Shown here piece by piece: positions 1-64,000 of a stretch of 64,000 nucleotides of DNA. The stretch lies in the NCBI RefSeq assembly GCF_001677475.2, contig NZ_CP012497.1. One strand, given 5' to 3'. The translations under genes and the position numbers were made by a program. The stretch comes from Escherichia coli (GTDB lineage: Bacteria; Pseudomonadota; Gammaproteobacteria; Enterobacterales; Enterobacteriaceae). How positions within the stretch are numbered: position 1 is the stretch's first letter; each line of letters opens with the position of its first letter. The notes below the pieces were generated by a model, which saw only the letters and a list, made by a program, of their open reading frames with translations, did not search any database and was not told the DNA's origin.

Positions 1-772
1 CTATCATGTAGGGTTCGTCTGCATGGCGACGCTGCCATTCCGCGACAAAATCTTCGTAGGCTTCTGACATAGGTCTGCCATTCGCCTGGCGATACTGCGC
101 CAGAAATTCAGGTAGCCAGCTAATTTCCTCCGGTTTTATTTCGTCGCGTTTTCCTGGTGCCAGTAACAGCAGCCGTTCTGCGGCGTTCTGTGACTGGTTG
201 TACTTCAGCACCCACTGATAAAGTGGGTCACGACTGATGGTGCGATTAGCACCACGTTTTGCATTGGCGTTAACTGCGGCCTGTTGCAGGCGTTCCGGTA
301 GTTCACCTTTACGGGCTTTTTCGACAAGAAAGTTAATGGCTTTCAGTCGCCCGAGATCACCGTCTCTTTCCAGCCTCAGCACTTCCACCACCAGCGCAGA
401 TCTTGCTTCAGATACCCGGCGCTGGTTTTCGGTCAACGCGTTCAGGCGTTCTTCCATCAGTTGTGGAGAACCGCGATATGCTTCGATTGCCTGGACTGCA
501 TCAGGATTACGAGCCTTCCTGGTAACAACCTTCACTTCAGAAACATTGTTCTCTGTAGCCACCAGCTGTTCCACATAGCGTTCACGCAGTGCCCTTTGAG
601 TTACCTCTGGCAGGCAATCGATGTGGTATTCAATGGCTTTTGTGCCTTCACGTCGGCGGCTAACGTCATTGCGCCCATGGGCAAAACGCTGTAACGCCTG
701 ACGGATACCTTTTGCAGTGACTGGCATTCCTGGTACGCCGAGCAAGTCGTTTGCGGTAACGTACAACTGCAT
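1..772 (-). CDS. Mu-like transposase A, 5' part (gene continues past window start)
   Basis: Minus-strand ORF with ATG at 770-772 (MQLYVTANDLLGVPGMPVTAKG...), open to the window edge with no stop; N-terminus resembles the MuA/Mu-repressor winged-helix DNA-binding domain; starts 1 nt after the ner stop. Confidence 0.65.
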   Translation of the reverse strand, partial: MQLYVTANDLLGVPGMPVTAKGIRQALQRFAHGRNDVSRRREGTKAIEYHIDCLPEVTQRALRERYVEQLVATENNVSEVKVVTRKARNPDAVQAIEAYRGSPQLMEERLNALTENQRRVSEARSALVVEVLRLERDGDLGRLKAINFLVEKARKGELPERLQQAAVNANAKRGANRTISRDPLYQWVLKYNQSQNAAERLLLLAPGKRDEIKPEEISWLPEFLAQYRQANGRPMSEAYEDFVAEWQRRHADEPYMI

Positions 773-773
773 A

Positions 774-1025
774 TCACGACGCCTTCCTGATAAATCCATC
801 GTTACGATACCGGCTGGGCCAGATGATTTCTGGCGGTACACCTATAGCGTCAGAAATTACGCGTTCGTATTTTTTGTTCGGTGTACGAACTACCGCTTTC
901 AGTGAATCCTGAGCATAACCAGCATGGAGTGAAAGCTCCCGGAAGGAAGACCACCCATTATCTTTGAGCGCCAGCTGAATCTTTAGCGAAGGCCAATCGC
1001 GGTCGCGATCTTCTCTTTGTCTCAT
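774..1025 (-). CDS. ner: Ner-like DNA-binding regulator (Ner/Nlp family)
   Basis: 83 aa; C-terminal ...IGVPPEIIWPSRY matches the Ner/Nlp signature; immediately upstream of the transposase. Confidence 0.75.
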   Translation of the reverse strand: MRQREDRDRDWPSLKIQLALKDNGWSSFRELSLHAGYAQDSLKAVVRTPNKKYERVISDAIGVPPEIIWPSRYRNDGFIRKAS

Positions 1026-1216
1026 CTTTCCTTTACCCTACAAAGTTACCCGCGCGGATATCCGGTCGGATATCCGTATGGATAAAATCGTAGATCACAA
1101 AAAGTACCATTACAAGGTATTTTTTGTATTTTGTTTGTATTTTTGAATTTTCCTTTCTATTCAATTAGATAGATGGAAAAGAACCTTTATGCAGAAAAAT
1201 ACCTAGAGGTACTTTT
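1026..1216. promoter_or_regulatory. Divergent early control region between ner and repressor
   Basis: 190-bp AT-rich intergenic region with repeated TTTTGTATT-like motifs between divergent genes; the position matches the Mu c/ner operator-promoter region. Confidence 0.35.
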
Positions 1217-1732
1217 ATGGAGCAAGCAAAAGAACCTATCGTAGAGCGCATGGCATATCTTATTAGACGGTATCCATCAAGAAGTGCTGCAGCCAGAGCC
1301 TGGGGAATAAATATCAATACGTTACAAAGCTATTTTAAAAAGGGAAACACACCAGAACCTCGAGAAAGCATATTGGTACGCATTGCAGAAAGTGAAGGTG
1401 TTAGTCTTGAATGGTTAAAAACAGGCAACGGAAACCCACCAAAAATACAAGAATCACAAAGCAGTTTAAGTCAAGGCGATCAGCTAACTGAGATGCTCTC
1501 GTTTCTTACTAGTGAAGAACGAGAGGCTCTTACCAGCATGTTCGCAAGGAAAGGCGTTGAAACGGTACTACGCTTATTGGACAAAGATACTCAAGAACTG
1601 CTGCAACTAGAGGGTCGTAAACGCCTGGCTGCATTGATGTTGGTTGATATGTCCGACGAGCAAGTCAGAGAGATTTTGGAAGAAATTGAAGCAAGTATTC
1701 TCTCACACAGCGTAAAAGCAAAGGCAGGTTGA
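1217..1732 (+). CDS. Putative prophage repressor (HTH)
   Basis: 171 aa, divergent from ner; N-terminal HTH-like segment (AAARAWGININTLQSYFKKGNTP) and C-terminal coiled-coil-like region. Confidence 0.5.
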   Translation: MEQAKEPIVERMAYLIRRYPSRSAAARAWGININTLQSYFKKGNTPEPRESILVRIAESEGVSLEWLKTGNGNPPKIQESQSSLSQGDQLTEMLSFLTSEEREALTSMFARKGVETVLRLLDKDTQELLQLEGRKRLAALMLVDMSDEQVREILEEIEASILSHSVKAKAG

Positions 1733-1832
1733 CTTAATTGACCTGCTTTTGGAGCTTCTTTAAAATTCGCTTTAAAAGGAGATGCGGGCATTTTTGAAGG
1801 GGCTTAAAAGGCTTGAAATAACACGGCGCGCC

Positions 1833-2267
<435 letters not shown>

Positions 2268-2277
2268 GGTCGTTGAT

Positions 2278-2889
2278 ATGGGACTTAATGTTGCATCAGT
2301 AAAGTCTTATGTATCTTCGGCATTAACGACGACATTATTTGGCTCCGGCGTTGGTGAGCGGGAAGTTGGTAAGCTGACGTCAATCATCATGAACAAAATG
2401 CTGTTCGCGCAAGGATGGCAGTTCTCTGTCGAAGTTGATGGACTGGAGGGGGCAGACTTCTTTGCCAAAGACATTACCTACCACGATTACAGCATCGAAT
2501 ATGAAACGATTAAAATCGGCGGAGGGAATATCCTTCAGCCAACGGAGCGTTCGCCTGGGCAGATAACAATGATGGTCAGGGATACCGTTGATGGCCTCGT
2601 TTTGGACTGGTTTAAGACGGCAAAAAGTCGGGTGATTAATCCGGACGGTACTGGGAATATACCGTCTAAATATTTGCTCAATGTGCGTATTTATCGGTTA
2701 CTGTCTTCCGGTTTAACCAAACTGGAAAATGAGATGACGGTATTCCCGGTCACTACCGGCGATGTCACCTATGCGCGAGATCAGGTTACTGAATTTAAGT
2801 CATTCCCAATGACCTTCGCATTGCACAGCACGTTTAACCAATCCTCAAGTTCTTTGGCTTCCCTTCTGGGCTTTAGCTTTTCTCTTTGA
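2278..2889 (+). CDS. Putative tail tube protein (tub position)
   Basis: 203 aa, RBS-spaced after the upstream ORF; position relative to sit matches P1 tub. Confidence 0.4.
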   Translation: MGLNVASVKSYVSSALTTTLFGSGVGEREVGKLTSIIMNKMLFAQGWQFSVEVDGLEGADFFAKDITYHDYSIEYETIKIGGGNILQPTERSPGQITMMVRDTVDGLVLDWFKTAKSRVINPDGTGNIPSKYLLNVRIYRLLSSGLTKLENEMTVFPVTTGDVTYARDQVTEFKSFPMTFALHSTFNQSSSSLASLLGFSFSL

Positions 2890-2903
2890 ATTAAGGAGCA
2901 AGG

Positions 2904-3785
2904 ATGCTTTTACCTCTTTTCCCGCTACCATCGCGGCCAACTGAATTGATCCAGTTCCGTCAGCCAAATATTGCTGATGCGATGCGTTTCAACTCGATAA
3001 CACCGGAGGAACAAGAACAACAGACAACGGCGTATTTAAAAGCCTTGCTGGCTGAACCCGCGAAACATGATCCCCTGACATGGACGGCGCAGGACCGGAT
3101 TACCGCGTTATGGTGGATATTTACCGGCTCCCGTGAAACACCGGTCGAGACATTCACCTACACCTGTAAACATTGTGGTAAAGAGCATTATTACGATTGT
3201 GATATGAATGCTCTGGCTGAAGATATCCAGGTCCTGGAAGTGGAACCTTTCATTGACGATATTGAGGTGTCTGTAGAGGGAGTACCTTATCAATGGCGTA
3301 TCGTGCCGCTTGATGGTTGGGCAATGGAAATGCTGGAGATGCGCCGTGCAGCATTGCCACCTGAAGACGACGCGGAATTCAAAGAAGCGATCGTTGATTT
3401 GCGTTTTTGGGAATTCGCTTATCAGTGTGAGCTTTATAACGATGTTAGCGGTACTCGTGAAGATCAGGCTGAGCGTCGTTATGAAACGATTAAACGGATG
3501 GCCATTGATACTGAATTTATGAAGCTGGCGGCACACATCCGACTGGCTCATGAAAAGCTCGAACATGGTTTACCGTGCTACATCGATAAAGGTGAAATGC
3601 GTCTTCGTCTCCCGCCGCATAAATGCCCAAATCAGGATAAAAAGGAGTCCACAGAGGGTGCATATACCCGTCTGTGGGTGCCCTTTCGGGCTACCGACTT
3701 CATTCCACAGGTGGGGATTGAAAAGCTATCAGACCTTAGTGTCCAACCTGGTTTTGTATGGGGGTATACCGATTCAGGACGCTGA
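2904..3785 (+). CDS. Tail-associated hypothetical protein (pmgB position)
   Basis: 293 aa ORF tightly packed between the tube-like gene and sit. Confidence 0.35.
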   Translation: MLLPLFPLPSRPTELIQFRQPNIADAMRFNSITPEEQEQQTTAYLKALLAEPAKHDPLTWTAQDRITALWWIFTGSRETPVETFTYTCKHCGKEHYYDCDMNALAEDIQVLEVEPFIDDIEVSVEGVPYQWRIVPLDGWAMEMLEMRRAALPPEDDAEFKEAIVDLRFWEFAYQCELYNDVSGTREDQAERRYETIKRMAIDTEFMKLAAHIRLAHEKLEHGLPCYIDKGEMRLRLPPHKCPNQDKKESTEGAYTRLWVPFRATDFIPQVGIEKLSDLSVQPGFVWGYTDSGR

Positions 3786-3866
3786 AAGGCTCACTGAATC
3801 CTATGCGTTTTTCCTGTTGGAGAAACTGGAAGAAAAACTTAAACCGAAACGGTAGGCGATAAGATC

Positions 3867-6800
3867 ATGGAAAGAAAAAACGCCAACATTGACGATGTTA
3901 TAAGGACAGTTGAAACCGCCAGCGCAAAAGAGCTGGAAGAGCTTGCTGGTATCCGGGAAGCTGTTGAAGATTTGAAAGGTGGGCGAGTTGCTACTGTTGA
4001 TCCTGTCTCTCGCAGCGTGTCGGCATTAAATCGCACAATCGAAAATTCCCGGCCTGACTTTGTGGCCAAAGCGCCATCAGTAGACCCTATTGTTGACGCA
4101 ATGAAACGGCTTAATTTAGGGGACGTTTCTCGTGTAGTTCAGGAAGATGTTGCTCAACAGGAACAGCGGGCCAAATCAACCACACCAAAGGGTAAAAAAC
4201 GACGCAGGAAGGCTATACCAGAGGATGTAAAGGCGCAACGGACCGAAGCAGCCGAACACGCTCGCGAAATGTTCGGTCAAAAAGGCGGTGCGCAAAAAAG
4301 CCAAAACCAACGCGATGCGCGTGGTCGTTTTATTGGAAAGTCAGGGAGTAAGGCCGCAGCGGAAGATGCCCATGCTGAACGAGCAGAAAAGGCCAGGCGA
4401 AAAGAGGATGATGAGCGTCTAAATGCTGAATCAGGTTTATTAAAAAAACTGTCAAAAGTAGCTGAAGGCATAGGTAACCCTTCAGAGACTCGTGCCGTCG
4501 ATGCGTTAGGTTATGCCGTTGCTGGTCCATTGTGGGCCGCAGGGAAGGAGCTTGGCGGGATATCAAAAGAAGTTGGCGGATCGCTTAATGGTGCCAGAAA
4601 GTCTATTGCCGATGTGATTCGTGGCAATGACGATAACAGCCGTAAAAAAGGTTTTTTTAGGCGTAAATCGCAAAGTAGTGCCGATGTCGTTCAGGTTAAC
4701 ACCCAAAAACGGACGGTTCAGGAACTTCAGGATCAGACCAGCGAAATTAAAGAGGGCAATGACAAGATTCTCAGCGCCCTTGATCAGATAGCCAAAAACA
4801 CCGGGAAAAAGAAGGGCGGCTTGCTGTCCAAATTATTTAGCCTGTTAGGGAAGGGGGCCGGTGGTATTGCTTCCCTCATTTTTGGCCGTGGGGCACTAAA
4901 GAAAGTTGGCTCGATGGCACTAGGCGCTTTAGGTATAAAAAAAGTTGCAAGCTTATTGGGCTTTGGTGGGAAAAAAGCTGCTGCCAAAGAAGCTGGCGAA
5001 TTGGCTACTCGCGGTGCCGGAAAACTTGCAACTAAGGGATTGGGGAAACTAGGTGTTAAGGCACTTGCAAAGGGGGTTTTACGCGCAATTCCGCTAGTCG
5101 GCACGGTGGCTGGAGGTATCTATGATGCGGTAACCGGTTGGAATGATACAGAAGCACAACGTCGGACCTTTGGGCTTAAGGATGGGGAAGATCCATCTTT
5201 TCAGCAAAAAGCGGCTTATACACTGGCTAACGTTCTCGATATGGGAGGACTGGTATCTGGTATTAGCAGTGCCATTGGTGGCGTTCTCAAATCACTTGGA
5301 TTTGAGGATATCGGCAATATGTTGCAATCATTTTCGACGGAAAGTATTGCACAGGCCATTGATAGTGGGATTACCAATTTAGAAACATACATTTCTAACC
5401 TTGGTGACACCATATCCACAACATTCAACGATTACACAGCCAAGATTGGCGATGCTATTTCAGCTTGGTTCAGTGACACAACCAAGAGTCTGAACGAAAA
5501 ATTAGACGCCATCAAAGACTTCTTTACTGTCGATAACCTGAAAAAGGTTTTCAGTGATGCAATTGATAGTGCAATTGATTTCATTAAGAACCCGGGGAAA
5601 TACATTAAAGAGGCTGGCAGTAATCTATGGAGTGCCGCAAAAGAGCTTTCAGGTGAGGTTGCTGATGCCGCTGTTCAGAGCACCCCTGTGGCCTGGGTTG
5701 CATCAAAGCTAGTCAATAAAGCGGATGCGAAAGAGGTTACACCTGAATTAAAAACACCTGCTAAAGAACGTCAGGAGGGCAATGCTCCTAAGACTGAATA
5801 TACCCCTAAAAAGGCTAATATTGTCACTCGTGTTGTAAATGCATCCTTAGATACGGCGAAAGATAGCAATAAAACAGTTAAAGAAACTGCTAATCAGATT
5901 ATCAATGCAAATGCCGTAGAAACGGGCAATCGCGCGTTGCAGAAAATTGATAAAGCCATTGGTCAAAATAGCTCGTCATCATCGTCGCGTAATACTACTG
6001 GAACCAGGAATGATATTCAGAAAGCTGCGGATACCTACAACAATGGCAACTTGGATGTAAAAGTAGGAAGTCTTGGCGCTGAAGGTAAGGCAAATCTCGA
6101 TAAGTTGGCTCCATATTTTGCTGAACTAGAGAATAAATATGGTCTTCCAGAAGGCACTCTTTACGCGATTGCTGCAACTGAATCAGGAGGGGATCCTAAC
6201 GCAAAGTCTCCGCTTACAAGATCACCAGATGGAAAGTTAAGTGGTGGCGCACTCGGGATGTTCCAGTTCACGAGTATTGCTCGTAAAGAGACAGGGATAT
6301 CGGAACCGGATGCATTTGATCCTGTGAAATCGGCAGAAGCTGCGGCTCTTCTCATGAGCAAGTATCTGAAGCAAGCCAATGGAGACTTAAACGAGGCCAT
6401 CACTGCATATAACGCTGGGTTTGGCACTATCAATAAGTGGAAAAAAGGCACAGGTGACTTATCGAAAGAAAACCGTGAGTACGCGATCAAGGTCAATACT
6501 CATCGTGCTCGCTATTTGGGTGGTGAAATCTATACACCTGGAGCAGGAGCACAGGGTGGGGCGCAATATGGAGTGAGGGGACCACTGCCTGATAACGCTG
6601 TTATCGATCAGTCTACTGGCCTGGCGTTTACCCCTGGTGATAGCCCGTTTGAGAAAGGCGGTCTGGTAGACAAAATCGGCAATGCTGTTGGCGTTAACGA
6701 TCTGGTCAACAAATTCATGAATGGCCGGGGGATGCGTCGGGAAGTCGTTCAGGGAACCCTCGAAGAACGTGCACGAGGAAGGGGAACCGCAACGGCAGCT

Positions 6801-7295
6801 GGCAATGTGTATGTTGATACACCTATGCCAGTTGAAGAGGCACGTCCGGTAGCAAACAACTCAAGTTACTTTGACCAACTCGGTGCACAAATGGGGATTG
6901 ATGGGCTGTATGACAAACTCATTAATGCCCGGGGAATGCGCTCAAATAATTCTCCTCAACCAGCCTCCACGTCCCAGGTGACGACTGCCGCCAACGATTT
7001 GCAGCAACCAACCGGTCGTATGCAGATAGACGGGCAGGTTATTAGTGACCTTGGCGGTTCCGGTGCTAAGCCGACAATGCAGTTGGCTGATAATACCGTT
7101 TCACTTGATGGTGAAACGAAGCGGCTGTTTGCGCAGATGACCTCATTGCTTGCCAGGATTGAAGAGCACACCAAAGACTCGGCGAAAGGCCAGGGAACTG
7201 TCGTAAAGGTCAGCACGCCTCAACCGGGCGTTATGCGCACGGTGCCACTGTCAATTGATGATCCGTTGATGAATGACTACGCGAGAGTTGATTGA
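3867..7295 (+). CDS. sit: Sit: tape-measure-like internal tail protein with lytic transglycosylase domain
   Basis: 1142 aa; Gly/Ala/Lys-rich repeats; SLT motifs LYAIAATESGGDPNAKS...GALGMFQF...AYNAGFG. Confidence 0.8.
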   Translation: MERKNANIDDVIRTVETASAKELEELAGIREAVEDLKGGRVATVDPVSRSVSALNRTIENSRPDFVAKAPSVDPIVDAMKRLNLGDVSRVVQEDVAQQEQRAKSTTPKGKKRRRKAIPEDVKAQRTEAAEHAREMFGQKGGAQKSQNQRDARGRFIGKSGSKAAAEDAHAERAEKARRKEDDERLNAESGLLKKLSKVAEGIGNPSETRAVDALGYAVAGPLWAAGKELGGISKEVGGSLNGARKSIADVIRGNDDNSRKKGFFRRKSQSSADVVQVNTQKRTVQELQDQTSEIKEGNDKILSALDQIAKNTGKKKGGLLSKLFSLLGKGAGGIASLIFGRGALKKVGSMALGALGIKKVASLLGFGGKKAAAKEAGELATRGAGKLATKGLGKLGVKALAKGVLRAIPLVGTVAGGIYDAVTGWNDTEAQRRTFGLKDGEDPSFQQKAAYTLANVLDMGGLVSGISSAIGGVLKSLGFEDIGNMLQSFSTESIAQAIDSGITNLETYISNLGDTISTTFNDYTAKIGDAISAWFSDTTKSLNEKLDAIKDFFTVDNLKKVFSDAIDSAIDFIKNPGKYIKEAGSNLWSAAKELSGEVADAAVQSTPVAWVASKLVNKADAKEVTPELKTPAKERQEGNAPKTEYTPKKANIVTRVVNASLDTAKDSNKTVKETANQIINANAVETGNRALQKIDKAIGQNSSSSSSRNTTGTRNDIQKAADTYNNGNLDVKVGSLGAEGKANLDKLAPYFAELENKYGLPEGTLYAIAATESGGDPNAKSPLTRSPDGKLSGGALGMFQFTSIARKETGISEPDAFDPVKSAEAAALLMSKYLKQANGDLNEAITAYNAGFGTINKWKKGTGDLSKENREYAIKVNTHRARYLGGEIYTPGAGAQGGAQYGVRGPLPDNAVIDQSTGLAFTPGDSPFEKGGLVDKIGNAVGVNDLVNKFMNGRGMRREVVQGTLEERARGRGTATAAGNVYVDTPMPVEEARPVANNSSYFDQLGAQMGIDGLYDKLINARGMRSNNSPQPASTSQVTTAANDLQQPTGRMQIDGQVISDLGGSGAKPTMQLADNTVSLDGETKRLFAQMTSLLARIEEHTKDSAKGQGTVVKVSTPQPGVMRTVPLSIDDPLMNDYARVD

Positions 7296-7651
7296 TGGCC
7301 AACAATAACGAAATTGATCCTTTACTGACGCTGGAGTTATCCGGCGTAAAAACGTATGAGTCCCAGGAGGAGGCCTGGGGCGCTCGTTTATATGAGTGGC
7401 TAAACACTTATCAGGGTGAGGTATACGGAGATCCGTCATGGGGCAATGTTTTACCGCAGTTTAAACACGAACCGACCAACTTGTCGTATGTTCAAATTGC
7501 GGTTGAGGCAATGCTTTTGCAAAAACTGACGGTAGATTTACCCGACATACCGATTTCTGGCTTGTCAGTAGCCGAGGGAGATGCTTTTGATAAGTTGAAA
7601 ATATCCATTCGTATCAGGGATATAACTATCACACAGGACGTGGTGCTATGA
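7292..7651 (+). CDS. Small baseplate-associated protein (pmgA position)
   Basis: 119 aa, overlaps the sit stop by 4 bp (translational coupling). Confidence 0.4.
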   Translation: MMANNNEIDPLLTLELSGVKTYESQEEAWGARLYEWLNTYQGEVYGDPSWGNVLPQFKHEPTNLSYVQIAVEAMLLQKLTVDLPDIPISGLSVAEGDAFDKLKISIRIRDITITQDVVL

Positions 7652-9081
7652 GTAAAACAACACCGACTAAAGACAGTATTCGTGCAGAGTTTGAAGAGCT
7701 TGTCGAGAAAGATTCATTCTGGTCGAAGTTTGTCGGCTCTCAATTTGTCTCGATGCTGACATTGTTTATTACCCAGATTGTATACAGGTGTTTTCAATAT
7801 GCCGATGCTGCGCTGGCTGAAGGCTTTATATCGACTGCGACGCGGCGTTCCTCTATCCTGGCTGCGGCAGAAACGAACAGTTATGTTGGTACCAAGCCAA
7901 CACCGTCATCGGGGATGATTGAGATCACAGCCACAAGTGAAGATGCTCCAGCGGTAATCCCCAAAAACATGCCTTTAATATCTGACGACCAGTACCCTTA
8001 CATGACTATGGATGTATGCAGATTGGTTGACGGCACCGGTACGGTAGAAGTGGCACAGTTGGAAATCCAGGAGGTGACATATACCGTTACGGCAGCCAAA
8101 GAATTTCTGGAAGTCGTGTTATCAAAGGCTCTCACTGCTGTCTGCTATAAGCTGGAAGTATTCGTGACGACCGATGGTAAGACCACGCAGTGGTCTTCCA
8201 GCACTATGTTCCGGTTAGCCGGTAGTAAAAGCCAGGTCTACGTTGAGTTTTATAAACCATCCGAGCAGTTGGGGGTTCGATTCGGCGATGGGCTAATTGG
8301 GCAAATACCGCCAGAAGGCTCGACAATTACGCTTAAGGTATGGTGCACCAACGGCGATATAACCCTGGTTGCTGGCCAAAACCTGACGCCTGTCGATTCT
8401 GCGGCTAATTTAGCTAATTTGATTTCAGTTAAGACAACGACACCTATAACCGCAGGTACCGATGCTGAAACAACGGAGATCACACGTAACCGTGCACAAT
8501 ATTACCTTGCCTATGATGATCAGGTCGTATGGGGCGGGGACTATACGTATTTTCTGGTGCGTAACATCCCGGGACTGTCCTGGGTAAAGGCATGGGGCGA
8601 AGGCCAGCAAGAGAAATTAGATGGTGCTTATAATATTCGGAATATCAATAGGATATTTATTTCAGGATGGCATCCAAACAAAAGCCAGTCAGAGCTTGAA
8701 GAAATGATCCTGGCTGCCTTTAAGAAGGTGCCGAATGAGTTGAACAAGAAATTCTCGTATAAAGAGGTCAGAAAACTACCCTTTAAGATCACCATCACCG
8801 GGCGGATATCGGCAAGCCTGACCATTGAGAACGTGACCGATGAGCTGAAGTCGGCACTGGAAACAAAATTTGGGCGTGACTCAACTTTCTTTGATCCGAA
8901 CCGTGTCGGCAAGTACATCCTGATTAAGAAAAAAGACGTTTGGGCATTTATCGAAACGCTGGGTTATTTCCGCGACTTTTATCTGGAATTTGTCGAGTGG
9001 AATGAGTCCAACGGCTTTTACGATTTCGTTTATCTGGATACAGAAAACTCCACCTTTAATATTTCGTATGAGGAGGAGTGA
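7648..9081 (+). CDS. Baseplate protein (BplA-like)
   Basis: 477 aa, coupled to flanking genes; position matches P1 bplA. Confidence 0.5.
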   Translation: MSKTTPTKDSIRAEFEELVEKDSFWSKFVGSQFVSMLTLFITQIVYRCFQYADAALAEGFISTATRRSSILAAAETNSYVGTKPTPSSGMIEITATSEDAPAVIPKNMPLISDDQYPYMTMDVCRLVDGTGTVEVAQLEIQEVTYTVTAAKEFLEVVLSKALTAVCYKLEVFVTTDGKTTQWSSSTMFRLAGSKSQVYVEFYKPSEQLGVRFGDGLIGQIPPEGSTITLKVWCTNGDITLVAGQNLTPVDSAANLANLISVKTTTPITAGTDAETTEITRNRAQYYLAYDDQVVWGGDYTYFLVRNIPGLSWVKAWGEGQQEKLDGAYNIRNINRIFISGWHPNKSQSELEEMILAAFKKVPNELNKKFSYKEVRKLPFKITITGRISASLTIENVTDELKSALETKFGRDSTFFDPNRVGKYILIKKKDVWAFIETLGYFRDFYLEFVEWNESNGFYDFVYLDTENSTFNISYEEE

Positions 9082-9917
9082 TGCAGCGTTCCTGGTTTAA
9101 TAACCGGCTTACATCAGCTAAGCAAAAGTCATTGCTCTATAAATCATTGGCTGATTTGGTTCAGTTAATGATGGATACCTTTGTTGACCCATGGTTGGAG
9201 CGAATTACCAACCGGAAGTCTATTTTTTCCATGAGCAAGGAGGATCTGGAGACCAGGACAAATGAACTTGGCCAGTTCTTTACTATCAGAACGTCGAACT
9301 CATCTTCCGTTCCGATGTTGTTACAACAGCGTCTTGATGAGATTCACTTTAAGGGAACTGAACGCCCTATAAACCAGACAATTTACCGCGAATTTAACGG
9401 TATTTCTGTTTTATGGGATCCGATATATGCACCGGTGGACCTTGAGCGTCATCCCTATGGCACAGTTCTAATACCAGAAAGCACACTGGAGACTACCGGC
9501 GGCACATTCGGCGAGATGTTTCTGACTTCCAGAGGGATGATCAGTATTCCCATAAACGACCTGGCCCGGACAATGGGTATTACTGGCACGATAGATCAGT
9601 CAGCAATTACAGAAGAAATTCTCAGAAAGTTTAATCAGTTCGTAAAGCCTCTACTGCCACTGCATATAGTGTTTGATGGGCTTACGCTCTATTTGTCGGT
9701 TGTTGTAAATGAACAGGCCGACATGATCACCTTGAACGAGATTTCTGATACCGAAAAAGCATTCTGCTGGTTTGAAACTTCGGATACAACTTCGCTTACT
9801 GGAGTTACGTCGATTAGCGCCCCTATCACCGCAACGCCGGGTGGCACTATTGTGAAAGCGACACCTACGTTTGATCGCACACGCGCAGATGATTTGTTGC
9901 TGGATAGCGACGCCTGA
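9078..9917 (+). CDS. Baseplate / tail-fibre attachment protein (gene 16 position)
   Basis: 279 aa, 4-bp overlap with the upstream gene. Confidence 0.45.
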   Translation: MMQRSWFNNRLTSAKQKSLLYKSLADLVQLMMDTFVDPWLERITNRKSIFSMSKEDLETRTNELGQFFTIRTSNSSSVPMLLQQRLDEIHFKGTERPINQTIYREFNGISVLWDPIYAPVDLERHPYGTVLIPESTLETTGGTFGEMFLTSRGMISIPINDLARTMGITGTIDQSAITEEILRKFNQFVKPLLPLHIVFDGLTLYLSVVVNEQADMITLNEISDTEKAFCWFETSDTTSLTGVTSISAPITATPGGTIVKATPTFDRTRADDLLLDSDA

Positions 9918-9995
9918 CAATCACCCCGTCCGCAGGGCGGGGTGACAAGTTACTTCTCTTACAATGAGGCTTCACAACATTGATTAGGGAAAATC

Positions 9996-10430
9996 ATGTC
10001 TGACGTCTCAACAAACCTCTATAAGAGTCAGTTGTTGGACTATTACTATCAGCGGCGCGCTGAATCGTCCATTAACAAAGGCTCTCGATTTTTAATCAGC
10101 AAGGCCGTTTTCGGTACCAGTTCACTGGTTACTAAGAAAGGAGATGGCACTTATGAGATTGGAGAACTGCCAAAGGCTTTCGATCTGGCAGAACTGACCA
10201 GTCAATTTTGCACCATCAACCTCGTCCCAACCTACTCAGGCGGGATAATTACTGTCCGAATGGACCTTGATCAAAGCCAGTTGCAGGAAGGGAAAAACTA
10301 CCCATTCAACACTCTGGTTGTTCTGGATAACGAGAACAAGCCAATCGCCATTATTTGTGTCCAGGAAGACTCGCTGTATGTGGGCAAAACATATACCGCA
10401 GTTATGGCCATAAACACGACTACAGCATAA
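9996..10430 (+). CDS. Tail-fibre associated protein R-like
   Basis: 144 aa immediately upstream of the tail-fibre gene. Confidence 0.4.
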   Translation: MSDVSTNLYKSQLLDYYYQRRAESSINKGSRFLISKAVFGTSSLVTKKGDGTYEIGELPKAFDLAELTSQFCTINLVPTYSGGIITVRMDLDQSQLQEGKNYPFNTLVVLDNENKPIAIICVQEDSLYVGKTYTAVMAINTTTA

Positions 10431-10441
10431 GGATATGTTTG

Positions 10442-11908
10442 ATGAATGACGTTACAGTTGTCACATCGGTTACTTCCCCATCACCCGAGTCGTTGGCTCT
10501 GGTGGCTGATGTGCAATACCACGAACCATATCTGTCAGCCGCGCTAAACCGAAAATTCAGGGGGATTGTTGACCCGGGATTTTATGCCGGTTTCTTACCT
10601 AAGCCTGGCGGTGGGATGAACCTGTTAATCACCTCAGTGGATGGTGATAAAACCGCAGGCGCGGCGTCGGTGGATATTGGTGAATTCTACCAGGTAACTA
10701 TTCAGCACCGTAAGGATATTTCTCTTGCACTTAGTGCAGGCAAGAAATATGCAATTGTGCTGAAGGGAAGATACCTCCTTGGAGAGGATACCTATCAGGT
10801 TAATACCGCGTCACATATTCATGCGGCTGAATTTGTTGCCAGAACCTATACCGATTCATATCAGTTAGGAGATGGGGAGCTGCTTGTTTGTACGGTGAAT
10901 ATCCCTGCTGGCGTATCAGCCATTACCCAGGAGATGATTGATACATCCGAGCGTATTAACCGCACGATCGGCATTGATATTTCAGACTCTGTAACCAGTA
11001 GTAGAAGTGATGTTGCTGCAAGTTCGCTGGCAGTTAAAAAAGCCTACGATCTGGCAAAAAGCAAGTATACGGCGCAGGATGCAAGCACAACGCAAAAGGG
11101 ATTAGTTCAGCTCAGTAGCGAAACTAACAGCGACAGCGAAACAATGGCGGCGACCCCTAAAGCCGTTAAGTCTGTAAAGGATCTGGCTGATACCAAAGCG
11201 CCAATAGAAAGCCCGAGTCTGACAGGAACGCCAACCGCGCCGACGGCAGCGCAAGGTACAAACAGCACGCAGATCGCAAATACAGCCTTTGTTAAGGCAG
11301 CTATAACTGCACTTATCAACGGTGCGCCTGGCACACTGGATACGCTGAAAGAAATAGCGGCTGCGATCAATAACGACCCGAATTTCAGCACAACTATCAA
11401 CAATGCCCTGGCTCTCAAAGCGCCTTTGGCAAGCCCTGCATTAACGGGTGTCCCTACTGCGCCGACCGCCGCACAGGGCACAAATAATACGCAGATTGCT
11501 ACGACCGCTTATGTAAGAGCTGCCATATCCGCACTGGTTGGTTCATCACCAGAAGCTCTTGATACCCTGAATGAGCTTGCCGCAGCACTTGGCAATGACC
11601 CGAACTTTGCGACAACAATGACAAATGCGCTGGCAGGCAAACAGCCTCTGGATGCAACTTTAACCGCTCTCGCGGCCCTTGCGACTGGTGCAAACAAACT
11701 GCCTTATTTTACTGGTAAGGATACGGTAGCTCAGACTGATTTAACGTCAGTCGGTCGCGATATTCTGGCTAAAACAAGCACACTGGCCGTTATCCAATAC
11801 CTTGGTTTAAGAGAACTCGGTACCAGCGGTGAAAAGATCCCCCTGTTGAGTACGGCTAACACATGGAGTGCGCGCCAGACTTTCAACGGCGGGATCACCG
11901 GGCGCTGA
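10442..11908 (+). CDS. S: Tail fibre S, constant part plus start of inverted repeat; ends at an apparent frameshift
   Basis: Repeated fibre motifs (SPSLTGTPTAPTAAQGTNSTQIANTAFV / SPALTGVPTAPTAAQGTNNTQIATTAYV); in-frame stop at 11906-11908 is created by a 1-nt difference from the right-hand repeat copy. Confidence 0.75.
   Translation: MNDVTVVTSVTSPSPESLALVADVQYHEPYLSAALNRKFRGIVDPGFYAGFLPKPGGGMNLLITSVDGDKTAGAASVDIGEFYQVTIQHRKDISLALSAGKKYAIVLKGRYLLGEDTYQVNTASHIHAAEFVARTYTDSYQLGDGELLVCTVNIPAGVSAITQEMIDTSERINRTIGIDISDSVTSSRSDVAASSLAVKKAYDLAKSKYTAQDASTTQKGLVQLSSETNSDSETMAATPKAVKSVKDLADTKAPIESPSLTGTPTAPTAAQGTNSTQIANTAFVKAAITALINGAPGTLDTLKEIAAAINNDPNFSTTINNALALKAPLASPALTGVPTAPTAAQGTNNTQIATTAYVRAAISALVGSSPEALDTLNELAAALGNDPNFATTMTNALAGKQPLDATLTALAALATGANKLPYFTGKDTVAQTDLTSVGRDILAKTSTLAVIQYLGLRELGTSGEKIPLLSTANTWSARQTFNGGITGR
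11790..11815. other. cixL-like recombination site (TTATCCAATACC TT GGTTTAAGAGAA)
   Basis: 26-bp site resembling hix/gix/cix crossover sites, at the outer edge of the left inverted repeat. Confidence 0.6.
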
Positions 11909-12416
11909 CAGGGAACGCCGACACCGCGACGAAATTAAAAACAGCCATAAATATTAATGGCGTCAGGTTCGATGGTTCTACGACATTTCGATACCAACAA
12001 TTACGTCTAGAGGACGCGTTACTGCGCTTACCGGTACAACGCAAGGTGCTGCTACTGGATTGCAGATGTATGAGGCATACAACAATGGTTATCCGACGAC
12101 TTACGGGAATGTACTTCACCTGAAGGGAGCTGCATCAACTGGTGAAGGCGAGTTGCTCATTGGCTGGAGTGGCACAAATGGCGCTCATGCACCTGCTTTC
12201 ATTCGATCCAAAAGAGATAGCACTGCTGCGGCATGGTCCGAATGGGCACAGATCTATACGTCAAAAGACTCCGTTCCCGGCGTTAATGCCAAAGGGAATC
12301 AGGACACCTCTGGTAATGCGGCTACAGCGACCAAATTGCAGACAGCACGTACTATTAACGGTGTCTCGTTTGATGGTTCTAAAAACATTGAGCTAACGGC
12401 GGAAGATTTAAATCTT
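11816..12416. repeat. Left inverted repeat of C-segment (coding, imperfect)
   Basis: Reverse-complement match to 15485-16083; outer about 180 bp nearly identical, inner part diverged. Confidence 0.65.
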
Positions 12417-13025
12417 GAGCAAACCGTAGAATTAGCCGTAGGAGCATTACAGAAAAACCAGAACGGCGCGGATATTCCAGGAAAAGATACCTTCACCAAA
12501 AATATTGGTGCATGTCGCGCTTTTCACAGTGCTATTAGTACAGGGGCAGGTAACTGGACAACAGCACAATTGATTGAATGGCTGGATTCTCAAGGGGCAT
12601 TCAATCACCCATACTGGATGTGCAAATGTTCATGGTCATACGGCAATAATAAAATTATTACCGATACTGGCTGTGGAACTATTCATCTTGCAGGTTGCGT
12701 TATTGAGGTTATGGGTAATAAAGGTGCCATGACCATCCGTGTAACAACACCAAGCACTTCCAGCGGTGGCGGAACTACTAATGCACAATTTACTTATATA
12801 AACCACGGTGGAGATTATGCGCCAGGCTGGCGGCGTGACTACAACACGAAAAATCAGCAACCTGCATTTGCTTTAGGGCAAACAGGAAGCACTGTCGGAA
12901 ATGATAAAGCTGTTGGCTGGAACTGGAATAGCGGGGTCTATAACGCAATCATTGGTGGCGCATCGACATTAATCCTCCACTTCAATATGAATACGGGAGC
13001 TGCCCTGCTGTACAGTTCCGCGTGA
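12060..13025 (+). CDS. Tail-fibre variable part Sv (frame-shifted relative to the constant part)
   Basis: Encodes ...[25 protein letters not shown]...[52 protein letters not shown] then a unique C-terminus. Confidence 0.6.
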
Positions 13026-13360
13026 ATTACAGGAACGGTGGTATTTTTTATCGTTCAGCGCGTGATGGTTACGGATTCGAAGCTGACTGGTCAGAATTTT
13101 ACACCACAACACGCAAGCCATCAGCAGGAGATGTTGGTGCATATACGCAGGCAGAATGTAACTCAAGGTTTATTACAGGTATTCGCCTTGGCGGTCTGTC
13201 ATCTGTTCAGACATGGAATGGTCCCGGCTGGTCTGACAGGTCAGGTTATGTCGTTACGGGTTCAGTTAACGGAAACCGTGATGAATTAATTGATACAACT
13301 CAGGCAAGGCCAATTCAGTATTGCATTAATGGAACGTGGTATAACGCGGGGAGTATTTAA
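13022..13360 (+). CDS. Tail-fibre distal tip segment (separate frame; probably the frameshifted end of S)
   Basis: 112 aa ending ...[12 protein letters not shown]; homologous to the minus-strand 14454-14966 product ending ...[11 protein letters not shown]. Confidence 0.4.
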
Positions 13361-13362
13361 TT

Positions 13363-13896
13363 ATGATGCACTTAAAAAATATTACTGCTGGCAACCCTAA
13401 AACAAAAGAGCAATACCAGCTAACGAAACAATTTAACATCAAATGGCTTTATACAGAGGATGGGAAAAACTGGTATGAGGAACAAAAGAACTTTCAGCCT
13501 GATACGTTGAAAATGGTCTATGACCACAACAACGTTATTATTTGTATTGAAAAGGATGTTTCAGCAATTAATCCAGAAGGCGCAAGCGTCGTTGAGGTTC
13601 CTGATATTACAGCAAATCGCCGGGCTGATATTTCGGGTAAATGGATGTTCAAAGATGGCGTAGTGATAAAGCGAACTTATACCGAGGAGGAACAGAGGCA
13701 GCAGGCAGAGAATGAAAAGCAAAGCCTGTTGCAACTTGTCAGGGATAAAACCCAGCTATGGGACTCACAGCTACGGCTGGGCATCCTTTCCGACGAGAAT
13801 AAACAAAAATTAACCGAGTGGATGCTCTATGCGCAGAAAGTCGAATCTACAGACACCTCCAGCCTGCCAGTAACATTTCCCGAACAACCTGAATGA
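13363..13896 (+). CDS. U: Tail-fibre assembly chaperone U
   Basis: 177 aa, [20 protein letters not shown]...[16 protein letters not shown], Tfa/U family; paralogue of the inverted copy. Confidence 0.75.
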
Positions 13897-13924
13897 GACA
13901 AGGCCCGATAGCGGGCCTTAATTT

Positions 13925-14452
13925 TTATTCAGGCTTTTGTGGCCATTCAGGATTTGCCGTATCCACACGGCTGACCAGAACACTGTAGCGTTCCCATGCT
14001 TCCAGTCGTGTGCGTTCCTCGTCTGTTGCCATATTCAGCCTGACAGCGCGTTCCAGCGGCTGAATGACTGATTCAGCTTCGGAAAGCAATGCGGCCTTTT
14101 GTGATTCGGCTTGTTGTTGCTGTTCGTCTGCCGTATAAATCCGTTTAACTACAGCTCCATCCTTAAACATCCACTTTCCTGAATCATCAGCGCGGCGGTT
14201 GGCTGTTATATCGGGAACCTCAACGACGCTAAAACCTTCAGGGTTAAGCGTGGAGGCATCTTTAGTGATGGCGACAATAATATTATTTGCATCGTAAACA
14301 ATCTTTATTGTGTCTGGCTGAAAGTTTTTCACTTCCTCATACCAGTTTTTTCCGTCCTCAGAGTAAAGCCAGATAACTCCGTGTTTCTTTGTTAACTCAT
14401 ACTGTTCCAGTGTTTTAGCGTTACCCGCTTTTATGTTCTTTAAGTGCATCAT
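13925..14452 (-). CDS. Tail-fibre assembly chaperone U' (alternative orientation)
   Basis: 175 aa, [20 protein letters not shown]...; mirror arrangement to U. Confidence 0.75.
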
Positions 14453-14453
14453 A

Positions 14454-14966
14454 TTAAACGCTCGCTACATTATACCAGGTGCCATTTATATACTTTTGAA
14501 CGGGTCTGTAATAAACGCCAGCTATATTATCGGCAGAGTTGGACCCTGTATCCTGAACATTAATACCAGACAATACATGACCTGACGGGCACTGGAAATT
14601 CCATGTTTGCCAGTTGTTCACTCCATAATATTGCTGTGAACCAAGTCGAACATCTTTCACATATCTGGAATCAAAATTGCCATAGTTGCCGGGAATAACT
14701 TGCGCACCGCAAAGCCAGTTTCCGTTATTATCCATGTACGCCTGACCATCGGTGCCATTGGCTGTCCTTGAATTATTAATCATGTAAAAACCAAACTGGT
14801 AGTTACCAAGTCCACCGACAAAAAATTTGCGTTCTGCATGGTCTTGTCTTAACAAAGCCTGCGCAGAACTTGTTGATACTGCGTTTCTACCAAAAATGAC
14901 ATTCTGGTTTCGCATATCAATCCATGAGGTTGAGCCACTATTAATAGCAAACCTGTTTGCATACAC
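14454..14966 (-). CDS. Alternative tail-fibre distal tip segment
   Basis: 170 aa ending ...[12 protein letters not shown]; the frame stays open upstream to about 15040. Confidence 0.5.
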
Positions 14967-14980
14967 CCAGGCGTTAGTTG

Positions 14981-15790
14981 TTATATCTCCTGTAACATCC
15001 AGACCATGCCCATGCTTATCCGACCAGTTCTGAGATTAAGCGTAAAGGGGCGTAGTGGCCCTATATCACCATTTTCTCCCTCATTCTCTCGTGTAGGGAT
15101 GATATGCAGGCATTCTTCAGAGCGACGAAAAATAGCACCAAAAGATGAATTAAATATCCTCAGTGCATTGACTGTCGATATTTTTACTTCACTGCTGAAA
15201 AGGGCTTTAACAAGGACAGACAAAGCATCCCATTTAAGATTCATCAGGTCTTTTGTTGTGGTGCTCTGGCGGCTTCTCCATTTGAAATATTCATTTCCGT
15301 TGTCGCCTGTTTCAAACCACATGTATGAATCAGTATCGCTGTCGGCATCATTTTTAAATCCAATCTTTGCCCAGTCAGTATTTCGAATCCAGGCAAGGAT
15401 TGAGTCATTTTCAAAAGTAAGCCCGCCGGACAAGATATCGCCTGAACGCTGAACGGCATTATTTGCTTTATTAATGAATTCCTGTAGATTTAAATCTTCC
15501 GCCGTTAACTCAATGTTTTTAGAACCATCAAACGAGACACCGTTAATAGTACATGCTGTCTGCAATTTAGTCGCTGTAGCCGCATTACCAGAGGTGTCCT
15601 GATTCCCTTTGGCATTAACGCCGGGAACGGAATCTTTTGACGTATAGACCTGCGCCCATTCAGACCAGTTAGCAGAATCAGTATCCCGCCGCGAACGGAT
15701 ATGTACGGGCGCATGGTCACCACTCGTGCCACTCCAGCCAATGAATAACTCACCTTCGCCAGCAGCGGTGGCACCTTTAAGGTGAAGCAC
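14981..15790 (-). CDS. Alternative tail-fibre variable part Sv'
   Basis: Shares ...HLKGATAAGEGELFIGWSGT...[29 protein letters not shown] with Sv, then diverges; the C-terminal 60 aa look out of frame. Confidence 0.6.
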   Translation of the reverse strand: MLHLKGATAAGEGELFIGWSGTSGDHAPVHIRSRRDTDSANWSEWAQVYTSKDSVPGVNAKGNQDTSGNAATATKLQTACTINGVSFDGSKNIELTAEDLNLQEFINKANNAVQRSGDILSGGLTFENDSILAWIRNTDWAKIGFKNDADSDTDSYMWFETGDNGNEYFKWRSRQSTTTKDLMNLKWDALSVLVKALFSSEVKISTVNALRIFNSSFGAIFRRSEECLHIIPTRENEGENGDIGPLRPFTLNLRTGRISMGMVWMLQEI

Positions 15791-16083
15791 ATTGCCATAG
15801 GGGGAAGGGTAGCCATTGTTGTATGCCTCATACAGCTGAATCCCGGATGTCCCCTGTGCATTCGCCCCAGAGCCGTTACGCGACCACGCGATACCATAGT
15901 ATTGATATTAATGTCACCAGAACCATCGAACCTGACGCCATTAATGTTTCTGGCTGTTTTCAATTTCGTTGCGGTATCGGCGTTCCCTGTCAGCGCTCCG
16001 GTGATCCCGCCGTTGAAAGTCTGGCGCGCACTCCATGTGTTAGCCGTGCTCAACAGGGGGATCTTTTCACCGCTGGTACCGAG
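15485..16083. repeat. Right inverted repeat of C-segment
   Basis: Reverse-complement match to 11816-12416. Confidence 0.65.
15505..16053 (-). pseudogene. S segment encoded in the right inverted repeat, in a different frame from Sv'
   Basis: Begins [44 protein letters not shown], same as the end of the S constant region; after ...RVTALG the fibre reading ([20 protein letters not shown]) continues only in another frame. Confidence 0.4.
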
Positions 16084-16111
16084 TTCTCTTAAACCAAGGT
16101 TTAGGATTGAA
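16084..16111. other. cixR-like recombination site
   Basis: TTCTCTTAAACCAAGGTTTAGGATTGAA; its inner half is the reverse complement of the inner half of the left site. Confidence 0.55.
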
Positions 16112-16661
16112 ATGATGACGCAGGAAACTTTTTATAAAGCGTGGAAACAGCAACATCATAGATGATTGCAACCTGCTTACGGGGGATGCCATTCTCCAGC
16201 AATCGACGCATTTGCTGCCATGTTTCTTCTTGGTATTTAGGCCGACGGCCTCCTATTCGACCTTCTGCGCGAGCTGCATCAAGTCCAGCGCGTGTACGTT
16301 CAACGATAAGCTCGCGTTCCATTTCAGCCAGCGCCCCCATTACGTGAAAGAAAAAACGCCCCATTGGTGTACTGGTGTCGATAGAGTCAGTGAGACTCCG
16401 GAAATTAATTCCTCTGTCACGCAGCTCTTCCACCAGCACAACCAAGTGACGCATGCTGCGCCCAAGACGATCTAACTTCCATACGACCAGGGTGTCACCT
16501 CTGGAAAGCATACGCAAAACCTTTTTTAGCCCAGGGCGTTCAGTCTTTTTGCCGCTCGCCTTATCCTCAAAAATTAGCTCACATCCTGCGCTTTCAAGGG
16601 CATTTCGTTGCAAAGCAGTGTTTTGTTCATTTGTTGATACGCGTACATAGCCGATCAGCAT
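16101..16661 (-). CDS. cin: Cin/Pin/Gin-family serine DNA invertase
   Basis: 186 aa, MLIGYVRVSTNEQNTALQRNA...LVVWKLDRLGRSMRHLVVLVEELRDRGINFRSLTDSIDTSTPMGRFFFHVMGALAEMERELIVERT; near-identical over long stretches to Pin/Cin. Confidence 0.9.
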   Translation of the reverse strand: MLIGYVRVSTNEQNTALQRNALESAGCELIFEDKASGKKTERPGLKKVLRMLSRGDTLVVWKLDRLGRSMRHLVVLVEELRDRGINFRSLTDSIDTSTPMGRFFFHVMGALAEMERELIVERTRAGLDAARAEGRIGGRRPKYQEETWQQMRRLLENGIPRKQVAIIYDVAVSTLYKKFPASSFQS

Positions 16662-16782
16662 GATTTTTACTCTAATGCGTTGTTCTTATGAGTCTGCGAA
16701 TTTTAAAGAACAAAGCGTTATGCACAGAAATAACAATCTGAATAGGTTCCTGCTTGATTTTTGTTAGATCCGGGAGGAGCTT

Positions 16783-17067
16783 ATGCAGATTTTGATTTTT
16801 TTAATGTCCATTATTAGTGGAACCTATTTATTTCTTACTGGAGTTAGGCGTGGAGCTTATAAGCCATGTTTTTTACATTGGCTTGAAGCATGGCTGCTTG
16901 CCATAAAAGGTGGTTTTGTTGGTTTTTGTCTTGCAGAAGTTCAGTGGGGAAACTCATTTTTGAATGTGGTTGCTTTTTTGATATGTAGTTGGAATAGCCA
17001 TTTTGTATTAAGAATAACCAAAATATGGGTTTTTCACTTGATTTACGAATGTATTGGCAAATTATGA
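16783..17067 (+). CDS. Hypothetical small hydrophobic protein
   Basis: 94-aa ORF with hydrophobic segments in the AT-rich region between cin and lydA; coding status uncertain. Confidence 0.2.
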   Translation: MQILIFLMSIISGTYLFLTGVRRGAYKPCFLHWLEAWLLAIKGGFVGFCLAEVQWGNSFLNVVAFLICSWNSHFVLRITKIWVFHLIYECIGKL

Positions 17068-17127
17068 ACAACCAGATGAGAAGTTACTTTGCATACCATT
17101 ACCTCCTGACAACGTAGGAGGGAACTT

Positions 17128-17457
17128 GTGCTTGACACACAGGAATTAGCTCCAGTTGCTATTGCGCTCCTGCTTTCAGTAATTGGTGGGATAGGCACGT
17201 TCCTGATGGATGTCCGAGACGGTCGCCAGTCTGGCAATTTGTTGGGATTGGTTACGGAGATCTTTGTTGCAGTGACAGCTGGCGCGGTGGCGTACCTATT
17301 GGGGCAACACGAGGGCTGGGAGTTATCAATTACGTACTTAATGGTAACGATAGCCAGCAATAACGGTCATGAGGTGATTTCAGGGATGAAACGAGTGAAT
17401 ATCGATAGCATTCTGAATGTTCTTACAAGTTTGGTGAAAAAGGGAGGCGGGAAATGA
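17128..17457 (+). CDS. lydA: Holin LydA-like
   Basis: 109 aa with hydrophobic transmembrane segments; first gene of the operon after cin. Confidence 0.55.
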   Translation: MLDTQELAPVAIALLLSVIGGIGTFLMDVRDGRQSGNLLGLVTEIFVAVTAGAVAYLLGQHEGWELSITYLMVTIASNNGHEVISGMKRVNIDSILNVLTSLVKKGGGK

Positions 17458-17897
17458 TTGGCTGGGGTGTATGCGTTCTTGCGTTAGCCTTAGCCGATCG
17501 CTATTTGCTAAAACGCAAGGACATCACGCATTTAGAACTTGGTGATGTGGAAATTAAACCGGGTTTCATCCGGGTGCCGTTCAAATACCGGTCTAAATTC
17601 CCGTTTTTGCGCGGCGCAACGGTCAGATATTGGATCCGCGATGTTCAGAAGCCGACGACAGTGATTGAAGGCGAACAACGTTGTCTGACGTCAGCTGAAC
17701 AGGGCGAAAACAGTGAATGGTTGTACATACCCACTGAATATATGGGTAAAGGAGAGCGACTGTGGCATTTCAACGTCATGGTTACGCATGGCGACTCGTT
17801 CATTAACCCGTTGTATCGGATTTTCCCTGTTACTCAGCAAATCCGCAGAAGTTACGTAATAAATCTCGCACAGGATGTGTCAGATGACGAAAAATAA
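17454..17897 (+). CDS. lydB: LydB-like (antiholin position)
   Basis: 147 aa, N-terminal transmembrane segment, 4-bp overlap with lydA. Confidence 0.45.
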   Translation: MIGWGVCVLALALADRYLLKRKDITHLELGDVEIKPGFIRVPFKYRSKFPFLRGATVRYWIRDVQKPTTVIEGEQRCLTSAEQGENSEWLYIPTEYMGKGERLWHFNVMVTHGDSFINPLYRIFPVTQQIRRSYVINLAQDVSDDEK

Positions 17898-18486
17898 GTA
17901 TGCAACGGTCGATTTTGACCAGGTTAATGAAAAGGGGCTGAAATCCCTTATCGCGGCGATCAATAAAACCGGTGTTACGGTAATTGAGGTTGACTCCAGC
18001 AACCGCGCAACAACGAAAGATGGCGTTAAAGTTAAAACCGCAAAGCTGGTTCTTAACGACGGACAAATTCTTGCCATACAGGTAAACGATACTGGCGATA
18101 TATCGTCTGTGAAACTGAATGGAAAAGCTATTCCTAACGCTCAGTCGCCGGATATCAAGACGCTTGGTACCGTCATGGGACAGGCGGCCCGCAAAAACTC
18201 CGCAAAATTCCAGAAATCACTGATCGCCAAAGCGAAGCGTGTTGCCAATCCGGTAGACAAGAAACCGGCAGTTAAATCCAACTTTCAGCGCCTGCAAGAA
18301 GCAAAACAGCGGAATGCTCAGGTGGTTGCCGCTTATAAGTCCGCGCAGAATTCGGTGTCTTTCAATCAACAGCAGATCACTGATTTGCGGGCGAAGCTGG
18401 ATAAGGAGACGGGCCGACTCAATAACGAAAAGGCACGGAATGGCGAACTCAAACGTCGTCTTAAGCAACTGAAAGCAGGAAATTAA
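17875..18486 (+). CDS. hdf: Hdf-like (homologue of DarA fragment)
   Basis: 203 aa; shares the KNSAKFQ-containing segment with the next gene product; position matches P1 hdf. Confidence 0.5.
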   Translation: MCQMTKNKYATVDFDQVNEKGLKSLIAAINKTGVTVIEVDSSNRATTKDGVKVKTAKLVLNDGQILAIQVNDTGDISSVKLNGKAIPNAQSPDIKTLGTVMGQAARKNSAKFQKSLIAKAKRVANPVDKKPAVKSNFQRLQEAKQRNAQVVAAYKSAQNSVSFNQQQITDLRAKLDKETGRLNNEKARNGELKRRLKQLKAGN

Positions 18487-18487
18487 C

Positions 18488-20101
18488 ATGGAACAGTTAA
18501 ATATCAATAAAGGGGTGACGATCAAGCCTGGGCTTGACGTGCTTCCCCCGCCAGTGACTGATGATGAATATCGCGCATTAATGGCCGGTGAGGACCGCTA
18601 TCTGATGACGGAATCCAACACCCTGGAGGAAATCGAGGCTACGTTCTTCTATGACACGCCGATCCACTGGTGTGCTACGGATTTACTGGAGGCGATTAGT
18701 TCTACTCGTTTGCAGTTACACCGGACCATGCAGGCATTTGTCCGGGCATTGAACCAGAAGCTGAATGGTACCGGAATCTCTGCGGGGAGTGATAAAACGG
18801 GGGAGGTGGCCCAGAGCGGCGCGCGCGCGATCGGCGGTGCTGAAATTGGCCGGGCACGTAACGTTAACGGGCTGCCGGTCCTGCCAGCCATTATTCCGCT
18901 CAGTGATGGTCAGACTATCAGCATTCTGTTTCATAGCCCGACAGCGGAAAACCGGATCACCAATAGCGATACGCTGGTTGCTTTCCAGTTCTTACTGAAT
19001 AAAAAAGACGTTACTCACACCGTTGCTCCGATGAGTGGACGTGATATGACGCTGGCGCAGGTCACCATGAAACTTGCCAACCTTGCAGAGAAAAACTCGG
19101 CAAAATTCCAGCGTGCGCAGAAGAAGAAAAAAGCCCTGGTTGATGAAATAACCCAACTACAGGCTGACAGTGACCAGAAAGAGGATGCCATGAGCGACCT
19201 CGCGGATCAGGTGGCAGCGGTAGAAGGGCAGAAGGTAGATCTGGAGCAGAAAATTAACGCTGTTGCATCGGAAGCGGATTCTCTTTATGAAGAGAATGAG
19301 CGTTTGCAGACGGAGATTGATCAGCTCAATCGCACAGGTGGGCGCGATACCATTGATCCAGCGGGGATGACTGGTGGGCACTCGCGCGCGCTGACGGATC
19401 GCCTTGCCAGTATCAAAAATCGTATGCATATGAACGGGGAAGTGACGCTCAGTAATGGAGCATCAATGAAGCAATTCATTGAGGACGGCGAAGGGTATAT
19501 CCAGTTAACCGATTCGGATGGCAGCGTGTACATGATCAAGGCTAAATCCATACAGGGTGTGGACATGGCAGATGCGATCGGCAAGCTGTTTAAAGCCTAT
19601 AAAGCGGGTAATGTATCGGAATACCTGGTCCAACCAGAAGAACATAAACCGGAAAACGTCGAACCTGAACCAGCGGAGGATACCGGTAGCTCTTCGCCTG
19701 AACCAGAAGTCTCTGTAGGTGCATATCGATATGCCCTGCAAATGCGTCCGGCGGCCCCTGGCGCAATACCTGAAGGTAACAAAGCAATTCTGCCGCGCCC
19801 TGATGAAGGTGACCCGTATTATGAATATGCACGCTACGGCATTGCTACTTACGATACCCCGCTTTCTGATCAGCAAATGAGTGAGTACGACCTGAAGTTA
19901 TTGCCTCGCGAGGATTCTTTCGACTTCCTGGCGAAGACACTTACTAATGGTCCGTTTGGCAAATATGCACAAAAAGCTCTGGAGCTGGCCACCAGCTCAC
20001 CAGACGAGTTCCGCGTAATGCTGAAAACTCAGTTTCAAAAAACTTTCCCCAATATTGCGTTTCCGGGGGCGCTGGCACCGAGAAAATGGTGCAGAGCATG
20101 A
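18488..20101 (+). CDS. darA: DarA-like antirestriction protein
   Basis: 537 aa; segment LANLAEKNSAKFQRAQKKKKAL is paralogous to Hdf; coiled-coil region. Confidence 0.5.
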   Translation: MEQLNINKGVTIKPGLDVLPPPVTDDEYRALMAGEDRYLMTESNTLEEIEATFFYDTPIHWCATDLLEAISSTRLQLHRTMQAFVRALNQKLNGTGISAGSDKTGEVAQSGARAIGGAEIGRARNVNGLPVLPAIIPLSDGQTISILFHSPTAENRITNSDTLVAFQFLLNKKDVTHTVAPMSGRDMTLAQVTMKLANLAEKNSAKFQRAQKKKKALVDEITQLQADSDQKEDAMSDLADQVAAVEGQKVDLEQKINAVASEADSLYEENERLQTEIDQLNRTGGRDTIDPAGMTGGHSRALTDRLASIKNRMHMNGEVTLSNGASMKQFIEDGEGYIQLTDSDGSVYMIKAKSIQGVDMADAIGKLFKAYKAGNVSEYLVQPEEHKPENVEPEPAEDTGSSSPEPEVSVGAYRYALQMRPAAPGAIPEGNKAILPRPDEGDPYYEYARYGIATYDTPLSDQQMSEYDLKLLPREDSFDFLAKTLTNGPFGKYAQKALELATSSPDEFRVMLKTQFQKTFPNIAFPGALAPRKWCRA

Positions 20102-20406
20102 TCAATGCATTGCAGGCCGAAGTCGGTGAGATTACTCAGCCAGAACCTGCCCCGGCACAGCCTGATGAAACGGTTAGCGAAGCAGATGCAGAGGCTAATA
20201 AAGCCATTGAATATCTCAATAACGTGATGGATATGCAAAGCACTGACATGGCGGAGATCCGTAACGCCCGGGGTAATGTCCGGGAAGCGATTGCAGCCCT
20301 TCAGGCTGCCGGGCGTTTTGAGGAAAACGAAGAGCTGGTTAATGGCGCTGCTCGCCACCTGGCTGATCTGCTGGTAGCAATCCAGAAAGCGGGGGTAGCG
20401 GCATGA
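20086..20406 (+). CDS. Small acidic protein (ddrA region)
   Basis: 106 aa ORF overlapping the darA-like stop. Confidence 0.3.
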   Translation: MVQSMINALQAEVGEITQPEPAPAQPDETVSEADAEANKAIEYLNNVMDMQSTDMAEIRNARGNVREAIAALQAAGRFEENEELVNGAARHLADLLVAIQKAGVAA

Positions 20407-20768
20407 CACTATCAGCTATTGAGTTAATGGACCTCAGCGACAAGTTGGATTCTCTGATGTCCAAAGCTGCTACCGCGAGTGGCATGGAGTTGCTGGATAT
20501 CAGCGATGAAATTGACCAGATCATGCAACAGATGGGGTACGGCGCGTCCGGCGGTGGTAGTGGCGAGGAAAAACAACCTTCGGAACATGATGGTGTGCCA
20601 AAACTGGTTGCTGATTTCCTGGCTGATAAATTCGTCGATCAGAGCACAGATGCATTTATCGGTACCTTGCAGGACTTGAGTCAATATGTTGGCACATACA
20701 TCGACCTGGACCAGGTTAAACAGCACACGGCGGCATGGATAGCCGCCAACATTGAAGAGGCAGCATAA
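20403..20768 (+). CDS. Small acidic protein (ddrA region)
   Basis: 121 aa, 4-bp overlap with the upstream ORF. Confidence 0.3.
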   Translation: MTLSAIELMDLSDKLDSLMSKAATASGMELLDISDEIDQIMQQMGYGASGGGSGEEKQPSEHDGVPKLVADFLADKFVDQSTDAFIGTLQDLSQYVGTYIDLDQVKQHTAAWIAANIEEAA

Positions 20769-20780
20769 GGCGTAACAGGG

Positions 20781-22997
20781 ATGAGCTTAAGCGATCAGGT
20801 GGTAATTGCCACCAGCATAGAAACGCTGATCGAGCTGCTTAAGAACCTGCCCGATTATGGGCGGGTTTCGTATGTGGTGACAGCGAAGGGAGACGAGGTA
20901 AAAACAGCGTTTGATATCGTCGATGCCTCAGCTCTTTTGGTATCCAATACTCTGGATGGGAAAATTAATCCTGACTATCCCCAGGAACTTCAGCCGCGCG
21001 ACCGGACCCGCGCATCCAGCCTTCTTCAGGTTAACCAGATATCCAAAGATTTGCGGCCTGCTCAGCTTACCGATTCCGGTTTATCCAGCCATGGCGCGCC
21101 GATAATTGGTGAGGACAATGCCGTTGAGTCAGGTAATGGACGGACCATGGGAATCATTAAAGCCTATCAGGACGGCAATGCGGATCGGTATCGTGAGTAC
21201 CTGATTGAACATGCGACCGAATTCGGCATACGACCTGAAAAGGTTGAATCAATGACGGCTCCTGTATTGGTGCGCCGCCGGTTAACTAAGGTTGACCGCG
21301 TTCAGTTTGCCAAGGACTCAAATATTTCTGATCTTCAGGAAATGGCAGCCAGTGAAAAGGCTTTTGTTGATGCCGACAGCATAACACCGGCGATGATGGC
21401 GCTGTTTAATCCGTCAGAAAGCGGAGATCTGCTTAGCCGCAGTAATGACGCGTTTATTCGCGGATTCATGACGCAAGTTGGTGCCACACAGGCTGCTGGC
21501 CTTGTAACGGAAGATGGGCGACCAACGCGGCAACTTGTTGACCGTATACAAAACGCGATCTTTGCCAAGGCATATAAGGATGCGCGCCTGGTAAGGATGG
21601 TTGCAGAAGAACCTGATCCGGATATGCGTAATGTTCTGACGGCGCTTAATGCGGCAGCCAATGATTTTGTCCAGATGCAGGCTTTATCAGGAGAAGCGCA
21701 CAAGCAGGCTGTGACAACTATTGTTGATGGCATTGAGACAGCGGATAGCCTCGATAAAAAGGCGCTGGCGGCATTGAAAGATGCGGTAGACCTGGTAAGG
21801 CAATCGAAGGAGTCAGGCCAGCATATTACCGATGTTATTGCTCAGGGGGATATGTTCAGCGAAACGGCCCCGGAAGTGAAAGCACTCGCGTTGTTCATCG
21901 TCGCGAATAACCGTAGCGCGAAGCGTATGGCCACCGCCTTTAAGTTGATGGCTCAACGTATCAATGATGAGTTACAGCACCAGGGCCAGGCGCTGGGGGA
22001 TATGTTTGGCGGCGGCGATGTGTCGTTACAGGATATCCTTCGCCAGGTGTCTCAGGAACTGGAAAACGAAGGCATGCAAGGGATATCCGGCGGTCTTTTC
22101 GAGTCCGTTTCCGGCGGTAGTTACAACGGTGTTGCTCCATATACCAGCTTGCTATTACATCGGGCATCCGGCATCAAAGACATTATTCATCTGATCAGGC
22201 TGCTTTCCCGTACAGATCCCCAGGATGAACAGCTTGTACAAGTGCTTGCGCATTTTGTTCGAATGCCTGTTGCCGACGTGAATAAATGGTGCCGATTATT
22301 CGGTATCAGCAATTCGTTACTTCGCGGATTGTTAAATCACGCATCCTCCCTTGGGCGCGACGGCTTTGATGAGATAGCGCAGGCGATACAAAACGGAGAT
22401 ATGCCACCAGCTATTGACTGGTTTTCCATTCGCCCAACCAGGGTGAAAGCATTCCTTAGCGCGGCGCATTCGGCATCACCATTGGCAGAAATGGTTCAGA
22501 GGTTGTCGCTCATATTCACAGACCATACCGCGTTGGGTGATCTGACTCTGGACGAGATGAAAGAAGCCTCCATTCAGTGGGCCGATCAACAAAATGAGGT
22601 TAACTCAGACTTCTTGCCAGCATTCAGGAAGGCCGTTAGTAAAGCGGATGATTCCCGTGGAATTCTGAAGGCATTTAAGGCATTGCAAAGTCGGGTTAAT
22701 AAACATGTCGGTGATATCGATGGGGTAACGGCGGAAGGCAGGGATATTCTTAAAGAGCACGGCATAACGCCAGAGTTTATTGATGAGATCAGGACGGATA
22801 TGCAGCGTGAGGTCGTATCGTCCCTGCAAATTGTAGCCAGAGCGTTGGCGGATGCTAATCCGAAGAGTGCGGCCATTGTTAACCGGGTTATTGGTGATAT
22901 TGAAGCATCGGAGGGCATGGGGGCGCTGAAACTCTTCCTTTCGCGAGCGTTTAATCCTAACGGCAATATTCTCCCTGGCATTATTGGTGAGGTATGA
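20781..22997 (+). pseudogene. ddrB: ddrB-like gene, 5' part, interrupted by IS insertion
   Basis: 738 codons ending ...ILPGIIGEV followed by a stop inside the IS; the reading frame resumes exactly after the IS. Confidence 0.55.
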
Positions 22998-23085
22998 GAC
23001 GACAATAACTCAGTCCGCCTGGCGCCGATTATTCTGGCCGGTTTTGTAACCTGAGTGTCATTTACATGATCCAACAGGAAATGGC

Positions 23086-24585
23086 GTGACGCTCAATACT
23101 TCTCAGGTCAGTTACTATATGACTCAGCGTAAGAAAGGTATAACTCAGCATATCTCGGCCATGAAGGCTGGTATCTCAGTCCGTTCTGGTCGTCGGATCG
23201 AAAAAGGAGAGTGGGCAAAAAACAGTGTTCGGCACTGGCGCACACGCAAAGATCCTCTGGAAGCTGTGTGGGACAGCATGCTTGTTCCTCTGTTGAAAGA
23301 GAGGCCGGCTCTGACACCAACAACTCTACTGGAGATGCTACAGGATAAATATCCCGGCCAGTACCCCAACAGCCTTCGAAGAACAATGCAACGGCGGGTT
23401 CGCGAATGGAAACTACAGTATGGTACAGAGCAGGAGGTCATGTTCCGCCAGCAACATCAGCCCGGCCTGCGAGGCCTGTCGGACTTTACTGAACTGAAAG
23501 GTGTAGTTGTCACCATCGCCGGTAAGTTGTTGGCGCATAAGTTGTATCACTTCCGTCTGGAATGGAGCCACTGGAGCTGGATGCGGGTTGTTCTGGGTGG
23601 TGAGAGCTTCTCTGCTCTGGCTGAAGGCCTGCAGGAAGCCCTCGGACAACTGGGCGGAGTGCCGGTAGAACATAAAACGGACAGCCTGAGGGCAGCATGG
23701 AAACAACAGGGCGAAGATGGACGCCGCGAGCTGACTGAGCGTTATGCTACTCTCTGTCAGCACTACGGAATGCAGGGCGTACACAATAATGCCGGTCGGG
23801 GCCACGAAAATGGCTCGGTTGAAAGTGCCCACGGACATCTGAAAAGGCGTATCTGTCAGGCGCTGATACTGCGGGGCAGTAACGACTTCAGCACCATAGA
23901 AGAATATCAGGCCTTCATCACTCAGCAGGTTATGCGGCACAACCGTAACAATCAGGATCTGGTCAAGGAAGAACGTCTTCATCTGAAACCGCTGCCGCTT
24001 CGTCGCAGTGCTGACTATGATGAGCTGACTGTGAGGGTTAGTCGCAGCAGTACCATCAATGTGAAGCACGTCGTCTACAGCGTACCTTCCCGGCTTGTAG
24101 GTCAACTGTTACGGGTCAGGTTATGGGACGATCGTCTGAGCTGTTACGTTGGCAGCAGCGAGGTCATGAGCTGCCCTCGCGTCAGACCAGAAAAAGGGAA
24201 GACGCGGGCCCGTCGTATCGACTTCCGACATGTGATCGACAGTCTGGCAAAAAAGCCCGGTGCGTTCTGCCATGCAACGCTGAGAAATGACATCCTGCCG
24301 GACGATGAATGGCGGAGGCTGTGGCGTCGCTTATGTAATCATCTGGAGCCCGATATGGCAGGAAGGCTGATGGTACATGCCCTGAAACTGGCTGCAGGAT
24401 ACGACGATATCTCAGTCGTGGCAAAAGGTATGGAGCAGATGCTGAATACCCCGGGAAACGTGGATCTGCACCGGCTGATGCGCTTCCTGGGTATAAAAGA
24501 AAAGGCGTTGCCGGTAGTCAATGTGATACAGCATAACCTGAGCAGTTATGAGCAACTACTGCGTGGCAAGGGAGGTTCGCAGTGA
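23086..24585 (+). CDS. istA: IS21-family transposase IstA
   Basis: 499 aa; N-terminal HTH and integrase-core-like region; followed by overlapping istB. Confidence 0.85.
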   Translation: MTLNTSQVSYYMTQRKKGITQHISAMKAGISVRSGRRIEKGEWAKNSVRHWRTRKDPLEAVWDSMLVPLLKERPALTPTTLLEMLQDKYPGQYPNSLRRTMQRRVREWKLQYGTEQEVMFRQQHQPGLRGLSDFTELKGVVVTIAGKLLAHKLYHFRLEWSHWSWMRVVLGGESFSALAEGLQEALGQLGGVPVEHKTDSLRAAWKQQGEDGRRELTERYATLCQHYGMQGVHNNAGRGHENGSVESAHGHLKRRICQALILRGSNDFSTIEEYQAFITQQVMRHNRNNQDLVKEERLHLKPLPLRRSADYDELTVRVSRSSTINVKHVVYSVPSRLVGQLLRVRLWDDRLSCYVGSSEVMSCPRVRPEKGKTRARRIDFRHVIDSLAKKPGAFCHATLRNDILPDDEWRRLWRRLCNHLEPDMAGRLMVHALKLAAGYDDISVVAKGMEQMLNTPGNVDLHRLMRFLGIKEKALPVVNVIQHNLSSYEQLLRGKGGSQ

Positions 24586-25337
24586 GCAATATCCATCACC
24601 TTGAACATAGCCTGCGTAAACTACGCCTGACACGAGTTGGAGCTGAATGGCACGCTCTGGAAAAACGAGCGCTGGCAGAAGGCTGGACACCATCGCGCTA
24701 TCTTCTGACGCTATGCAATGAAGAACTCCTGTGGCGCGAGAGTGAAAAACTGCGTCGTTATAAAAAGGAGGCCCGGTTGCCAGTTGCCAAAACGCTGAGC
24801 GAATACGACTTCAGTCAGGTGCCGGAACTGAATGGAGCTCAGTTCCGGCAACTCTGTGAAACGACAGACTGGGTTGATGCAGGAGAAAACGTTCTGCTGT
24901 TCGGAGCCAGCGGGTTGGGGAAAAGCCATCTGGCGGCAGCGATCGTGGATGGCGTAGTAGGTCAGGGCTACCGGGCCCGGTTCTACAGCGCAGGAGAGCT
25001 GTTGCAGGAACTACGTAAAGCCAGAGCTCAGTTGAAACTGAATGAGCTGCTACTGAAACTGGATCGCTACCGGGTGATAGTGGTGGATGATCTTGGCTAT
25101 GTCAAACGCGATAGTGCCGAAACGGGTGTGCTGTTCGAGTTAATAGCGCATCGCTATGAACGTGGGAGCCTGGTGATAACCAGTAACCATCCGTTCAGCA
25201 TGTGGGGCAGCATCTTCGTGGATGAGACTATGGCGGTGGCTGCGGCAGACAGGCTGATCCATCACGGATATATGTTCGAACTGAAAGGGGAAAGCTACAG
25301 GAAAAAGACAGCGAAGGCAGTAACAAGCGCGACTTGA
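24582..25337 (+). CDS. istB: IS21-family ATP-binding helper IstB
   Basis: 251 aa; Walker A GASGLGKSHLAAA and Walker B VIVVDDLGY. Confidence 0.85.
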   Translation: MSNIHHLEHSLRKLRLTRVGAEWHALEKRALAEGWTPSRYLLTLCNEELLWRESEKLRRYKKEARLPVAKTLSEYDFSQVPELNGAQFRQLCETTDWVDAGENVLLFGASGLGKSHLAAAIVDGVVGQGYRARFYSAGELLQELRKARAQLKLNELLLKLDRYRVIVVDDLGYVKRDSAETGVLFELIAHRYERGSLVITSNHPFSMWGSIFVDETMAVAAADRLIHHGYMFELKGESYRKKTAKAVTSAT

Positions 25338-25389
25338 TGTCGCCCTGAAGGGTGCGGCCAGTATAGTTGGCGCGAGTCGGCAAAACTAG

Positions 25390-26184
25390 TTGACGTCTAA
25401 TAGTGAGGCTAAAAAGTATGTCAGTGAAGAAGAACTTGAGCAGCTTGACCAACTACTTAAGCGATTCTCATATAACCCGCAGACACGCTGGCAAATGAAT
25501 CAGCGAAGTATGGGTTCGGTCCACGAGAAAGTGTTATCTGCCATGAACAGTGCGATCGCAAACTCATCCGTATCTGAAGAAAAAGCTCTTGAGTGGGCCG
25601 ACTCTTTTATCACAGAAGAAGTGGAAGAAGCCCGCGCTGGACAGAATGGTGGGATAGACCTGCGCAAGGAACTTGCTGATATTTATCGCCTGACCGGCGG
25701 GAAAATATCGACCTTATCAAAGGTAGTTCACCACCAGGGAAGGGCATATGCAAATCTAAATGGTGTTGTTGCTGTCAATTTGAACGATGAAAATGCAAGT
25801 GCACTGTGGCACGAGCTGGGTCATCATCTTGAGTACAGTAACCCTGGTTTGTTAGAGAAAGCCCGGTCATTCCTGAAGGCCAATGTTGAAGGGGATAAGC
25901 CATCTTTCGTCAATATCGGTGGGCGTGGCAAGCCTGAATGGTGCTTCAGATCTCGATTGAGTAATATTTATATGGCGAAGGTATACCCGCCAGCCTCAGT
26001 AAGTAACACCGGGAAAATTCGGCAGAAATCACCGACTATTTCCAAAACGTCAGCAACGGAAGTATTCTCTATGGCTCTTCAGTTGTATCATGACAAAGAG
26101 GCCGCTGCCGCATCACTGATGAATGGTGACGGATTGCTGGAACTGTTATTAGGTGTGGCAAAGGAGCTAAATAATGCAGATTAA
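25390..26184 (+). pseudogene. ddrB: ddrB-like gene, 3' part
   Basis: Frame continues from the upstream part once the IS and one copy of GTGAGG are removed (...GIIGE|AKKYVSEEELEQ...). Confidence 0.5.
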
Positions 26185-26482
26185 AATCGCAGCGCCATTA
26201 GGTGGAGATGCCATTATCGAATTTGATGATAATGAAGAAGTTTCCGGGCGTTTAAGCATTATCTCCGGTGACATTACCGAGGACATGATCGCTGAAGCCA
26301 TAGCTGGAGCAAATCCCAATAGCTATATGGGATTCGTTAACACCCTTGATGCTCCCGCAAGTGATGTTCTCCGAACGCTGCATCTTTACGCTGGCTGGTT
26401 TGTTGATTGGCCAGCAGTAGATGGTGGCGATGAGGACGACGACGATGATTTTGGTGATCATGTAGACCAGATCGTATATTGA
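26174..26482 (+). CDS. Small acidic protein
   Basis: 102 aa with a Asp/Glu-rich C-terminus (DGGDEDDDDDFGD); last gene of the plus-strand operon. Confidence 0.35.
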   Translation: MQIKIAAPLGGDAIIEFDDNEEVSGRLSIISGDITEDMIAEAIAGANPNSYMGFVNTLDAPASDVLRTLHLYAGWFVDWPAVDGGDEDDDDDFGDHVDQIVY

Positions 26483-26484
26483 AG

Positions 26485-26510
26485 AAATCCCGCCAATCGG
26501 CGGGATTTTT
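26485..26510. terminator. Rho-independent terminator (bidirectional position)
   Basis: AAATCCCGCC-AATC-GGCGGGATTTTT hairpin with T-run between convergent genes. Confidence 0.5.
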
Positions 26511-26513
26511 ACC

Positions 26514-27608
26514 TCACGAGAAGCTTTTTTCTGATGTCAGCCAACAGTGCTCGTGCAAATCTCTTGGTGGTTTTTCGACAAACGCCTCTTCAGCCACATC
26601 CTGCCAGGGGATTTGTTTAGCCCATTCAGTTATAGCGTTATGGTTTGCCGAGAATAACGGTATTGTATAGGCCTTCAGCCAGTCTAATGTGCTGGAGTTG
26701 TGTTTTTGAGCGTGATGTTTCGCATGGTGTTTGGCGATCACGATCGTAGGCACTACCCATTTACTACCGTCAGTCATTGTGAAGTGCATATTACGGGGAA
26801 CAGATGACTTTTCCATCAACTCCCGAATCCCGGGGAATTTCCCCAAGATCAATCGGCGATATTCATCGCTATTGCGTCCACCAAACTCTTTGGCTTTGAA
26901 TTCAAGATATGCTTCAGAAACGAGAGGTGAATCCTCTGTGTTTAGAGTTATCGCCGTGAAAAAACCAGCAGGATTGTTTTTACTATGGGCCAACCGGTGA
27001 TGCGAATCATAAAAGTACCCTTTCTCGCGTTCCGATGGTTTCGACAGCAACAGCAGGCGCGAGTCATAATTGGTTAAATTGCCAGTTATCACTGCATGAG
27101 CGCGATCGCTGATTTCCGCCGAGTTAATAACGATGAAAAGATCGTGCGGTCCAGTAAAACCAGCCAGAGACTCTTCGTTATTCAGACAATAGGTTATATA
27201 GACGCATCCCCATGTTTCACTGATATGCACCAACCCTTTGTCAGGGTGTATTCTGAAATAATTGCCAAGAAAAGGGTGTTTTTGGGTAACTCGCTCCCAA
27301 TAACGGAACATATAGTCAATTATTGTTTTTCGACTATCGTTAATCGCAGGAGAAACAACCACTGTACGGGAACACGAATACAGTATTGTTTGCAGGATGC
27401 TAATCACTGCCACAATAGAGGTTTCCCCAATACCATGTGGTGTGGTGGCAGTGACTTTGGCTCCGGTGTTCTTTATCGCGTTAATAATTTTTGCTTGATG
27501 AGGTGTTAACTCAATATCAAGCAACTCTTTTGCTGCCAGTTCCCAATTGTCTTTATACCGTTCTATCAGTGCTAACCAGGCAGATTCATTCTGTATACGA
27601 TTAATCAC
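26514..27608 (-). CDS. Terminase-large-subunit (PacB) ATPase-domain paralogue with degenerate Walker A/B; no nuclease domain
   Basis: 364 aa; alignable with the PacB N-terminal 250 aa in this window (e.g. GYFYDSHHRLA...FTAITLNTEDSPLV vs [11 protein letters not shown]...[14 protein letters not shown]); Walker A HGIGETS vs PacB HGTGKSD; Walker B VINSAE vs IIDEAS. Confidence 0.6.
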   Translation of the reverse strand: MINRIQNESAWLALIERYKDNWELAAKELLDIELTPHQAKIINAIKNTGAKVTATTPHGIGETSIVAVISILQTILYSCSRTVVVSPAINDSRKTIIDYMFRYWERVTQKHPFLGNYFRIHPDKGLVHISETWGCVYITYCLNNEESLAGFTGPHDLFIVINSAEISDRAHAVITGNLTNYDSRLLLLSKPSEREKGYFYDSHHRLAHSKNNPAGFFTAITLNTEDSPLVSEAYLEFKAKEFGGRNSDEYRRLILGKFPGIRELMEKSSVPRNMHFTMTDGSKWVVPTIVIAKHHAKHHAQKHNSSTLDWLKAYTIPLFSANHNAITEWAKQIPWQDVAEEAFVEKPPRDLHEHCWLTSEKSFS

Positions 27609-28383
27609 TTTCCACCTCTTCCGTGGTGTTTTCTTGCAGTTCTGTTAATGCAGCACGACATAGGTTCCGGGCATTGGCTATAGCCACACTTTTGACTTCA
27701 TCCGTCATCGTGCAGGTAATGTACTGATCGAGTTCTTCAGCGCGGATGATGCTTTTGCCAATCAGAAACTGTATTTGCCATAGCAGATCGGCATCCATAA
27801 TCAGAATTTCTGCCGGGCCTTCAGGGCCAGCCGGGAAGGAAACATAAGACTGTTTGCCCAGGCCGACAACTCGACAACTTGCTTCAAGAATTGCGCGCTT
27901 GAGGTCTGACTTTATAACGGAAACAGGTTGATTTTCACCAGTGATTACGCCGTTGACATGGAAAGGCATGTAGCTTGAAATACGCTCCACTTTCCACACG
28001 CCAGCAAGCGATCCTTCATGCAGCACAATGGGGGTAACCGCGAGTTTCATCTCACCATATAACTGCTGGCAGATAGCTGGATTGCTGAATACATCTAAAG
28101 GCTCACATTCAAACAGCGGCGCAATCTGCATGAGGTCCATCATGGTCATCCCTGGGGTACGAGCAGTAATGAATCTGCGCATACCAGTATCCATTGCGCT
28201 CCAGATTGCTACACCATGCTTTTTGCTCACTTCTTCAGTAAAGCCAAGGTGGCACATGATGGTTTTTTCGATAGCCAGATCAGAGATCGAAACCTTTTCG
28301 CCAGGCACACCATCATTATTGATGGTCACTTCGACACTCTGACCATTACGCAGGCGGTATTGAATTGCTTTAGTATTTTCCAC
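27601..28383 (-). CDS. Hypothetical protein (middle gene of ssb-linked operon)
   Basis: 260 aa; 8-bp overlap with the downstream gene, 6-bp gap from the upstream gene. Confidence 0.45.
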   Translation of the reverse strand: MENTKAIQYRLRNGQSVEVTINNDGVPGEKVSISDLAIEKTIMCHLGFTEEVSKKHGVAIWSAMDTGMRRFITARTPGMTMMDLMQIAPLFECEPLDVFSNPAICQQLYGEMKLAVTPIVLHEGSLAGVWKVERISSYMPFHVNGVITGENQPVSVIKSDLKRAILEASCRVVGLGKQSYVSFPAGPEGPAEILIMDADLLWQIQFLIGKSIIRAEELDQYITCTMTDEVKSVAIANARNLCRAALTELQENTTEEVESD

Positions 28384-28389
28384 GTTAAA

Positions 28390-29118
28390 TCACTCCACTA
28401 CAAACCAGTCACATGCCAGTAAATCATCCACAGACGGCAACCAAACGCTGTCCATATTTTGTGCATCTTTCAATACAAAATGGTCACCATAAGGAACGTG
28501 AATGCCGTGTAAATTGACGCTTCCAGCGAGAACTAACCAGCAGAATTGCTTTTCGCCTTTCCACTCGCGTCGGGCAACTTTCTTGCCTTCCTTCAACCAC
28601 ATTAGCGCGTCAGAGAAGTCGGCTGCTTCAAGGTCGATTTCTTCTTGTGTGGTAATGATGCCACCGGCAGCAATAGTTACGTCCCTGGCTGTAATGAATG
28701 TCACCCCATTGTGACCTTCAATGCTAAGCGATACCTCATTTTCGAAGAAGTCGTTAGTCCGACTAAAGCCTTCTTCAAATGTTTTTTCTGGTGAATAGGA
28801 CAGATAACCGTCCTCATAACCGAGCAGATAGCCGCCAGTATCTGGTCGGTGTTTTTGCAAAAACGCTGCATCAACACGAACCGTTACGCCTTGGGGGTCC
28901 ATTAATGTGATATAGCCACAAGCAGGGGTATTATCAATCAATGAGATAATCTCGATATCTTTGATTTTCGATGCACTAACGATTTTGTGAGCTTTGTATT
29001 TGGGAAGGAACTTAAAAAGCTCTTTCGTTGCCATTTTATTCATAGTCTTTTCTCTGCTTAAAATTTGATGTATTGCGCCTTCAGGTGGGGAGGAATGTTT
29101 TCCCACCAGCGAAAGCAA
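28390..29118 (-). CDS. Hypothetical protein with C-terminal DUF2829-like (Tad2-like) motif
   Basis: C-terminus [25 protein letters not shown]...[18 protein letters not shown] resembles the DUF2829 signature as I recall it; true start probably an internal Met (MNKMATKEL) near 29040. Confidence 0.4.
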
Positions 29119-29713
29119 TGCCTCGGGGTGTTCTTTTCGTGAAAAGCGCGTGCCATTGCCAGCTTTGGCGTTTTTTAGCGAGTTCGTGCTTTTGTCGGCG
29201 TCTGGACCACCGCTTTTCTTTCAGTCGTTTTTGAATATCGTCGTCAAAGTCCATTGGAGGTTCGTTATTGGCGTTGCTCTGAGGTTTACCGCCACCACTG
29301 TATTGCTGGTGGTTTTGAGGTTGGTTTGATTGCCCCCAGCCATTTGAGGACTGTGAATCGTCACGGCGAGCGCCGATCATTTGCATGGTGCCGCCCTGGC
29401 TGACGATAATTTCCGTCGTGTAACGTTCTACACCGGCGTCATCTGTCCACTTACGGGTTTTAAGTTTCCCTTCGATGTAGACCTGAGAACCTTTTCGTAA
29501 ATACTCACTCGCAATTTCAGCAAGTTTTCCGAACAAAACGACTTTATGCCATTCTGTTTGCTCTTTCTGTTGGTCCGTTTGCTTGTCGCGCCATGATTCA
29601 TTCGTTGCGATGCTGAGTCTTCCGACCGCGCCGCCATTTGGTATATACCTGATCTCCGGGTCTTGCCCCAGGGTACCAATCAGGATGACTTTGTTTACAC
29701 CGCGTTGTGCCAC
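29081..29713 (-). CDS. ssb: Single-stranded DNA-binding protein; annotated ORF has an unusual C-terminal extension
   Basis: OB-fold N-terminus [23 protein letters not shown]..., Gly/Gln-rich linker, acidic tip PPMDFDDDI at residues 152-160; the canonical IPF ending is absent and the frame runs 50 more codons. Confidence 0.8.
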
Positions 29714-29732
29714 TTATCTTACCTAATAAAAT

Positions 29733-29749
29733 AAATTAATTAGAGCAAT
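29733..29749. promoter_or_regulatory. C1 operator-like site upstream of ssb
   Basis: Reverse complement ATTGCTCTAATTAATTT vs P1 C1 operator consensus ATTGCTCTAATAAATTT. Confidence 0.5.
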
Positions 29750-29882
29750 AATGTATATCTTTGAAACGTAGCTAACAAGTGATTTGCATTATCCTGTACC
29801 TTCTAAAGGGATCGAGTCAGTCGGTATTGGCTGTGAATGGGTGTTTGTCCTGGAGCGTAAAAAATTCGCTTATGAGGTCTTT

Positions 29883-30440
29883 ATGAAGGGAAAAACAGCC
29901 GCAGGAGGCGGTGCAATTTGCGCTATCGCGGTGATGATTACCATCGTGATGGGTAATGGCAATGTGCGAACCAACCAGGCGGGGCTTGAGCTTATCGGAA
30001 ACGCTGAAGGTTGCCGACGTGATCCATACATGTGCCCGGCGGGGGTATGGACTGACGGGATCGGTAATACACACGGGGTAACGCCGGGTGTGCGAAAAAC
30101 AGACCAGCAAATCGCCGCTGATTGGGAAAAGAATATCCTGATCGCTGAACGCTGTATTAATCAGCACTTCCGGGGCAAAGACATGCCCGATAATGCCTTC
30201 AGTGCAATGACAAGCGCGGCATTCAATATGGGATGCAATAGCTTACGGACCTACTACAGCAAAGCGCGAGGCATGCGAGTTGAAACGTCCATCCACAAGT
30301 GGGCGCAGAAAGGGGAATGGGTGAATATGTGTAACCATCTCCCTGATTTCGTGAACAGTAACGGCGTGCCCCTGCGAGGTTTAAAGATTCGCCGTGAAAA
30401 AGAACGCCAGCTTTGCCTGACGGGACTGGTCAATGAATAA
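29883..30440 (+). CDS. lyz: SAR endolysin Lyz (T4-lysozyme family)
   Basis: 185 aa from internal Met MKGKTAAGGGAICAIAVMITIVMGNGN (SAR-type N-terminal membrane segment); the ORF-track start at 29784 is an upstream extension. Confidence 0.85.
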   Translation: MKGKTAAGGGAICAIAVMITIVMGNGNVRTNQAGLELIGNAEGCRRDPYMCPAGVWTDGIGNTHGVTPGVRKTDQQIAADWEKNILIAERCINQHFRGKDMPDNAFSAMTSAAFNMGCNSLRTYYSKARGMRVETSIHKWAQKGEWVNMCNHLPDFVNSNGVPLRGLKIRREKERQLCLTGLVNE

Positions 30441-30687
30441 ACTCCGGCAGCTCCGCCGACTTTCGACAATGAAGTTATCGCTGGCGGCGATAGTTTTTGA
30501 CTCGATTTTCATGGCGGTATATGTGCTCAATGAGACGTGGCCACTGGAACCGCTATTGTATGCCGGGCTTCGGCTGTGCCTGACATTTTTGAGCATGGCT
30601 GCGAGATTGATGCAGCAGAAAGAAACTGCTTCAGATTGTCCACGCCGCGCGGTGCGCAAATATATGGCACGCAGGCGAAGGAGATAA
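30433..30687 (+). CDS. Small membrane protein downstream of lyz
   Basis: 84 aa, two hydrophobic segments, Arg-rich C-terminus; overlaps the lyz stop; followed by a terminator. Confidence 0.3.
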   Translation: MNKLRQLRRLSTMKLSLAAIVFDSIFMAVYVLNETWPLEPLLYAGLRLCLTFLSMAARLMQQKETASDCPRRAVRKYMARRRRR

Positions 30688-30698
30688 TAGTTAACGAG

Positions 30699-30727
30699 AA
30701 CCCCGGCAGCCGCCGGGGTTATTTTTG
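30699..30727. terminator. Rho-independent terminator
   Basis: CCCCGGC-AGC-CGCCGGGG hairpin followed by TTATTTTT. Confidence 0.55.
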
Positions 30728-30731
30728 GTGG

Positions 30732-33462
<2,731 letters not shown>

Positions 33463-33528
33463 TTAATTAGAATAATTCGCATCGTGTTTTAACGGAATTT
33501 AACACTAGTCACTTGTTAAGGATTACCA

Positions 33529-36500
33529 ATGAACAAGCTATCTATGGGGGTGTTTCGCTGTTCAAGTGTCAGCGAAATATTGAAATACATTAGGGCAATA
33601 ACATCTCACCGAGCGCCGATTAAATACGGCGTGGAAAAGGTGGAAGGCAAAAGCTATGACCGACTGCGCCGGGAGGCGAATCAGAAGGCGATAGATTTGC
33701 TTAATTCGCTGGTGGACGGCGCGACACTGACAGATGAACAGCGCCAGATCCTGGCTGGGTACACCGGTGAAGGCGGCATTGGCGGGTCCGTCTCCGAATA
33801 TTACACACCAAAGCCGATCGCTGAAGGTGTCTGGGAGATCATGAAGCTCTACGGCGCGGACGTAGGTAACACTCTGGAACCATCGGCGGGAACTGGCGTT
33901 TTTAATGAGACAAAACCGGTTGGTACGGTGATGACCGCGACTGAGATCAGCAGTGTTTCCGGTCGTATAAACCAGTTGTTACACCCGGAAGACAGCGTAC
34001 AGATTTCCCCGTTCGAACAGCTGGCTATAAGCACACCTAACGATTCATTCGACCATGTTGTGGGTAACGTTCCGTTCGGCGGTCGTGATAACACACGCAA
34101 CATCGATAAGCCTTACGCAGAAGAAACGGACATGGGTTCTTACTTCATGCTCCGCATGCTGGACAAGATAAAGCCAGGCGGATTCATGTGCGTGATTGTG
34201 CCGCCGTCCATTGTTTCAGGTTCAAACATGAAGCGGTTACGCCTGCGCCTATCACGGAAAGCTGAATTTCTTGGTGCCCACCGCTTGCCTACCGGTACTT
34301 TTGACGCAAACGGGACCAGTACAGTCGTTGATGTGGTGCTGATGCGCAAACATCCGGCAGAGATGGCTGAGAAAATCCCCCTGGTGGATGAAAGCACTCT
34401 TGAATCGGCAAATGTGCTTTGGCCAACGTTTATTTCTGGCAAGTGGTTTGAAAAGGATGGCCGCCGGTTTGTTCATGGTACCCAGGAAAAGGGCTTCCAG
34501 GGGCGTATTGAGGTTCGTGCCGACGGGCAGATTGATAACCAGGCTCTTAAAGCGAAGCTGATTCATCGTTTCGAAAGTCGTATCGACTGGTCTTTGCTCG
34601 ATATGGCTGAACCGTCACCGACCGCAGATGTTGTTGATGAAGGGGAAATGCGCCTGATTAATGGCGTATGGCAAAAATATGCTGGTGGTCGCTGGATTGA
34701 AGCTGATGCTGGTAAGGAGCTTAAGATTGATGCTGCCAGTTATGGCGCGGATAGCTGGGAGGCTCTTCAGCGTAACCTGACTACAACAGAAGGCCGTCTC
34801 GGTATGACATTTACCCAGATGGCAAATGTCCGCGATAAGTACACCACATCAATCAGCGACGATATGGTGCAGCTGGTGGACTGGATTAACAGCCAGCCTG
34901 AAAAATACCGTGAACGCTTGTATCGCGGGGCGATGATTGGCCGGATGTTAATTGAATATCAGGATATGAAGGCCGCCGGGCATAGTGCTGAACAAATCGA
35001 ACAGAAGCGCCTTTCTCTGGTATCCCGTTTGCAGGCAGAGATTGACCGTTTTGGTAACCCCGGTCGCGGTCCGATAGCTAAATTATCGGGAAGCGGTGCG
35101 CGCGCCTGGTTTGCTTTCCGTGGGGCAATTAAGCTGGATGGCACTATTTCTGACGAGCTGACAGGAAAGCTGGTTACGCATGATTCCAGCGCCAGTTATG
35201 ACTCCACCAGCTATCAGGACACCCTGCGTTATCTCTATAGCGATCTTACCCGCGATCCAATCCAGCTCGATGATTTCCGCCTTGCGTTTACCGGCGAACT
35301 GCCAGCCAGTGATGAAGAGTTGCTTAATTTATTGGCCAGCACCCCTGGTATTGCGGTTTCACCGTATGGCGGGATTGTTCCGTTCGCCCGCGCCACCAGC
35401 GGCGACATTAACGAGATAGTGGCTCCAAAACAGGAATTCCTTGCCACACTCCCCGACGGTCCAGTAAAGAACAACGTCCTTAATCAGCTGGCAGCGATCG
35501 AAGAGAAGCGCATCAAGACGCCAGCAGAGAATATCCGCTTTAAGCTCAATAGCCGTTGGTTCGACCGCTCCGTCATTCTGGAGTTTTTGCAGAAAAACGG
35601 CTATCCGGATCTGCGCTATGTGCAGTCAGTGCAGCTGGAAGGCGACGAAATGGTTTCTGACACCTATCACGGTGGTGATGGTCTGTTCGTCGGGCACCGA
35701 TACGGTGTCGTCCAGCGCAAGGATAAAGAAACAGGCGAGATCCGCTACGAGTGGGACCGTAAATCAGGTGAAAACGCGACCGGGTTCCCGGCACAGCTGG
35801 AAAAGTATCTCAATGGTGCGCGTATCGGTGGCAAAGATAGCGCGACGGCGAACGGCTACCGCGAGCAGATGGCACTGCTTGAGGACCAGTTCAATAAGTG
35901 GATCAAGACGCACGATCGCTACGATGAGCTGGTTGCCAAATACAACGATGTGTTCAATAGCAATATCCCGTATGAACACTCTGGCGATCCGCTTGGGTTG
36001 AAGGGATTAAGCGGTAAGCGTCAGCCATTTGATTACCAGAATAGCGAGGTGCGCCGACTGTCCGAAGATGGGCGCGGCATCCTGGGCTTCGGCACCGGGC
36101 TGGGTAAAACCACGACCGCGCTGGCACTTGAGGCGTTCAACTATGAGAACGGTCGCTCCACCCGTACTGCGTATGTAGTGCCTAAATCAGTGCTGGAAAA
36201 CTGGTATTACGAAGCAAAAGAATTCCTGAGTGAAGAGGCATTCAGTAACTACCTGTTCGTCGGTCTTGATGTGCTGATGGATGGCGATCAGATTCGCCAG
36301 GTGCCGGTGCTCGATGAGAACGGTAAACCTGTTCTTGGTGCTGATGGCACTCCAGTTATGCGCGATGCTCTTAAGCTGGCAGATGAAGCCACTATCACGG
36401 CGCGGATGAATGCGATCCCGCACTCAAATTACCGTGCAGTCGTGTTTACCAAAGAACAATACGCCCGCATTCCGCTACGTGATGACACCGTAGATGAGCA

Positions 36501-39500
36501 TGCACAAGACATGCTTTATGACTTCGTTGCTGCCGGACGTGTGGCCAGCGCAATGGATTCCGATTCCCATCGCAAAGAGGCGGCGCGTCGCCGGGTATTG
36601 TCGGAGTATTCAGATACCGGTACCGAAAAAGCAGAGAAGTATCCGTACTTTGAGGATATGGGCTTCGACAGCGTGATCGCCGACGAAGGCCACAACTACC
36701 GCAATAGCTATAAAAATGGTCGCGAAGCGTCACAACTGGCCTATCTGCCCACCAGTGCGGTGGCGCAATCGGCGCGGGATATGGCAATTAAAAACGCGTA
36801 CCTGATGAAAAAGAATGGCGGGCGCGGACCGGTTCTCCTGACTGCAACGCCAGTCGTTAACACCCCGATCGATGCATACAACATGCTTTCTCATGTTCTG
36901 CCGAAGGAATACTGGCAGAAGATGGGGATCTACGGTCCTGATGACTTCGTTAAATTCTTCGGCAAGACCAGGCTGGAAACGGTACAGAAAATCAGCGGTG
37001 AAGTTGAAGAAAAAATGGCGCTGGTGGGCTTTGAAAACCTTGATGCGCTGCGCGGTATATTCCATCGCTGGGTAACGCTTAAAACGGCGGAAGACGTTAA
37101 GGATACCGTGGAGATCCCGGAGCTGGACGAACACCAGCAGGATGCACCACTTACTGAAGAACAACTGGCGGCGTATGAAGAATTGCGTCAGCAGGCGGAA
37201 GCGGCAGCAAAAGCCAACAATGGCGTAACGACCTCGGTTAATGAAGACGGCGTGATTGAGCACGAGAAAGCCCGTCCGATCTTCTCAATAATCAGGGATA
37301 TGGACCGCGTATGTACTGACATGGACCTGTACTATCGCCGGATCACCTATCGTTTCCTGCCGGAGTACGCCGATGCGGTGCAGCAGCTGGCGGACAGTTT
37401 GCCTAAACAAGCCACCAGCGAAGACGACGACAGTGATGATTCAATCACGCAGCAATCGCAATACTCCCTGATAGATAAGGGCGAGTTTATTCAGTTGCAG
37501 GTTCCGGAAGCGTTTGAGCAGGAAGTGAATAAGCGCCTGGCCAAGTTTGGCATTGACGAACAGACCGTAACTCACCCCGTTACGCCCAAATACGCGAAGC
37601 TGATCGCCACGCTGAAGGAGTTTTTCCCGGAAGGTAAGCAAATCATCTTCACCGATGAAAAAACGCAACACCAGAAGCTCAAACGCATTATCTGCAATGC
37701 TCTTAACCTTGAACCTTCAAAGGTGGGGATCCTGAATGCTCAGACGGTTGCCGAGGCAGGCAAAACCGGTCAGAAACTGAAAGCTGTTAAACCGCCGAAA
37801 GAGCTACCGGATGAACCAACAGATGCACAGATAGCGAAATACAACGAGCAAATGGCTCTGTATGACGCCTATATCGCGCAGCAAAATGAAATGTCGTTGG
37901 GCGGTCTGGAAAAGATTGCAGCCGACTTCCAGGAGGGCTGGACTCCGATCATCATCTGCAACAAAAAGGCAGAGGTGGGTATCAACCTGCATCGAGGAAC
38001 GACTGACATCCATCATCTGACGTTGCCATGGACACCAGCCAGTATCGCACAGCGTAACGGTCGCGGTGCCCGAGTTGGCTCCAACCGTGCAAGCGTTCGC
38101 GTTCATTACTACTGCGGCAAGGGTTCTTTCGATGAATACCGACTTAAGACGCTGAAGCGTAAAGCAGGCTGGATCTCCGATATCCTCCGTTCAGATAAGT
38201 CAGAAATGGAGAACGCCGACGCCAACGATATGATCGAAATGCAGATGTATACCGCTAAGGATGATGGCGAACGTCTGGCAATGATGCAGGTTCAAATGGA
38301 TAAGGCGAAAGCCGCGCAACGCGCTCGCCAGAAAGAACAGGCTACTATCGACCTTCAGAACTACATCAAGGCGCAGCACGCAGCTGGCGAGGATGTGGAG
38401 GTACTTACCGCTGAATTAGAGCGAAGCAAAGCGGAATTTGAAAAGAGCACCGACGAGGTAGCTAAATTCAAACAGGCGGTAATGGCCAAAGCAGCTGATA
38501 ACGCAGACTGGAAGGCCCGCTGGGGGAGTGTCCATCACACAGACCGTATGTTGTTAGCACAGTATCGCGCGTCGTTGAAAAGCGCCATTCAGCGCAAGGC
38601 TAATATCTCTCAAGCCATTTCCCGCTATGAGAAATTATTGAACCGTACTCAGAAGGCCGCGACGGATATCAAACGCCTGCGCCCGCTGGTGGAGGATGCA
38701 ATAAATAAAGGCATTCTGGATGTTGATCCTGATCTGGTTAACCATGCGAATGAGTTCCTTGTTATCGGCGATCGCTCATGGCGTGTAGGCCAATACTACG
38801 ATTGTGCCGGTGATATCGTTCGCATTAAGTCGCTGGACTTCGACAGCCAGCGCGCAGACGTGGAGATTATCTTTACCTTCAAAGGCACCAAATCGGGTAA
38901 CTGGGATGTGAAGACGCTGGATAAACAGGTGGATGTAACTCCCGATGAAGATGCTGTTATGCAGAAAATCAGTGGTGGCGTCTCCATCGCCGGGATTAAC
39001 GACATCATTTCCTGTGACGATTTCTACCGTTTCCAGCAGCGCGGCATGATCAAAATCACTGACTCATACGGCGTTCAGACTACAGAGTCAGGCTATAGCA
39101 TTGATTTTGTCGGTACCTATACGAACCCACTGAAGCATGCGGTTTACCCGGATCGCCGTGACGGCGCGCTGAAGTCGTCAATTGCAAAATGGGTGCTTGG
39201 TATGATGTCGGAAGGGAATAACCGCCAGGTCCGTTTGGCAGAAGTATTCCTGACTGAACTGTTTGGCTCCAATTATGGCGATGTAATCGCGTCATACGGA
39301 GATACGCTATCTCCTGAAGCAATTCAGGAGAAAATAGCGGATGCGATCGCCAGAATGCCGGAGAAAACAAGCCAGGGGGCTACTCGTAACGGGGATTCTG
39401 AACTTGAGGTCACCAATGCTATTTTCGGTACCCATGAGTTCCGGTCGTCAGATTATGAGATCACCACAACACAGTTTGGCACCATTGACATTTACAGCAA

Positions 39501-40296
39501 TAAAGATGAGATCAAGCAGGCAATGGACGCAGCAAGCGCGCGCATTGCAGCAGAACGGAAAGCCAATCTGAATCATGCAGTCGCCGCGCTGACTCAATCG
39601 TGGGTAACAGCAATCAGGGAGGCCGCCACCACAGGGAAAATCACACCTGCAATTGCGGATGTCGTAAACGAAGGCTCTAAATTTATGGATGCCTATAAAA
39701 TGGATTCGGTGCAGTTGCCATCAGCCTATGGCCAACTCAGCTATCGCATGACCTACAACCTGGTATCAATGTTTTCTGACCTTGCCATTCTTGGGCTGGT
39801 GGACCTTAACGAGGTTACGCCGGAATTGCTCAGCATGCGCAAGAATCATGTGGAGATATTGCAGAGAATTAACACGGCACTTGCCGGGCGCACTGATGAA
39901 GAGAAACAGGCCGACGCTGATCGGATAAACCTGGCCCTAGGCAACATCACGGAGGAAGAAATTGCCGCCAGAAACGAGAAACAAGAAGAGTTATCATCAA
40001 TACAGGGTGATGCCACCAGCATAGCTCAGTCTCTTGGTCTGAATTATCGCGTATCCACCGCCGACTTGAAGATGATGTACGCACCAAAATTCGCCGCTGG
40101 TGAGGTATTTGGGCTTCAGGAGGCGTCCGGCATGAAAGGCATTCTTTTCCGTGCGAAAGACGCAATCAAGGCGAAATTCGGCGCTCGCTGGCTGCCAGCG
40201 AAGGCGAAGAACAGCGATTTCCCGGGTAACTGGTGGATTATCGAGACAAAACACAACGTGGCGGACGTTCTGGCCGTCATCCAACAATACGCATAA
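33529..40296 (+). CDS. darB: DarB antirestriction protein (N6-adenine methyltransferase plus SF2 helicase)
   Basis: 2255 aa; MTase-like motifs EPSAGTGVF and GNVPFG; helicase motif I GFGTGLGKTT and motif II VIADEGHNY. Confidence 0.85.
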   Translation: MNKLSMGVFRCSSVSEILKYIRAITSHRAPIKYGVEKVEGKSYDRLRREANQKAIDLLNSLVDGATLTDEQRQILAGYTGEGGIGGSVSEYYTPKPIAEGVWEIMKLYGADVGNTLEPSAGTGVFNETKPVGTVMTATEISSVSGRINQLLHPEDSVQISPFEQLAISTPNDSFDHVVGNVPFGGRDNTRNIDKPYAEETDMGSYFMLRMLDKIKPGGFMCVIVPPSIVSGSNMKRLRLRLSRKAEFLGAHRLPTGTFDANGTSTVVDVVLMRKHPAEMAEKIPLVDESTLESANVLWPTFISGKWFEKDGRRFVHGTQEKGFQGRIEVRADGQIDNQALKAKLIHRFESRIDWSLLDMAEPSPTADVVDEGEMRLINGVWQKYAGGRWIEADAGKELKIDAASYGADSWEALQRNLTTTEGRLGMTFTQMANVRDKYTTSISDDMVQLVDWINSQPEKYRERLYRGAMIGRMLIEYQDMKAAGHSAEQIEQKRLSLVSRLQAEIDRFGNPGRGPIAKLSGSGARAWFAFRGAIKLDGTISDELTGKLVTHDSSASYDSTSYQDTLRYLYSDLTRDPIQLDDFRLAFTGELPASDEELLNLLASTPGIAVSPYGGIVPFARATSGDINEIVAPKQEFLATLPDGPVKNNVLNQLAAIEEKRIKTPAENIRFKLNSRWFDRSVILEFLQKNGYPDLRYVQSVQLEGDEMVSDTYHGGDGLFVGHRYGVVQRKDKETGEIRYEWDRKSGENATGFPAQLEKYLNGARIGGKDSATANGYREQMALLEDQFNKWIKTHDRYDELVAKYNDVFNSNIPYEHSGDPLGLKGLSGKRQPFDYQNSEVRRLSEDGRGILGFGTGLGKTTTALALEAFNYENGRSTRTAYVVPKSVLENWYYEAKEFLSEEAFSNYLFVGLDVLMDGDQIRQVPVLDENGKPVLGADGTPVMRDALKLADEATITARMNAIPHSNYRAVVFTKEQYARIPLRDDTVDEHAQDMLYDFVAAGRVASAMDSDSHRKEAARRRVLSEYSDTGTEKAEKYPYFEDMGFDSVIADEGHNYRNSYKNGREASQLAYLPTSAVAQSARDMAIKNAYLMKKNGGRGPVLLTATPVVNTPIDAYNMLSHVLPKEYWQKMGIYGPDDFVKFFGKTRLETVQKISGEVEEKMALVGFENLDALRGIFHRWVTLKTAEDVKDTVEIPELDEHQQDAPLTEEQLAAYEELRQQAEAAAKANNGVTTSVNEDGVIEHEKARPIFSIIRDMDRVCTDMDLYYRRITYRFLPEYADAVQQLADSLPKQATSEDDDSDDSITQQSQYSLIDKGEFIQLQVPEAFEQEVNKRLAKFGIDEQTVTHPVTPKYAKLIATLKEFFPEGKQIIFTDEKTQHQKLKRIICNALNLEPSKVGILNAQTVAEAGKTGQKLKAVKPPKELPDEPTDAQIAKYNEQMALYDAYIAQQNEMSLGGLEKIAADFQEGWTPIIICNKKAEVGINLHRGTTDIHHLTLPWTPASIAQRNGRGARVGSNRASVRVHYYCGKGSFDEYRLKTLKRKAGWISDILRSDKSEMENADANDMIEMQMYTAKDDGERLAMMQVQMDKAKAAQRARQKEQATIDLQNYIKAQHAAGEDVEVLTAELERSKAEFEKSTDEVAKFKQAVMAKAADNADWKARWGSVHHTDRMLLAQYRASLKSAIQRKANISQAISRYEKLLNRTQKAATDIKRLRPLVEDAINKGILDVDPDLVNHANEFLVIGDRSWRVGQYYDCAGDIVRIKSLDFDSQRADVEIIFTFKGTKSGNWDVKTLDKQVDVTPDEDAVMQKISGGVSIAGINDIISCDDFYRFQQRGMIKITDSYGVQTTESGYSIDFVGTYTNPLKHAVYPDRRDGALKSSIAKWVLGMMSEGNNRQVRLAEVFLTELFGSNYGDVIASYGDTLSPEAIQEKIADAIARMPEKTSQGATRNGDSELEVTNAIFGTHEFRSSDYEITTTQFGTIDIYSNKDEIKQAMDAASARIAAERKANLNHAVAALTQSWVTAIREAATTGKITPAIADVVNEGSKFMDAYKMDSVQLPSAYGQLSYRMTYNLVSMFSDLAILGLVDLNEVTPELLSMRKNHVEILQRINTALAGRTDEEKQADADRINLALGNITEEEIAARNEKQEELSSIQGDATSIAQSLGLNYRVSTADLKMMYAPKFAAGEVFGLQEASGMKGILFRAKDAIKAKFGARWLPAKAKNSDFPGNWWIIETKHNVADVLAVIQQYA

Positions 40297-40329
40297 CAGG
40301 AGCGCCCGGTTCGCCGGGCGTCGCATAAT

Positions 40330-40770
40330 ATGGCCACACTATCTGATACAATAAAACCGAATAAAACATATCTTGAGGCGGTACTCCGTACAGCGTTGTT
40401 AGGAAAGACAGAAGACGAATACGTTGATTTCTTCCTGTCAGGGCTACGCGGGCGATTACTGAAAAATCCCCGCCTGTACCGCAGCTACGGCCCATACTGG
40501 CCGGAAATTAAAAAATTATTACTGGAGCGCGGTTATGGTAATTTCGGTCGTCTCGTTGACCGTGACGTTCGCAAAATTTACCGTTATGACCGCCCGGCGC
40601 TGACGCTCATAGCCGCGACGCTCTACAGCCAGGAGCGTTTTGATAATGGTCAGATATACTCAGCCTGGCATTTACTGCCAGTGCCTGAAGAGGTTGACGA
40701 CCAGGACTATGAGTTTGAGTCTTACGATTTGGAAGTTGAAGCCTTAGCACAGGCTGGAGAGAAAACTTGA
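40330..40770 (+). CDS. Hypothetical protein (ulx position)
   Basis: 146-aa ORF 34 bp downstream of darB. Confidence 0.35.
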   Translation: MATLSDTIKPNKTYLEAVLRTALLGKTEDEYVDFFLSGLRGRLLKNPRLYRSYGPYWPEIKKLLLERGYGNFGRLVDRDVRKIYRYDRPALTLIAATLYSQERFDNGQIYSAWHLLPVPEEVDDQDYEFESYDLEVEALAQAGEKT

Positions 40771-41015
40771 AAAAGCGATACTACACAGTAAAGCATGGGA
40801 CGCTACGAGCATTACAAGAGTTTGCTGATAAGCATAACGTTGAGGTGCGCAGGGAAGGGGGAAGTAAAGCTCTGCGGATGTACCGTCCGGACGGAAAATG
40901 GCGGACGGTCGTCGATTTCAAAACTAACAGCGTTCCCCAGGGCGTCCGCGACCGGGCATTCGAAGAATGGGAGCAAATCATCATAGATAATGCATTGCTC
41001 CTGAATATAGATTGA
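40767..41015 (+). CDS. Lxc/Bof-like small protein (by size and position)
   Basis: 82 aa, 4-bp overlap with the upstream ORF. Confidence 0.35.
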   Translation: MKKRYYTVKHGTLRALQEFADKHNVEVRREGGSKALRMYRPDGKWRTVVDFKTNSVPQGVRDRAFEEWEQIIIDNALLLNID

Positions 41016-41155
41016 TATACTTAAAGGTTGCGGTTACTGGCCCCTCTGATAGCCATACTCCATGAAGAGCAAACTTGTGAAGTTCCATATCTTCATGCGT
41101 TTCTTGGTCATGGAGTATTTATATTGTATAGGTAGATATTGTTTGAGTGCAGTTA

Positions 41156-41500
41156 TCACTGCATCGAGATGTAATTAGGACATGGTAATATACATTTCTT
41201 GAACGTACTATCTTTACCGGAGAACTTTATTCTCACATAAGGGGATAATGAAATATCTACCCAGAATGTGATGTCATTATGAATTCCTAACTTTTTGTAT
41301 ATTTTGTATTTCTGAAAAGAAACTGTTTTAATGCTGCGAAATCGGGACTTTGATATCTGAGTGATATTATATCCCTTTAATAATAACTCAAGTACGCTGC
41401 ATTCAGCTTCTGTCAATGATGCAGATATCCACACATGAACTGTAATATCATGCCTTTCTATATGTGCTTTTATATAACAAGTTTCTTTTTTATTATTCAT
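41156..41500 (-). CDS. LuxR/GerE-type HTH transcriptional regulator (small, no receiver domain)
   Basis: 114 aa; LTEAECSVLELLLKGYNITQISKSRFRSIKTVSFQKYKIYKKLGI matches the LuxR C-terminal HTH; AT-rich context. Confidence 0.55.
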   Translation of the reverse strand: MNNKKETCYIKAHIERHDITVHVWISASLTEAECSVLELLLKGYNITQISKSRFRSIKTVSFQKYKIYKKLGIHNDITFWVDISLSPYVRIKFSGKDSTFKKCILPCPNYISMQ

Positions 41501-41604
41501 TTTGTTAATATATATATCAAAAGATAGAAATAATGGAATATCGGTGTCATGGTAAAGAGCAGTCCATCCATGGTTCTGCTCTTTGTTCTTAGATGCTATT
41601 TAGT

Positions 41605-44600
41605 TCAGAAGGTATACTTCACACCCAACATTGCAGATGTGTCGTTATACCCTTTGTCACCGACTTGAACACCTACATTCCCCCACAGGTTCAGTCTGGA
41701 ATTTATCTGCCCCTCAACACCGGTTTTTATTTCTCCGATATTACGGGCACCGTCCTGATGTACCGTCACACCATTCATACGAGTACCAAAATCACGGGTG
41801 TTATGCAGCCAGTTCACTTCCACAAATGGGCTGAATTCCCGGGATTTGCCTTCATCTATACGACTGTGGCTTTTAATCCATGTTTTCACGCCCAGACGGG
41901 TACGGACATTACCATCTCCGGTGCTTTCAACACGGGTACCGTTGCTTTCGCGATGTTCGTCCGCTTTAACACCCATCCAGATGACCTGAGCCTGAGGCTG
42001 GACATACCACTCATTCAAACCACCTTGGCTGCCCGTAAACTCACCAGCCTTCCAGGTATAACCAGTTTCCAGTGATGCAGTAAGTCCTTTTGATTTCCAG
42101 GATTCACTCTGCAATCCATCACCTTTAACATAGTTATCAAACCAGCTGTACTGTGCCCAAGAGTCTAGGTAAGCCCCGTTATGTGTTTCATCATTGGCAT
42201 ACCAGGTGGCATACAGCCCAGTGCTGTAACCATTCACACTACCTTTTGAACGATATCCTGTGCGCACAGATTCTGTATTATTGTGGTCATTACCGTATCC
42301 GGCCATTAAGCCAAGATGCCAGCGATCCGTTTTATTCCAACCCCACTGTGCTATATCGCCGCCCAGTTGCATAACATAACGGTTGCTTTGTGTTTTTAAC
42401 TGGTTGCTTCCGTCGCGCCAGCGATTGTGTCCACCCTCATGACGCATCCACATGCTTGTAGTTTTCAATTCACCGGTAATCACATCGGTATACTGCATTT
42501 GCCCCTGACGTTCGTGTAGGCGAGTCACGAACATAGTATTTGCAGCAGCAATGTTTGCCGTATAGCTACCAGCTTCTGGGCGAAGATCATTGTCACCTGG
42601 TGTTGGGGTCGGATTTGGCTCCGGGTCCGGGTTCGGAGTTGGATCCTCAGGTTGTTTGCCACTAGTTAGGTACCAGTTGCCATTTTTATCGCCTTGCCCC
42701 CGCCCAAGAGTGTAATCATAAGCACCAGCCGCAATTCGGCCAACTTGTACAAAGTCACCGTTAGATTGACCATCAACCTGGATAATGTTGATGCCATTGA
42801 GTGTTTGTGCCCCAATACCACCAACGTTGTTTACGGAAACAAAGGTTTTACCCTCTGTATTTCCTTTTACAACCAACTTATCGATTGGAGATGTGTCGTC
42901 ACCAAGAACGCCTGAAAAGTAGATATAGCCATTTTCGCCAGTATAATCACCATTAATTGTTAAAGTGTTTTTTGCATCGCTGCCCAAATATATAGAGCCA
43001 TTATTATTAAGATGAGCAACATCCGAATCGCTAACCATATTCCAGATGCTGTTTTTAGCTAAATTAACAATGCCACCATTATACGCGGTTCCAGTCCAGT
43101 TGGAATTTTCTAATGAAAGATTGGCAATACTGTTACTATCAGCGCGAATATCGCCATTAAAGGAAGTATTCTTGACTGTAACATCAACGTTCCCTCCCAC
43201 ACCGGCATCATTACTGGTTGAGAAGATGAATGTGCCGTTATTCTTTATTTGGCTGCCATCTAACGTGGCGGAAATAGCACCACCATTAGCATTAAAGTTA
43301 TATCTAGTTTCGCTAATCATCACCCCATTCTCTTGGGTAAGCTCAACTTTTGCATTATTGGCAGCGACTACAGAGTCAGCCTCTTTTCCTGATACATGAA
43401 TGGATGCATTATTGCCACTAATAACTGTATTGTCATCACTGACCCATATTCCATGAGCATAATCACCGCTTGTTGTAATCGATGAACCAGAACCAAGTGT
43501 AATTTTTGCAGCTGAATTTGCTGTTGCTCCATATGAGTTTAGCCCCTTAGTAATAATCTGGGCTGTATGGGCATTAACAGTGGCTTCATTTTGTGCATTT
43601 ATACCGTATGAGTCAGTACCGGCTGTATTAATAGCTATTTGCTCGAAGCTAATATCAGCTACTTTACCATGCCCCCACACACCTATTGACTGATCACCTA
43701 ATGTGGCGATTGTTGATGTTCCCGTCAGCTCTACGCGTGAATCAGGTGCTGAGTCTGAGGGATTTAAAGCCGTAACATATATACCTTTGGCTGATGTGCC
43801 ATTTGTTTTTATTGAGATACTATCACCCGTTATTATACCACCATTACCACCGGTGATATGGATGGTATTAGCCTGCGTCCCTGATGTTTCAAGAGATGCA
43901 TTTACTCCAAGATTTATATTCCCATTATTAGAGGCAGTTACGGCATGAGCTTGTTTGCCAGAAGTGGTTACCTGGAGTCCTTTAGATACAGATATACTAG
44001 AGTTATTGCCATCTGCACGTAAACCATAGCCATTTTGGCCTGAAGTGGAAATATGAACATCAGCTAATTCAGCTGAGCCAGCTGACGATGCAGATACTCC
44101 CCAAGCCCCTGTTCCATCAGTTTTAATCTGCGTATTTGTTAGTGAAACATAACCGTTGTTTTCGGCAGATATGCCACGAGCTCCCCATGCTTGTGATGGT
44201 TTTTTATCCCCCAGAGTGGTAATGGTTGAGTCGCTAATTACTATTTTGCTATTTATGCCAGAGCTAACAATACCTCTGGCATTATCTCCAGATGTGGTAA
44301 TGTTAACTTTATTTAAACTGGCTTGGCCTCCATTTAAAATAGAAACACCACTAGCATTTACACCAGATGTGTTAATATCACCTTGTTCAACAGTTAGTGA
44401 AGATTTGTCAACATTAATCCCTGTAGCGTTTATCCCACTTGTTGTAATTGACATACCGTTAGCGATAGTCATTGAAGAATTATTATCAAGTGAAATGCCA
44501 GAGGCGTTTTTGCCTTTTGTGGTTATTGTAATCCCACCTTGAGAGTTAATTTTAGACCCACTGGATATATTAACTCCGTTTGCCTTATCACCTTCTGTAG

Positions 44601-44859
44601 ATAACGTCACTGTACCTTCGGTAGTTAGTTCACCTGAATTTGTGACAGAGATCGCATATCCATTACTTCCTGTATTACTGCCCGTATTAATATCGAGGTT
44701 ATCTTTATTAACTTGAACATCATTATCAATTTTAATAGCAGTTGTTGAAGCGTAAGCATTTGAAAATAATGCGCCGATTATAGCTGCCAGTAGGGTCAAG
44801 CGAGGAGAGTTCCCCCCTGAAGAGCTATTTTTTTTATTATTATAAACAGAAAGTGACAT
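41605..44859 (-). CDS. AIDA-I-type autotransporter adhesin (type Va secretion)
   Basis: 1084 aa; N-terminal signal peptide; about 700 aa of imperfect Gly/Ser/Thr/Asn-rich repeats; Pro-rich linker PEDPTPNPDPEPNPTPTPG; C-terminal beta-barrel ending GVKYTF. Confidence 0.85.
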   Translation of the reverse strand: MSLSVYNNKKNSSSGGNSPRLTLLAAIIGALFSNAYASTTAIKIDNDVQVNKDNLDINTGSNTGSNGYAISVTNSGELTTEGTVTLSTEGDKANGVNISSGSKINSQGGITITTKGKNASGISLDNNSSMTIANGMSITTSGINATGINVDKSSLTVEQGDINTSGVNASGVSILNGGQASLNKVNITTSGDNARGIVSSGINSKIVISDSTITTLGDKKPSQAWGARGISAENNGYVSLTNTQIKTDGTGAWGVSASSAGSAELADVHISTSGQNGYGLRADGNNSSISVSKGLQVTTSGKQAHAVTASNNGNINLGVNASLETSGTQANTIHITGGNGGIITGDSISIKTNGTSAKGIYVTALNPSDSAPDSRVELTGTSTIATLGDQSIGVWGHGKVADISFEQIAINTAGTDSYGINAQNEATVNAHTAQIITKGLNSYGATANSAAKITLGSGSSITTSGDYAHGIWVSDDNTVISGNNASIHVSGKEADSVVAANNAKVELTQENGVMISETRYNFNANGGAISATLDGSQIKNNGTFIFSTSNDAGVGGNVDVTVKNTSFNGDIRADSNSIANLSLENSNWTGTAYNGGIVNLAKNSIWNMVSDSDVAHLNNNGSIYLGSDAKNTLTINGDYTGENGYIYFSGVLGDDTSPIDKLVVKGNTEGKTFVSVNNVGGIGAQTLNGINIIQVDGQSNGDFVQVGRIAAGAYDYTLGRGQGDKNGNWYLTSGKQPEDPTPNPDPEPNPTPTPGDNDLRPEAGSYTANIAAANTMFVTRLHERQGQMQYTDVITGELKTTSMWMRHEGGHNRWRDGSNQLKTQSNRYVMQLGGDIAQWGWNKTDRWHLGLMAGYGNDHNNTESVRTGYRSKGSVNGYSTGLYATWYANDETHNGAYLDSWAQYSWFDNYVKGDGLQSESWKSKGLTASLETGYTWKAGEFTGSQGGLNEWYVQPQAQVIWMGVKADEHRESNGTRVESTGDGNVRTRLGVKTWIKSHSRIDEGKSREFSPFVEVNWLHNTRDFGTRMNGVTVHQDGARNIGEIKTGVEGQINSRLNLWGNVGVQVGDKGYNDTSAMLGVKYTF

Positions 44860-45343
44860 AGATAACCTCGAGTTTATACATTATCCGGATTTATAATAAC
44901 AGATGTTTTAGTTTACTGTGTGATTATGTTCTCGCAAATATTCATGCATTTCGCTGCACAAAATCGGAAAAATAATAAATAAGGAGGTTGAATAAATCAA
45001 TTATTCACTTTAAATAAATTTCAAATGAAAATCATTCAACAAATATATGCGATTAATGTGCATCGTTACATAAAAATCATGGAGACGCATTGAATTATTA
45101 TTCAATTATTGATTATGAAACAACCAGCTTAATATGCGTGCTATTAATTCCTCCATTTATCACCTTTATATCTACTGGTAATAGATGCTGAGGCTTGGTT
45201 AGTAAAATGTCTTCATTTGGTGTTGATGTTAATTTGTGTTTTTTATTGTTTTGTTTTTGTTTTTTATGTGTTTTGCAAATAATAATTTTTGGTTACCTTA
45301 AGTAGTAATTTGTAATTAGCTGCTTGGTGTAATAAGTTTGAAA

Positions 45344-46012
45344 TTAAAGGTAATCATATTTACCTGTGAGTAAGCCTTGCGGCACACGTGTTTCTCCCAT
45401 TCGTTGAGTAGCATTAATAATATTGATGAATGGCTCTATCAGCGAGGGCTCACGCTGCGTATTAATCCTACCAGCCATTGCCTGAATGTAGTGCGCGCTC
45501 ACCACGTTGTTGTATTCCGTTGCAAAGCAACATAGTAGCGTCAGAACGTGCTCTGTGGTTATTTCGCTCCAGTTGATGTTGAAAAATTCATCGCCTTTTT
45601 TGTCGTGTTCGGAATCGAAGATGCTTTGATGGAGAATGTACTTGCCGGACTCCTTGCGTGGTAACTTGATCGCTTTCTGGCGTTCCAGCTCCTTGTAAAT
45701 CTGCATTGCTTCAATCAGTACCGGCCTGCCGTTCATGAAGGGATCGCGCAACCTTACACGCTGGCCAACTCGACCAGTAATAAAGCTGTTTTCCTCTTCC
45801 ACCAGCACGATAAAACCCTTTTCCTCTTTTTCTCGCAATTCGCGCAGCAGCTGGAGTTCCATGTCGCGGCGGCGTTCAGGGTAGCTGGTCCGCTCAGCCA
45901 TTATCAGCTCGTTGTTGATCCATGCAGCAGTCATTGACGCCGGTTTGCCGACGTTCATCGAAACAACGCATATTTTCTTATCCATAGCTCCCCCTACAAA
46001 AAGAAAAGCCAC
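45344..46012 (-). CDS. Hypothetical protein (mat position)
   Basis: 222-aa ORF between the autotransporter island and ref. Confidence 0.35.
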   Translation of the reverse strand: MAFLFVGGAMDKKICVVSMNVGKPASMTAAWINNELIMAERTSYPERRRDMELQLLRELREKEEKGFIVLVEEENSFITGRVGQRVRLRDPFMNGRPVLIEAMQIYKELERQKAIKLPRKESGKYILHQSIFDSEHDKKGDEFFNINWSEITTEHVLTLLCCFATEYNNVVSAHYIQAMAGRINTQREPSLIEPFINIINATQRMGETRVPQGLLTGKYDYL

Positions 46013-46173
46013 CAGCGGCGGCTTAGCAATACAACTGAAGGTAGCGCCCGGTACTCAGACTGTGCCGTCCATGGAATATTTGAAAAGGGATCCATCCGTA
46101 CCGGGCGTGTGATGATTCTGACTCAAGTCACTTGTCAGTTGTCAATCATTTAAGATTAAAAATAATATATTTA

Positions 46174-46734
46174 TTAGTGCATGATGTTTGCCATTTCATA
46201 GGCGTCAGCCAGCAACTCCATCTCTGACTTGTTCAGCAAGGTGAATTCTTTCTTGCCTCCAACCACACCATCGGCATGAACAGGGACCAGCCAGGGGTAT
46301 TTTTCTCTTACTTCAGCCGGAGCTGCATGCTGGTGGTGCCATCTACAAAGTGGCAATTGCTTTTTATGACAACCCGGCGCGGTACGACCGGCGATATGGT
46401 GCAGAGACACCTCATTAGATATTACTCCATGCATATAGCAGGCAATGCAGGGGAGAGCGCCAAGAGCATTGGCGATGCGCCGTTCCTCCGCCGTTGGTGT
46501 TCTCCCCTTCAAGCCACGAGATTTTATTTTTACCGCGCTTTTCCGCGTTTTGCTGGCTGGTGGGCGCTCTTTCTGTTTAGCGATACGGCGGTCGATAGTA
46601 TCTCGCATTTTCTGATATTGAGATTCTCGCCAGACCGGATCAGCCAACTTCTCCCGTTGCCGAGCGATCGCTCGTTCTCTGGCTGCCTTCTGCCACTTGC
46701 GGCACTGTTCAATTTTTTGTTCGATTGTTTTCAT
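46174..46734 (-). CDS. ref: Ref recombination enhancement function (HNH-type nuclease)
   Basis: 186 aa, MKTIEQKIEQCRKWQKAARERAIARQREKLADP...CRWHHQHAAP; recognised as P1 Ref. Confidence 0.85.
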   Translation of the reverse strand: MKTIEQKIEQCRKWQKAARERAIARQREKLADPVWRESQYQKMRDTIDRRIAKQKERPPASKTRKSAVKIKSRGLKGRTPTAEERRIANALGALPCIACYMHGVISNEVSLHHIAGRTAPGCHKKQLPLCRWHHQHAAPAEVREKYPWLVPVHADGVVGGKKEFTLLNKSEMELLADAYEMANIMH

Positions 46735-46820
46735 ATGGTCAAAAAAAAGGCGGCCTAATGGCCGCCTATGATGTCAAGGAGTTAAGTAATGGCTCGTCTT
46801 CGTAGTTGACAAAAACCGCG

Positions 46821-46849
46821 GCTCAATTATAGCAATCAATTAGAGCAAT
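46821..46849. promoter_or_regulatory. Tandem overlapping C1 operator-like sites upstream of ref
   Basis: Reverse complements ATTGCTCTAATTGATT and ATTGCTATAATTGAGC. Confidence 0.5.
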
Positions 46850-46981
46850 GATAGATATTTTGTTTATCGCGAATCACATTTTTTCACTTCAGTACCAGTG
46901 TGCTATACTCCTTCTTGATTGATTGGATGCGGAATACAAACCCGCTCTTTTGTGCAGCCTGGCTCCTTGCCAAGCTTTTTT

Positions 46982-47293
46982 TTATTTCATCATGGAAGCT
47001 GTTAACGCTTTGGACCTTGCTGAACTGATTGAAAGGACATTGTTAACCTTACCCAAGAGTTCGCCAAACTCAGACATCACTTTAGCAAAACCGCGCCGTG
47101 CTTCTTCCTCGGTGGCATTCATCACGAAATGTTCAGCACTACGCATACTTTTGACAGGAAACGCAACGGATATTGAGTCAATATCAGGCATTCTATCGCT
47201 CAGCTTTACAGTGACAATGACGGCTGGCGACTGAATATTAGTGCTTACAGACAGCACTACATATTTTCCGTCGATGTTGAAATCCTTTCTCAT
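46982..47293 (-). CDS. Hypothetical protein (cra position)
   Basis: 103-aa ORF between cre and ref. Confidence 0.35.
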   Translation of the reverse strand: MRKDFNIDGKYVVLSVSTNIQSPAVIVTVKLSDRMPDIDSISVAFPVKSMRSAEHFVMNATEEEARRGFAKVMSEFGELLGKVNNVLSISSARSKALTASMMK

Positions 47294-47310
47294 ATGTCAC
47301 CATAAATATC

Positions 47311-47326
47311 AAAGAATTAGAGCAAT
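47311..47326. promoter_or_regulatory. C1 operator-like site
   Basis: Reverse complement ATTGCTCTAATTCTTT. Confidence 0.45.
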
Positions 47327-47343
47327 CATTTACGCATTAATGG

Positions 47344-48375
47344 CTAATCGCCATCTTCCAGCAGGCGCACCATTGCCCCTGTTTCACTATCCAGGTTACG
47401 GATATAGTTCATGACAATATTTACGTTGGTCCAGCCACCAGCTTGCATGATCTCCGGTATTGAAACTCCGGCACGGGCCATATCTCGCGCGGCTCCGACA
47501 CGGGCACTGTGTCCAGACCAGGCCAGGTACCTCTGGCCAGAGTCATCCTTAGCCCCGTAAATCAATCGGTGAGTTGCTTCAAAAATCCCTTCCAGGGCGC
47601 GAGTTGATAGCTGGCTGGTGGGTGATGGCGAGGCAACACCATTTTTTCTGACCCGGCAAAACAAGTAGTTATTCGGATCATCAGCCACACCAGAGACAGA
47701 AATCCATCGCTCGACCAGTTTAGTTACCCCCAGGCTAAGTGCCTTCTCTACACCTGCGGTGCTAACCAGCGTTTTCGTTCTGCCAATATGGATTAACATT
47801 CTCCCACCGTCAGTACGTGAGATATCTTTAACCCTGATCCTGGCAATTTCGGCTATACGTAACAGGGTGTTATAAGCAATCCCCAGAAATGCCAGATTAC
47901 GTATATCCTGGCAGCGATCGCTATTTTCCATGAGTGAACGAACCTGGTCGAAATCAGTGCGTTCGAACGCTAGTGCCTGTTTTGCACGTTCACCGGCATC
48001 AACGTTTTCTTTTCGGATCCGCCGCATAACCAGTGAAACAGCATTGCTGTCACTTGGTCGCGGCAGCCCGGACCGACGATGAAGCATGTTTAGCTGGCCC
48101 AAATGTTGCTGGATAGTTTTTACTGCCAGACCGCGCGCCTGAAGATATAGAAGATAATCGCGAACATCTTCAGGTTCTGCGGGAAACCATTTCCGGTTAT
48201 TCAACTTGCACCATGCCGCCCATGACCGGCAAACGGACAGAAGCATTTTCCAGGTATGCTCAGAAAACGCCTGGCGATCCCTGAACATATCCATCAGGTT
48301 CTTGCGAACCTCATCACTCGTTGCATCGACCGGCAATGCAGGCAAATTTTGGTGAACGGTTAACGATTTAGTCAT
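47344..48375 (-). CDS. cre: Cre tyrosine recombinase
   Basis: 343 aa, ...LTVHQNLPALPVDATSDEVRKNLMDMFRDRQAFSEHTWKMLLSVCRSWAAWCKLNNRKWFPAEPEDVRDYLLYLQARGLAVKTIQQHLGQLNMLHRRSGLP...; matches Cre apart from N-terminal residues. Confidence 0.95.
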   Translation of the reverse strand: MTKSLTVHQNLPALPVDATSDEVRKNLMDMFRDRQAFSEHTWKMLLSVCRSWAAWCKLNNRKWFPAEPEDVRDYLLYLQARGLAVKTIQQHLGQLNMLHRRSGLPRPSDSNAVSLVMRRIRKENVDAGERAKQALAFERTDFDQVRSLMENSDRCQDIRNLAFLGIAYNTLLRIAEIARIRVKDISRTDGGRMLIHIGRTKTLVSTAGVEKALSLGVTKLVERWISVSGVADDPNNYLFCRVRKNGVASPSPTSQLSTRALEGIFEATHRLIYGAKDDSGQRYLAWSGHSARVGAARDMARAGVSIPEIMQAGGWTNVNIVMNYIRNLDSETGAMVRLLEDGD

Positions 48376-48767
48376 TTATTATGCGTAATTTTAACAGTTA
48401 AGCCTTGTTCATGAAGTATCTCATCAATAATTCGAATCACATCCCCAGGTAGATCATCGTTCTCGAAATATCTGTGATCGGGGATTTCTACAGTGATTGG
48501 AGTTGCTGCTTCATGCAAAATCCGAACAGTCTTTTTTTCTTCTTTGCATGCTGAATATTCAGCCTCTTCGATATCTTTCCAGCTTGCACCATCAAATTGC
48601 TGGTAAACCCGAGTGTACTGCATGCGGTTTCGCTTTACTTCTTCTGCTAACTCCCAAATTGCAACGGCCATAGCACGTTCATTTTCACTCGTTCCAGGGT
48701 TAGCAGCTTTTTGTTTTGCGTCCTTAAGTAAGGCGTTTACCTTGGCATCCGTCAGGCTATTAAACAT
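48372..48767 (-). CDS. Hypothetical protein upstream of cre
   Basis: 131 aa; its stop overlaps the cre start by 4 bp. Confidence 0.4.
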   Translation of the reverse strand: MFNSLTDAKVNALLKDAKQKAANPGTSENERAMAVAIWELAEEVKRNRMQYTRVYQQFDGASWKDIEEAEYSACKEEKKTVRILHEAATPITVEIPDHRYFENDDLPGDVIRIIDEILHEQGLTVKITHNK

Positions 48768-48786
48768 GCATCACCTCATGATCAAG

Positions 48787-49008
48787 TTAAATTATTGTTT
48801 TCAGCAGAGTGTACAGGATTGGATCTGCCTTTACCTGTTTATGGTTCTCGTCATAGAAACGCCAGCGACCGCGCGTGCGTTCTATTTTCTCTTCACCGCG
48901 AGATAATGACAGTTGGTAACTATCACGCTCAAACCCTTTTGCCCGCCAGTAACCACGGTTTTTCTCAAGCTCAAGATGAGTGGACACTTTAGCAGCTGAA
49001 TATCCCAT
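48787..49008 (-). CDS. Hypothetical small basic protein
   Basis: 73-aa ORF between loxP and cre. Confidence 0.25.
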   Translation of the reverse strand: MGYSAAKVSTHLELEKNRGYWRAKGFERDSYQLSLSRGEEKIERTRGRWRFYDENHKQVKADPILYTLLKTII

Positions 49009-49197
49009 TTTTCACCTCTGATTGATTGGTGGTGCTAAGTGCGCTACGCGAAATCTGGAGCACTAACACTGCCAACATTTCGCAGATTTTACGTAGCGCA
49101 ACCTTGATCAAATGATCAAGTGATCACTATTTGACCTGATAAGGTATTGAACTGTATGGATTTACAGGTAAATTGATCATGTTCAATAACCCTTAAG

Positions 49198-49231
49198 ATA
49201 ACTTCGTATAATGTATGCTATACGAAGTTAT
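49198..49231. other. loxP site
   Basis: Exact ATAACTTCGTATA-ATGTATGC-TATACGAAGTTAT (13-bp inverted repeats, 8-bp spacer). Confidence 0.95.
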
Positions 49232-49276
49232 TAGGTCTGAAGAGGAGTTTACGTCCAGCTGCGCATAAAAAACAAG

Positions 49277-49291
49277 AATTATTAGAGCAAT
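49277..49291. promoter_or_regulatory. C1 operator (minus orientation)
   Basis: Reverse complement ATTGCTCTAATAATT. Confidence 0.55.
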
Positions 49292-49357
49292 ATATTTTGA
49301 GAGATAAATCCCACTCCACCAGCCAAAAACTGGATTGTTTTTCATAGTTGTTTGACA

Positions 49358-49373
49358 ATTGCTCTAATAAATT
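49358..49373. promoter_or_regulatory. C1 operator (plus orientation), upstream of coi-c1
   Basis: ATTGCTCTAATAAATT, near-exact consensus. Confidence 0.6.
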
Positions 49374-49612
49374 ATAGTTTTGCCACCGTTTCGTAATACG
49401 ACTTTGGATTCACTATTTAATGTGTCTTCAGCGTTGTAGAGCGGCTCAGAAGGAAATGAGCAAACAGGGAAACCTTATACAACGGCATTACAGCTATGCA
49501 TTGCTCATCTTACACACAGCGCAATGTTGATAGATAACCCCAGCATGGAACATGGGTGAAACAGTAGGTCAGAGCTTCAGGCTCTGTGTTGTCAATACAG
49601 TGAGGCATAATT

Positions 49613-49822
49613 ATGGCTTTCATTCCACCAACCATCGACGATGTTAGACATTGCTCTAACGCTTTATCTGTAGACCCCGCCGAAACCGACGCTGCTCGCG
49701 CCATTGCTGAACACTACTCAAAGATATCCAATCAGGAGTACCGCATCACCCAAGACGACCTGGATGACCTCACTGACACAATCGAATATCTCATGGCAAC
49801 TAACCAGTTAGACTCACAATAA
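49613..49822 (+). CDS. coi: Coi-like (C1 inactivator), by size and position
   Basis: 69 aa immediately upstream of c1. Confidence 0.55.
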   Translation: MAFIPPTIDDVRHCSNALSVDPAETDAARAIAEHYSKISNQEYRITQDDLDDLTDTIEYLMATNQLDSQ

Positions 49823-49932
49823 ATGCACTAATAAATCTATTATTTTTGTTTGATCCCTCTATAATATAGGTCAGTAATGACCGGTTTTCTCAGCCGGGCG
49901 TTATTGACCATGTCAATTCTGGAGGAGGATCA

Positions 49933-50784
49933 ATGATAAATTATGTCTACGGCGAACAACTGTACCAGGAGTTCGTCAGCTTCAGGGATCTCTTTCTAAA
50001 AAAAGCTGTTGCACGCGCCCAACACGTTGATGCCGCCAGCGACGGTCGTCCTGTACGCCCGGTTGTCGTTCTACCGTTCAAAGAAACAGACAGCATTCAG
50101 GCTGAAATTGATAAATGGACTTTAATGGCGCGGGAACTGGAACAGTACCCAGACCTCAATATCCCAAAGACTATTTTATATCCTGTGCCTAACATCCTTC
50201 GCGGTGTACGTAAGGTTACGACTTATCAGACAGAAGCTGTGAACAGCGTCAACATGACCGCTGGCCGCATTATTCATCTGATTGATAAGGACATTCGCAT
50301 CCAAAAAAGCGCGGGGATCAATGAGCACAGTGCGAAATACATAGAGAACCTGGAAGCAACAAAAGAGCTAATGAAGCAGTACCCAGAGGATGAAAAATTC
50401 CGTATGCGCGTACACGGCTTTAGCGAAACAATGCTGCGCGTCCACTACATTTCCAGTAGCCCTAACTACAATGATGGTAAATCAGTTAGTTACCATGTGC
50501 CACTGTGTGGCGTGTTTATCTGCGATGAAACTCTCCGTGATGGAATTATCATCAACGGTGAATTCGAAAAAGCAAAATTTAGCCTTTATGACTCCATAGA
50601 ACCGATCATCTGCGACCGCTGGCCGCAAGCAAAAATATATCGCCTGGCAGATATTGAAAATGTAAAAAAACAAATTGCCATCACTCGCGAAGAGAAAAAG
50701 GTTAAGTCAGCCGCATCAGTTACGCGCAGCCGTAAAACTAAGAAGGGGCAGCCAGTAAACGACAACCCCGAAAGCGCGCAATAA
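49933..50784 (+). CDS. c1: C1 immunity repressor
   Basis: 283 aa, MINYVYGEQLYQEFVSFRDLFLKKAVARAQ...; matching operators throughout the window. Confidence 0.85.
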   Translation: MINYVYGEQLYQEFVSFRDLFLKKAVARAQHVDAASDGRPVRPVVVLPFKETDSIQAEIDKWTLMARELEQYPDLNIPKTILYPVPNILRGVRKVTTYQTEAVNSVNMTAGRIIHLIDKDIRIQKSAGINEHSAKYIENLEATKELMKQYPEDEKFRMRVHGFSETMLRVHYISSSPNYNDGKSVSYHVPLCGVFICDETLRDGIIINGEFEKAKFSLYDSIEPIICDRWPQAKIYRLADIENVKKQIAITREEKKVKSAASVTRSRKTKKGQPVNDNPESAQ

Positions 50785-50816
50785 ATTATGCCCGGCATCA
50801 ACCGGGCATTCTTCCA

Positions 50817-51932
50817 TTATTCAGCCGCCACCGGTTTTAACAAGCCAGCATCGAGCAGTTTACGCGTCAACCACTGTTGGCCTTTCCCCGTTAATTGAGG
50901 CGTCAGCCGTATCTGATAGCCATCTTCATCATCCAGCACCACTTCTCTCACTGTGAAATATCCGGCGTTTATGTACTGCTGAAACGGTACATTTTTACGT
51001 CCGCCGGACGCAATCAGGATGCCGTTCTCCCGTAACCAGGCAAACAGCGCATTTTGCTTAAGTCCAACAACCTTTGCAAAATTCCCAATCAGGATCCCCT
51101 TAGCCACTGATACCCGGTCGGCAAAATCGACTTTAGGGGCTGCGGCCACCAGCTGCTGATTTAGCTGGTGGGTTTTCTGTTCCAGAAGTTGCTTTTGTTC
51201 AGCCAGCTCGGCAGCCAGGCGCAGAGCTTCTGGAAGCGTCTGGGGGATTGCGATCGGTTGCTGTTCTTTTTGTCGGAAGTAGCTGTCTTCCAGTTTTTCA
51301 AAGAATGCCCATGCCTGATCTGTTTCGAGCATTTTTGCGTGACGGGCAGCTCCTCGTTCCGTCCAGAGGATGAGTGAGCGGGCTTTAGGAGAGATGGGAT
51401 TTTGTGAGTTACTTAAAGTCACCCGCAAATTGTTCAAATCATCTCCAATAACTTTATAGAAATGCTTGCCTTCACAAAAACGTTCAGCATTACGGGAAAA
51501 GTTCTTCTTGATGTTATCCGCATCGGTCCCATACCCCTTAGCAAGGATCTTGGTTGTCACTACACGCACTCCCAGCCATTCCAGAACGGGAATTTCATCA
51601 GACTGATTCTGAACAACCACCAGCTCTGACTCCTGAACTGAAGGTGCATGAACTTTTTCTGATTTAACGTTAGTTGCTTTCATTCTGTGTGCCTCCTTGC
51701 GTGTTTCGGCTGCGACGGTTGCGTAATTCAGATGCCCCTGTTCGAGCAGGTATTCGCGGATATCAGACAGCAGGATGCGGTGAACCGCGTTCTTGTCCTT
51801 TCTCCGGTAAAGTTGTTTGGTGATCATGAAGTAGTTGGCTATAACGCCTGGTATATCCCTGGTACTGATACAAGCAGTGTGCTGTTCAATTGCCTCGATC
51901 ATCTCTTCACGGGTGACTAATGACGTTCTCAT
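50817..51932 (-). CDS. ant1: Antirepressor Ant1-like (KilA-C / antirepressor C-terminal domain)
   Basis: 371 aa from MRTSLVTREEM...; its start overlaps the icd stop (ATGA); C-terminal DFADRVSVAKGILIGNFAKVVGLKQNALFAWLRENGIL. Confidence 0.6.
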   Translation of the reverse strand: MRTSLVTREEMIEAIEQHTACISTRDIPGVIANYFMITKQLYRRKDKNAVHRILLSDIREYLLEQGHLNYATVAAETRKEAHRMKATNVKSEKVHAPSVQESELVVVQNQSDEIPVLEWLGVRVVTTKILAKGYGTDADNIKKNFSRNAERFCEGKHFYKVIGDDLNNLRVTLSNSQNPISPKARSLILWTERGAARHAKMLETDQAWAFFEKLEDSYFRQKEQQPIAIPQTLPEALRLAAELAEQKQLLEQKTHQLNQQLVAAAPKVDFADRVSVAKGILIGNFAKVVGLKQNALFAWLRENGILIASGGRKNVPFQQYINAGYFTVREVVLDDEDGYQIRLTPQLTGKGQQWLTRKLLDAGLLKPVAAE

Positions 51933-52150
51933 AGTCCCTCCTGAGCACAAGCGTTTACAGGGGGGCACCAGTAACTGAGAGAATTGCGCAAATCGGTAGA
52001 AAAACGGGCGGAGAAAATACAGGGAGCATCCGGAAGCTGAGAACGTGCCTCATCTTCTGTTGGTGCGATAACGAAGTGATAGTGACGTTTCTGGCAGGAG
52101 TAAAAGCGCCAGATGAATTCAGGGTGAGCTGGGGTAGGGGTAGTAGCCAT
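51929..52150 (-). CDS. icd: Icd-like small protein
   Basis: 73 aa (MATTPTPAHPEFIWRFY...), strong SD AAGGAGG 8 nt upstream; translationally coupled to ant. Confidence 0.55.
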   Translation of the reverse strand: MATTPTPAHPEFIWRFYSCQKRHYHFVIAPTEDEARSQLPDAPCIFSARFSTDLRNSLSYWCPPVNACAQEGL

Positions 52151-52159
52151 AATGGCAGC

Positions 52160-52468
52160 CTCCTTAGACGTTGGTATGTAACCACCGCAGAAGAGACCAA
52201 TCTTGCTGGCGGTGGACTGTACGGAGTTGGCCTTACTGGCGTCCAAGGTAACCAGCCTACCCGAAGGTAGCCCCATACAGCCCACCATTGTAGAGGTGTG
52301 CGTGTACGCCGATACAAAAAAAGACGCGAGCGGCGTCTGTATCGCCTTAGACTTAAGCGGGAGGCCAATCCCGGCACCCGTTTTAATGAGGTGCCTGATC
52401 AGCATAAACCGAAAATGCCTCAAGGCGCAAGAGGTCAGGTTCAATGTAACATCGGTAGTTAAAAAACA
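52160..52468 (-). ncRNA. Candidate c4-like antisense RNA / structured leader of the icd-ant operon
   Basis: About 300 bp non-coding region upstream of icd, with a terminator-like hairpin and a repeat of the icd RBS-region sequence (CCTTAGAC). Confidence 0.3.
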
Positions 52469-52469
52469 C

Positions 52470-52486
52470 AATTTATTAGAGCAAAT
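52470..52486. promoter_or_regulatory. C1 operator variant upstream of the icd-ant region
   Basis: Reverse complement ATTTGCTCTAATAAATT. Confidence 0.45.
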
Positions 52487-52488
52487 AT

Positions 52489-53973
52489 TCATTCATTAAG
52501 CCATGCCAGAGCTTCATCAACCTGCGCTTCGTCTTCGACGCTAAGCACTTCATCCTGGGGAACATAATCCGCCAGCATAGCGAAACAATATGTATCCCAA
52601 TGGTCTGGTGAGTGCAGGTTGAGTTTTTTCTTCATATCCTCCTTACTCATCACCTTCCATTGACCTGCGGAGTTAATCCCTACAGGGATTTTCGACGCTT
52701 CCTCAATAGTTTCATTACCCTTATCCAGTCTCATACGACCAGATTTTACGGCCTCTGCGGCTTGAACGTTGGCATAAGCACGTTTATCAAAGTACAGGCT
52801 CTTATCTTCACGGCTATGCATCTTTTTACCCCAGCGTATACGCTGTACGGTAATACCATAATACTCGTACATCAGATCCGCCGTTGCTTTACCCAGGCCA
52901 TCGCCGTCTATCGCTATGGTGATATTGGGGAATCGCTCAGGATTACATTCTGCGAAAATTTTGGCAGCAAGCTGCGTTTCTGTAACGTCTGTGTATTCCA
53001 GCATTCGATAGTTGATTACACGGCGTTTATTTCGCTGGCCGGACACCATCATGATATTGATAACGGACTTATCCCGTCCCGTACCACCAGCAACGTCCAC
53101 ACATGCAAGCCAGCCCCATCCTTTGGCAATCTTGACTTTCCGCCGCGTTGCACGTTCAACCTCATCACGTCCAAGAAGGAAGCCATCCTGTGATTTAGGG
53201 AATAGGCCGCGTACCTTAATCATGTACATAGGGTTATCACGCCCGCCGTACTCCGCCAGCTTCATTTTGATAAATGCTGGCGTTACCAGCGGTGATTCCT
53301 CACTGTTAAGCGTGATCGCCGTATAAACGCCATCAGGGTTACCAGGACGCTTGGCCAGTTTATGGTGAGTATCGTAGAAATAGCCGCTTGGGCGTGTAGG
53401 CTGTGACAGCAATAAGATGCGGTTATCCTGTCCGGTAAGAGCACCGGTGATGATACCGAAAGCTCTATCACTGACACCGGAGGCTTCATCGATAATATAC
53501 AGAAGATGGTCTGCGTGTTCACCAGCGAGAGCTTCTTCACTTCCCAGACGAAAGCCCTTCGGTACTACAGTCCATACACCTTTACCAGTAACCTCATAGA
53601 AAGCGGTTTCTGTCAGAACAAAATAATCAGCAAGCCATGGAAAACGGCTGGTGGCCGTAGCCCAGTTTATCTTGATGTACTTGAATATACCGGTCATTAC
53701 CTGCTGAATTTTGTTCGCAACGATAATGGCGCGGGCACCGGGATACATGATTATGAACAACATGATCATGATAGAAGTCATGTCTGATTTCCCGGTACCG
53801 TGACCAGACGAAACAGATGTCTTGCTACCCTGTTCCTGCACAGACTCAATAATCAGATCCTGCTGCCAGGTAGGTGTTTTGCCGAACAAAACATCTGCCG
53901 CCGCAATCCAGTCATAACGATATAGCGCCACCAGCTCGCGCCAACGCGGATCCGTTACGCAACTTCTGGCCAT
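52489..53973 (-). CDS. pacB: Terminase large subunit PacB
   Basis: 494 aa; Walker A HGTGKSD, Walker B IIDEAS, C-terminal nuclease-like domain. Confidence 0.9.
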
Positions 53974-55166
53974 TAATCATCATCCCCGTATAGCTTGCGG
54001 GTAACTTCTTCGTCTTCCTCCTCGTCTTCGTCCAGGTCTTGTTCCAGCCATGGTTCGTTTGATACACCTTCAGTATCAACATCTCCATAACCGCCTGTAT
54101 CAACGATATCGGCGATTTCTTCCCTACGTTGCTCAATCCACAATGCGGCATCGGCGCGGCGGTTGGCGGCCCGTTCTCGCGCAACTTTGTCCAGATCTTC
54201 AAGAGAAGGGCCACCGACGGCAGTTTGCCTTTCCTCATCATCGGTATTGGTCTTAGGAGCACGCAGATCGGCTTTGATTTGCTCCAGCATCAGGGGCGGC
54301 ACTTTCCCACCATGCGCCTCGATGAATTCAGCTGCTTCCAGCACTGACCAGTTATTTTCACGCTTTCGTTCGTATGCCAGCTTAACAATGCCAGCTTGCC
54401 CCATAGATAAAGCGTGCTTTTCCGCCTCCCGGCTTTCTTTTCGATAGTTATTCCGGATGCTGTAAATGGTGTTGATCAGACTGCTTATCTGCGCGGAACA
54501 GCTGTTTAGCATGCTCGCGATACGGTATTCAGGCGGAGTACCTTCATCATCGTCTTTTTGCTGATCGCGCATTTCCTGCACCAGGCGAATACACGTATCC
54601 CTGGCGTTCTCCAGCATAATGAGATGAGAAAGAGACTTTTCCAGAAGAGTGGTTTCCAGAACATCGGCCCCGGACCGACGCAACATAGCGCGCGCGGCCT
54701 TCCGCGCTTCAACGTTATCTATCAGGTAATCGCCAGCTTCGAATTCAAAGCGTTCACCATCATCATCCAGGGTGTCGCGTTCCAGGCGATCACGTAAGGT
54801 CCGGTGGGCACGGGTGATCACGTCATGATCATCAGAACGATCATTTATGCGCTTATTTTGGCGCTTCGCATTCTCGACTGCGGCACTGACAACGGCATTA
54901 ACTCTTTGTTTTTTCGCTATTCCAGCCGCAATGTGATCACCTGCATGTTGATCATTAGAGTGATCAATGATCATGCTTTTTAGTGGCTTCCTGACTGGCT
55001 TATTTGGCTTGCGGCTGTCCGCTGTCCTGGTGTCTTCTTTGAAGGCACGGAGATAACGACGTGCGGTATTAGGGTTAAGATTAAACTCGGCGGCATACTG
55101 TGCGATGGTGTAACCACCATCTCGCGCCAGGCGAGCAAAATTCTTCTTGTGATCGTCCCAGGTCAC
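53973..55166 (-). CDS. pacA: Terminase small subunit PacA (contains pac site)
   Basis: 397 aa, acidic C-terminus; hexamer repeats inside the 5' third of the gene. Confidence 0.9.
54787..54975. other. pac packaging site (two clusters of TGATCA/G / GATC hexamers)
   Basis: GATC hexamers at 54787, 54815, 54826, 54838 and TGATCA at 54934, 54949, 54961, 54968, separated by about 90 bp. Confidence 0.75.
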
Positions 55167-55251
55167 TTATGCTTCCTTTCGTAAAAACTCTTTTTGACGC
55201 GAGGGTAACGAAAGTCACATGTCAAAAGGCCCGGAACGGGCAAGCAATCAA

Positions 55252-55704
55252 TCAGATACGTGCGGATGTGGCATTACCGTAATGACGGTGCTGACGGGCC
55301 ACCTTATTGAAAAGTTGACGCGCCATTACCCAAGGCTGGTGCTCCCGGCGTTCCTTTTCGTCCTGCGTCATATAGAGTTCGTTCTGGAGTTTTTCATCAA
55401 ACCGGCGCGGCGCGCGGCTGCGGCGAAAGAATTCAGGATTCAGAGAGTGGATCTGAAATCTACGTGGGCGTGTACTGTCATCAATCAAAACAGACGAATA
55501 CTTAGACACAGCGATAGCCTTTAAGCGCAGATAAACGTCGCGCTTATCGACATCCAGATGCGGGTATTCCTTTTCAAGGATTGCTGCGAGTTCTTTCGCT
55601 GATAGAAGAGATTTAGTGCGGATCATGTAATCCGCAATCTCATACGATGTTATTCGTGAGTGATTTATTTCCATGAAGTGGCGTCCCTGCCAGTTAAGTA
55701 ACAT
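55252..55704 (-). CDS. lpa: Lpa-like late promoter activator (by size and position)
   Basis: 150 aa directly upstream of pacA; preceded by a C1 operator. Confidence 0.55.
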   Translation of the reverse strand: MLLNWQGRHFMEINHSRITSYEIADYMIRTKSLLSAKELAAILEKEYPHLDVDKRDVYLRLKAIAVSKYSSVLIDDSTRPRRFQIHSLNPEFFRRSRAPRRFDEKLQNELYMTQDEKERREHQPWVMARQLFNKVARQHRHYGNATSARI

Positions 55705-55776
55705 CCTGTCACCTACTGATTAGCCCATGTCAACTAATCAACGTGCAATATAATACACTAGATTAAAGAAATATCA

Positions 55777-55791
55777 ATGCATTAGAGCAAT
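55777..55791. promoter_or_regulatory. C1 operator-like site upstream of lpa
   Basis: Reverse complement ATTGCTCTAATGCAT. Confidence 0.45.
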
Positions 55792-55792
55792 T

Positions 55793-56836
55793 TTATCTAA
55801 CACACGACGAATGACTTGTGATAGCGCCGACTCCAAGCGCGTAATCAAAGAACAATCGTTGATGCATCGCCAGCCTGCCGTGCGTTTTCTCCCAATTATC
55901 GCGGTCACGCTCAATATCACGCTGGCATGACTGGCACAGAGGAATTGCGTAAATGTCATGCGCGCATAATCGACTATGACGAACGATATAAGGCGTAATG
56001 TGAGCGCCAGCTCTCGCAGCTCCACAGCCACAGCATGGACGGGAAGCCACAAAGTCCATGTACTCGGGCAATTTTAGCGATTGAAGTTTTGGTATTTTGA
56101 AATGCGCCATACCTGGGTCGGAGTCAACATCCACAGGGCATACTTTTGCACGCATCGGCGCGGCGCGTTCTTCCATCATCTGAACATATGCTGTAGCGCG
56201 ATCGTCATACGGGCGAATATCCGCCTCTTTCAGAGGTCCGCTATCCTGCGTTGCAGCTTTCATCTTATTTATTGATATACGGCAGACTTCTTCCGGCATC
56301 AGGTGCATCATGTTGCGCATGAAAGCCCACCAGCACAGTTCCTGAATACTTAAATCATGGCCATCTGAAAGCCCCATTTCCTGACGGGCGACATCCAGCA
56401 TCCAGTTAACGCGATTATTATGCAGCGTTTCTTTCAGCTCATTAAAACCACGCATCCGGTAATGGTTATCGTGATGCCAGCACAACAACACCGCGCTATT
56501 GTCTCGTTCAGCGTGGACAATATGGTTGTCACACCAACTACGATCTGCGGCCTGGCATCGCCCCTCTTTCCTGCGCAACCACGCCACCAGCGCGTCAATT
56601 CCACCAATACGGCGAAACAGTTCATCGCTGTTAAAAAACGGCTGCAACGCCTCATTTGTTGCCATGGTTTGCTCGGAAACAACGAGGCCGTCGTCCATGT
56701 GCTCGATTAACTCACGCGGCACCGGCTCCATAATAAATTTACGGCCAGCCTCCACCAGCTTTCTGACTTCCTGATCCACTTTGAATGTGGCGAGGCCAAG
56801 CTCTTTTTGTACAAAGGGAGTAATTACGGCTTTCAC
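55793..56836 (-). CDS. Cys/His-rich hypothetical protein (pdcB position)
   Basis: 347-aa ORF with several Cys/His clusters. Confidence 0.4.
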
Positions 56837-56863
56837 ATCACACCTTTAATCACTGATTGGGCT

Positions 56864-57064
56864 TTATCTGCTGCCCGGCATTTTCTGTTTAAGCACAACC
56901 ATTTCCTGACGGCATAACACAGCAATAGCGGTCCTGGCACCAATTTGCTTACCAACCAGGTATTGCTTTACCTCGCGGCGACTCACGCCATCAAGAAGCA
57001 TCTTTAACGCTCTACGGGACAATTTGTTGTATTTACGTGCCATTAATCTACTCCGCAGAACCAT
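56864..57064 (-). CDS. Small basic hypothetical protein (pdcA position)
   Basis: 66-aa ORF overlapping the doc 3' end. Confidence 0.3.
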
Positions 57065-57428
57065 ACAATCTACGTAACGTGGCGGCGACAGTAGATACAG
57101 ATATCTCTCCGGTCGCAGCCCCTACGGTAAGGTCTGCCAGTTCTGGTGAATCAAATACCTGCACCCCGTTACGGCGTAGAAATAGCAGCGCACTGTTTAG
57201 CGCGGTACGCTTATTGGCATCATTGAATATATGCCCTCTCGCAGTAGCCACCAGGTAGGTGGCGGAGACTTCGAAAAGGTCGGTGATCTCTTCGTAGGCA
57301 ACTCTGGCCTGAACTCTCCCGATAATGGCCTCTGCCCTACCCGGATCTGACATTCCCGGCAGGCCGCCGTAGCGGCTTATATTCGCATCATGAAGCGCAA
57401 TAAGTTCTTCCGGTGATATATGCCTCAT
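57048..57428 (-). CDS. doc: Doc toxin (Fic-fold)
   Basis: 126 aa, [25 protein letters not shown]... Confidence 0.9.
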
Positions 57429-57649
57429 TATCGGTTTACCAGTTCCTTGTTGGTGGAGTCCAGGGTGTCAAACAGGGATGCAAATTCGGCATCCAGCGCC
57501 GCTTTTTTGTAGGCTTCGAAAGTAGCCTTGCTGACAATTACTGCTGGCTCACGGCCTCTGCGAGTGATTTCAACCTCTTCCCCGGCTTCAACATTGTTGA
57601 GCACTTCAGAAAGGTTGCCGCGCGCGGTACGGAAGTTAATGGATTGCAT
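57428..57649 (-). CDS. phd: Phd antitoxin
   Basis: 73 aa, [41 protein letters not shown]...; the ORF-track start is 2 codons upstream. Confidence 0.9.
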
Positions 57650-57721
57650 AAACACCTCGTGTACTCGTTATGTGTACACAATTATAAACTTCACAGGCAT
57701 AAAGCACCAGCACTTTGCAGC

Positions 57722-58111
57722 TTAAATCACCGGACAATCATCAAATTCCCCACTTCGGGCATCATTAATGACATGAGTGATCACACCAAAAACAGCATTA
57801 CTACCCGTGTAACCATCGTCATCTACTGGTAACGCCTCTTTCTTCCCGGTGCTTAAATCCTCAAGGTGCTGACGCGGATACTTTCGGTATCTCTTTATGC
57901 GATATTCACCCTCCATAGCGCAGACAAGCAGCGAACCATCAACTGGAGTAAGCGAAGAATCAACCACCAGCAAAGCACCCTGCAATATTCCCTCACGGTG
58001 ATGACTATCAGCTGCCCTCATGAAGTAGGTCGCTGAAGGATGTCTAATTATCTGCTGATCAAGAGAAATACGGCTCTCAGCATAATCCGCCGCAGGAGAA
58101 GGGAAGCCCAT
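57722..58111 (-). CDS. humD: HumD (UmuD'-like S24 peptidase domain)
   Basis: 129 aa, S24 LexA/UmuD-like C-terminal domain. Confidence 0.8.
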   Translation of the reverse strand: MGFPSPAADYAESRISLDQQIIRHPSATYFMRAADSHHREGILQGALLVVDSSLTPVDGSLLVCAMEGEYRIKRYRKYPRQHLEDLSTGKKEALPVDDDGYTGSNAVFGVITHVINDARSGEFDDCPVI

Positions 58112-58127
58112 AATACTCGCCTCTTAA

Positions 58128-58147
58128 TACTGTATATACATACGGTA
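58128..58147. promoter_or_regulatory. LexA (SOS) box upstream of humD
   Basis: TACTGTATATACATACGGTA vs consensus TACTG(TA)5CAGTA. Confidence 0.5.
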
Positions 58148-58442
58148 TATGTTGAAGCTATATATTTTTGAACTCTATCTCTTAAAAAAGATGTTAATAA
58201 GATGCTAACTATTGAAAGGCATAAATATATACAATTCCAACAAACGTTATTTTTAACAAATTTTTTCTCTCCGTTGACTTTTGCGAAAGCCTTGTCTGGC
58301 CTAAATTGCGCGGAAGCTACTTTTTCCTTCCTGAGTTATCCACAGAGTTATGCACTTGCATGTATAACCTATACACACTATCTTAATTCGCAAGACACTG
58401 ATGTTGCGGTATTGAAGGTTCATTGGGTTAAAAATAGACATT

Positions 58443-58473
58443 AAAAAGCCCAGTTGACTAGGCTGGGCTTTTT
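58443..58473. terminator. Rho-independent terminator-like hairpin (A-run / T-run flanked)
   Basis: AAAAAGCCCAG-TTGACTA-GGCTGGGCTTTTT. Confidence 0.5.
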
Positions 58474-58773
58474 AAGAGGAAACAGAGTTTGCGGCTCTGT
58501 TCCTGAGCCATAAGTATCTGGCGACTGAATTAAGATTAACCGAATGTACTGGATTCATCAAGAAACGTTGAGTGGTCATACCAGGTAATAATGACCATTT
58601 ACTAAACATCGTTGTTCTCAAAGAAGATTTAAGTCCAGGTTTTTGGTGACTCTAAAACCTTACCTTAACTCGAAATCGTGCCGTAAGTATCTGGCGACTA
58701 CAGATATTGCAACTGCAAAGGCAAGCCCAAAGGTATTTGCAGCTAGGCGCGATAAAACTAAGTGAGACCTGTT

Positions 58774-58857
58774 ATGGTTAACTTACTGTTCAAAATCGTG
58801 CCGCCGATGTTCGCGATTATCAAAGCGATCATTGAGTACGTAAACCAGCGTCCATAA
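58774..58857 (+). CDS. Candidate 27-aa hydrophobic peptide
   Basis: ATG...TAA encoding MVNLLFKIVPPMFAIIKAIIEYVNQRP, followed by a hairpin at 58871-58897; weak SD. Confidence 0.2.
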   Translation: MVNLLFKIVPPMFAIIKAIIEYVNQRP

Positions 58858-58912
58858 CGCTAGTTGCTACAGGCCCCATCAAGAGCATGGGGCCTCTTTA
58901 TCGTACTATTGC

Positions 58913-59578
58913 TTATTTTTTACGGACTGAGTTGTTCACTGCTCTGGCAATCTTCTCCCGCAATTGCTGCGTTCCGTGGTACTGAACCGCAATATCCCTC
59001 AACTCGTTCACCAGTTCTCGAATCTGGTGATCTTTAAGCTCATTATTTGGGTGATTGGTAACAACTCTGGTTAATTCACCCTTGTCTTTTGCTCTTACGT
59101 ATGCAGCTCTTGTGCATTCGACCCATGTATTACCGCCTACATTAACTTCGTAGATTAGGCTGGACTTATCTGTCAATTCGGAACAAATACGGGCCGTGGT
59201 CTGGCAACTAGAGCATTCGCAGTTATCGCGGAAACCGTGGTCTACTGGCTTCGGTTTCACATCATCAACTTTTTCTACCCTATTGGAATTTAAATACTTC
59301 GAAGCCTTGCTATGCCAATCGCTTGTTTTAGGATCTTGTCCATCCATCAAACGCCAGGCTTCAGCGATTAACTCATAACTAGTGACTGTAGCTTCCTGCG
59401 CATCACCAACAAGCCGTGTAATCTCTCTTTCAAGCCGACCGCCTAGCTCTGTTTTAGTGCAATGTTCTGACCAATCGCCAGCCTCAAGCAGCGCGAGAAT
59501 GCTTAAAATATCGTCCAATAGAACGGTAGTATTATCGACTTCCTTCTGAAACTCACCGGCTACTGATTTATGCATCAT
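58913..59578 (-). CDS. Hypothetical late protein
   Basis: 221-aa ORF in the minus-strand late operon. Confidence 0.4.
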   Translation of the reverse strand: MMHKSVAGEFQKEVDNTTVLLDDILSILALLEAGDWSEHCTKTELGGRLEREITRLVGDAQEATVTSYELIAEAWRLMDGQDPKTSDWHSKASKYLNSNRVEKVDDVKPKPVDHGFRDNCECSSCQTTARICSELTDKSSLIYEVNVGGNTWVECTRAAYVRAKDKGELTRVVTNHPNNELKDHQIRELVNELRDIAVQYHGTQQLREKIARAVNNSVRKK

Positions 59579-59781
59579 TCGTCATCCTCATCACAGGATG
59601 AGAGTAGTGGGTTAGTCATTCGCCCTACTTGAGTGGCGTAGCCACGCCGACAGAGATTGCGCAGCACACTGTATATTTCGAACATCTCGGTTCGTTCATC
59701 GCCAACATCAAGCTCAGATGCTATAGCGTGGCATTCAGTCGCGAGAGCCGATATTTTCTGAAATAACTCTGCTTTATTCAC
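59575..59781 (-). CDS. Hypothetical small acidic protein
   Basis: 68 aa, 4-bp overlap with the downstream gene. Confidence 0.3.
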   Translation of the reverse strand: MNKAELFQKISALATECHAIASELDVGDERTEMFEIYSVLRNLCRRGYATQVGRMTNPLLSSCDEDDE

Positions 59782-60046
59782 TCTTCGACTCCTGTGGCGG
59801 TTCTGGTAGTGGCATCCAGTGAGTTAGTTTCGATGCTGATTCTTCCCCATCGTCAGTGACTGCCCACCATTTGTTTCTCGACCAATCGTAATACCTTTCG
59901 AAGGTATCGCACTCAGTCCAGCCGTAAGACTTATCCATAAAAATGAAATGGACGCTAGCGCCAGCTTTTCGCTGTGCTTCCATCAGATGAACGAGATAAG
60001 CCGATGTTCGTCCACCTGAAAAGCTGACGACTTGATGCATACTCAC
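59774..60046 (-). CDS. PP-loop ATPase-like N-terminal fragment
   Basis: 90 aa with VVSFSGGRTSAYL (PP-loop motif) but too short for a complete PAPS-reductase/QueC-type enzyme. Confidence 0.35.
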   Translation of the reverse strand: MSMHQVVSFSGGRTSAYLVHLMEAQRKAGASVHFIFMDKSYGWTECDTFERYYDWSRNKWWAVTDDGEESASKLTHWMPLPEPPQESKSE

Positions 60047-60049
60047 GGT

Positions 60050-60778
60050 TTATTCCTGAATGCGCTTAAACTCGATTACCCACACCCAGGGATTAGCGTT
60101 CCAGCTTTCTTCGCCGTAGATGGACTCCCACAGACGCTGGAACGCAACCTTGGCCATTGCGAAGTCCCCATTGGGAGTAAGGAATGTTCCCGGGTAATCA
60201 GGAAGTAAACTTCCAGCAGGCGGAACGCCCTCAGCCCCTGCATCGCATTCGCTGATATCGTTCAACCGCTCAACGCGCACGTTGGTAATTTCCAACAGAA
60301 TGCGTGATGCCCATCGCGGCATGTGAATTGATGGACGCCACCCACCATCAAACTTTTCATTCACAGTGTGAGGTTTCCAGTCGGCATCATCGGGTATCGA
60401 CCATAAGCCGTAATCACCAGGCTTTTGCTCACAACTGGCCCGATAAATCCTTGCTGCGTTCTTCTCATCGCCACGACAAGGGTTGTCGTTCCAGTCCACA
60501 CTGCAACCATCCTCATTGCCTAATATCGCCCATGTTTCACGAACCCAAATTCGATCGCCGACGATACCAAAGGGGCAATTGAAAACACTGCTTACACCAT
60601 CAGCCCCGTACCACTGAAAACCTGCACCAATTTTTCTAACCATCACTGGTGCTTCTGGACCAACTTCCGCAGGCTGATTTTTCATTATCCGCCGCGTCTG
60701 CGTTTTCCTTCCTTCGAGGATGGCCCGGACCATCTCATCGTTGAAAATCATGCCGCGCTCTTTCACTTCGCCTTTCAT
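60050..60778 (-). CDS. Hypothetical protein
   Basis: 242-aa ORF with 4-bp overlap to the downstream gene. Confidence 0.4.
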   Translation of the reverse strand: MKGEVKERGMIFNDEMVRAILEGRKTQTRRIMKNQPAEVGPEAPVMVRKIGAGFQWYGADGVSSVFNCPFGIVGDRIWVRETWAILGNEDGCSVDWNDNPCRGDEKNAARIYRASCEQKPGDYGLWSIPDDADWKPHTVNEKFDGGWRPSIHMPRWASRILLEITNVRVERLNDISECDAGAEGVPPAGSLLPDYPGTFLTPNGDFAMAKVAFQRLWESIYGEESWNANPWVWVIEFKRIQE

Positions 60779-60787
60779 GCATCCCCC

Positions 60788-60874
60788 TTACCCATGCGCG
60801 ACGATGCCGCCAAAAGTGATAGAGAACAGCCAGAAATAGATCGCGGCCATAATGATTTTGAATGCCGTGTTCAT
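60788..60874 (-). CDS. Candidate 28-aa hydrophobic peptide
   Basis: MNTAFKIIMAAIYFWLFSITFGGIVAHG with SD AGGAG 8 nt upstream, 9 nt before the next gene start. Confidence 0.3.
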   Translation of the reverse strand: MNTAFKIIMAAIYFWLFSITFGGIVAHG

Positions 60875-60958
60875 ATTTTCAGCTCCTGTGATTGATTGGA
60901 TACATGCCGCGCCTTGCGGCATGTTTTTATTTTCACTTTCTCTGTTTTAAAAATCAAC

Positions 60959-60973
60959 ATTTATTAGAGCAAT
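60959..60973. promoter_or_regulatory. C1 operator
   Basis: Reverse complement ATTGCTCTAATAAAT, exact consensus core. Confidence 0.55.
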
Positions 60974-61479
60974 TATTGTTGATGAAGAAGCGCATTTTCA
61001 TACTCCCTAACCATTAATGTAAGTACGCCGTGACTCCTGAAAACACGCGCCACTTCAATCTTATCTTCCAGCGCGAACGCAATTTTACTTAGACCAATTT
61101 TCTTCAGGAGATCAATCTTTGCTGGACCGTCATTTCTGTCATCGGTGGCAGGACGCATAGATAGCAAAGGCTCATCCCCGTTTGTTACGTACTTTCGCAG
61201 CCAGGCTCGTGTTTTATCCCTTGCGATCTCACAGCGCCCGGTTACAAACCAGACCGTGTAAATGCTGGATAACTGGCGCACCATATCAATAACTGGAGTA
61301 ATGGGAGCATCAGTTTCACAGGCAAGGTTAAACTCGTTCCAGTGCTCTGTTAATGCACCTTTACCTGGTGGTGGAAGTAAATGCAGCCTGTCTTCCGTTG
61401 CCTCTGATATCGTCCCATCAATATCTACTATGACGATGTACGGACGTTCCTGGTGTGCGTGTTTATTGAAAATACTCAA
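60973..61479 (-). CDS. pap: HAD-family phosphatase (Pap-like)
   Basis: 168 aa, HAD motif I VIVDIDGTIS. Confidence 0.55.
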   Translation of the reverse strand: MSIFNKHAHQERPYIVIVDIDGTISEATEDRLHLLPPPGKGALTEHWNEFNLACETDAPITPVIDMVRQLSSIYTVWFVTGRCEIARDKTRAWLRKYVTNGDEPLLSMRPATDDRNDGPAKIDLLKKIGLSKIAFALEDKIEVARVFRSHGVLTLMVREYENALLHQQ

Positions 61480-61551
61480 ATGCCCTCCTCATTGGACGAA
61501 AAAAATGCTGGTGGGCGCACTCCACCAGCATTAAAAGTGACACTGTAACTA

Positions 61552-62814
61552 TCAGCGAACGTAAATAGTGCCGCCGTTCTCTTTTTCCCATGCATCGCTA
61601 CGTGCATAGCAAACATCGAGAAGTCTTCTTGCCGCAGTTTCCTCTAAACCCAATTCGACAACCAACTGCTCATGACGGCGGGTAACCACATCAAACAGGG
61701 TATGCAGTCCTTTAGTTGCCAGATCATCAATGAATTCCGGTTCGAACGGCAGCTCTGCATCTGCCAACATAACCTCTTGCGCCCACTCAACTCGACGGAC
61801 CAGTTCCGGGCGGCGGCTTTCCATCTCTTTACAGATCAATTCATGGAAGAACTCTACCCAACCTTCCGGCTGGAACTCGCGGAAAATTGCCAACGGCTGG
61901 AAGTTTGGCATCAACCATTCGTTGATTCGGATATCAATGGCATAGCCCATGTCGCAGCAGAACTGATAAGCAAAGTCCAGCTTAGAAACGATATAAGGAC
62001 GCTCGTTATTGAACTCTTTAGGCGATGAGATCCCATAAGCCAGGAGGCGCGGGAAGAAGGAGATTTGCCCTAACGTCGGATGAAGTTTGCTTGCAGGGAA
62101 ACGGCGCTCAGTAATGCCATACATTTCCTTCTTGAGCGTCGCAAATTTGGCATTCTCATTAACCAGCGCGGTAACCTCTGCTTTTTTATTAGCAAATGCC
62201 ACGCGCGCCTCACTTGCATCTTTAATAGTCTTTTTGAGCTGTTGGTTAAGGTCGGCGACCTGCTTACGCAGTTCCTGTCGCTCACTTTTGGCTTTGTTAT
62301 AGCGTTTCTCAAGGTTAAAAGGATCAAGTTTCATGATCTCTTTATATTGAGATTTTAGCGTTGAAATCTGTGAGTTCCGCAGTTCAACCATCGCTGTCAT
62401 TTCATTGAGTTTTGTTTCCAGCTCAATGCTTATACGTTCGGCATTATCAGCACGCAGGTTGGCGTCATGCGTCGCATCGTCGATCGCATCCTGTTGCTGG
62501 CGTTTCAAATGTTCAATTTGCAGATGAAGCTCTTCAATTTCTTTACCCTTCAGGCCGAGATCCAACTGCATATTTTCGGCTTCATCTACCAGGGAGTTAT
62601 GGCTATCAGCTTCTGCGTTATAAACATCAATAAGCTGTGCGTGAAGCATCTCCGCTGACTGAACCGCATTATCAAAAAAACGCGCTGTGAGGTCATCACA
62701 ACTAACGCGGCGTTGCGCGGCTCGGATGTTCTGGATAATGGCCGGGATACCGGCATTCAGGACGTCAGGGATAGATACATTTTCGATTGATTGGTTTTGT
62801 GCTGAAGTGCTCAT
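61552..62814 (-). CDS. Hypothetical coiled-coil protein
   Basis: 420 aa with a long coiled-coil segment. Confidence 0.4.
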   Translation of the reverse strand: MSTSAQNQSIENVSIPDVLNAGIPAIIQNIRAAQRRVSCDDLTARFFDNAVQSAEMLHAQLIDVYNAEADSHNSLVDEAENMQLDLGLKGKEIEELHLQIEHLKRQQQDAIDDATHDANLRADNAERISIELETKLNEMTAMVELRNSQISTLKSQYKEIMKLDPFNLEKRYNKAKSERQELRKQVADLNQQLKKTIKDASEARVAFANKKAEVTALVNENAKFATLKKEMYGITERRFPASKLHPTLGQISFFPRLLAYGISSPKEFNNERPYIVSKLDFAYQFCCDMGYAIDIRINEWLMPNFQPLAIFREFQPEGWVEFFHELICKEMESRRPELVRRVEWAQEVMLADAELPFEPEFIDDLATKGLHTLFDVVTRRHEQLVVELGLEETAARRLLDVCYARSDAWEKENGGTIYVR

Positions 62815-62815
62815 T

Positions 62816-63034
62816 TCAAAGTTCCGTATTAGCTTGTTCTTCGGTCATTTTTCCTAAGTATGAAGGTGGAAGGACTACGCAATTTGTATCCAGCCCCTCA
62901 CCTATGGCAGCCTGTAAAATTCTGGCTAAGGTGAGCCTCTTGTTGCGATACCTGGTGATGACATGCCTGATACCGCCGGTCGGCGTAACAAAGGCGATCA
63001 GCCAGTAGTGATATTTCCGTCGGAATGGCCACAT
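62816..63034 (-). CDS. Hypothetical small protein
   Basis: 72 aa; preceded by a pair of C1 operators. Confidence 0.3.
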   Translation of the reverse strand: MWPFRRKYHYWLIAFVTPTGGIRHVITRYRNKRLTLARILQAAIGEGLDTNCVVLPPSYLGKMTEEQANTEL

Positions 63035-63048
63035 AGTGCACCTTGCAG

Positions 63049-63065
63049 ATTGCTCTAATAAAAAA
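63049..63065. promoter_or_regulatory. C1 operator (plus orientation)
   Basis: ATTGCTCTAATAAAAAA. Confidence 0.5.
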
Positions 63066-63099
63066 CGTGATGAGTGTACATCACGTTTTAAAAATATGG

Positions 63100-63114
63100 A
63101 ATTATTAGAGCAAT
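63100..63114. promoter_or_regulatory. C1 operator (minus orientation)
   Basis: Reverse complement ATTGCTCTAATAATT. Confidence 0.5.
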
Positions 63115-63115
63115 A

Positions 63116-63817
63116 TTATTCTGATTCTAGCTCAAAAAACGAGCTAATAAGGGGAAGCCAATCCTCTGACACTTCGCGAGGTCGCGGTTTGCCGTGGAAA
63201 AAGATTATTCGGCAGTCCTTTGGTAATGCCCCATTCCCCCTGGAGTAACGCGCGCTTGCATATTTTGAACCAGGTTCCACAACATCGGCCTTGTAACTTA
63301 CAAACCATCCCGGATACAGATCCTGAAATGCTGGTGTATCATCGCCCATAACCTTCCGTAAGAACCCCTGATCACCCCAGCACTCAGTAGTGACACAACG
63401 AGAAATCCAACCTTCCGGATCTTGCCAGAATGAACTCCAGATATGCGCTTTTACACTATTTGGTATCCACAGGGCACCGCTACCACGATATTGTGGATGG
63501 TAAAAATCCCTAAGCATGGTGAAGCTGGTTGGTGGATTCTCAAGGATTGGGCGTATATCACCGGCAATAACCGTGTCCAAATCCAGATAGAACAGATCAT
63601 CGGTTATATCCGGTCGGAACAACTCGATTTTCGCCCACCAGCCACGGCACTTTTGCCACTGGTTGATCAATGGGACAACTTTGACGCCAGGTACATGTAA
63701 ACGCTTCAGGTCTGTCAGGCAAATAATTTCATAGCCTTTTGGCAGTTGATTAACCAGCCACTGCACATCGGAAGCGTTATAGTCACCACCAGAGCGAAGA
63801 ACTAAAGCAATCTTCAT
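63116..63817 (-). CDS. Hypothetical protein
   Basis: 233 aa; its start overlaps the stop of the upstream phosphatase gene. Confidence 0.4.
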
Positions 63818-64000
63818 GCTGCACCATCACCTTTCACTTTCATCAATGTCAGGTTTCCGCAAAATACGGCACCAGTGTCGATATAATGCTGATTCCAGAA
63901 TGTCTTCGGGATTTTCACCGGAGTGTGACCAAAGATAAAACGATCTGCGCCCGAAATTTCGCCACCAATATCATCCATCGAATCACTGATACGCTCGCGC
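63814..64000 (-). CDS. Ser/Thr protein phosphatase (calcineurin-like metallophosphatase), C-terminal part; gene continues past window end
   Basis: Open frame to the window edge encoding ...[43 protein letters not shown] (GHTP and IDTG motifs). Confidence 0.55.

Follow-up and report, generated by a model that had tools for sequence, protein, structure and literature searches.

Predicted C1 operators in a P1-like phage-plasmid of Escherichia coli, including two sites additional to the annotated P1 set

The analyzed window, a stretch of 64,000 nucleotides from the Escherichia coli contig NZ_CP012497.1, is a natural variant of the P1-like phage-plasmids, lies in reverse orientation relative to phage P1, and is 95–98% identical to it at the DNA level (megablast; AF234172/NC_005856), with two extra sites, one in a second immI-type module and one before c8. 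A perfect loxP site (ATAACTTCGTATAATGTATGCTATACGAAGTTAT) at positions 49196–49229, whose counterpart is formed by the lox halves annotated at both ends of AF234172, fixes the P1 identity and the orientation of the window. In the alignment, positions 29040–41006 correspond to P1 ssb through lxc; 45471–49214 to mat, ref, c8, cre, and cra; 49215–50783 to P1 94800–93232, with lox, imcA/B, coi, and c1; and 52491–64000 to pacB through pmgQ. The P1 operators Oc4, OrepL, Orlf, Odmt, Oban, O26, and Oppp are outside the window.

The repressor gene c1 (49933–50784, plus strand) encodes a protein identical to P1 C1.100 at 282 of 283 residues, the one difference being at residue 193 of this mutant reference, and scores 610.9 bits with the NCBIfam equivalog phage_rep_C1 (cut-off 500); Pfam has no family for C1. 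This near-identity is retained despite approximately 4% DNA divergence over the aligned lox–c1 segment. The genes for the C1 inactivator, coi (49613–49822, plus strand; 68/69 residues identical to P1 Coi), and for the C1 co-repressor, lxc, or bof (40767–41015, plus strand; 81/82 residues identical to P1 Lxc), are also present; in the P1 annotation, Lxc "enhances binding of C1 to all its operators." Hence, the window encodes the same repressor, inactivator, and co-repressor as P1, and their near-identity allows the DNA-binding specificity to be transferred from P1. In P1, the targets of C1 are 22 operators scattered over the genome that share the asymmetric 17-bp consensus ATTGCTCTAATAAATTT; lpa is one of the lytic functions that C1 represses (PMC8546580). 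C1 is inactivated by Coi, binding is strengthened in a ternary complex with Lxc, and C1 is antagonized by Ant1/2, the synthesis of Ant being blocked by the c4 RNA (PMC8546580; PMC8201110); C1, the C4 RNA, and Icd all regulate Ant expression (PMC8201110).

The list of operators was taken from the GenBank annotation of P1, and the consensus and the number of operators from PMC8546580. AF234172 annotates 20 monovalent operators of the "phage repressor C1"; a weight matrix was built on them, on which they themselves score 6.1–27.4 bits, and both strands of the window were scanned with it. By pairwise alignment, eleven strong sites and the weak half-site Oc1b are positional orthologues of the "phage repressor C1" protein_bind features of AF234172; the asymmetric 17-bp consensus and the positions of Ossb, Omat, Oref, Oc1a–e, Olpa, OpmgT, and OpmgRa/b are common to the window and the C1-controlled operators of P1 (annotation of Lobocka et al., 2004). 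Nine of the eleven strong 17-mers are identical to those of P1, and two have one base changed, so that the window and P1 differ at 2/187 operator positions vs 60/1321 positions of the ±60-nt flanks (Fisher p = 0.028). For the strong sites at 52469, 47310, and 33583, the P1 annotation has no operator at the corresponding locus.

Ossb (former Op21; ATTGCTCTAATTAATTT, 25.7 bits) lies before ssb at 29733–29749 on the minus strand and is identical to P1 21015–21031, with a conserved promoter flank; the proposal that the ssb-linked operon is under C1 control is thus supported by orthology, and this operon would be repressed as in P1. Omat (former Op2b; 46167–46183, minus strand; CATGCACTAATAAATAT, 20.3 bits), upstream of mat, covers the stop codon of ref. 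Oref (former Op2a; 46833–46849, minus strand; ATTGCTCTAATTGATTG, 20.7 bits) lies within the spacer of the promoter P2ref and corresponds to P1 1962–1978; both Omat and Oref are identical to the P1 sites. A further operator proposed at 46821 is rejected: the segment 46820–46836 scores only 10.5 bits, a noise level at which 7.6 matches are expected, and is the -10 box of P2ref, ATTGCTATAAT.

Operators are clustered around coi and c1. Oc1e (former Op99e; 49275–49291, minus strand; ATTGCTCTAATAATTCT, 24.5 bits; identical to P1 94724–94740) adjoins the -35 box of P4cre. Oc1d (former Op99d; 49358–49374, plus strand; ATTGCTCTAATAAATTA, 25.4 bits; identical to P1 94641–94657) fills the spacer of P1coi, following the perfect -35 box TTGACA at 49352–49357 and preceding the -10 box; on the P1-based assignment, it would control imcA/B, coi, and c1. 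Oc1c (former Op99c; 49650–49666, plus strand; ATTGCTCTAACGCTTTA, 14.6 bits; identical to P1 94349–94365) is within coi. The bivalent Oc1ab (former Op99a/b; 49822–49849) covers the promoter Pc1 and consists of Oc1a (49822–49838, plus strand; AATGCACTAATAAATCT, 23.1 bits) and the weak Oc1b (49833–49849, minus strand). Among P1-like loci collected from IMG/VR with Cre as the query (70–71 loci for these three sites), Oc1d is identical in 70/71, Oc1c is invariant in 70/70, and Oc1a is invariant in 70/70 vs flanks that are only 92.7% identical. In P1, each asymmetric site is bound by a C1 monomer, and looping between the Op99 sites contributes to autoregulation.

Beyond this region, Olpa (former Op94; 55775–55791, minus strand; ATTGCTCTAATGCATTG, 19.3 bits) overlaps the -35 box of Plpa, the promoter of the late-promoter activator gene, and OpmgT (former Op88; 60957–60973, minus strand; ATTGCTCTAATAAATGT, 22.8 bits) lies before the pmgT operon; each has one change relative to P1. 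OpmgRb (former Op86b; 63049–63065, plus strand; 21.1 bits) and OpmgRa (former Op86a; 63098–63114, minus strand; 22.2 bits) are identical to P1. The overlap of operators with promoters was taken from the annotated P1 promoters by alignment; their hexamers are conserved in the window, many of these promoters being themselves "predicted" in P1. A strict sigma-70 scan is uninformative here, with 18 promoter-like sites vs 27.6 in shuffled sequences, and operators coincide only with the lpa promoter and with a site abutting OpmgT; the promoter-like TTGATA-16-TATTAT of lpa (55777–55750) is recovered independently of the P1 annotation.

The sites had initially been assigned to the upstream regions of ssb, ref, coi–c1, icd–ant, lpa, and the late genes. 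The first five assignments hold by orthology or homology with P1; the last does not, since pmgT and pmgR are C1-controlled "putative morphogenetic" operons that do not depend on Lpa, and the late genes are controlled by C1 indirectly, via Olpa and lpa.

The window has an insertion of 1.7 kb (50785–52490) between c1 and pacB, which are 24 bp apart in P1. On the minus strand, it carries, in this order, an operator, a promoter, an isrK-like leader, a C4 antisense RNA, an icd-like reading frame, and ant. The operator (52469–52485, minus strand; TTTGCTCTAATAAATTG, 21.5 bits) starts 4 nt after the stop codon of pacB and overlaps the -35 box of a promoter resembling P2c4 (P51a), with TTGTGT, a 17-nt spacer, and TGtTACATT; in the MAFFT alignment, the operator and both promoter hexamers align with Oc4 and P2c4 (P51a) of P1. 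The isrK-like leader, with the a1–b1 target region (52317–52394, minus strand), scores 60.8 bits with the Rfam isrK model, above the gathering threshold, and the C4 RNA (52205–52292, minus strand) scores 75.9 bits with RF01695 (gathering threshold 45), the C4 RNA of P1 scoring 68.8 bits.

The loops of this C4 RNA, AGGCCAA and CCUUGGAC, are complementary to the duplicated targets UUGGCCU/UUGGUCU and GUCUAAGG. Target a1 (UUGGCCU) pairs exactly with AGGCCAA; as read from the sequence, a2 (UUGGUCU) and b1/b2 (GUCUAAGG) involve one G–U wobble each; the b2 site covers the Shine–Dalgarno sequence AAGGAGG of icd. The icd-like gene (52150–51929, minus strand) encodes 73 amino acids, 51 of which are identical to P1 Icd, and matches the NCBIfam family phage_ICD_like. 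It overlaps ant (51932–50817, minus strand) by ATGA, as in P1. The encoded Ant has ANT/KilAC and ORF6N domains (matches to PF03374, 4.4e-31, and PF10543, 4.1e-18); its N- and C-terminal parts are similar to P1 Ant1, and the middle part is different.

Compared with the immI region of P1 and P7 (Op51/Oc4, P51a/b, c4, icd, ant1/2), the order of the parts is the same, as are the operator over the -35 box, the a and b targets flanking the C4 RNA, the 73-aa Icd reading by ATGA into ant, and the P1-like termini of Ant. The differences are in location (next to kilA–repL in P1 and P7, between pacB and c1 here), in the C4 loops (AGGCCAA/CCUUGGAC here, CTGTCAA/TCACTAAC in P1), in Icd, which is only 70% identical, and in the middle of Ant, which is an ORF6N domain here. 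The difference in the C4 loops argues for a different immunity specificity, and the segment 50785–52490 is, as predicted from these features, an intact immI-type module with a specificity of its own. A leader of the isrK family followed by a small reading frame and an antirepressor gene is also common to the isrK–orf45–anrP locus of Gifsy-1 in Salmonella (PMC4825925); here, the surroundings of the leader are of the P1 type and include a C1 operator and a C4 RNA.

Of 78 related modules on IMG/VR contigs, 76 have an operator core upstream of icd at a distance of 333–358 nt, in at least two genomic contexts (adjacent to pacB or other). A search for modules with an Icd-like gene in non-P1 contexts returned only relatives of at least 90% identity, nearly all of them with the operator. 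Phages RCS47, JL22, and vB_EcoM-673R5 carry this insertion too, each alongside the canonical immI, and the pacB–c1 insertion occurs in 268 of 728 matching PLSDB plasmids. In RCS47 it is at the same place, and the entire 1.7 kb matches the window at 91%. For the P1-like plasmids pTZ20_1P and RCS47, an insertion with ant at this pacB–c1 junction was described earlier as "two short hypothetical orfs and an antirepressor gene," the operator and the C4 and isrK RNAs being unmentioned (Venturini et al., 2019; PMC6906374).

The predicted control of the second icd–ant module by C1, as proposed in the initial annotation, is well supported by homology, given the alignment with Oc4/P2c4 and the recurrence of the core upstream of icd. 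This control may be only partial. The immI region of P1 has a second annotated promoter downstream of the operator, P1c4 (former P51b), and the equivalent here is weak (TTGAGG-17-GATCAG). P1c4 of P1 is constitutive; because of this promoter and its position, control of ant by C1 is probably incomplete.

The second extra site, the candidate "Oc8" (47310–47326, minus strand; ATTGCTCTAATTCTTTG, 18.5 bits), lies between the stop codon of cre and the start of c8, 16 bp upstream of the latter, and is not annotated as an operator in P1 or P7. At this site both P1 and P7 have ATTGCTATAATTATTTG, which contains ATTGCTATAAT, with a C-to-A change at position 7. Among 80 P1-like loci from IMG/VR, 72 have the full core ATTGCTCTAAT, five share the position-7 A of P1 and P7, and three differ by a G at position 9. 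Over 46 haplotypes, the variability is 0.008 in the 11-base core, 0.26 in the 18-nt upstream spacer, and 0.057 in the 16 nt downstream, the core thus being about 30-fold less variable than the adjoining spacer. Positions 12–14, where the site varies, belong to those with little information in the matrix, although the correlation is suggestive only (rho -0.40, p 0.11). The A variant, TGCTATAAT, is a perfect extended -10 box, and the C variant, TGCTCTAAT, is still similar to a -10 box; conservation for promoter function, and not for C1 binding, is a live alternative. On this evidence, the candidate Oc8 is somewhat more probably a real C1 operator than a site of another kind.

It is unlikely that the sites at 52469 and 47310 are non-functional relics that are not bound by C1, the former carried over with a recombined module and the latter retained as a conserved -10 box of c8. 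The position of 52469 exactly at the left boundary of the insertion, as seen against P1, is what a recombination scar might look like; at c8, position 7 in P1 and P7 lacks the C, neither genome has an operator annotated there, and the agreement of variability with information content does not go beyond a trend. However, both sites have the full core and score higher than the accepted operators Orlf (17.5 bits) and Oc1c; the site at 52469 aligns base for base with P1 Oc4 over the -35 box of P2c4 and keeps a fixed distance to icd in nearly all related modules; and the low variability of the c8 core stands against that of the neighboring spacer.

A third site without an annotated counterpart, at 33583–33599 on the minus strand (ATTGCCCTAATGTATTT, 16.7 bits), is 54 nt inside the N-terminal coding region of darB. 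The same sequence is present in P1, where it has no annotation. It has C at position 6, which is absent from all annotated operators, and about 0.8 chance matches are expected at such a score; this match is possibly due to chance.

Two inverted pairs of operators had been described, and both are present: Oc1e and Oc1d (49275/49358) are divergent, and OpmgRb and OpmgRa (63049/63098), between pmgQ and pmgR, converge on an 11-bp hairpin (63062–63089) that lies between them. The latter arrangement might be mainly a bidirectional intrinsic terminator of the pmgQ and pmgR operons, with the operator halves just extending the stem: the 11-bp stem has an A-run and a T-run at its sides, and the operators pair as well, the minimum free energy of the whole palindrome being -27.5 kcal/mol (z -7.5). 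We consider this improbable as the main role, since both halves are full 17-bp operator matches and are separate C1 operators in the P1 annotation; the two roles are, moreover, not mutually exclusive.

The overall statistics of the scan agree with these assignments. With up to three mismatches, the consensus ATTGCTCTAATAAATTT has 11 matches in the window vs 0.31 expected, a number reached in 0 of 100 shuffles. At 14 bits or more, the matrix yields 14 matches vs 0.8 expected and at most three in any of 30 shuffles. The scores are bimodal, the 14 sites being at 14.6–25.7 bits and the rest at or below 12.6 bits. The exact 10-mer core TTGCTCTAAT has 10 copies vs 0.17 expected, none of them in real coding sequence. 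As approximately 91% of the window is coding (greedy map of reading frames), the location of 10 of the 14 strong sites outside reading frames is highly significant (binomial 2.5e-8), and equally good matches do not occur in coding DNA at background frequency. The number of non-coding strong sites becomes 11 of 14 if the spurious reading frame across the c4 RNA region is disregarded; the site at 52469 is flagged as coding because this mechanically called frame spans the RNA genes.

It is hardly credible that no dedicated repressor is involved and that the motif reflects common AT-rich promoter elements or random matches in intergenic DNA rich in A and T: the core TGCTCTAAT does resemble an extended -10 box (TGnTATAAT), a one-base variant (ATTGCTATAAT) is the annotated -10 box of P2ref, and TTGCTC of the operator serves as the -35 box of several P1 promoters, but generic promoter elements are not expected to share 11 identical bases or to produce such an excess of the exact 10-mer and so sharp a gap in scores, and the sites are orthologous to annotated C1 sites in a window that itself encodes a near-identical C1.

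We therefore regard the motif copies as operators of C1, the master repressor of this P1-like phage-plasmid, with a probability of roughly 0.93, as judged from sequence comparison. The ten main coordinates given for the motif in the initial annotation were right to within 0–2 bases, and its minimum of nine control points is exceeded, approximately 12 being counted in the window: Ossb, Omat, Oref, the c8 candidate, Oc1e, Oc1d, Oc1c, Oc1ab, the second immI operator, Olpa, OpmgT, and OpmgRab. Omat (46167–46183), Oc1c (49650–49666), and Oc1a/Oc1b (49822–49838/49833–49849) had been missed. The statement that the sites are always intergenic is valid for most of the strong sites, as counted above; the exceptions are Oc1c within coi, Omat over the ref stop codon, and the match within darB.

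From established P1 biology, the circuit would operate as follows. In the prophage state, C1 would occupy every one of the sites, in a complex strengthened by Lxc, and would occlude or block the overlapping or adjoining sigma-70 promoter. This would silence ssb, mat, ref, cre/cra, coi–c1 (by autoregulation), lpa, and the pmgT and pmgR operons. Inactivation of C1, via Coi or the Ant antirepressor, would open all these points at once, and Lpa would then switch on the late genes.

Generally, the C1 operator network has for decades been part of the known and annotated regulation of phage P1, and the finding, while correct, is ordinary; the C1-controlled operators of bacteriophage P1 were reportedly treated by Eliason and Sternberg in 1987. 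The map obtained here is a rediscovery of the P1 regulon and not a new one: it provides a sound annotation of the element, re-deriving the textbook regulon from sequence alone, with nothing new in principle. Its added value is in the differences from the reference phage, that is, in the operator of the second module and in the conserved c8 site absent from P1 and P7.

These differences suggest a wider proposition, for and against which we see the balance as even: most wild P1-like phage-plasmids may have a functional C1 operator at c8, lost in P1 and P7 by the C-to-A change, and about one third may also carry a second, heteroimmune c4–icd–ant module that is wired to C1 by an operator of its own and adjoins c1, so that the published regulon would under-describe the natural network. 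In that case, C1 would repress c8 in natural elements, and c8 would be de-repressed in the reference strains P1 and P7. Resistance and virulence genes travel on natural P1-like plasmids; if both sites are functional, models of the lysis–lysogeny decision derived from laboratory P1 would miss inputs that are present in the elements circulating in the field.

Between the C1 operators OpmgRa (63098-63114, minus strand) and OpmgRb (63049-63065, plus strand) lies a hairpin, AAAACGTGATG-TACACT-CATCACGTTTT (63062-63089), bordered by an A-run and, at its opposite end, a T-run. The hairpin resembles an intrinsic terminator that would act in both directions between the pmgQ and pmgR operons. An identical OpmgRa/OpmgRb hairpin is present in phage P1, and no terminator is listed at it in the P1 feature table as retrieved. 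Likewise shared with P1 is a LexA box, CTGTATGGATTTACAG (49151-49170), which adjoins lox; its annotated P1 counterpart (46-65) overlaps the promoter P2coi. By analogy with P1, the box is predicted to connect the SOS response with the coi-c1 region.

The region of the type III EcoP1 res/mod genes is replaced in the window (about 41000-45470), and the replacing DNA contains a 1084-aa ORF (41605-44859). A type I restriction-modification system in place of EcoP1 res/mod is indicated, since HsdR and restriction subunit S are annotated at the replaced region in related phages; the region is the counterpart of 'RD-1' as described by Venturini et al. (2019; PMC6906374). The left end of the window (1-1981) is also non-P1 DNA. 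Positions 5-1981 show about 90% match to the left-hand end of E. coli chromosomal Mu-like prophages, and searches of phage and plasmid collections with 1-1981 gave no match. This Mu-like stretch carries an ORF for a CI-like repressor (1217-1732, plus strand), a Ner-like ORF with an HTH_35 domain (774-1025, minus strand), and a Mu-transposase gene extending past the window edge. P1 homology restarts at window position 1981 (P1 46296), within pmgC; hence, given the Mu-like left end, a Mu-like transposable phage appears to have inserted in this morphogenesis gene of the P1-like element.

In the immI-type module (C1 operator, leader, C4 antisense RNA, icd, and ant), the leader upstream of C4 (52317-52394) matches Rfam isrK at 60.8 bits, above the threshold, whereas the P1 leader (locus L004, 4218-4312) gives a sub-threshold isrK score (35.1 bits) and a c4-a1b1 match of 51 bits. 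The Gifsy-1 isrK sRNA family and the a1/b1 decoy region of P1 appear to be one kind of element. In some P1-like contigs (IMG/VR loci L151-L166), an additional Icd-like module lies roughly 6 kb away from the one next to pacB, e.g., in IMGVR_UViG_2648501186_000003 (loci 14911-21108 and 20963-27181). Approximately 334 nt upstream of its icd, the additional module carries its own near-consensus operator (ATTGCTCTAATAAATTT or ATTGCTCTAATGAATTT). The P1-like phage group therefore has immI-type modules at three or more locations, each accompanied by a putative C1 operator.

Follow-up and report, generated by a model that had tools for sequence, protein, structure and literature searches.

A probable additional ImmI-type immunity module between pacB and c1 of a P1-like phage-plasmid

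Results

A c4-icd-ant unit in the pacB-c1 gap

We found that the gap between pacB and c1 of a P1-like phage-plasmid, analysed here as a 64-kb stretch of DNA (the window), very probably holds a complete extra copy of the P1-type antisense-RNA-controlled antirepressor unit c4-icd-ant, extending from 52485 to 50788 on the minus strand. There is good reason to regard it as a further ImmI-type immunity module of the element, intact and most likely working as P1 ImmI does. No part is missing or damaged, the antisense RNA can pair with its targets, and this pairing co-varies across relatives. C1 control we infer from the sequence, and RNA processing, Rho termination, and an interaction of Ant with C1 by homology to P1.

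Read along the minus strand, on which all features below lie, the order is C1 operator, two promoter-like sites, isrK-type leader, C4 RNA, icd, ant, and terminator. An earlier note on this DNA had proposed a c4-icd-ant unit made up of a structured leader, a 73-aa icd-like ORF, and an antirepressor, and each of these elements was recovered with small corrections to its coordinates. The module's neighbours are pacB and c1 instead of the sim, kilA, and repL genes that adjoin ImmI at the canonical simABC-ImmI-kilA-repL position. The stop codons of pacB and c1 mark precisely where homology to P1 is lost, and neither insertion scars nor direct repeats were seen at these boundaries.

Directly after the pacB stop codon lies the C1 repressor operator TTTGCTCTAATAAATTG (52485-52469, one base off from the 52470-52486 given earlier), which agrees with the C1 consensus ATTGCTCTAATAAATTT at 15 of 17 positions, leaving two mismatches. 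The window contains 11 C1 operator sites at up to three mismatches, against 0.31 expected, and the sequence of this one is identical in RCS47 and p94_0962-2. P1 has its Oc4 operator at the equivalent place ahead of c4. A putative C1-repressible promoter (52471-52443) consists of a -35 element, TTGTGT (52471-52466), which overlaps the operator, a 17-nt spacer, and an extended -10 element, TGT-TACATT (-10 at 52448-52443); it is placed as P1's annotated P2c4/P51a is relative to Oc4. A second putative promoter (52430-52401; -35 TTGCGC, 18-nt spacer, -10 TATGCT) is separated by 6 nt from the 5' end of the isrK-type sequence. Stx phage P13374 and Gifsy-1 have strong consensus promoters (TTGACT/17/TATATT and TTGACA/17/TATATT, respectively) equally far from the 5' ends of their leaders. 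A simple consensus promoter scan called neither of the two putative promoters, which are weak consensus matches resting on positional analogy. The module thus has what the sequence of a P1-type ImmI calls for, a predicted C1-controlled operator at the operon promoter.

The 73-aa host cell division inhibitor Icd-like protein encoded by icd (52150-51929) matches NCBIfam NF033153 (phage_ICD_like) at 49.8 bits, where the cut-off is 25, as well as phrog_1426 (E 7e-43), and is 78% identical to P1 Icd. A Shine-Dalgarno sequence, AAGGAGG, is found 8 nt upstream of its start. The icd stop overlaps the start of ant1 (51932-50817) in an ATGA, as had been noticed before. The 371-aa product of ant1 matches phrog_63, "anti-repressor Ant" (E 1e-133), carries the Pfam domains ORF6N (residues 117-201) and ANT/KilAC (259-360), and is 54% identical to P1 Ant1. 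An internal in-frame start for an Ant2-like product lies at 51683, with its methionine at residue 84 as in P1; its Shine-Dalgarno sequence AAGGAGG and its context, AAGGAGGCACA(C/T)AGAATGA, are almost the same as those of P1 ant2, and the ATG at codon 84 is conserved in 59 related loci. That C1 is the target of this Ant is an assumption made by analogy, because the central domain, ORF6N, differs from that of P1 Ant. The ant and c1 genes are convergent, with stops at 50817 and 50784, and the 32 bp between them (30 bp by the earlier estimate) contain a hairpin terminator (50809-50788) with a 9-bp stem of which six pairs are G-C, followed by AATTTATT.

An isrK-type leader and a C4 antisense RNA precede icd

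Between the operator and the icd ATG lie 318 nt. Within them, a 78-nt isrK-type leader RNA (52394-52317) matches Rfam RF01394 at 60.8 bits (E 1.5e-10; gathering score 50) over model positions 1-77. The leader ends in a predicted intrinsic terminator (stem 52338-52322 plus a U-run). As at the IsrK locus, the sequence predicts an RNA of about 77 nt with the terminator as the last of three hairpins and an antirepressor gene downstream; the fold of the leader alone did not differ significantly from that of shuffled sequences (z -1.0). The c4-a1b1 leader family, RF03163, gave no match in the window at its gathering score, and both P1 ImmI and the canonical copy of RCS47 do match it. The isrK-type leader is probably the functional equivalent of the c4-a1b1 type, since isrK of Gifsy-1 overlaps an RF03163 match.

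The c4 antisense RNA gene (52292-52205) matches Rfam RF01695 over its full length, 1-87, at 75.9 bits (E 4.7e-13; gathering score 45). Its minimum free energy is -41.6 kcal/mol (z -3.5), and none of 200 shuffles folded as well. Alignment to the annotated C4 of P1 predicts a mature RNA of ~79 nt at about 52286-52208. Two of its segments face the targets: loop b', CCUUGGAC (52248-52241), and the single-stranded a', AGGCCAA (52233-52227). The upstream targets a1, TTGGCCT (52368-52362), and b1, GTCTAAGG (52352-52345), lie in the leader; the downstream targets are a2, TTGGTCT (52200-52194), and b2, again GTCTAAGG (52169-52162), which overlaps the icd Shine-Dalgarno sequence (52165-52159). The octamer thus occurs twice, and its plus-strand complement is CCTTAGAC, which the earlier note had picked out at about 52346 and 52160 as a repeat of the icd ribosome-binding region and had rightly taken for duplicated antisense targets. 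In public annotations, the c4 RNA and the leader are either missing or mis-annotated as a pseudo "ash family protein".

C4 and its targets change together

Across 22 distinct sequences of relatives, the pairs within C4 and between C4 and its targets were kept in 924 of 924 cells, and 19 of the 42 pairs had changed on both sides. All 27 intramolecular pairs of C4 were kept in every relative, 11 having changed on both sides, as had 8 of the 15 target pairs. In the a2 and b2 helices, pairing was 100%, with four pairs each changed on both sides; a1 and b1 likewise matched the C4 loops in every one of the 22 relatives, with four compensatory pairs per helix. Controls in which the register was slid paired in 25-49% of cells.

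Five combinations of a and b specificity occur at the pacB-c1 site, C4 and both target copies changing together from one to another. In RCS47, for instance, b' is CCUUUGAC and a' is GUCUCAA, where the window has CCUUGGAC and AGGCCAA. In the window type, three of the four helices between C4 and its targets (those with b1, b2, and a2) contain internal G.U wobbles, and repression by this type may therefore be weaker than by the others.

Similar RNA cassettes in lambdoid phages

The same a1 b1-C4-a2 b2 layout is found in cassettes of Stx lambdoid phages (e.g. P13374, NC_018846), upstream of Rha/antirepressor genes. The RNA cassette of the module, comprising leader, C4, a2/b2, and start codon, has ~80% nucleotide identity to these, and the homology sets in no more than 1 nt from the 5' end of the leader and extends 9 nt, or three codons, into icd. 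P13374 differs in its promoter (TTGACT/TATATT), its lack of a C1 operator, its Rha-family gene in place of icd-ant, and its a/b specificity. To judge by sequence, then, P1-like elements carry a Stx-phage-type RNA cassette joined to a P1-specific C1-operator promoter. A link to the microRNA-size RNA 24B_1 of Stx phage was considered and rejected, as 24B_1 maps to another locus, between lom and vb_24B_43. P4 (CI RNA) and N15 (CA RNA, cited in PMC10732415) also have immunity RNAs of the C4 type, small RNAs that are processed from the leader of the very operon they repress and control anti-immunity or antirepressor genes; these are different elements with different targets.

The isrK-"orf45"-anrP locus of Gifsy-1 in Salmonella is alike in having an isrK leader with terminator, an Rfam C4, and a2/b2 over the ribosome site of the antirepressor gene. 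It differs in lying in a lambdoid prophage, whereas the window's module lies in a P1-like plasmid prophage, and in having a strong constitutive promoter, no C1 operator, no Icd, and a different antirepressor. Its a1, UUGGCGU, pairs with a', ACGCCAA, in the same manner as in the window. In the published model, the C4 region is treated as a 45-codon ORF (Hershko-Shalev et al. 2016, PMC4825925). The published mutants G28A/C162U and G31A/C159U, which alter antirepressor translation (PMC4825925), fall on a1:a' pairs. These likenesses suggest that the IsrK system of Gifsy-1 and the present module are members of one C4 family.

A model for the control of the module

From these elements a course of events can be proposed. 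In a lysogen, C1 would damp the first promoter through the operator overlapping its -35 element, and the second, weaker promoter would fire at the 5' end of the leader. Much of the transcription would end at the leader terminator and yield an RNA of ~77 nt with a1 and b1, while transcripts reading through would carry c4, to be excised as an RNA of ~79 nt. In P1, it is RNase P that excises C4 from its precursor. Through loop b' and single-stranded a', C4 would bind b2 and a2. With b2 lying over the ribosome-binding site of icd, this would block translation of icd, and because ant is translationally coupled to icd through the ATGA, neither Ant1 nor Ant2 would be made. In P1, ant is further limited by Rho, which terminates transcription within icd when icd is not translated. 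Where a matching C4 is missing, for example upon entry into a host already harbouring a prophage with C4 RNAs of other types, both Icd and Ant would be made, and Ant would then inactivate C1.

One step of this scheme might be refined, compatibly with the rest: the terminated ~77-nt leader RNA could act in trans as a decoy, its a1 and b1 titrating C4 and so switching icd-ant on. We put this forward tentatively, as something short of an even chance. The leader ends in an intrinsic terminator and matches IsrK, and covariation with the C4 loops is as strict for a1 and b1 as for a2 and b2. Supplying IsrK in trans increased translation of the Gifsy-1 antirepressor ~140-fold, an activity missing from the a1 mutants G28A and G31A; an a1 mutation in cis, however, derepressed expression from 4 to 93 units instead of tightening control, which a simple decoy would not predict, and the authors explain their data by a switch between alternative structures (PMC4825925).

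Alternative readings of the locus

One alternative is that the module is a horizontally acquired duplicate that has fallen silent or is decaying, its function lost. Its putative promoters are indeed poor matches to consensus, the G.U wobbles affect three of the four window-type helices, and ant is truncated or interrupted in some relatives (loci L014, L017, L029, and L042). In the window, however, both ORFs are intact, and the Shine-Dalgarno sequences, the ATGA coupling, and the Ant2 start are preserved; the module is also conserved across hundreds of plasmids. Complete pairing with covariation between C4 and its targets, moreover, requires selection on the interaction. Decay is thus an unlikely account of this locus.

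Is the module instead the canonical ImmI of P1, translocated from beside sim/kilA into the pacB-c1 gap of the source element? The statement in the earlier note that P1 ImmI lies next to the sim genes, far from ImmC, was correct: it is found at 48140-49731 of P1, adjoining simABC, between simA and kilA-repL, and the module here, between pacB and c1, comes without kilA-repL. Several observations would fit a move. Reference P1 has 24 bp between pacB, which ends at 93206, and c1, which begins at 93231, and no module there. The whole window holds one C4 gene by Rfam scan and one icd/ant pair, tblastn with Icd and Ant returning the query locus only, so that no second ImmI was found in the 64 kb. The canonical site itself lies beyond the window's P1 homology, which stops inside pmgC at 1981, where a Mu-like prophage begins; searches of phage and plasmid collections with window 1-2000 returned no match.

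The sequences tell against such a move. The two units do share their order and design: C1 operator at the promoter, duplicated a/b targets flanking C4, b2 covering the ribosome site of icd, an Icd of 73 aa, ATGA coupling, and an Ant1/Ant2 internal start at codon 84, the parts of the P1/P7 ImmI operon being the Oc4/Op51 operator, P51a/b, a1 b1, c4, a2 b2, icd, and ant1/ant2. Yet in blastn against P1 ImmI, alignment was confined to the 3' end of ant (81%) and the 5' part of icd/ant (70%), with none for the leader or c4. The leader is of the isrK family rather than c4-a1b1, the a/b specificity is neither P1-type nor P7-type, and Ant, with its ORF6N central domain, has 54% overall identity and Icd 78%. 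Furthermore, an insert with identical boundaries is present in hundreds of plasmids, and RCS47 and p94_0962-2 carry the module alongside a canonical ImmI. What stands of the earlier proposal is therefore the identity of the unit as ImmI-like, with its duplicated antisense targets; what does not is the implied relocation of P1 ImmI, the gene order being conserved among relatives, though not shared by P1. We regard the module as a diverged paralog, to all appearances with its own antisense specificity, and translocation as very improbable, indeed as already largely refuted.

Least credible of all, to the point of being practically negligible, is a protein-coding leader, which would be a 187-aa ORF (52492-51929) in frame with icd: although that frame is open from 52492 in the window, Pfam PF10554 (Phage_ASH) matches residues 35-126 (E 2.3e-10), and the corresponding part of p94_0962-2 is annotated by PGAP as a pseudo "ash family protein", we rejected it on the grounds that the frame is not conserved among relatives (at least two stops in every frame in 15 of 23 aligned relatives, T-run lengths of 6 to 9, and 9-nt and 11-nt indels), that substitutions track base pairing rather than codons, and that two Rfam models account for the conservation.

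Distribution among P1-like plasmids

The diverged paralog is widespread. PLSDB has 267 plasmids with the order pacB-module-c1, which is also present in 248 of 5,426 complete E. coli genomes and at ~60 IMG/VR loci; about a third of P1-like plasmids carry the module. The best matches are 96.3% identical. The pacB-ant-c1 insertions of RCS47 (FO818745/NC_042128) and pTZ20_1P share the site, the stop-codon boundaries, and the gene set, and the RCS47 module is 91.9% identical to that of the window over 1.9 kb; in both records, c4 and icd are unannotated or merely "short hypothetical orfs". In addition to its pacB-c1 module, RCS47 holds the canonical ImmI. The closest complete relative, p94_0962-2, has three modules, each with a distinct specificity and its own C1 operator, the third in the RD-1 slot, where the window has a P1-type ref (46174-46734).

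Discussion

The module is real but ordinary, a known accessory whose occurrence at this site both the literature and RefSeq annotation already record. The insertion of ant at the pacB-c1 site was noted by Venturini et al. 2019 (PMC6906374), whose one-sentence note was all that the openly searchable literature gave on multiple ImmI modules in P1-like plasmids. What our analysis adds is that the module has its own antisense specificity, that five types occur at one site, and that three locks are possible per plasmid.

A broader reading is conceivable, and we offer it as a conjecture: P1-like elements may use a combinatorial immunity code of up to three independent C1-operator/C4/Icd/Ant locks, each with its own a/b specificities, in which the IsrK-type leader at pacB-c1 serves as a trans C4 decoy. 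The sites of the locks would be the canonical one, RD-1 near cre, and the pacB-c1 gap, with at least five specificities at the last alone. If this is true, the Gifsy-1 IsrK/"orf45" locus would be an unrecognised C4 antisense circuit, and the set of C4 RNAs that an element carries would decide which incoming relatives are silenced and which residents are induced through unrepressed Ant. The finding is relevant to predicting superinfection immunity and cross-induction among the ESBL and mcr P1-like plasmids of Enterobacteriaceae.

The C4-icd-ant module between pacB and c1

The window is a P1-like phage-plasmid, reversed relative to P1 coordinates, with pacA (53973-55166) and pacB (52489-53973) on the minus strand and c1 (49933-50784) on the plus strand. 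The DNA flanking the module is 92-96% identical to P1. In reference P1 (NC_005856), pacB ends at 93206 and c1 starts at 93231, leaving a gap of only 24 bp; here 1,704 bp (52488-50785) take its place, and the break in P1 homology falls exactly at the pacB and c1 stop codons. An earlier note had proposed an ImmI-like c4-icd-ant unit at this site, and that identification is right: C4, icd, ant and a C1 operator were all found, all on the minus strand.

The operator (TTTGCTCTAATAAATTG, 52485-52469) departs from the C1 operator consensus at only 2 of its 17 positions; the window has 11 sites of this kind where 0.31 would be expected by chance. It overlaps the -35-like TTGTGT of a putative upstream promoter (17-nt spacer, extended -10 TGT-TACATT), which mirrors the operator-overlapped P2c4 of P1. 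A weaker putative promoter (TTGCGC, 18 nt, TATGCT) ends 6 nt ahead of the leader 5' end, where Stx phage P13374 and Gifsy-1 have strong promoters. Both are proposed from position, because a consensus scan of the window called neither.

The leader is an isrK-family RNA (Rfam RF01394, 52394-52317, 60.8 bits) with an intrinsic terminator (stem 52338-52322 plus a U-run). A search with the C4 model and folding of the leader region, both suggested earlier as checks, returned a full-length C4 antisense RNA (RF01695, 52292-52205, 75.9 bits, E 4.7e-13) with a predicted fold of -41.6 kcal/mol (z -3.5); the leader folded alone is not significant (z -1.0). Next comes icd (52150-51929), which encodes 73 aa with 78% identity to P1 Icd and scores 49.8 bits against NCBIfam phage_ICD_like; its stop overlaps the start of ant (ATGA). 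The ant gene (51932-50817, 371 aa) encodes Pfam ORF6N and ANT/KilAC domains and matches phrog_63 (E 1e-133). Its product is 54% identical overall to P1 Ant1, conserved over residues 1-83 and the last ~130 but with a swapped central domain. Codon 84 is an in-frame ATG, kept in 59 related loci, whose Shine-Dalgarno (SD) context, AAGGAGGCACA(C/T)AGAATGA, is almost that of P1 ant2. A hairpin terminator (50809-50788) lies in the 32-bp gap between ant and the convergent c1.

RefSeq/PGAP annotates icd-like and KilAC antirepressor genes at this site. For the isrK-C4-a2b2 cassette (52115-52390, minus strand; 1309-1626 in L086, a fetched comparison locus), the translated sequence hits Pfam Phage_ASH (PF10554, E 2e-10) and the PGAP label is a pseudo 'ash family protein'. 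We rejected an Ash-family protein because in 15 of 23 relatives the leader frame is broken by 2-4 stops; the conserved entity is therefore the RNA. Since the frame is unconserved, the Phage_ASH family may owe its model partly or wholly to an RNA gene.

Covariation of C4 with its targets

As in P1, the module has the layout a1 b1-c4-a2 b2, in which a1/b1 are the C4 targets in the leader, a2/b2 those ahead of icd, and a'/b' the matching C4 regions. The hairpin loop b' (CCUUGGAC) is complementary to GUCUAAGG, which occurs as b1 in the leader (52352-52345) and as b2 (52169-52162) over the icd SD. The single-stranded a' (AGGCCAA) is complementary to a1 (UUGGCCU, 52368-52362) and a2 (UUGGUCU, 52200-52194). 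The duplication of icd-region sequence as antisense targets, proposed earlier, is thus borne out by the complementarity of both b copies to b'.

The segment from a2 to the icd start (52140-52204, minus strand), folded alone, gives -20.6 kcal/mol (z -2.5), with a2 (GGUCUCUU) paired to the icd SD region (AAGGAGGC). Such a modelled hairpin could sequester the icd ribosome site independently of C4.

We fetched 79 IMG/VR loci with close Icd relatives, about 60 of which show the order pacB-icd-ant-c1. Their leaders present five b'/a' combinations, and within each combination both target copies are altered to match. In an alignment of 23 leaders (22 distinct; RCS47 and a Stx phage included), the C4 fold, a1:a' and b1:b' show a standard pair in all 924 of 924 cells, with both sides changed in 19 of 42 pairs. 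Covariation scores 0.41 in the alignment and 0.16 in shuffles, and none of 500 shuffles reaches 0.41, a count that is not a probability because the aligned sequences are related. When partners were shifted by 1-3 columns as a control, only 29-47% of cells were paired. In the same alignment a2:a' and b2:b' are likewise paired and covarying, and compensatory changes affect four pairs in each of four intermolecular helices. Together, the poor pairing of shifted partners and the joint change of C4 and both target copies are strong arguments that the C4-target interaction is under selection.

The window-type C4 forms an internal G.U with b1 and b2 (CCUUGGAC against GUCUAAGG; 52241-52248 with 52345-52352 and 52162-52169), and also with a2 (52227-52233 with 52194-52200). 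These pairs are kept in all six distinct window-type sequences, and the other four types have only Watson-Crick pairs there. They could reflect repression tuned to be weaker, or a transitional state between specificities.

Relationship to the canonical ImmI

P1 ImmI (Oc4, P2c4/P1c4, a1, b1, c4, a2, b2, icd, ant1/ant2) occupies 48140-49731, with simA on one side and kilA-repL on the other, adjoining the sim genes and away from ImmC as the earlier note had stated. The reading of the module as a relocated or rearranged ImmI was rejected because blastn aligns P1 ImmI with the window only at the 3' end of ant (81%) and in the 5' part of icd/ant (70%), and not over the leader or c4; because the P1 and RCS47 canonical leaders belong to Rfam c4-a1b1 (RF03163), whereas pacB-c1 modules carry isrK instead; and because relatives carry both copies. 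RCS47 has the canonical c4-icd-ant1/2-kilA-repL plus the pacB-c1 module. The closest complete relative, p94_0962-2 (NZ_CP074794; 96.3% identity across the module), has three C4-icd-ant modules: the canonical one, one near cre in place of ref, and the pacB-c1 one (32005-32370 in fetched locus L087; 20250-20615 and 27330-27700 in L088). All three differ in a/b specificity, and every one has a C1 operator of its own; the near-cre operator is bivalent (an inverted repeat). In the window, the near-cre slot is occupied by a P1-type ref. The second ImmI copy considered earlier is present in these relatives but not here: no second icd, ant or C4 was found in the 64-kb window, which stops short of the canonical site, P1 homology ending inside pmgC at 1981 because a Mu-like prophage begins there. 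The pacB-c1 module is a paralog of the canonical ImmI, not derived from it by rearrangement.

The left end of this Mu-like transposable prophage, inside pmgC of the P1-like backbone, spans 1-1981; P1 homology starts at 1981, equivalent to P1 46296 within pmgC (46010-46576). It includes a MuA C-terminus cut off by the start of the window, a Ner/SfsB-like gene (83 aa, 774-1025, minus strand), a c-repressor-like gene (171 aa, 1217-1732, plus strand) and three TTATCTTGAA-type repeats (1831-1965), and its terminus reads ...GGTCA. A 90%-identical element lies in narI of the E. coli FDAARGOS_943 chromosome; neither PLSDB nor the phage collection yielded a match to the prophage end. Because pmgC is truncated, the P1-like phage may be defective.

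Origin of the RNA cassette and its likely action

The RNA cassette, which starts no more than 1 nt away from the leader 5' end and runs through the first 9 nt of icd, shows ~80% identity to sequences that precede Rha/antirepressor genes in over 150 lambdoid phages, Stx-converting ones among them. These share the a1 b1-C4-a2 b2 design yet have another specificity. The operator/promoter segment upstream of the leader 5' end is confined to P1-like elements, which show hardly any variation in it. Because the cassette is common to lambdoid phages and the operator/promoter segment specific to P1-like elements, the module looks like a portable RNA lock put under C1 control.

The roles of Oc4/P51, C4, Icd and Ant are established in P1. 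By homology, C4 would be cut out of read-through transcripts and mask the icd ribosome site; the masked icd would go untranslated and, via coupling, ant expression would be blocked. Where cognate C4 is absent, Ant1/Ant2 would inactivate C1. The least certain step is the role of a1/b1.

Gifsy-1 has the same isrK-C4-antirepressor layout as the window module: a full Rfam C4 (69 bits) lies between isrK and STM2616/AnrP (fetched locus L090, NC_010392; 34131-34316, minus strand). This match coincides exactly with the 45-codon 'orf45' of Hershko-Shalev et al. 2016 (PMC4825925), in which nucleotides, not amino acids, were reported to be conserved. That IsrK paper, in which c4 goes unmentioned, reports a processed 80-nt species, STnc1160, for the locus, and a ~140-fold increase in antirepressor translation with IsrK in trans. 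Counting positions, we found that its compensatory mutant pairs G28A/C162U and G31A/C159U are exactly a1:a' pairs. By analogy, the mutants support real a1:a' pairing and, with the trans effect, make it possible that the terminated leader acts as a C4 decoy; the derepression by G28A in cis (PMC4825925) does not fit a simple decoy.

Distribution of the module

Counted at ≥80% coverage (91-96% identity), the full pacB-module-c1 arrangement is present in 267 of the 724 PLSDB plasmids that matched, in 248 of 5,426 complete E. coli genomes, and in phages RCS47, vB_EcoM-673R5 and JL22; P1, P7 and phiW39 lack it. Venturini et al. had already noted an ant insertion at this site, naming RCS47 (PMC6906374). 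The location, which the earlier note contrasted with that in P1, is unusual relative to reference P1 but not among P1-like plasmids, of which the module is a common accessory known in the literature. At the pacB-c1 site some IMG/VR loci vary in structure, with two icd-ant units in tandem (L014) or in divergent orientation (L076), a ~1.3 kb insert separating icd and ant (L017), or mosaic ant genes (L029, L042).

What is under-described is the presence of multiple orthogonal C4 locks per plasmid and of five specificity types at the pacB-c1 site, together with the mis-annotation of the RNA genes and the link to IsrK; we regard these as leads rather than findings.

Follow-up and report, generated by a model that had tools for sequence, protein, structure and literature searches.

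In phages P22 and SPP1, the pac site from which packaging starts lies inside the gene for the small terminase (gene 3 of P22 and gene 1 of SPP1). The minimal pac site of phage P1 is 161/162 bp long and contains seven hexamers organized into two sets, HEX4 and HEX3, according to PMC10028697, which cites Sternberg & Coulby. The read ends of P1 virion DNA coincide with the cleavage positions of Sternberg and Coulby (PMC5557969). Here we describe a locus in a 64,000-nucleotide stretch of DNA (the window), which its alignments identify as a P1-like (Punavirus) phage-plasmid, a mosaic relative of P1 that is distinct from P1 itself. We are highly confident, from the sequence comparisons described below, that the locus contains the pac site of this phage-plasmid, where headful DNA packaging would start.

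The gene that contains the site is pacA, which encodes the pac-recognition subunit of pacase (53973..55166, minus strand, 397-aa ORF). The ORF coincides exactly with positions 90529–91722 of P1, and its product shares 96.2% amino-acid identity with P1 PacA, the two proteins differing in 15 of 397 residues. PacA has a full-length match to phrog_1711 'terminase' (E 2.6e-203) and an N-terminal helix-turn-helix, with a weak HTH_23 match at residues 10–44. As in P1, pacA is directly followed by pacB (52489..53973, minus strand, 494-aa ORF; P1 pacB 91722–93206), the gene for the large, terminase-type pacase subunit, the product of which matches phrog_2 'terminase large subunit' (E 3.3e-40). The two genes are driven by the late promoter LPpac, which consists of a -22 box and a -10 element (55202..55220, minus strand; P1 feature 90475–90493) and is, together with its surroundings, 100% identical to P1 over 131 bp. 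The gene for the late-promoter activator needed for LPpac, lpa, is located at the same position as in P1 (55252..55704, minus strand; Pfam BPP1_LPA, E 3.1e-57). pacA, pacB, lpa, and LPpac are all intact in the window. The site lies entirely within the part of pacA that encodes the linker, directly downstream of LPpac and upstream of pacB.

A motif scan of the window identified eight TGATCR hexamers inside 187 bp (54787–54973), which correspond to nucleotides 194–380 of the 1194-nucleotide minus-strand pacA ORF. Two of the hexamers are TGATCG on the minus strand (starts 54787 and 54838), and the other six are palindromic TGATCA (starts 54815, 54826, 54934, 54949, 54961, and 54968). Each of the eight contains a Dam GATC. 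The hexamers are divided into two groups of four by a gap of 90 bp (54844–54933), and the left group is composed of three tightly spaced hexamers and one outlier (54787–54792) positioned 22 bp from them. The scan thus bears out the first-pass annotation, which had described two clusters of four TGATCA/G hexamers about 90 bp apart and had placed them within the 5′ third of pacA. The window contains 257 GATC sites, 74 of which are in the TGATCR context. This corresponds to approximately 0.22 per 190 bp, and the Poisson probability of eight hexamers in 187 bp is approximately 1e-10 per position. Among 300 simulated sequences of 64 kb (first-order Markov), none had more than four TGATCR in any 190 bp. 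The clustering is well above chance. A density of at least four GATC per 100 bp is reached at one other place in the window, 49106–49175, which adjoins loxP. Within 54400–55400, all 11 GATC sites are in the TGATCR context, including three outside pac (54474, 54563, and 55151).

The seven canonical hexamers of P1 pac have counterparts in the window that span 54815–54973, cover 159 bp, are arranged 4 + 3, and are all identical to those of P1. Homology to P1 places the predicted minimal pac, comprising HEX4, the core, and HEX3, at 54814..54975 on the minus strand, with approximate boundaries. HEX4, the set nearer to the promoter, is formed by four TGATCA hexamers (54934..54973, minus strand; pacA nucleotides 194–233), and HEX3 by TGATCG, TGATCA, and TGATCA (54815..54843, minus strand; pacA nucleotides 324–352). 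The eighth hexamer, the outlying TGATCG past HEX3 (54787..54792, minus strand), is also found in P1. It lies outside minimal pac, because the published site has seven hexamers, and is possibly an auxiliary element.

The core of approximately 90 bp between the two hexamer sets contains the predicted binding site of IHF and the predicted cleavage positions. The IHF site, AAACAAAGAGTTA on the gene strand, is predicted by homology at 54899..54911 (minus strand; P1 feature 90784–90796), and its sequence is unchanged from that of P1. The primary cleavage positions, which are staggered, are predicted at 54882..54891 (P1 90804/5, 90806/7, 90810/11, and 90812/13), in a putative cleavage stretch, GTTGTCAGTGCCGC, that is likewise identical to P1. 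Both elements were mapped from the annotations of the P1 record using the relation window = 145695 - P1 coordinate, which follows from the gap-free match of the two sequences.

Positions 54650–55200 of the window align to the opposite strand of P1 (AF234172 / NC_005856) with 98.7% identity over 551 bp. The alignment to P1 pac had been proposed as a check in the first-pass annotation, and it proved to be gap-free, with every hexamer identical. The suggested fit of the two clusters to P1 pac holds for this alignment and for seven of the hexamers, but the eighth falls outside the minimal site. Four substitutions separate the window from P1 in 241 bp, and all of them spare the hexamers, the IHF core, and the cleavage stretch. 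Two of the four cause amino-acid changes in PacA, E to G and E to K, adjoining the IHF site. The site resembles P1 pac in its gene, its position (pacA nucleotides 194–352), its seven hexamers, and its identical IHF core, cleavage stretch, and LPpac. By these comparisons, it is an already known site, an orthologous and nearly identical copy of P1 pac in which all of the sequence-level defining features are present, and no feature of the sequence speaks against this reading. Because every functional element is unchanged from P1, the site is ordinary and already understood.

The pac region belongs to a widespread type. Searches of the phage, plasmid, and E. coli genome collections with queries around pac found no sequence that reached 99% identity across the entire query; the highest identities were 98.7% (551 bp), 98.5% (4001 bp), and 97.9% (6001 bp, 50000–56000). 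Twenty phage records, and 553 of the 575 plasmid records with a match, are 95–99% identical in the 5′ region of pacA. These similar pac regions, with identities of 95–99%, include those of P7, RCS47, SJ46, phiW39, and hundreds of P1-like plasmids of E. coli and Salmonella. The wider 6-kb region (50000–56000) matches 856 of 5426 complete E. coli genomes, with at least 80% of its length matched in 228 of them. P1-like plasmids with this pac region are very common.

The P1 alignment covers 48.1 kb of the 64-kb window, and its matches range from 85 to 99% identity (megablast). The approximately 16 kb without a P1 megablast match includes blocks 1–1980, 22993–25402, 41007–45470, and 58113–60083; the place where P1 carries res/mod is among the unmatched blocks. 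The P1 dmt (dam-type methylase) region falls outside the window. The site could be a sequence-intact relic, carried by a plasmid derived from P1 that has ceased to make particles and in which pac is unused. Many P1-like plasmids lack lytic functions, for example pJIE250-3 (PMC6906374), 64 kb of the element is visible, and 16 kb of the window has no counterpart in the P1 alignment. However, not only pacA, pacB, lpa, and LPpac but also c1, cre, and loxP are intact, sizeable blocks of head and tail genes align to P1, and no hexamer has decayed although four substitutions accumulated nearby. We consider a relic unlikely.

The conservation of the site was analyzed in a set of 33 close relatives, comprising 31 IMG/VR sequences, P1, and the window, with 24 distinct sequences over pacA nucleotides 151–420. 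The seven hexamers are invariant in the set, save for TAATCA as the fourth hexamer in one sequence, and HEX3 is invariant in all 33. There are 19 columns that vary in at least two sequences in the pac region (nucleotides 190–355), and none of them is among the 42 hexamer positions (hypergeometric P = 0.0027; 33 relatives, 24 distinct). The eighth hexamer is present in 31 of the 33 sequences, and so is the cleavage stretch; the IHF site has three variants, each with a single-base change.

Two more diverged relatives, Cronobacter phage JK004 (PacA 70.3%) and a plasmid of Salmonella enterica subsp. arizonae (PacA 68.5%), share the exact nucleotide positions of six of the seven hexamers. HEX3 is kept in both, and three of the four hexamers of HEX4 retain their position. 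The DNA between the hexamers is 48–50% identical to the window, whereas the flanking parts of pacA are 72–82% identical. One hexamer changed in the diverged relatives from TGATCA to CGATCA, the opposite strand of which reads TGATCG. Conservation of both the IHF core and the cleavage stretch is recognisable. Neither JK004 nor the S. arizonae plasmid has the eighth hexamer at the equivalent position; both carry additional hexamers at other places downstream. The part of PacA encoded at pac is a charged, poorly conserved linker that follows the helix-turn-helix domain. The T immediately before GATC occupies the third (wobble) position of a codon, and it is kept in the diverged relatives even where the residue encoded by that codon changes (from N or G to R). 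Together, these comparisons support selection on the pac DNA rather than on the protein.

The hexamers might alternatively be a by-product of coding for Asp-His, Asp-Gln, and Asp-Arg (GAT CAx / GAT CGx) in the PacA linker. Most of them read xxT GAT CAx, which encodes D-H or D-Q, and D-Q and D-H also occur at the hexamer places of the diverged homologs. However, the hexamers use more than one frame (aTG ATC Att, GTG ATC ACC, and xxT GAT CAx), and they stay put, as does the wobble T, while the barely conserved linker protein diverges, which argues against coding as their origin. Moreover, synonymous recoding of the hexamers reduced the titre of P1 about 9-fold (PMC10028697), and this published experiment has already largely refuted the coding explanation, which we regard as highly improbable. 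It is also very improbable that the GATC cluster serves Dam/SeqA-type regulation or sequestration, acting on pacA-pacB transcription or replication timing rather than on the start of packaging. P1-type elements do use GATC clusters for regulation elsewhere, with Dam sites annotated in oriR, ahead of kilA, and in the region that regulates cre, and the window's one other GATC cluster lies upstream of cre. However, the cleavage and IHF sites annotated in P1 are located between the hexamer sets, in sequence that is identical here, the P1 virion termini map to the cleavage positions (PMC5557969), and such a role would not really be a separate function, since the pac model already includes methylation.

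Very distant homologs of PacA were identified by tblastn on a Citrobacter freundii plasmid (27% identity) and a Xenorhabdus bovienii megaplasmid (32%). Both genes are located upstream of a terminase gene and next to a parM partition gene, and both have TGATCR clusters in the 5′ portion of the gene or shortly ahead of it. The Citrobacter plasmid, pRHBSTW-00697_3, has 11 GATC in the TGATCR context within 510 bp (Poisson P ~1e-12 relative to the rest of the locus), clustered at 1423–1480 and 1654–1733 of the extracted locus L006, including a set of four hexamers positioned directly upstream of the start codon of its pacA homolog. The megaplasmid of X. bovienii CS03 has four within 510 bp (Poisson P 0.006 relative to the rest of the locus), arranged as three plus one with an additional near-match, in clusters at 1644–1679 and 1832–1854 of locus L007. 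The clusters in Citrobacter and Xenorhabdus may be pac sites of different geometry. We hold it evenly balanced whether the TGATCR-hexamer design is peculiar to P1 or was ancestral to the PacA terminase family as a whole. If it is ancestral, Dam-gated initiation of packaging would be widespread in enterobacterial phage-plasmids, with variable geometry, and the eighth hexamer of P1-like elements could be a working auxiliary site. What is mildly new here is that the hexamers outlast a diverging linker and that comparable clusters are present in far-diverged homologs of PacA.

The loxP site of the window is an exact 34-bp match (49198..49231, minus strand) and is collinear with P1 across lox. It is located 5.7 kb from the predicted cut, on the pacB side, which is well inside a terminal redundancy of approximately 10 kb. 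Packaging of P1 reportedly runs from pac towards lox, with lox within the terminal redundancy of the first headful (Bachi & Arber 1977; Yarmolinsky & Sternberg 1988; Lobocka et al. 2004). On this basis and given the position of loxP, packaging in the element probably proceeds towards lower coordinates, in the direction of pacA transcription. The direction is the least secure part of our interpretation. A full-text search of papers other than the primary P1 ones found no explicit packaging direction. The proposal in the first-pass annotation that the site gives both the start and the direction of packaging therefore stands for the start, which is marked by the P1-identical site, but not for the direction, which is unreadable from sequence alone.

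In the predicted direction, pacB, ash/ant, c1, loxP, and cre would be packaged in this order from pac, and the terminal redundancy of the first headful would hold all of them. The first headful would carry loxP at both ends, enabling circularisation mediated by Cre. The region beside pac in the direction of packaging would be the likeliest to be over-represented in particles. c1 is located at 49933–50784 on the plus strand and cre at 47344–48375. The ash/ant segment (50817–52492, minus strand), located between pacB and c1, is an insertion absent from P1. It contains two genes, one encoding an Ash-family protein of 187 aa (PF10554), and the other an anti-repressor of 383 aa with ORF6N and KilAC/ANT domains (phrog_63). 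RCS47 and pTZ20_1P are reported to carry an insertion of this kind (PMC6906374). Because of the insertion, the distance from pac to loxP is 5.7 kb here, compared to 4.0 kb in P1.

Beside loxP, the cre regulatory region (49105–49231) contains four TGATCA, at 49174, 49121, 49113, and 49105. P1 has three annotated Dam sites in the cre region and TGACCA at the fourth position. The window thus has one GATC more than P1, beside the two at the P3cre promoter.

In the PhageTerm paper, for which P1 was assembled de novo, the virion termini of P1 fall at 54885 and 54891 of that assembly (PMC5557969). These numbers are equal to those of the plus-strand cleavage positions mapped by homology in the window, which we treat as a coincidence. 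If the window were the PhageTerm P1 assembly, the 'left' terminus would imply packaging towards higher coordinates, opposite to the direction given above. We rejected this identification based on the 15 of 397 PacA residues that differ, the ash/ant insertion, and the P1 matches of 85–99% identity.

The mechanism that we propose for the site is by analogy to experiments on P1 (Sternberg & Coulby 1987–1990; Skorupski et al. 1992–1994), summarised in part in PMC10028697. Late in infection, pacase, composed of PacA and PacB, would bind to the hexamer sets. IHF or HU would bend the core and bring the two sets together, and pacase would make staggered cuts over approximately one helical turn, at 54882–54891 in the window. 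Cutting would be conditional on the methylation of the GATCs on both strands, and hemimethylated sites would be bound but left uncut. Because a hemimethylated pac is not cut, fresh replicas would be spared, and only some of the pac sites in a concatemer would be used. One of the cut ends would be protected and fed into a prohead, and the later cuts would be made by headful measurement. The site represents no new biology, because this mechanism was worked out in P1 between 1987 and 1994.

For annotation, the value of the analysis is that the predicted packaging start of this P1-like phage-plasmid is placed at 54882–54891. The pac site is also a ready-made part for the design of P1-type phagemids. 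Like the pac sites of P22 and SPP1, the site is a signal that lies within the coding sequence of the DNA-recognition subunit, and it belongs to a system of processive, one-directional headful series with imprecise cuts. To our knowledge, the pac sites of P22 and SPP1 are not built of GATC hexamers, and we know of no gating of these sites by Dam and no homology between PacA and the small terminases of the two phages. In having closely spaced GATCs, the methylation of which gates a protein-DNA transaction, pac resembles P1 oriR, the cre promoter region, and E. coli oriC. However, the output at those sites is the initiation of replication or promoter activity, whereas that of pac is double-strand cleavage by the terminase.

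Follow-up and report, generated by a model that had tools for sequence, protein, structure and literature searches.

A private base change in the LexA-like box of humD in a P1-like phage-plasmid, probably weakening both operator and promoter

The stretch of Escherichia coli DNA analysed here (64 kb, referred to as the window) was a P1-like phage-plasmid, carrying cre, loxP, coi, c1, pdcB, doc, phd, and humD. Its doc-phd-humD segment was 94% to 97% identical to those of P1, P7, RCS47, SJ46, and D6. The features in and around humD, with coordinates in the window, are as follows.

57048-57655, minus strand: phd-doc addiction module, directly downstream of humD as in the P1 context (Pfam PhdYeFM_antitox and Fic/DOC; P1 annotation)
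57722-58111, minus strand: humD, ORF of 129 aa encoding a UmuD'-like protein
58120-58125, minus strand: Shine-Dalgarno sequence AAGAGG of humD, 8 nt before the ATG, by direct reading
58128-58147: predicted LexA (SOS) box, TACTGTATATACATACGGTA in plus-strand letters and TACCGTATGTATATACAGTA in humD-strand letters, with CCGT-N8-ACAG on the humD strand
58144: private substitution, G on the plus strand and C on the humD strand, where all relatives have A/T
58144-58149, minus strand: predicted -10 hexamer, TATACT in relatives and TATACC in the window
58167-58172, minus strand: predicted -35 hexamer TTCAAA, mapped from a relative (locus L004) as its coordinate + 57094
58441-58475, both strands: bidirectional intrinsic terminator, a 13-nt perfect inverted repeat flanked by A- and T-runs
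58871-58895: terminator following the 27-aa ORF of a candidate toxin

The product of humD matched the NCBIfam HumD equivalog NF051876 over residues 1-129 of 129 with 218.5 bits (cutoff 120), and Pfam Peptidase_S24 with 35.8 bits (cutoff 23.3, E = 7e-9), which bore out the UmuD'-like assignment made earlier from the DNA letters. The coding sequence was intact and full length, and its product differed by 2 to 3 aa from those of P1, RCS47, and a further relative, L005 (3 aa in the case of P1). The N-terminus read MGFPSPAADY, a start that may correspond to Gly25 of UmuD'. No umuC-like ORF was observed in the DNA adjacent to humD, the neighbours being phd-doc and a non-coding region.

Homology to P1 in megablast ended at the humD start codon, which marked a mosaic junction at 58111/58112. 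The humD coding sequence was of the P1 type, whereas the approximately 800 nt upstream belonged to the region found in pLF82/Cyrano-type phage-plasmids, in which humD adjoins apbC/minD. The same mosaic was present in one public plasmid, NZ_CP149562.1. The P1 genes lxr and hot were not present at the upstream position of humD in the window. An 80-aa ORF at 58202-58444, divergent from the box, was considered as a substitute for lxr and rejected as non-coding, as it contained 1-nt indels in relatives and had no Pfam match. In a survey of P1-like phage-plasmids, humD is given as a LexA-regulated SOS gene and humD/lxr/hot are placed in a hypervariable region (PMC9603915); thus, the upstream swap at the humD start makes the window an illustration of this hypervariability. 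In the reference paper, humD was followed by RT-qPCR under thermal lytic induction only, with SOS not covered.

The sequence-only reading had placed a near-consensus LexA box 17 bp upstream of humD. Its sequence and position at 58128-58147 agreed with our reading, in which 16 nt (58112-58127) separated the box from the ATG and the edge of the box was the 17th base upstream. On the humD strand, the operator was laid out as TA-CCGT-ATGTATAT-ACAG-TA, with the correct spacing, an AT-rich 8-bp spacer (ATATACAT), and TA...TA flanks as in E. coli LexA operators. Eighteen of the 20 positions matched TACTG(TA)5CAGTA. One mismatch fell in the tolerant spacer and the other at 58144 (A to G), where it converted the CAG triplet to CGG. 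The core CTGT-N8-ACAG (CTG-N10-CAG) that characterizes E. coli LexA operators was therefore broken in one half-site, which read ACGG/CCGT, whereas the other (CTGT, plus strand) was intact.

Potential operators were scored by the heterology index (HI) with a matrix built from the 18 E. coli LexA boxes of Table 4 in PMC3009722, which themselves span HI values of about 0.3 to 12.2 in this matrix; HI concepts and values are also given in a review of the SOS response (PMC6590174) and for Salmonella (PMC8072944). The box scored 4.25 and 5.44 in the two orientations of the asymmetric matrix and 5.58 in the symmetric one, inside the range of functional boxes, and was the lowest-HI site in the window. 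The classical cut-off, said to go back to Lewis in 1994 and Fernandez de Henestrosa in 2000, reportedly lies at about 12.6 to 15. The AT-rich composition of the region would favour a palindrome that had arisen by chance without relation to LexA, but none of 300 simulated 64 kb windows (first-order Markov) reached HI ≤ 5.6, and 0.007 sites were expected at HI ≤ 8; furthermore, the box is the positional homologue of an annotated LexA site of P1 and shows a distinct conservation pattern in 30 relatives (see below). The box was thus far beyond chance and highly non-random, and a fortuitous origin is extremely improbable.

Only one other site with HI ≤ 13 was observed in the window, at 49150-49169 (AACTGTATGGATTTACAGGT, HI 9.1), and its CTG...CAG core was intact. 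Located near loxP (49200-49233), it proved, when read as the reverse complement, to be identical to the LexA site that the P1 record gives at 46-65 over the P2coi promoter, and its recovery validates the HI matrix. In the P1 regions that were inspected, two LexA sites are annotated, and the scan returned the counterparts of both and no others. As a separate observation, a 131-aa ORF (48372-48767, minus strand) was located between a cra-like ORF of 73 aa (48787-49008) and cre (47344-48375); in comparison with P1, where cra and cre are adjacent, it looks inserted.

Base 58144 accounted for 4.29 of the 5.58 HI units, and the box repaired to A at this position scored 1.29. CAG is invariant across the 36 half-sites of the 18 reference boxes, and the penalty given to an unseen base is a pseudocount ceiling, ln(36.5/0.5) = 4.29; the additive HI passes because this penalty is capped. 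The LexA PWM check that had been proposed together with the box was therefore passed, but in a misleading manner. Likewise, the wording near-consensus conceals which positions are mismatched. The lesson is that a pass by HI or PWM can mask a change at an invariant operator base.

All 30 relatives that were read directly (8 GenBank loci, 13 IMG/VR contigs, and 9 metagenome contigs) carried CAG. Their box had the form TACTGTATA(T/C)(A/G)CATACAGTA, with TACTGTATATACATACAGTA as the ancestral form. In the base-by-base table of the 21 GenBank and IMG/VR loci, variation was confined to box positions 2, 10, 11, and 20; the metagenome contigs came from a search pattern that let only positions 10, 11, and 20 vary. 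That CTG...CAG is retained while other positions vary indicates that the site is under selection for binding of LexA.

In the two closest relatives, 58144 was the sole difference within 86 nt, being A there and G in the window. No exact match to these 86 nt of the window was found among 80 plasmid, 113 E. coli genome, and 25 phage matches. The G form was likewise absent from the metagenome and genome collections, of which the genome collection lacked the G and A forms alike and was hence uninformative, and a scan of IMG/VR that permitted both bases gave only A. The A form was represented by 13 matches in IMG/VR and 9 in the metagenomes. The status of G as a singleton among the public sequences examined, and its nature as a single transition within an alternating AT-rich tract, would suit a sequencing or assembly error, in which case the true element would be the ancestral one, a strong SOS-regulated operator. 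However, the window differed from its closest relative at approximately 6 positions in 831 nt, 3 of them private, so that ordinary divergence explains one more SNP, and a homopolymer or indel signature was absent. An error at this base is accordingly regarded as improbable.

Besides 58144, the private SNPs (as compared with 7 relatives over the 831 nt) were located at 58476 and 58767. The former lay beside the terminator of a candidate small RNA, and the latter changed the Shine-Dalgarno sequence of the candidate toxin ORF from GAGG to GAGA, 6 nt before its ATG. All three private changes thus fell in predicted regulatory elements, which may be a coincidence in a feature-dense region.

A promoter scan of the humD strand in the relative L004 gave a single sigma-70 call, TTCAAA-17-TATACT (9/12), in which the -10 hexamer is formed by TA and the four opening bases of the box, such that the box overlaps the predicted -10/+1 region. 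At the equivalent position of the window, no humD promoter was called. The humD promoter is a prediction from a consensus scan, in which 1.6 such matches would arise by chance over the region covered. The upstream region of RCS47, unrelated in sequence, showed the same architecture, TTCACA-18-TATACT (10/12), whereas that of P1 gave no promoter call under the same scan rule. If the assignment is correct, base 58144 corresponds both to the T of the LexA half-site CTGT and to the last T (-7) of the -10 hexamer. Loss of the T at -7 in a -10 hexamer is strongly deleterious.

The terminator at 58441-58475, predicted from its inverted repeat and flanking runs, would insulate the humD promoter region from upstream transcription; humD would thus need a promoter within approximately 300 nt of its start. 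An AT-rich non-coding segment (58178-58265), which closely precedes the predicted -35 hexamer on its upstream side, was almost invariant in the relatives, whereas the adjoining 58265-58440 was variable and contained indels. Possibilities for the invariant segment include a UP element, a binding site, or another small RNA.

Beyond this terminator, the region 58440-58900 contained a candidate type I toxin-antitoxin locus, which looks real and is unconnected to the humD box. It consisted of an ORF for a hydrophobic peptide of 27 aa (MVNLLFKIVPPMFAIIKAIIEYVNQRP; 58774-58857, plus strand), in which 6 of the 9 changes in the divergent relative L006 were synonymous, and a candidate divergent RNA of approximately 85 to 90 nt on the minus strand, ending at a terminator at 58447-58464. 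Terminators were thus present on both the toxin and the small RNA transcripts, and 58454-58784 was almost invariant across the relatives. Owing to a 20-nt direct repeat (58507-58526 and 58680-58699), the minus-strand RNA would be complementary to the 5' UTR of the toxin. This repeat is better evidence than the duplexfold value for the two RNAs, -44.5 versus -36.5 ± 4.6 for shuffled sequences, which is uninformative.

The layout mirrors that of dinQ/agrAB in MG1655, that is, a gene for a small hydrophobic peptide with a divergent small RNA of about 85 nt and about 20 nt of complementarity. However, E. coli dinQ has a LexA box (HI 5.13), whereas the best HI in the toxin locus of the window (58148-58920) was about 20. 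Membership in the dinQ/agrAB family was rejected, as the match of the minus-strand RNA to Rfam AgrB was below the threshold (26.4 bits, gathering score 40, E = 0.06), pairwise alignment to agrA/agrB was weak, and neither sequence homology nor a LexA box was observed. Matches to Rfam Thr_leader and Betaproteobacteria_toxic_sRNA were also discarded, being driven by the terminator and far below the gathering score. The suggestion that SOS induction of humD fits with this neighbouring locus consequently found no support, as the locus has no LexA-like site and the terminator at 58441-58475 lies between the two. In addition, a promoter-like sequence, TTTACG-17-GATAAT (9/12), was located on the minus strand at 58816-58844, antisense inside the 27-aa ORF. 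It may be the promoter of a cis-antisense RNA or a fortuitous match (2.6 expected in the region).

With regard to LexA binding, a passage of PMC8601168 that cites Zhang 2010 describes the base pairs of CTGT-N8-ACAG as being contacted directly by the LexA recognition helix. The hybrid operator op408/op+ of strain SU202 was made by mutating CTGT(N)8ACAG to CCGT(N)8ACAG (PMC12430536), and is repressed only by a heterodimer of the wild-type and an altered-specificity LexA DNA-binding domain (DBD), whereas wild-type DBD dimers fail to repress it (PMC12430536, PMC8152094); these results were obtained with LexA-DBD fusions on the sulA operator, neither with full-length LexA nor with the sequence of the window. 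Considering these contacts and the shared form of the operator, a substantial loss of LexA affinity would be expected at the box of the window. As a caveat, the additive HI of 4.3 to 5.6 is well within the range of working E. coli boxes. Given the great strength of the ancestral box (HI 1.3), by our estimate repression could persist in part at the LexA levels of the cell even after a 10- to 100-fold loss of affinity.

It is possible in principle that CGG is tolerated because the remainder of the box is near ideal, such that the box works as a LexA operator unchanged and humD is SOS-induced in the normal manner. This would fit HI values comparable to those of recA or sulA in the same matrix, the ideal opposite half-site, spacing, and AT-rich spacer, the existence of natural working boxes with one deviant triplet, such as dinG with TTG (PMC3009722), and the strong family-level support for LexA control. 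It is at odds with the invariance of the altered base in the reference half-sites and the relatives (36/36 and 30/30), with the failure of wild-type LexA DBD dimers at an operator carrying the identical change, and with the removal by the same base of the -7 T of the predicted -10 hexamer, while the low HI reflects a penalty that is capped at the pseudocount ceiling. Unchanged operator function is therefore considered doubtful.

Another possibility is that the substitution represents a selected operator-constitutive allele, by which HumD would be uncoupled from LexA and a UmuD'-like protein would be supplied constitutively in lysogens. The exchange is the same as that in the engineered op408 half-site (CTGT to CCGT), and the intact, full-length humD would be in line with such a role. 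However, a weaker -10 hexamer, to be expected from this very base, runs against a gain of expression, and the singleton shows no sign of spread. Moreover, umuC of the host remains LexA-repressed, so that HumD alone would do little. Selection for constitutive expression is thus very unlikely. In a wider sense, and provided that the base is real, a natural mutation of the op408/op+ type that uncouples humD from SOS and leaves HumD either constitutive or silenced is rather unlikely.

A joint weakening of operator and promoter is the explanation that we consider probable. In the relatives, a LexA dimer would occupy the 20-bp palindrome, ancestrally TACTGTATATACATACAGTA, over the -10 hexamer and the transcription start predicted for humD, equivalent to about 58137 of the window and 7 nt downstream of the hexamer, and would hold humD off until RecA-stimulated self-cleavage of LexA after DNA damage. 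HumD, as a ready-made UmuD' analogue, would then join the UmuC of the host for translesion synthesis. In the window, the private transition at 58144 (T to C on the humD strand) would have changed two elements at once, the promoter-proximal half-site from CTGT to CCGT and the predicted -10 hexamer from TATACT to TATACC. This would leave a weakened operator combined with a weakened promoter, with low transcription of humD and reduced or lost SOS inducibility. The earlier expectation that humD is SOS-induced is hence well supported for the family, by the P1 annotation, the conserved CTG...CAG, and PMC9603915, but doubtful for the copy in the window.

These findings matter little beyond annotation, since regulation of humD by LexA belongs to the textbook knowledge on P1; SOS-inducible HumD should nevertheless not be assumed for this element. 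If HumD expression affects mutagenesis in lysogens, the allele of the window would behave unlike those of its relatives. If the base is real, the G and A forms would constitute a natural allele pair that shows how a single base sets the strength of the -10 hexamer together with the occupancy by LexA.

LexA control of humD is already known, as P1 carries a site at 87545-87564 of NC_005856.1 (TACTGTTCATTTATACAGTA) annotated as "LexA binding site in the regulatory region of lxr and humD". The box of the window is its positional homologue, being a 20-bp box of the CTG-N10-CAG type on the same side of the same gene, at 16 nt from the ATG versus 19 nt in P1. However, the flanking DNA is unrelated, the spacer differs, the divergent lxr is lacking in the window, and CGG replaces CAG. 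The pLF82/Cyrano-type elements (among them OV696614 Cyrano, pRM9975-1, and NZ_CP149562.1) share 96% to 99% identity with the window over approximately 830 nt upstream of humD, together with the position of the box and the predicted promoter TTCAAA-17-TATACT, although the box is left unannotated in their records. They differ in that all have CAG and that most have humD beside apbC/minD instead of phd-doc; among these relatives, the P1 context is common to the window and NZ_CP149562.1 only.

In E. coli, the LexA box of umuDC overlaps the promoter. The umuDC operator (TACTGTATATAAAAACAGTA; PMC3009722) is likewise a strong box near a UmuD-type gene, at a comparable distance from the start codon. 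However, umuD is co-transcribed with umuC and its product needs RecA-mediated cleavage, whereas humD encodes a pre-truncated form and, according to the P1 annotation, has no umuC partner gene.

[quoted passage not shown] That operator was engineered in the sulA operator and is read by LexA-DBD fusions, whereas the box of the window is natural, is set in a stronger box, overlaps the predicted -10 hexamer, and faces full-length LexA. The mildly interesting point is this natural single-base allele, which resembles a LexA hybrid operator made by engineering and, in addition, would hit the -10 hexamer.

Follow-up and report, generated by a model that had tools for sequence, protein, structure and literature searches.

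The window analyzed here, a 64,000-nt stretch of Escherichia coli DNA, is a P1-like phage-plasmid. In this 64-kb window, the minus-strand gene humD (positions 57722 to 58111, with phd/doc lying beyond it) is followed by a gap that consists of two separate things, an element at 58150-58360 and an independent module at 58443-58900. The genes to the right of the gap, which the preliminary description took for late genes, are actually accessory genes of the Ea22/Eae type. The right-hand part of the gap (approximately 460 bp) is a compact two-gene cassette that carries no annotation between 58440 and 58900 in any record of the phage and plasmid collections or of the E. coli RefSeq set; the segment 58443-58900 also has no counterpart in P1 or P7. 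The repeats, hairpins, terminators, and 27-codon open reading frame (ORF) listed in the preliminary description are all present, at the coordinates detailed below.

The left-hand stretch (58150-58360) is outside the module. The segment 58110-58360 aligns with P1 and P7 at 83 to 88%, and in the canonical IncY P1 the counterpart of its core is located directly upstream of hot, a gene whose transcription runs toward humD. It contains a perfect DnaA box, TTATCCACA, at 58336 and, in tandem, a second box with one mismatch 12 bp further; no Rfam match was found for the 58150-58360 element. The gap had been described as devoid of protein-sized ORFs. An 80-codon ORF that is open in three lineages does exist on the plus strand (58202-58444), but it lacks a coding signature (codon-position differences of 10/13/13 and a pN/pS of 0.69) and was rejected as a gene. 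The region had also been placed at the position of P1 hot/lxr. In P1-type genomes, lxr/upf93.6 or hot indeed adjoins humD, but the module is located beyond the DnaA-box element and does not replace hot.

The first of the two genes encodes a predicted antisense small RNA (sRNA), a putative antitoxin of approximately 84 nt that is read from the minus strand (58443-58526) and is supported by its promoter, fold, and covariation. It is predicted to consist of a single-stranded 5' seed of 20 nt, an internal hairpin, and a Rho-independent terminator. The 89-nt stretch that includes the internal hairpin and the terminator folds with an energy of -34 kcal/mol (z = -5.6). The internal hairpin (58478-58503, minus strand) is confirmed and displays co-varying pairs, such as UA/AU/GU and AU/GC. 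The terminator hairpin (58443-58473) is symmetric, with perfect 13-nt arms at 58441-58453 and 58463-58475, and is assigned to both strands; it is also predicted as a minus-strand terminator, and its stem co-varies as well (e.g., AU/GC in 9 versus 7 sequences). Such a bidirectional terminator would end the sRNA and would likewise halt transcripts that run rightward from the humD side. Compensatory changes are seen in 5 pairs of the consensus structure of the sRNA, and compensatory substitutions occur among relatives in both of its helices. Another previously noted stem-loop, GGTCAT...ATGACC at 58574-58598, does exist but is confined to close relatives and, being absent outside this group, was rejected as a conserved element. 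A covariance model of the sRNA, R1, detects one strong copy per related locus, with scores of 81 to 97 bits, and gives 66 to 85 bits in the loci that were retrieved by the peptide alone and were not used in building the model.

The sRNA promoter (58533-58561, minus strand) has the -35 hexamer TTGATG (58556-58561), a 17-nt spacer, and the -10 hexamer TAATCT (58533-58538), and the first base of the seed (58526) is the seventh nucleotide after the -10 hexamer. In a PWM scan, this promoter ranked first or second among 2625 minus-strand candidates in all 12 of the 12 diverged modules. The end of the -10 hexamer is always 6 nt from the seed in these 12 modules, so that transcription should start at the first complementary base. 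In most relatives the promoter reads TTGAAG-17-TAAGCT, and its hexamers are invariant or nearly so in the alignment of relatives (alignment A3); a stricter consensus promoter scan did not report the site at 58533-58561. Promoter prediction, then, yielded a conserved minus-strand promoter for the sRNA and a weak one for the mRNA. The latter (TTTACT-19-GAAGAT, 58598-58628, plus strand) is a putative, low-confidence site with a weak match to the sigma-70 consensus; similarly weak and roughly co-positioned sigma-70-like matches are found across the relatives, and the consensus promoter scan reported no mRNA promoter at 58598-58628.

The second gene is predicted to produce a plus-strand mRNA of approximately 260 nt (approximately 58635-58900), with a weakly predicted 5' end near 58634-58637. 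The consensus fold of its 5' untranslated region (5' UTR) includes four helices, namely, a 5' hairpin, P1, P2, and P3. The 5'-proximal hairpin (AGGUUUU...AAAACCU, 58637-58660, RNAalifold helix 1), which was also found as an extended inverted repeat, is 94% paired, has two pairs changed on both sides, and carries in its loop the invariant UUGGUGA (58643-58649). It is followed by a three-way domain (58676-58752), in which P1 (UCGUGCC at 58676-58682 with GGCGCGA at 58746-58752, 98% paired, with one-sided changes of the G·U type only) encloses P2 and P3. The P2 hairpin (58687-58707, GUAUCUG with CAGAUAU) presents the target of the sRNA in such a way that its loop, GCGACUA, is complementary to the first bases of the sRNA, and changes in the seed are matched by changes in the 3' arm of P2, giving CACUG/CAGUG, GUUAAC/GUUAAC, and GUGUCUG/CAGACAC in other loci. 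The P3 hairpin (CUGCAAAGG...UUUGCAG, 58713-58742) has a stem that is invariant in 17 diverged copies, is compensated (CUGUAAA/UUUACAG) in a distant IncFII copy, L051, and has G·U variants in another locus, L054. Our guess is that P3 serves as a standby or recognition element.

The target (58680-58699) is located 75 to 94 nt upstream of the AUG. The Shine-Dalgarno (SD)-like sequence AAGUGAG (58760-58766) is predicted to pair with codons 4 and 5 (CUUACU) of the ORF, and energy prediction gives the SD region an unpaired probability of 0.13 to 0.40 in 7 of the 8 folded variants. The mRNA ends in a terminator (58871-58900) with a 9-bp G+C-rich stem and a T-rich tail, and the hairpin noted earlier after the ORF is its terminator-like hairpin (58871-58895); a hairpin with a T-run occupies the same place after the ORF in all relatives, with differing sequences. 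Two other candidate features of the leader were rejected. The pairing of GGCGCGAU with AUCGUGCC, repeated inside the ORF, appears in the minimum-energy fold of the window variant and, judging from a reading of their sequences, is not conserved in the other variants. A leader ORF of the mok type, which would extend from the invariant UUGGUGA to a stop inside the SD, is open in 7 of the 17 variants and shows no codon signature; the codon-position pattern of this UTR frame is 7/8/12, and the frame is interrupted or out of register in 10 of the 17 variants. The database proteins P0003, P0005, and P0006, in which the UTR frame is fused to the peptide, were set aside as gene-caller artefacts or lineage-specific products.

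The 27-codon ORF itself (58774-58857, plus strand) encodes MVNLLFKIVPPMFAIIKAIIEYVNQRP, a putative small membrane toxin that is hydrophobic, as noted before, and evolves as a protein. Its variable columns are distributed over the three codon positions as 7/3/16, and pN/pS is between 0.05 and 0.6 in 28 of the 31 pairwise comparisons, so that purifying selection on the ORF is well supported by its substitution pattern. In the relatives, one or two paralogous peptides are encoded, each 26 to 28 aa long, and the residues M, L, K, P, I, and R are invariant in the family alignment. The best 19-residue Kyte-Doolittle window scores 1.85 in the peptide of the window and 1.85 to 2.3 in the family. The peptide has a GRAVY value of 0.86, compared to 1.4 to 1.8 for ZorO and DinQ, and a central Pro-Pro; it is amphipathic (hydrophobic moment of 0.44), and the Pro-Pro or His-Pro kink is conserved. 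When 1.84 billion representative proteins were searched with a profile of the peptide, just 10 clusters were found. No family matched it in Pfam at E ≤ 10 (searched with a 31-aa version that begins at a GTG start) or in NCBIfam and PADLOC at E ≤ 10, and the sole PHROG match (E = 0.16) was to a family of unknown function. The sequence, Rfam, Pfam, and NCBIfam comparisons place the module in no known family.

The two genes are connected by a pair of 20-nt direct repeats with the motif GCC(A/G)TAAGTATCTGGCGACT, both already noted in the preliminary description, that are identical in 19 of 20 positions. Copy 1 (GCCATAAGTATCTGGCGACT, 58507-58526), read on the minus strand, constitutes the sRNA seed, and copy 2 (GCCGTAAGTATCTGGCGACT, 58680-58699), read on the plus strand, is the target in the mRNA 5' UTR; as minus-strand RNA, copy 1 is AGUCGCCAGAUACUUAUGGC, which is complementary to 58680-58699. 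These are the only two matches to the repeat with 3 or fewer mismatches in the 64 kb, compared to 0.00 expected from shuffled sequences. For the evaluation of covariation, copy 2 was joined to the reverse-complemented copy 1 in each of 10 distinct seed/target combinations. In these, 95.8% of the seed/target cells are paired, and sliding the partner by 1 to 3 columns as a control leaves just 29 to 35% paired. Double-sided changes are found at 10 of the 24 paired positions of the duplex, and none of the 500 shuffles reaches any of the five measures, controls that leave room for shared ancestry or gene conversion between the repeat copies. For instance, both repeat copies contain GUAAAACACUGG in L014, GUUGUUAACCGG in L004, and GGCUACA in L010, and two further seed types came from loci that were later retrieved via the peptide alone. 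All nine one-sided differences between seed and target are of the G·U type. They take this form only with minus-strand transcription of copy 1 and plus-strand transcription of copy 2, and would be A·C mismatches in the reverse polarity; this fixes the source strand of each RNA and speaks against a repeat that functions purely as DNA. The comparisons thus support a conserved RNA duplex of 20 to 24 bp, in which the two repeat copies co-vary. General orthogonality of the seed classes, assessed by duplex energy, was rejected, as it is clear for two classes only and the seed class of the window cross-pairs with the AAUG class.

Approximately 20 diverged copies of the module were found, in P1-like and SSU5-like phage-plasmids, lambdoid prophages, IncF plasmids, Citrobacter, Klebsiella, and Kluyvera. 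In Cyrano (pLF82), an SSU5-like phage-plasmid (PMC9928086), the module is 99% identical (OV696614, 88,492-89,322). Among 5426 complete E. coli genomes, 114 carry the module, with 105 plasmid copies and 9 chromosomal ones, and in 113 of these 114 genomes no less than 80% of the 481-bp query that spans it is present. One chromosomal copy lies among Ea22/Eae-type neighbors in the early-left accessory region of a lambdoid prophage. Copies with 50 to 65% identity come from plasmids of Citrobacter and Klebsiella, from Kluyvera georgiana, from approximately 12 distinct viral contigs, and from a few metagenome contigs; with 10 protein clusters and few metagenome matches, the family is rare. Four loci were found through the protein profile alone, namely, L051/L052, whose surroundings are those of an IncFII plasmid, and L054/L055. 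They have the sRNA in the expected place and new co-varying seed pairs, as well as a compensated P3 stem in L051, and their sRNAs provide independent confirmation of the linkage between the two genes. In one copy, L053, the ORF is intact and the sRNA is missing, and the promoter and UTR are gone too. The module thus recurs intact as a unit in unrelated replicons, and it travels between phage-plasmids, prophages, and conjugative plasmids.

Taken as a whole, the comparative data support two divergent transcription units whose products would form a conserved intermolecular duplex of 20 to 24 bp located 75 to 94 nt upstream of the small ORF; these comparisons give good support both to the pairing of sRNA and mRNA and to the ORF being protein coding. 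The suggestion that the region is a candidate sRNA or small-toxin locus of the type I-like kind is supported by the co-varying duplex, the sRNA unit, and the selected ORF. The module is probably a new mobile-element-borne family of sRNA/small-peptide pairs resembling toxin-antitoxin (TA) systems of type I. The best explanation for the locus as a whole, and one that appears reasonably likely, is a type I TA-like cassette in which the sRNA silences a harmful peptide.

The following sequence of events can be envisioned. The minus-strand promoter at 58533-58561 would drive synthesis of the approximately 84-nt sRNA from 58526 to 58443, and the 5' end of the sRNA would first contact the P2 loop, GCGACUA. 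The pairing could then spread to the 20- to 24-bp duplex, opening P2 and a part of P1. By analogy with zorO/orzO and tisB/istR-1, this duplex could block an upstream standby region that ribosomes need for loading in order to reach the sequestered SD; alternatively, RNase III could cut the duplex, or the block and the cut could act together. In any of these versions, the peptide would not be made as long as the sRNA is present. Once made, it is expected to insert into the inner membrane and to be harmful in excess, so that the sRNA/peptide pair might stabilize the phage-plasmid, prophage, or conjugative plasmid that carries it or might serve in competition between such elements. A bolder combined proposal is that there are at least seven mutually distinct seed/target classes, that P3 is a new translational-control or recognition element, and that the cassette works in maintenance or in phage/plasmid competition. 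We hold this conjunction only tentatively, its chances being slightly short of even.

The most serious competing explanation accepts the sRNA-mRNA pair as real but takes the peptide for a non-toxic accessory (moron) membrane protein, active, for example, in superinfection exclusion or in modulation of a host membrane protein, that the sRNA tunes or silences. The peptide is moderately hydrophobic, amphipathic, and kinked, it matches no defense or toxin family, and the module occupies moron positions, such as after tail-fiber genes, beside a dcm-like methylase, or in the early-left region of a lambdoid prophage, all of which would suit such a protein. However, the cognate divergent antisense RNA next to the gene, the long structured UTR, and the predicted sequestered SD make up the architecture of a type I toxin, and the seed and target have diversified into several specificity classes, which is expected if leaky expression is costly. 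A non-toxic peptide is therefore considered unlikely, although it is an alternative to be taken seriously.

An SOS connection of the locus was suggested by its position next to humD, whose LexA box (58128-58147) matches the consensus in 18 of 20 positions. Under control of the kind known for tisB/istR-1 or dinQ/agrB, LexA would repress the mRNA, and DNA damage would induce it along with humD. Consistent with this idea, a divergent gene lies opposite the humD LexA box in P7, and its positional counterpart in a P1 isolate carries the annotation of a LexA-regulated function. However, the box of humD is the sole LexA-like site within 58050-58950, with none at all in 58150-58950, and approximately 500 bp and one bidirectional terminator separate this box from the start of the mRNA. 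Furthermore, the distant, diverged copies of the module are not adjacent to humD. Given the lack of a LexA box in the module and the location of its distant copies away from humD, the SOS link seems to be one of adjacency only, a matter of neighborhood, with regulation by LexA unsupported and, in our opinion, very improbable.

Slightly less credible still is the possibility that the 20-mers are DNA sites (operators, iterons, or recombination repeats), the hairpins are nothing but terminators, and the 27-codon ORF has arisen by chance. Co-varying direct repeats could indeed be two sites for the same protein, or could have been gene-converted, and some relatives carry GGAAC-like repeats with a 10-bp periodicity between the two promoters. 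However, just one polarity makes all differences between the copies compatible with wobble pairing, an additional segment (the 3' arm of P2) changes along with them as part of an RNA hairpin, and copy 1 begins exactly at the +1 position of a conserved promoter. In addition, the ORF shows purifying selection, and the module encodes no DNA-binding protein. That the region represents decayed P1 hot/lxr coding sequences, as the adjacency of lxr/upf93.6 or hot to humD in P1-type genomes might suggest, has next to no chance of being correct, since the module shows no similarity to the hot/lxr region, just 58110-58360 aligns with P1 and P7 and does so with the non-coding element upstream of hot, and 58443-58900 is kept as an intact unit in unrelated replicons.

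To our knowledge, type I toxin-antitoxin loci are almost never annotated, and the module is unannotated in every annotated record examined, including those of the 114 complete E. coli genomes and that of the phage-plasmid from LF82, a Crohn's disease-associated strain of E. coli. A full-text search of the literature for the module sequences or a description of the locus returned nothing, and no induction or rescue experiments with it turned up in the papers searched; a prior listing in the supplements of Fozo et al. (2010), which reportedly hold more than 2000 candidate toxin ORFs, is possible. What looks like an empty 460-bp gap in a phage-plasmid would be a conserved mobile two-gene cassette. 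If the type I TA-like interpretation is true, the module represents a new family among the few E. coli loci with a divergent antisense RNA that acts through its 5' seed, as well as an additional candidate for a maintenance or competition function in phage-plasmids and prophages. The natural series of co-varying seed/target pairs could be used in studies of sRNA specificity and as a source of orthogonal RNA regulators.

The module has two general attributes of type I TA systems, as it appears to encode an antisense RNA complementary to an mRNA from the same locus and has a small (<60 aa) hydrophobic coding ORF, in this case of 26 to 28 aa. In the divergent class of such systems, the antisense RNA gene is located 5' of the mRNA, on the opposite strand, without overlap and within 300 nt (PMC8594479). 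Here, the +1 position of the sRNA (58526) and the weakly predicted start of the mRNA (approximately 58635) leave a gap of approximately 110 nt. The Rfam search returned no family above threshold, and its only near-matches, all of them subthreshold, were to antitoxin sRNAs (OrzO-P and AgrB) and to the antisense RNA RNAI (up to 32 bits), similarities that reflect the terminator and the general architecture. No Pfam, NCBIfam, or PADLOC match links the peptide to Ldr, Fst, or other cataloged small toxins. Homology to either zorO/orzO or dinQ/agrAB was rejected after negative results with blastn-short, the nhmmer profile, and hhalign.

Similarly to the module, Hok/Sok systems are borne by plasmids and phages and pair a membrane peptide of small size with an antisense RNA that acts upstream of the toxin ORF. 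Some variants of the module have an AUG within the target that opens a 26-codon upstream ORF (uORF) ending in the toxin SD; the window variant is without this AUG. However, the antisense RNA of Hok/Sok overlaps its mRNA and is accompanied by the mok frame, whereas the sRNA of the module does not overlap and the uORF is not conserved; searches gave no Pfam or NCBIfam match to Hok and no Rfam match to Sok. In TisB-IstR-1, the sRNA pairs through its 5' end, far upstream of a ribosome-binding site that is closed by structure, which is also the arrangement proposed for the module, and the summary in PMC3919570 presents a standby-site and RNase III model for this system. In contrast to the module, which lacks a LexA box and resides on mobile elements, tisB is LexA regulated and chromosomal; no Rfam match to IstR and no TisB-type NCBIfam or Pfam match of the peptide were found. 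In DinQ-AgrA/AgrB, as in the module, the divergent sRNA(s) repeat part of the toxin 5' UTR, and DinQ is a single-helix toxin of 27 aa, the same length as the peptide of the window. AgrB (RF02891) is the best Rfam near-match of the window sRNA (26.4 bits, E = 0.25, versus a gathering threshold of 40 bits), resting mostly on the terminator. The hhalign probability of homology between the peptide and DinQ is 0.2%, and neither blastn nor nhmmer found anything. The two systems also differ in that dinQ/agrB has a LexA box and two sRNA copies, as opposed to none and one in the module. A LexA box at the toxin promoter, typical of dinQ/agrB and tisB/istR-1, is absent from the module.

The comparison with zorO/orzO combines a lack of significant sequence similarity with a close correspondence in layout. 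Between the sRNAs, there is a weak reciprocal similarity, in which Rfam OrzO-P (RF02083, gathering threshold of 60 bits) scores at best 34.2 bits, in L005, and 26.4 bits in L003, with no match in the window at E ≤ 1, and the R1 model gives 17.5 bits on OrzO; the nhmmer profile of the module scores 1.4 bits on the zor locus, on the terminator only, and hhalign gives a 0.2% probability of homology between the peptide and ZorO/ZorP. The zor/orz loci are chromosomal and almost universal in E. coli, with an OrzO-P consensus query matching 5230 of the 5426 complete genomes, whereas the module is found on mobile elements and in 114 of these genomes. We know of no zor counterpart of the invariant P3 hairpin or of the two-ORF variants. 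In zorO/orzO, a divergent sRNA has 18 nt of complementarity at its 5' end to a target located 73 to 91 nt upstream of the AUG (PMC3919570). In both systems, the sRNA gene is divergent, adjacent, and non-overlapping, the complementarity (18 to 19 nt in zorO/orzO and 20 nt in the module) is at the 5' end of the sRNA, and a separate terminator follows each gene. The target is part of a long 5' UTR, 73 to 91 nt from the AUG in zorO/orzO versus 75 to 94 nt in the module, the repeat copies are spaced by 164 and 173 nt, respectively, and the ORF encodes 29 aa in the former and 26 to 28 aa in the latter (27 aa in the window). In its geometry, the module matches zorO/orzO almost exactly.

The humD gene travels with the predicted sRNA-mRNA module and with the 221-aa gene that lies downstream of it (phrog_20174) as a single block, which spans positions 57722-59578 of the window and recurs in the related loci L001 and L050. 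Its carriers are the P1-like phage-plasmid represented by the window, the SSU5-like phage-plasmid Cyrano (pLF82) and a lambdoid prophage, and the other neighbor of humD varies, being phd/doc in the window versus a MinD/ApbC-like gene in Cyrano. The three components are a mosaic accessory block common to unrelated temperate phages.

Within the module, many relatives have 3 to 5 repeats of T(G/A)GAACGSTT, with a period of roughly 10 bp, in the DNA that separates the two divergent promoters, as in the related locus L018 (4470-4530, -) and in the same spacer of five other relatives (L008, L011, L010, L014, and L005). These periodic repeats could be regulator binding sites or a curved-DNA element. 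The matching stretch of the window has in their place a GGTCAT...ATGACC hairpin (58574-58598). The only consensus sigma-70-like site reported by the scanner within 57600-59200, TTTACG-17-GATAAT (58816-58844, -), is located within the coding stretch of the small ORF, on the other strand; a promoter at this position, as predicted, would produce an RNA antisense to the 5' part of the ORF and to the UTR. This site is kept in relatives, but coding also constrains its sequence.

Several relatives encode two paralogous small ORFs in tandem on one mRNA (L004, 1640-1880; L005, 1625-1860; L051, 1500-1680; and L054, 445-640), such as MLLLFLKLAHPVAVIIMTLLGYWKDR and then MVSLLLKILPPLVAIITTIIDYINKR; the second ORF of the pair has a strong ribosome-binding site (AAGGAGG or GGAGG), and the window carries a small ORF of the second type only. 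In L043 and the other AAUG-type variants (seed GAAUGUAUCUGG), an AUG inside the sRNA target starts a reading frame of 26 codons (MYLATTDT...) whose UGA stop falls within the SD sequence of the putative toxin ORF, and the public gene calls P0003, P0005, and P0006 join this upstream frame to the peptide. The target in the variant found in the window (GUAAGUAUCUGG) lacks that AUG. In yet another relative, L053 (1185-1650; NCBI assembly GCA_051447855.1), the small ORF is intact, and in place of the sRNA and most of the UTR there is an apparent IS3-family element, assigned on visual inspection of a pair of OrfA/OrfB-like ORFs.

One copy of the 14-nt direct repeat TC(G/A)AAATCGTGCCG flanks the sRNA target on its 5' side (58670-58683), and the other lies in codons 6 to 10 of the ORF (58790-58803). 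Because either copy is able to pair with GGCGCGAU (58746-58753), the arrangement suggests alternative UTR conformers in the variant carried by the window; the pairing of the ORF copy is not conserved among the other variants.

Farther to the right, approximately 70 nt beyond the start of the ORF at 60050-60778 (-), a weak, below-threshold match to the Rfam GcvB family (60847-60930, +; 20.3 bits, E = 0.26) consists of a U-rich stretch and a strong terminator hairpin, ACATGCCGCGCCTTGCGGCATGTTTTT, and is probably just a terminator.

On the left, the LexA box of humD (58128-58147, TACTGTATATACATACGGTA) matches the consensus at 18 of 20 positions and has CGG in its right half-site versus the canonical CAG, which is present in the 91% identical relative L006. 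This box is adjoined by a non-coding element (58174-58360) conserved with P1 and P7 at 83-88%, in which a perfect DnaA box (TTATCCACA, at 58336) is followed 12 bp later by a second one with a single mismatch, both inside the tandem repeat GAGTTATCCAC/GAGTTATGCAC. P1-type genomes carry, in the slot between this element and the leftward genes, a different, very hydrophobic and unannotated 45-codon ORF, MNAFFQFLSAFLDAPIISQILAIILIIVLILLLRSVKNGIMHWLT (L007, P1 isolate MH445380, 3472-3609), that has no match in PHROG or PADLOC and is possibly a further candidate for a small membrane peptide or a toxin. The core of the element is located directly upstream of hot in the canonical IncY P1, and hot and lxr are missing from the window; the element may act upstream of the leftward hot/humD transcription unit as a region that responds to DnaA.
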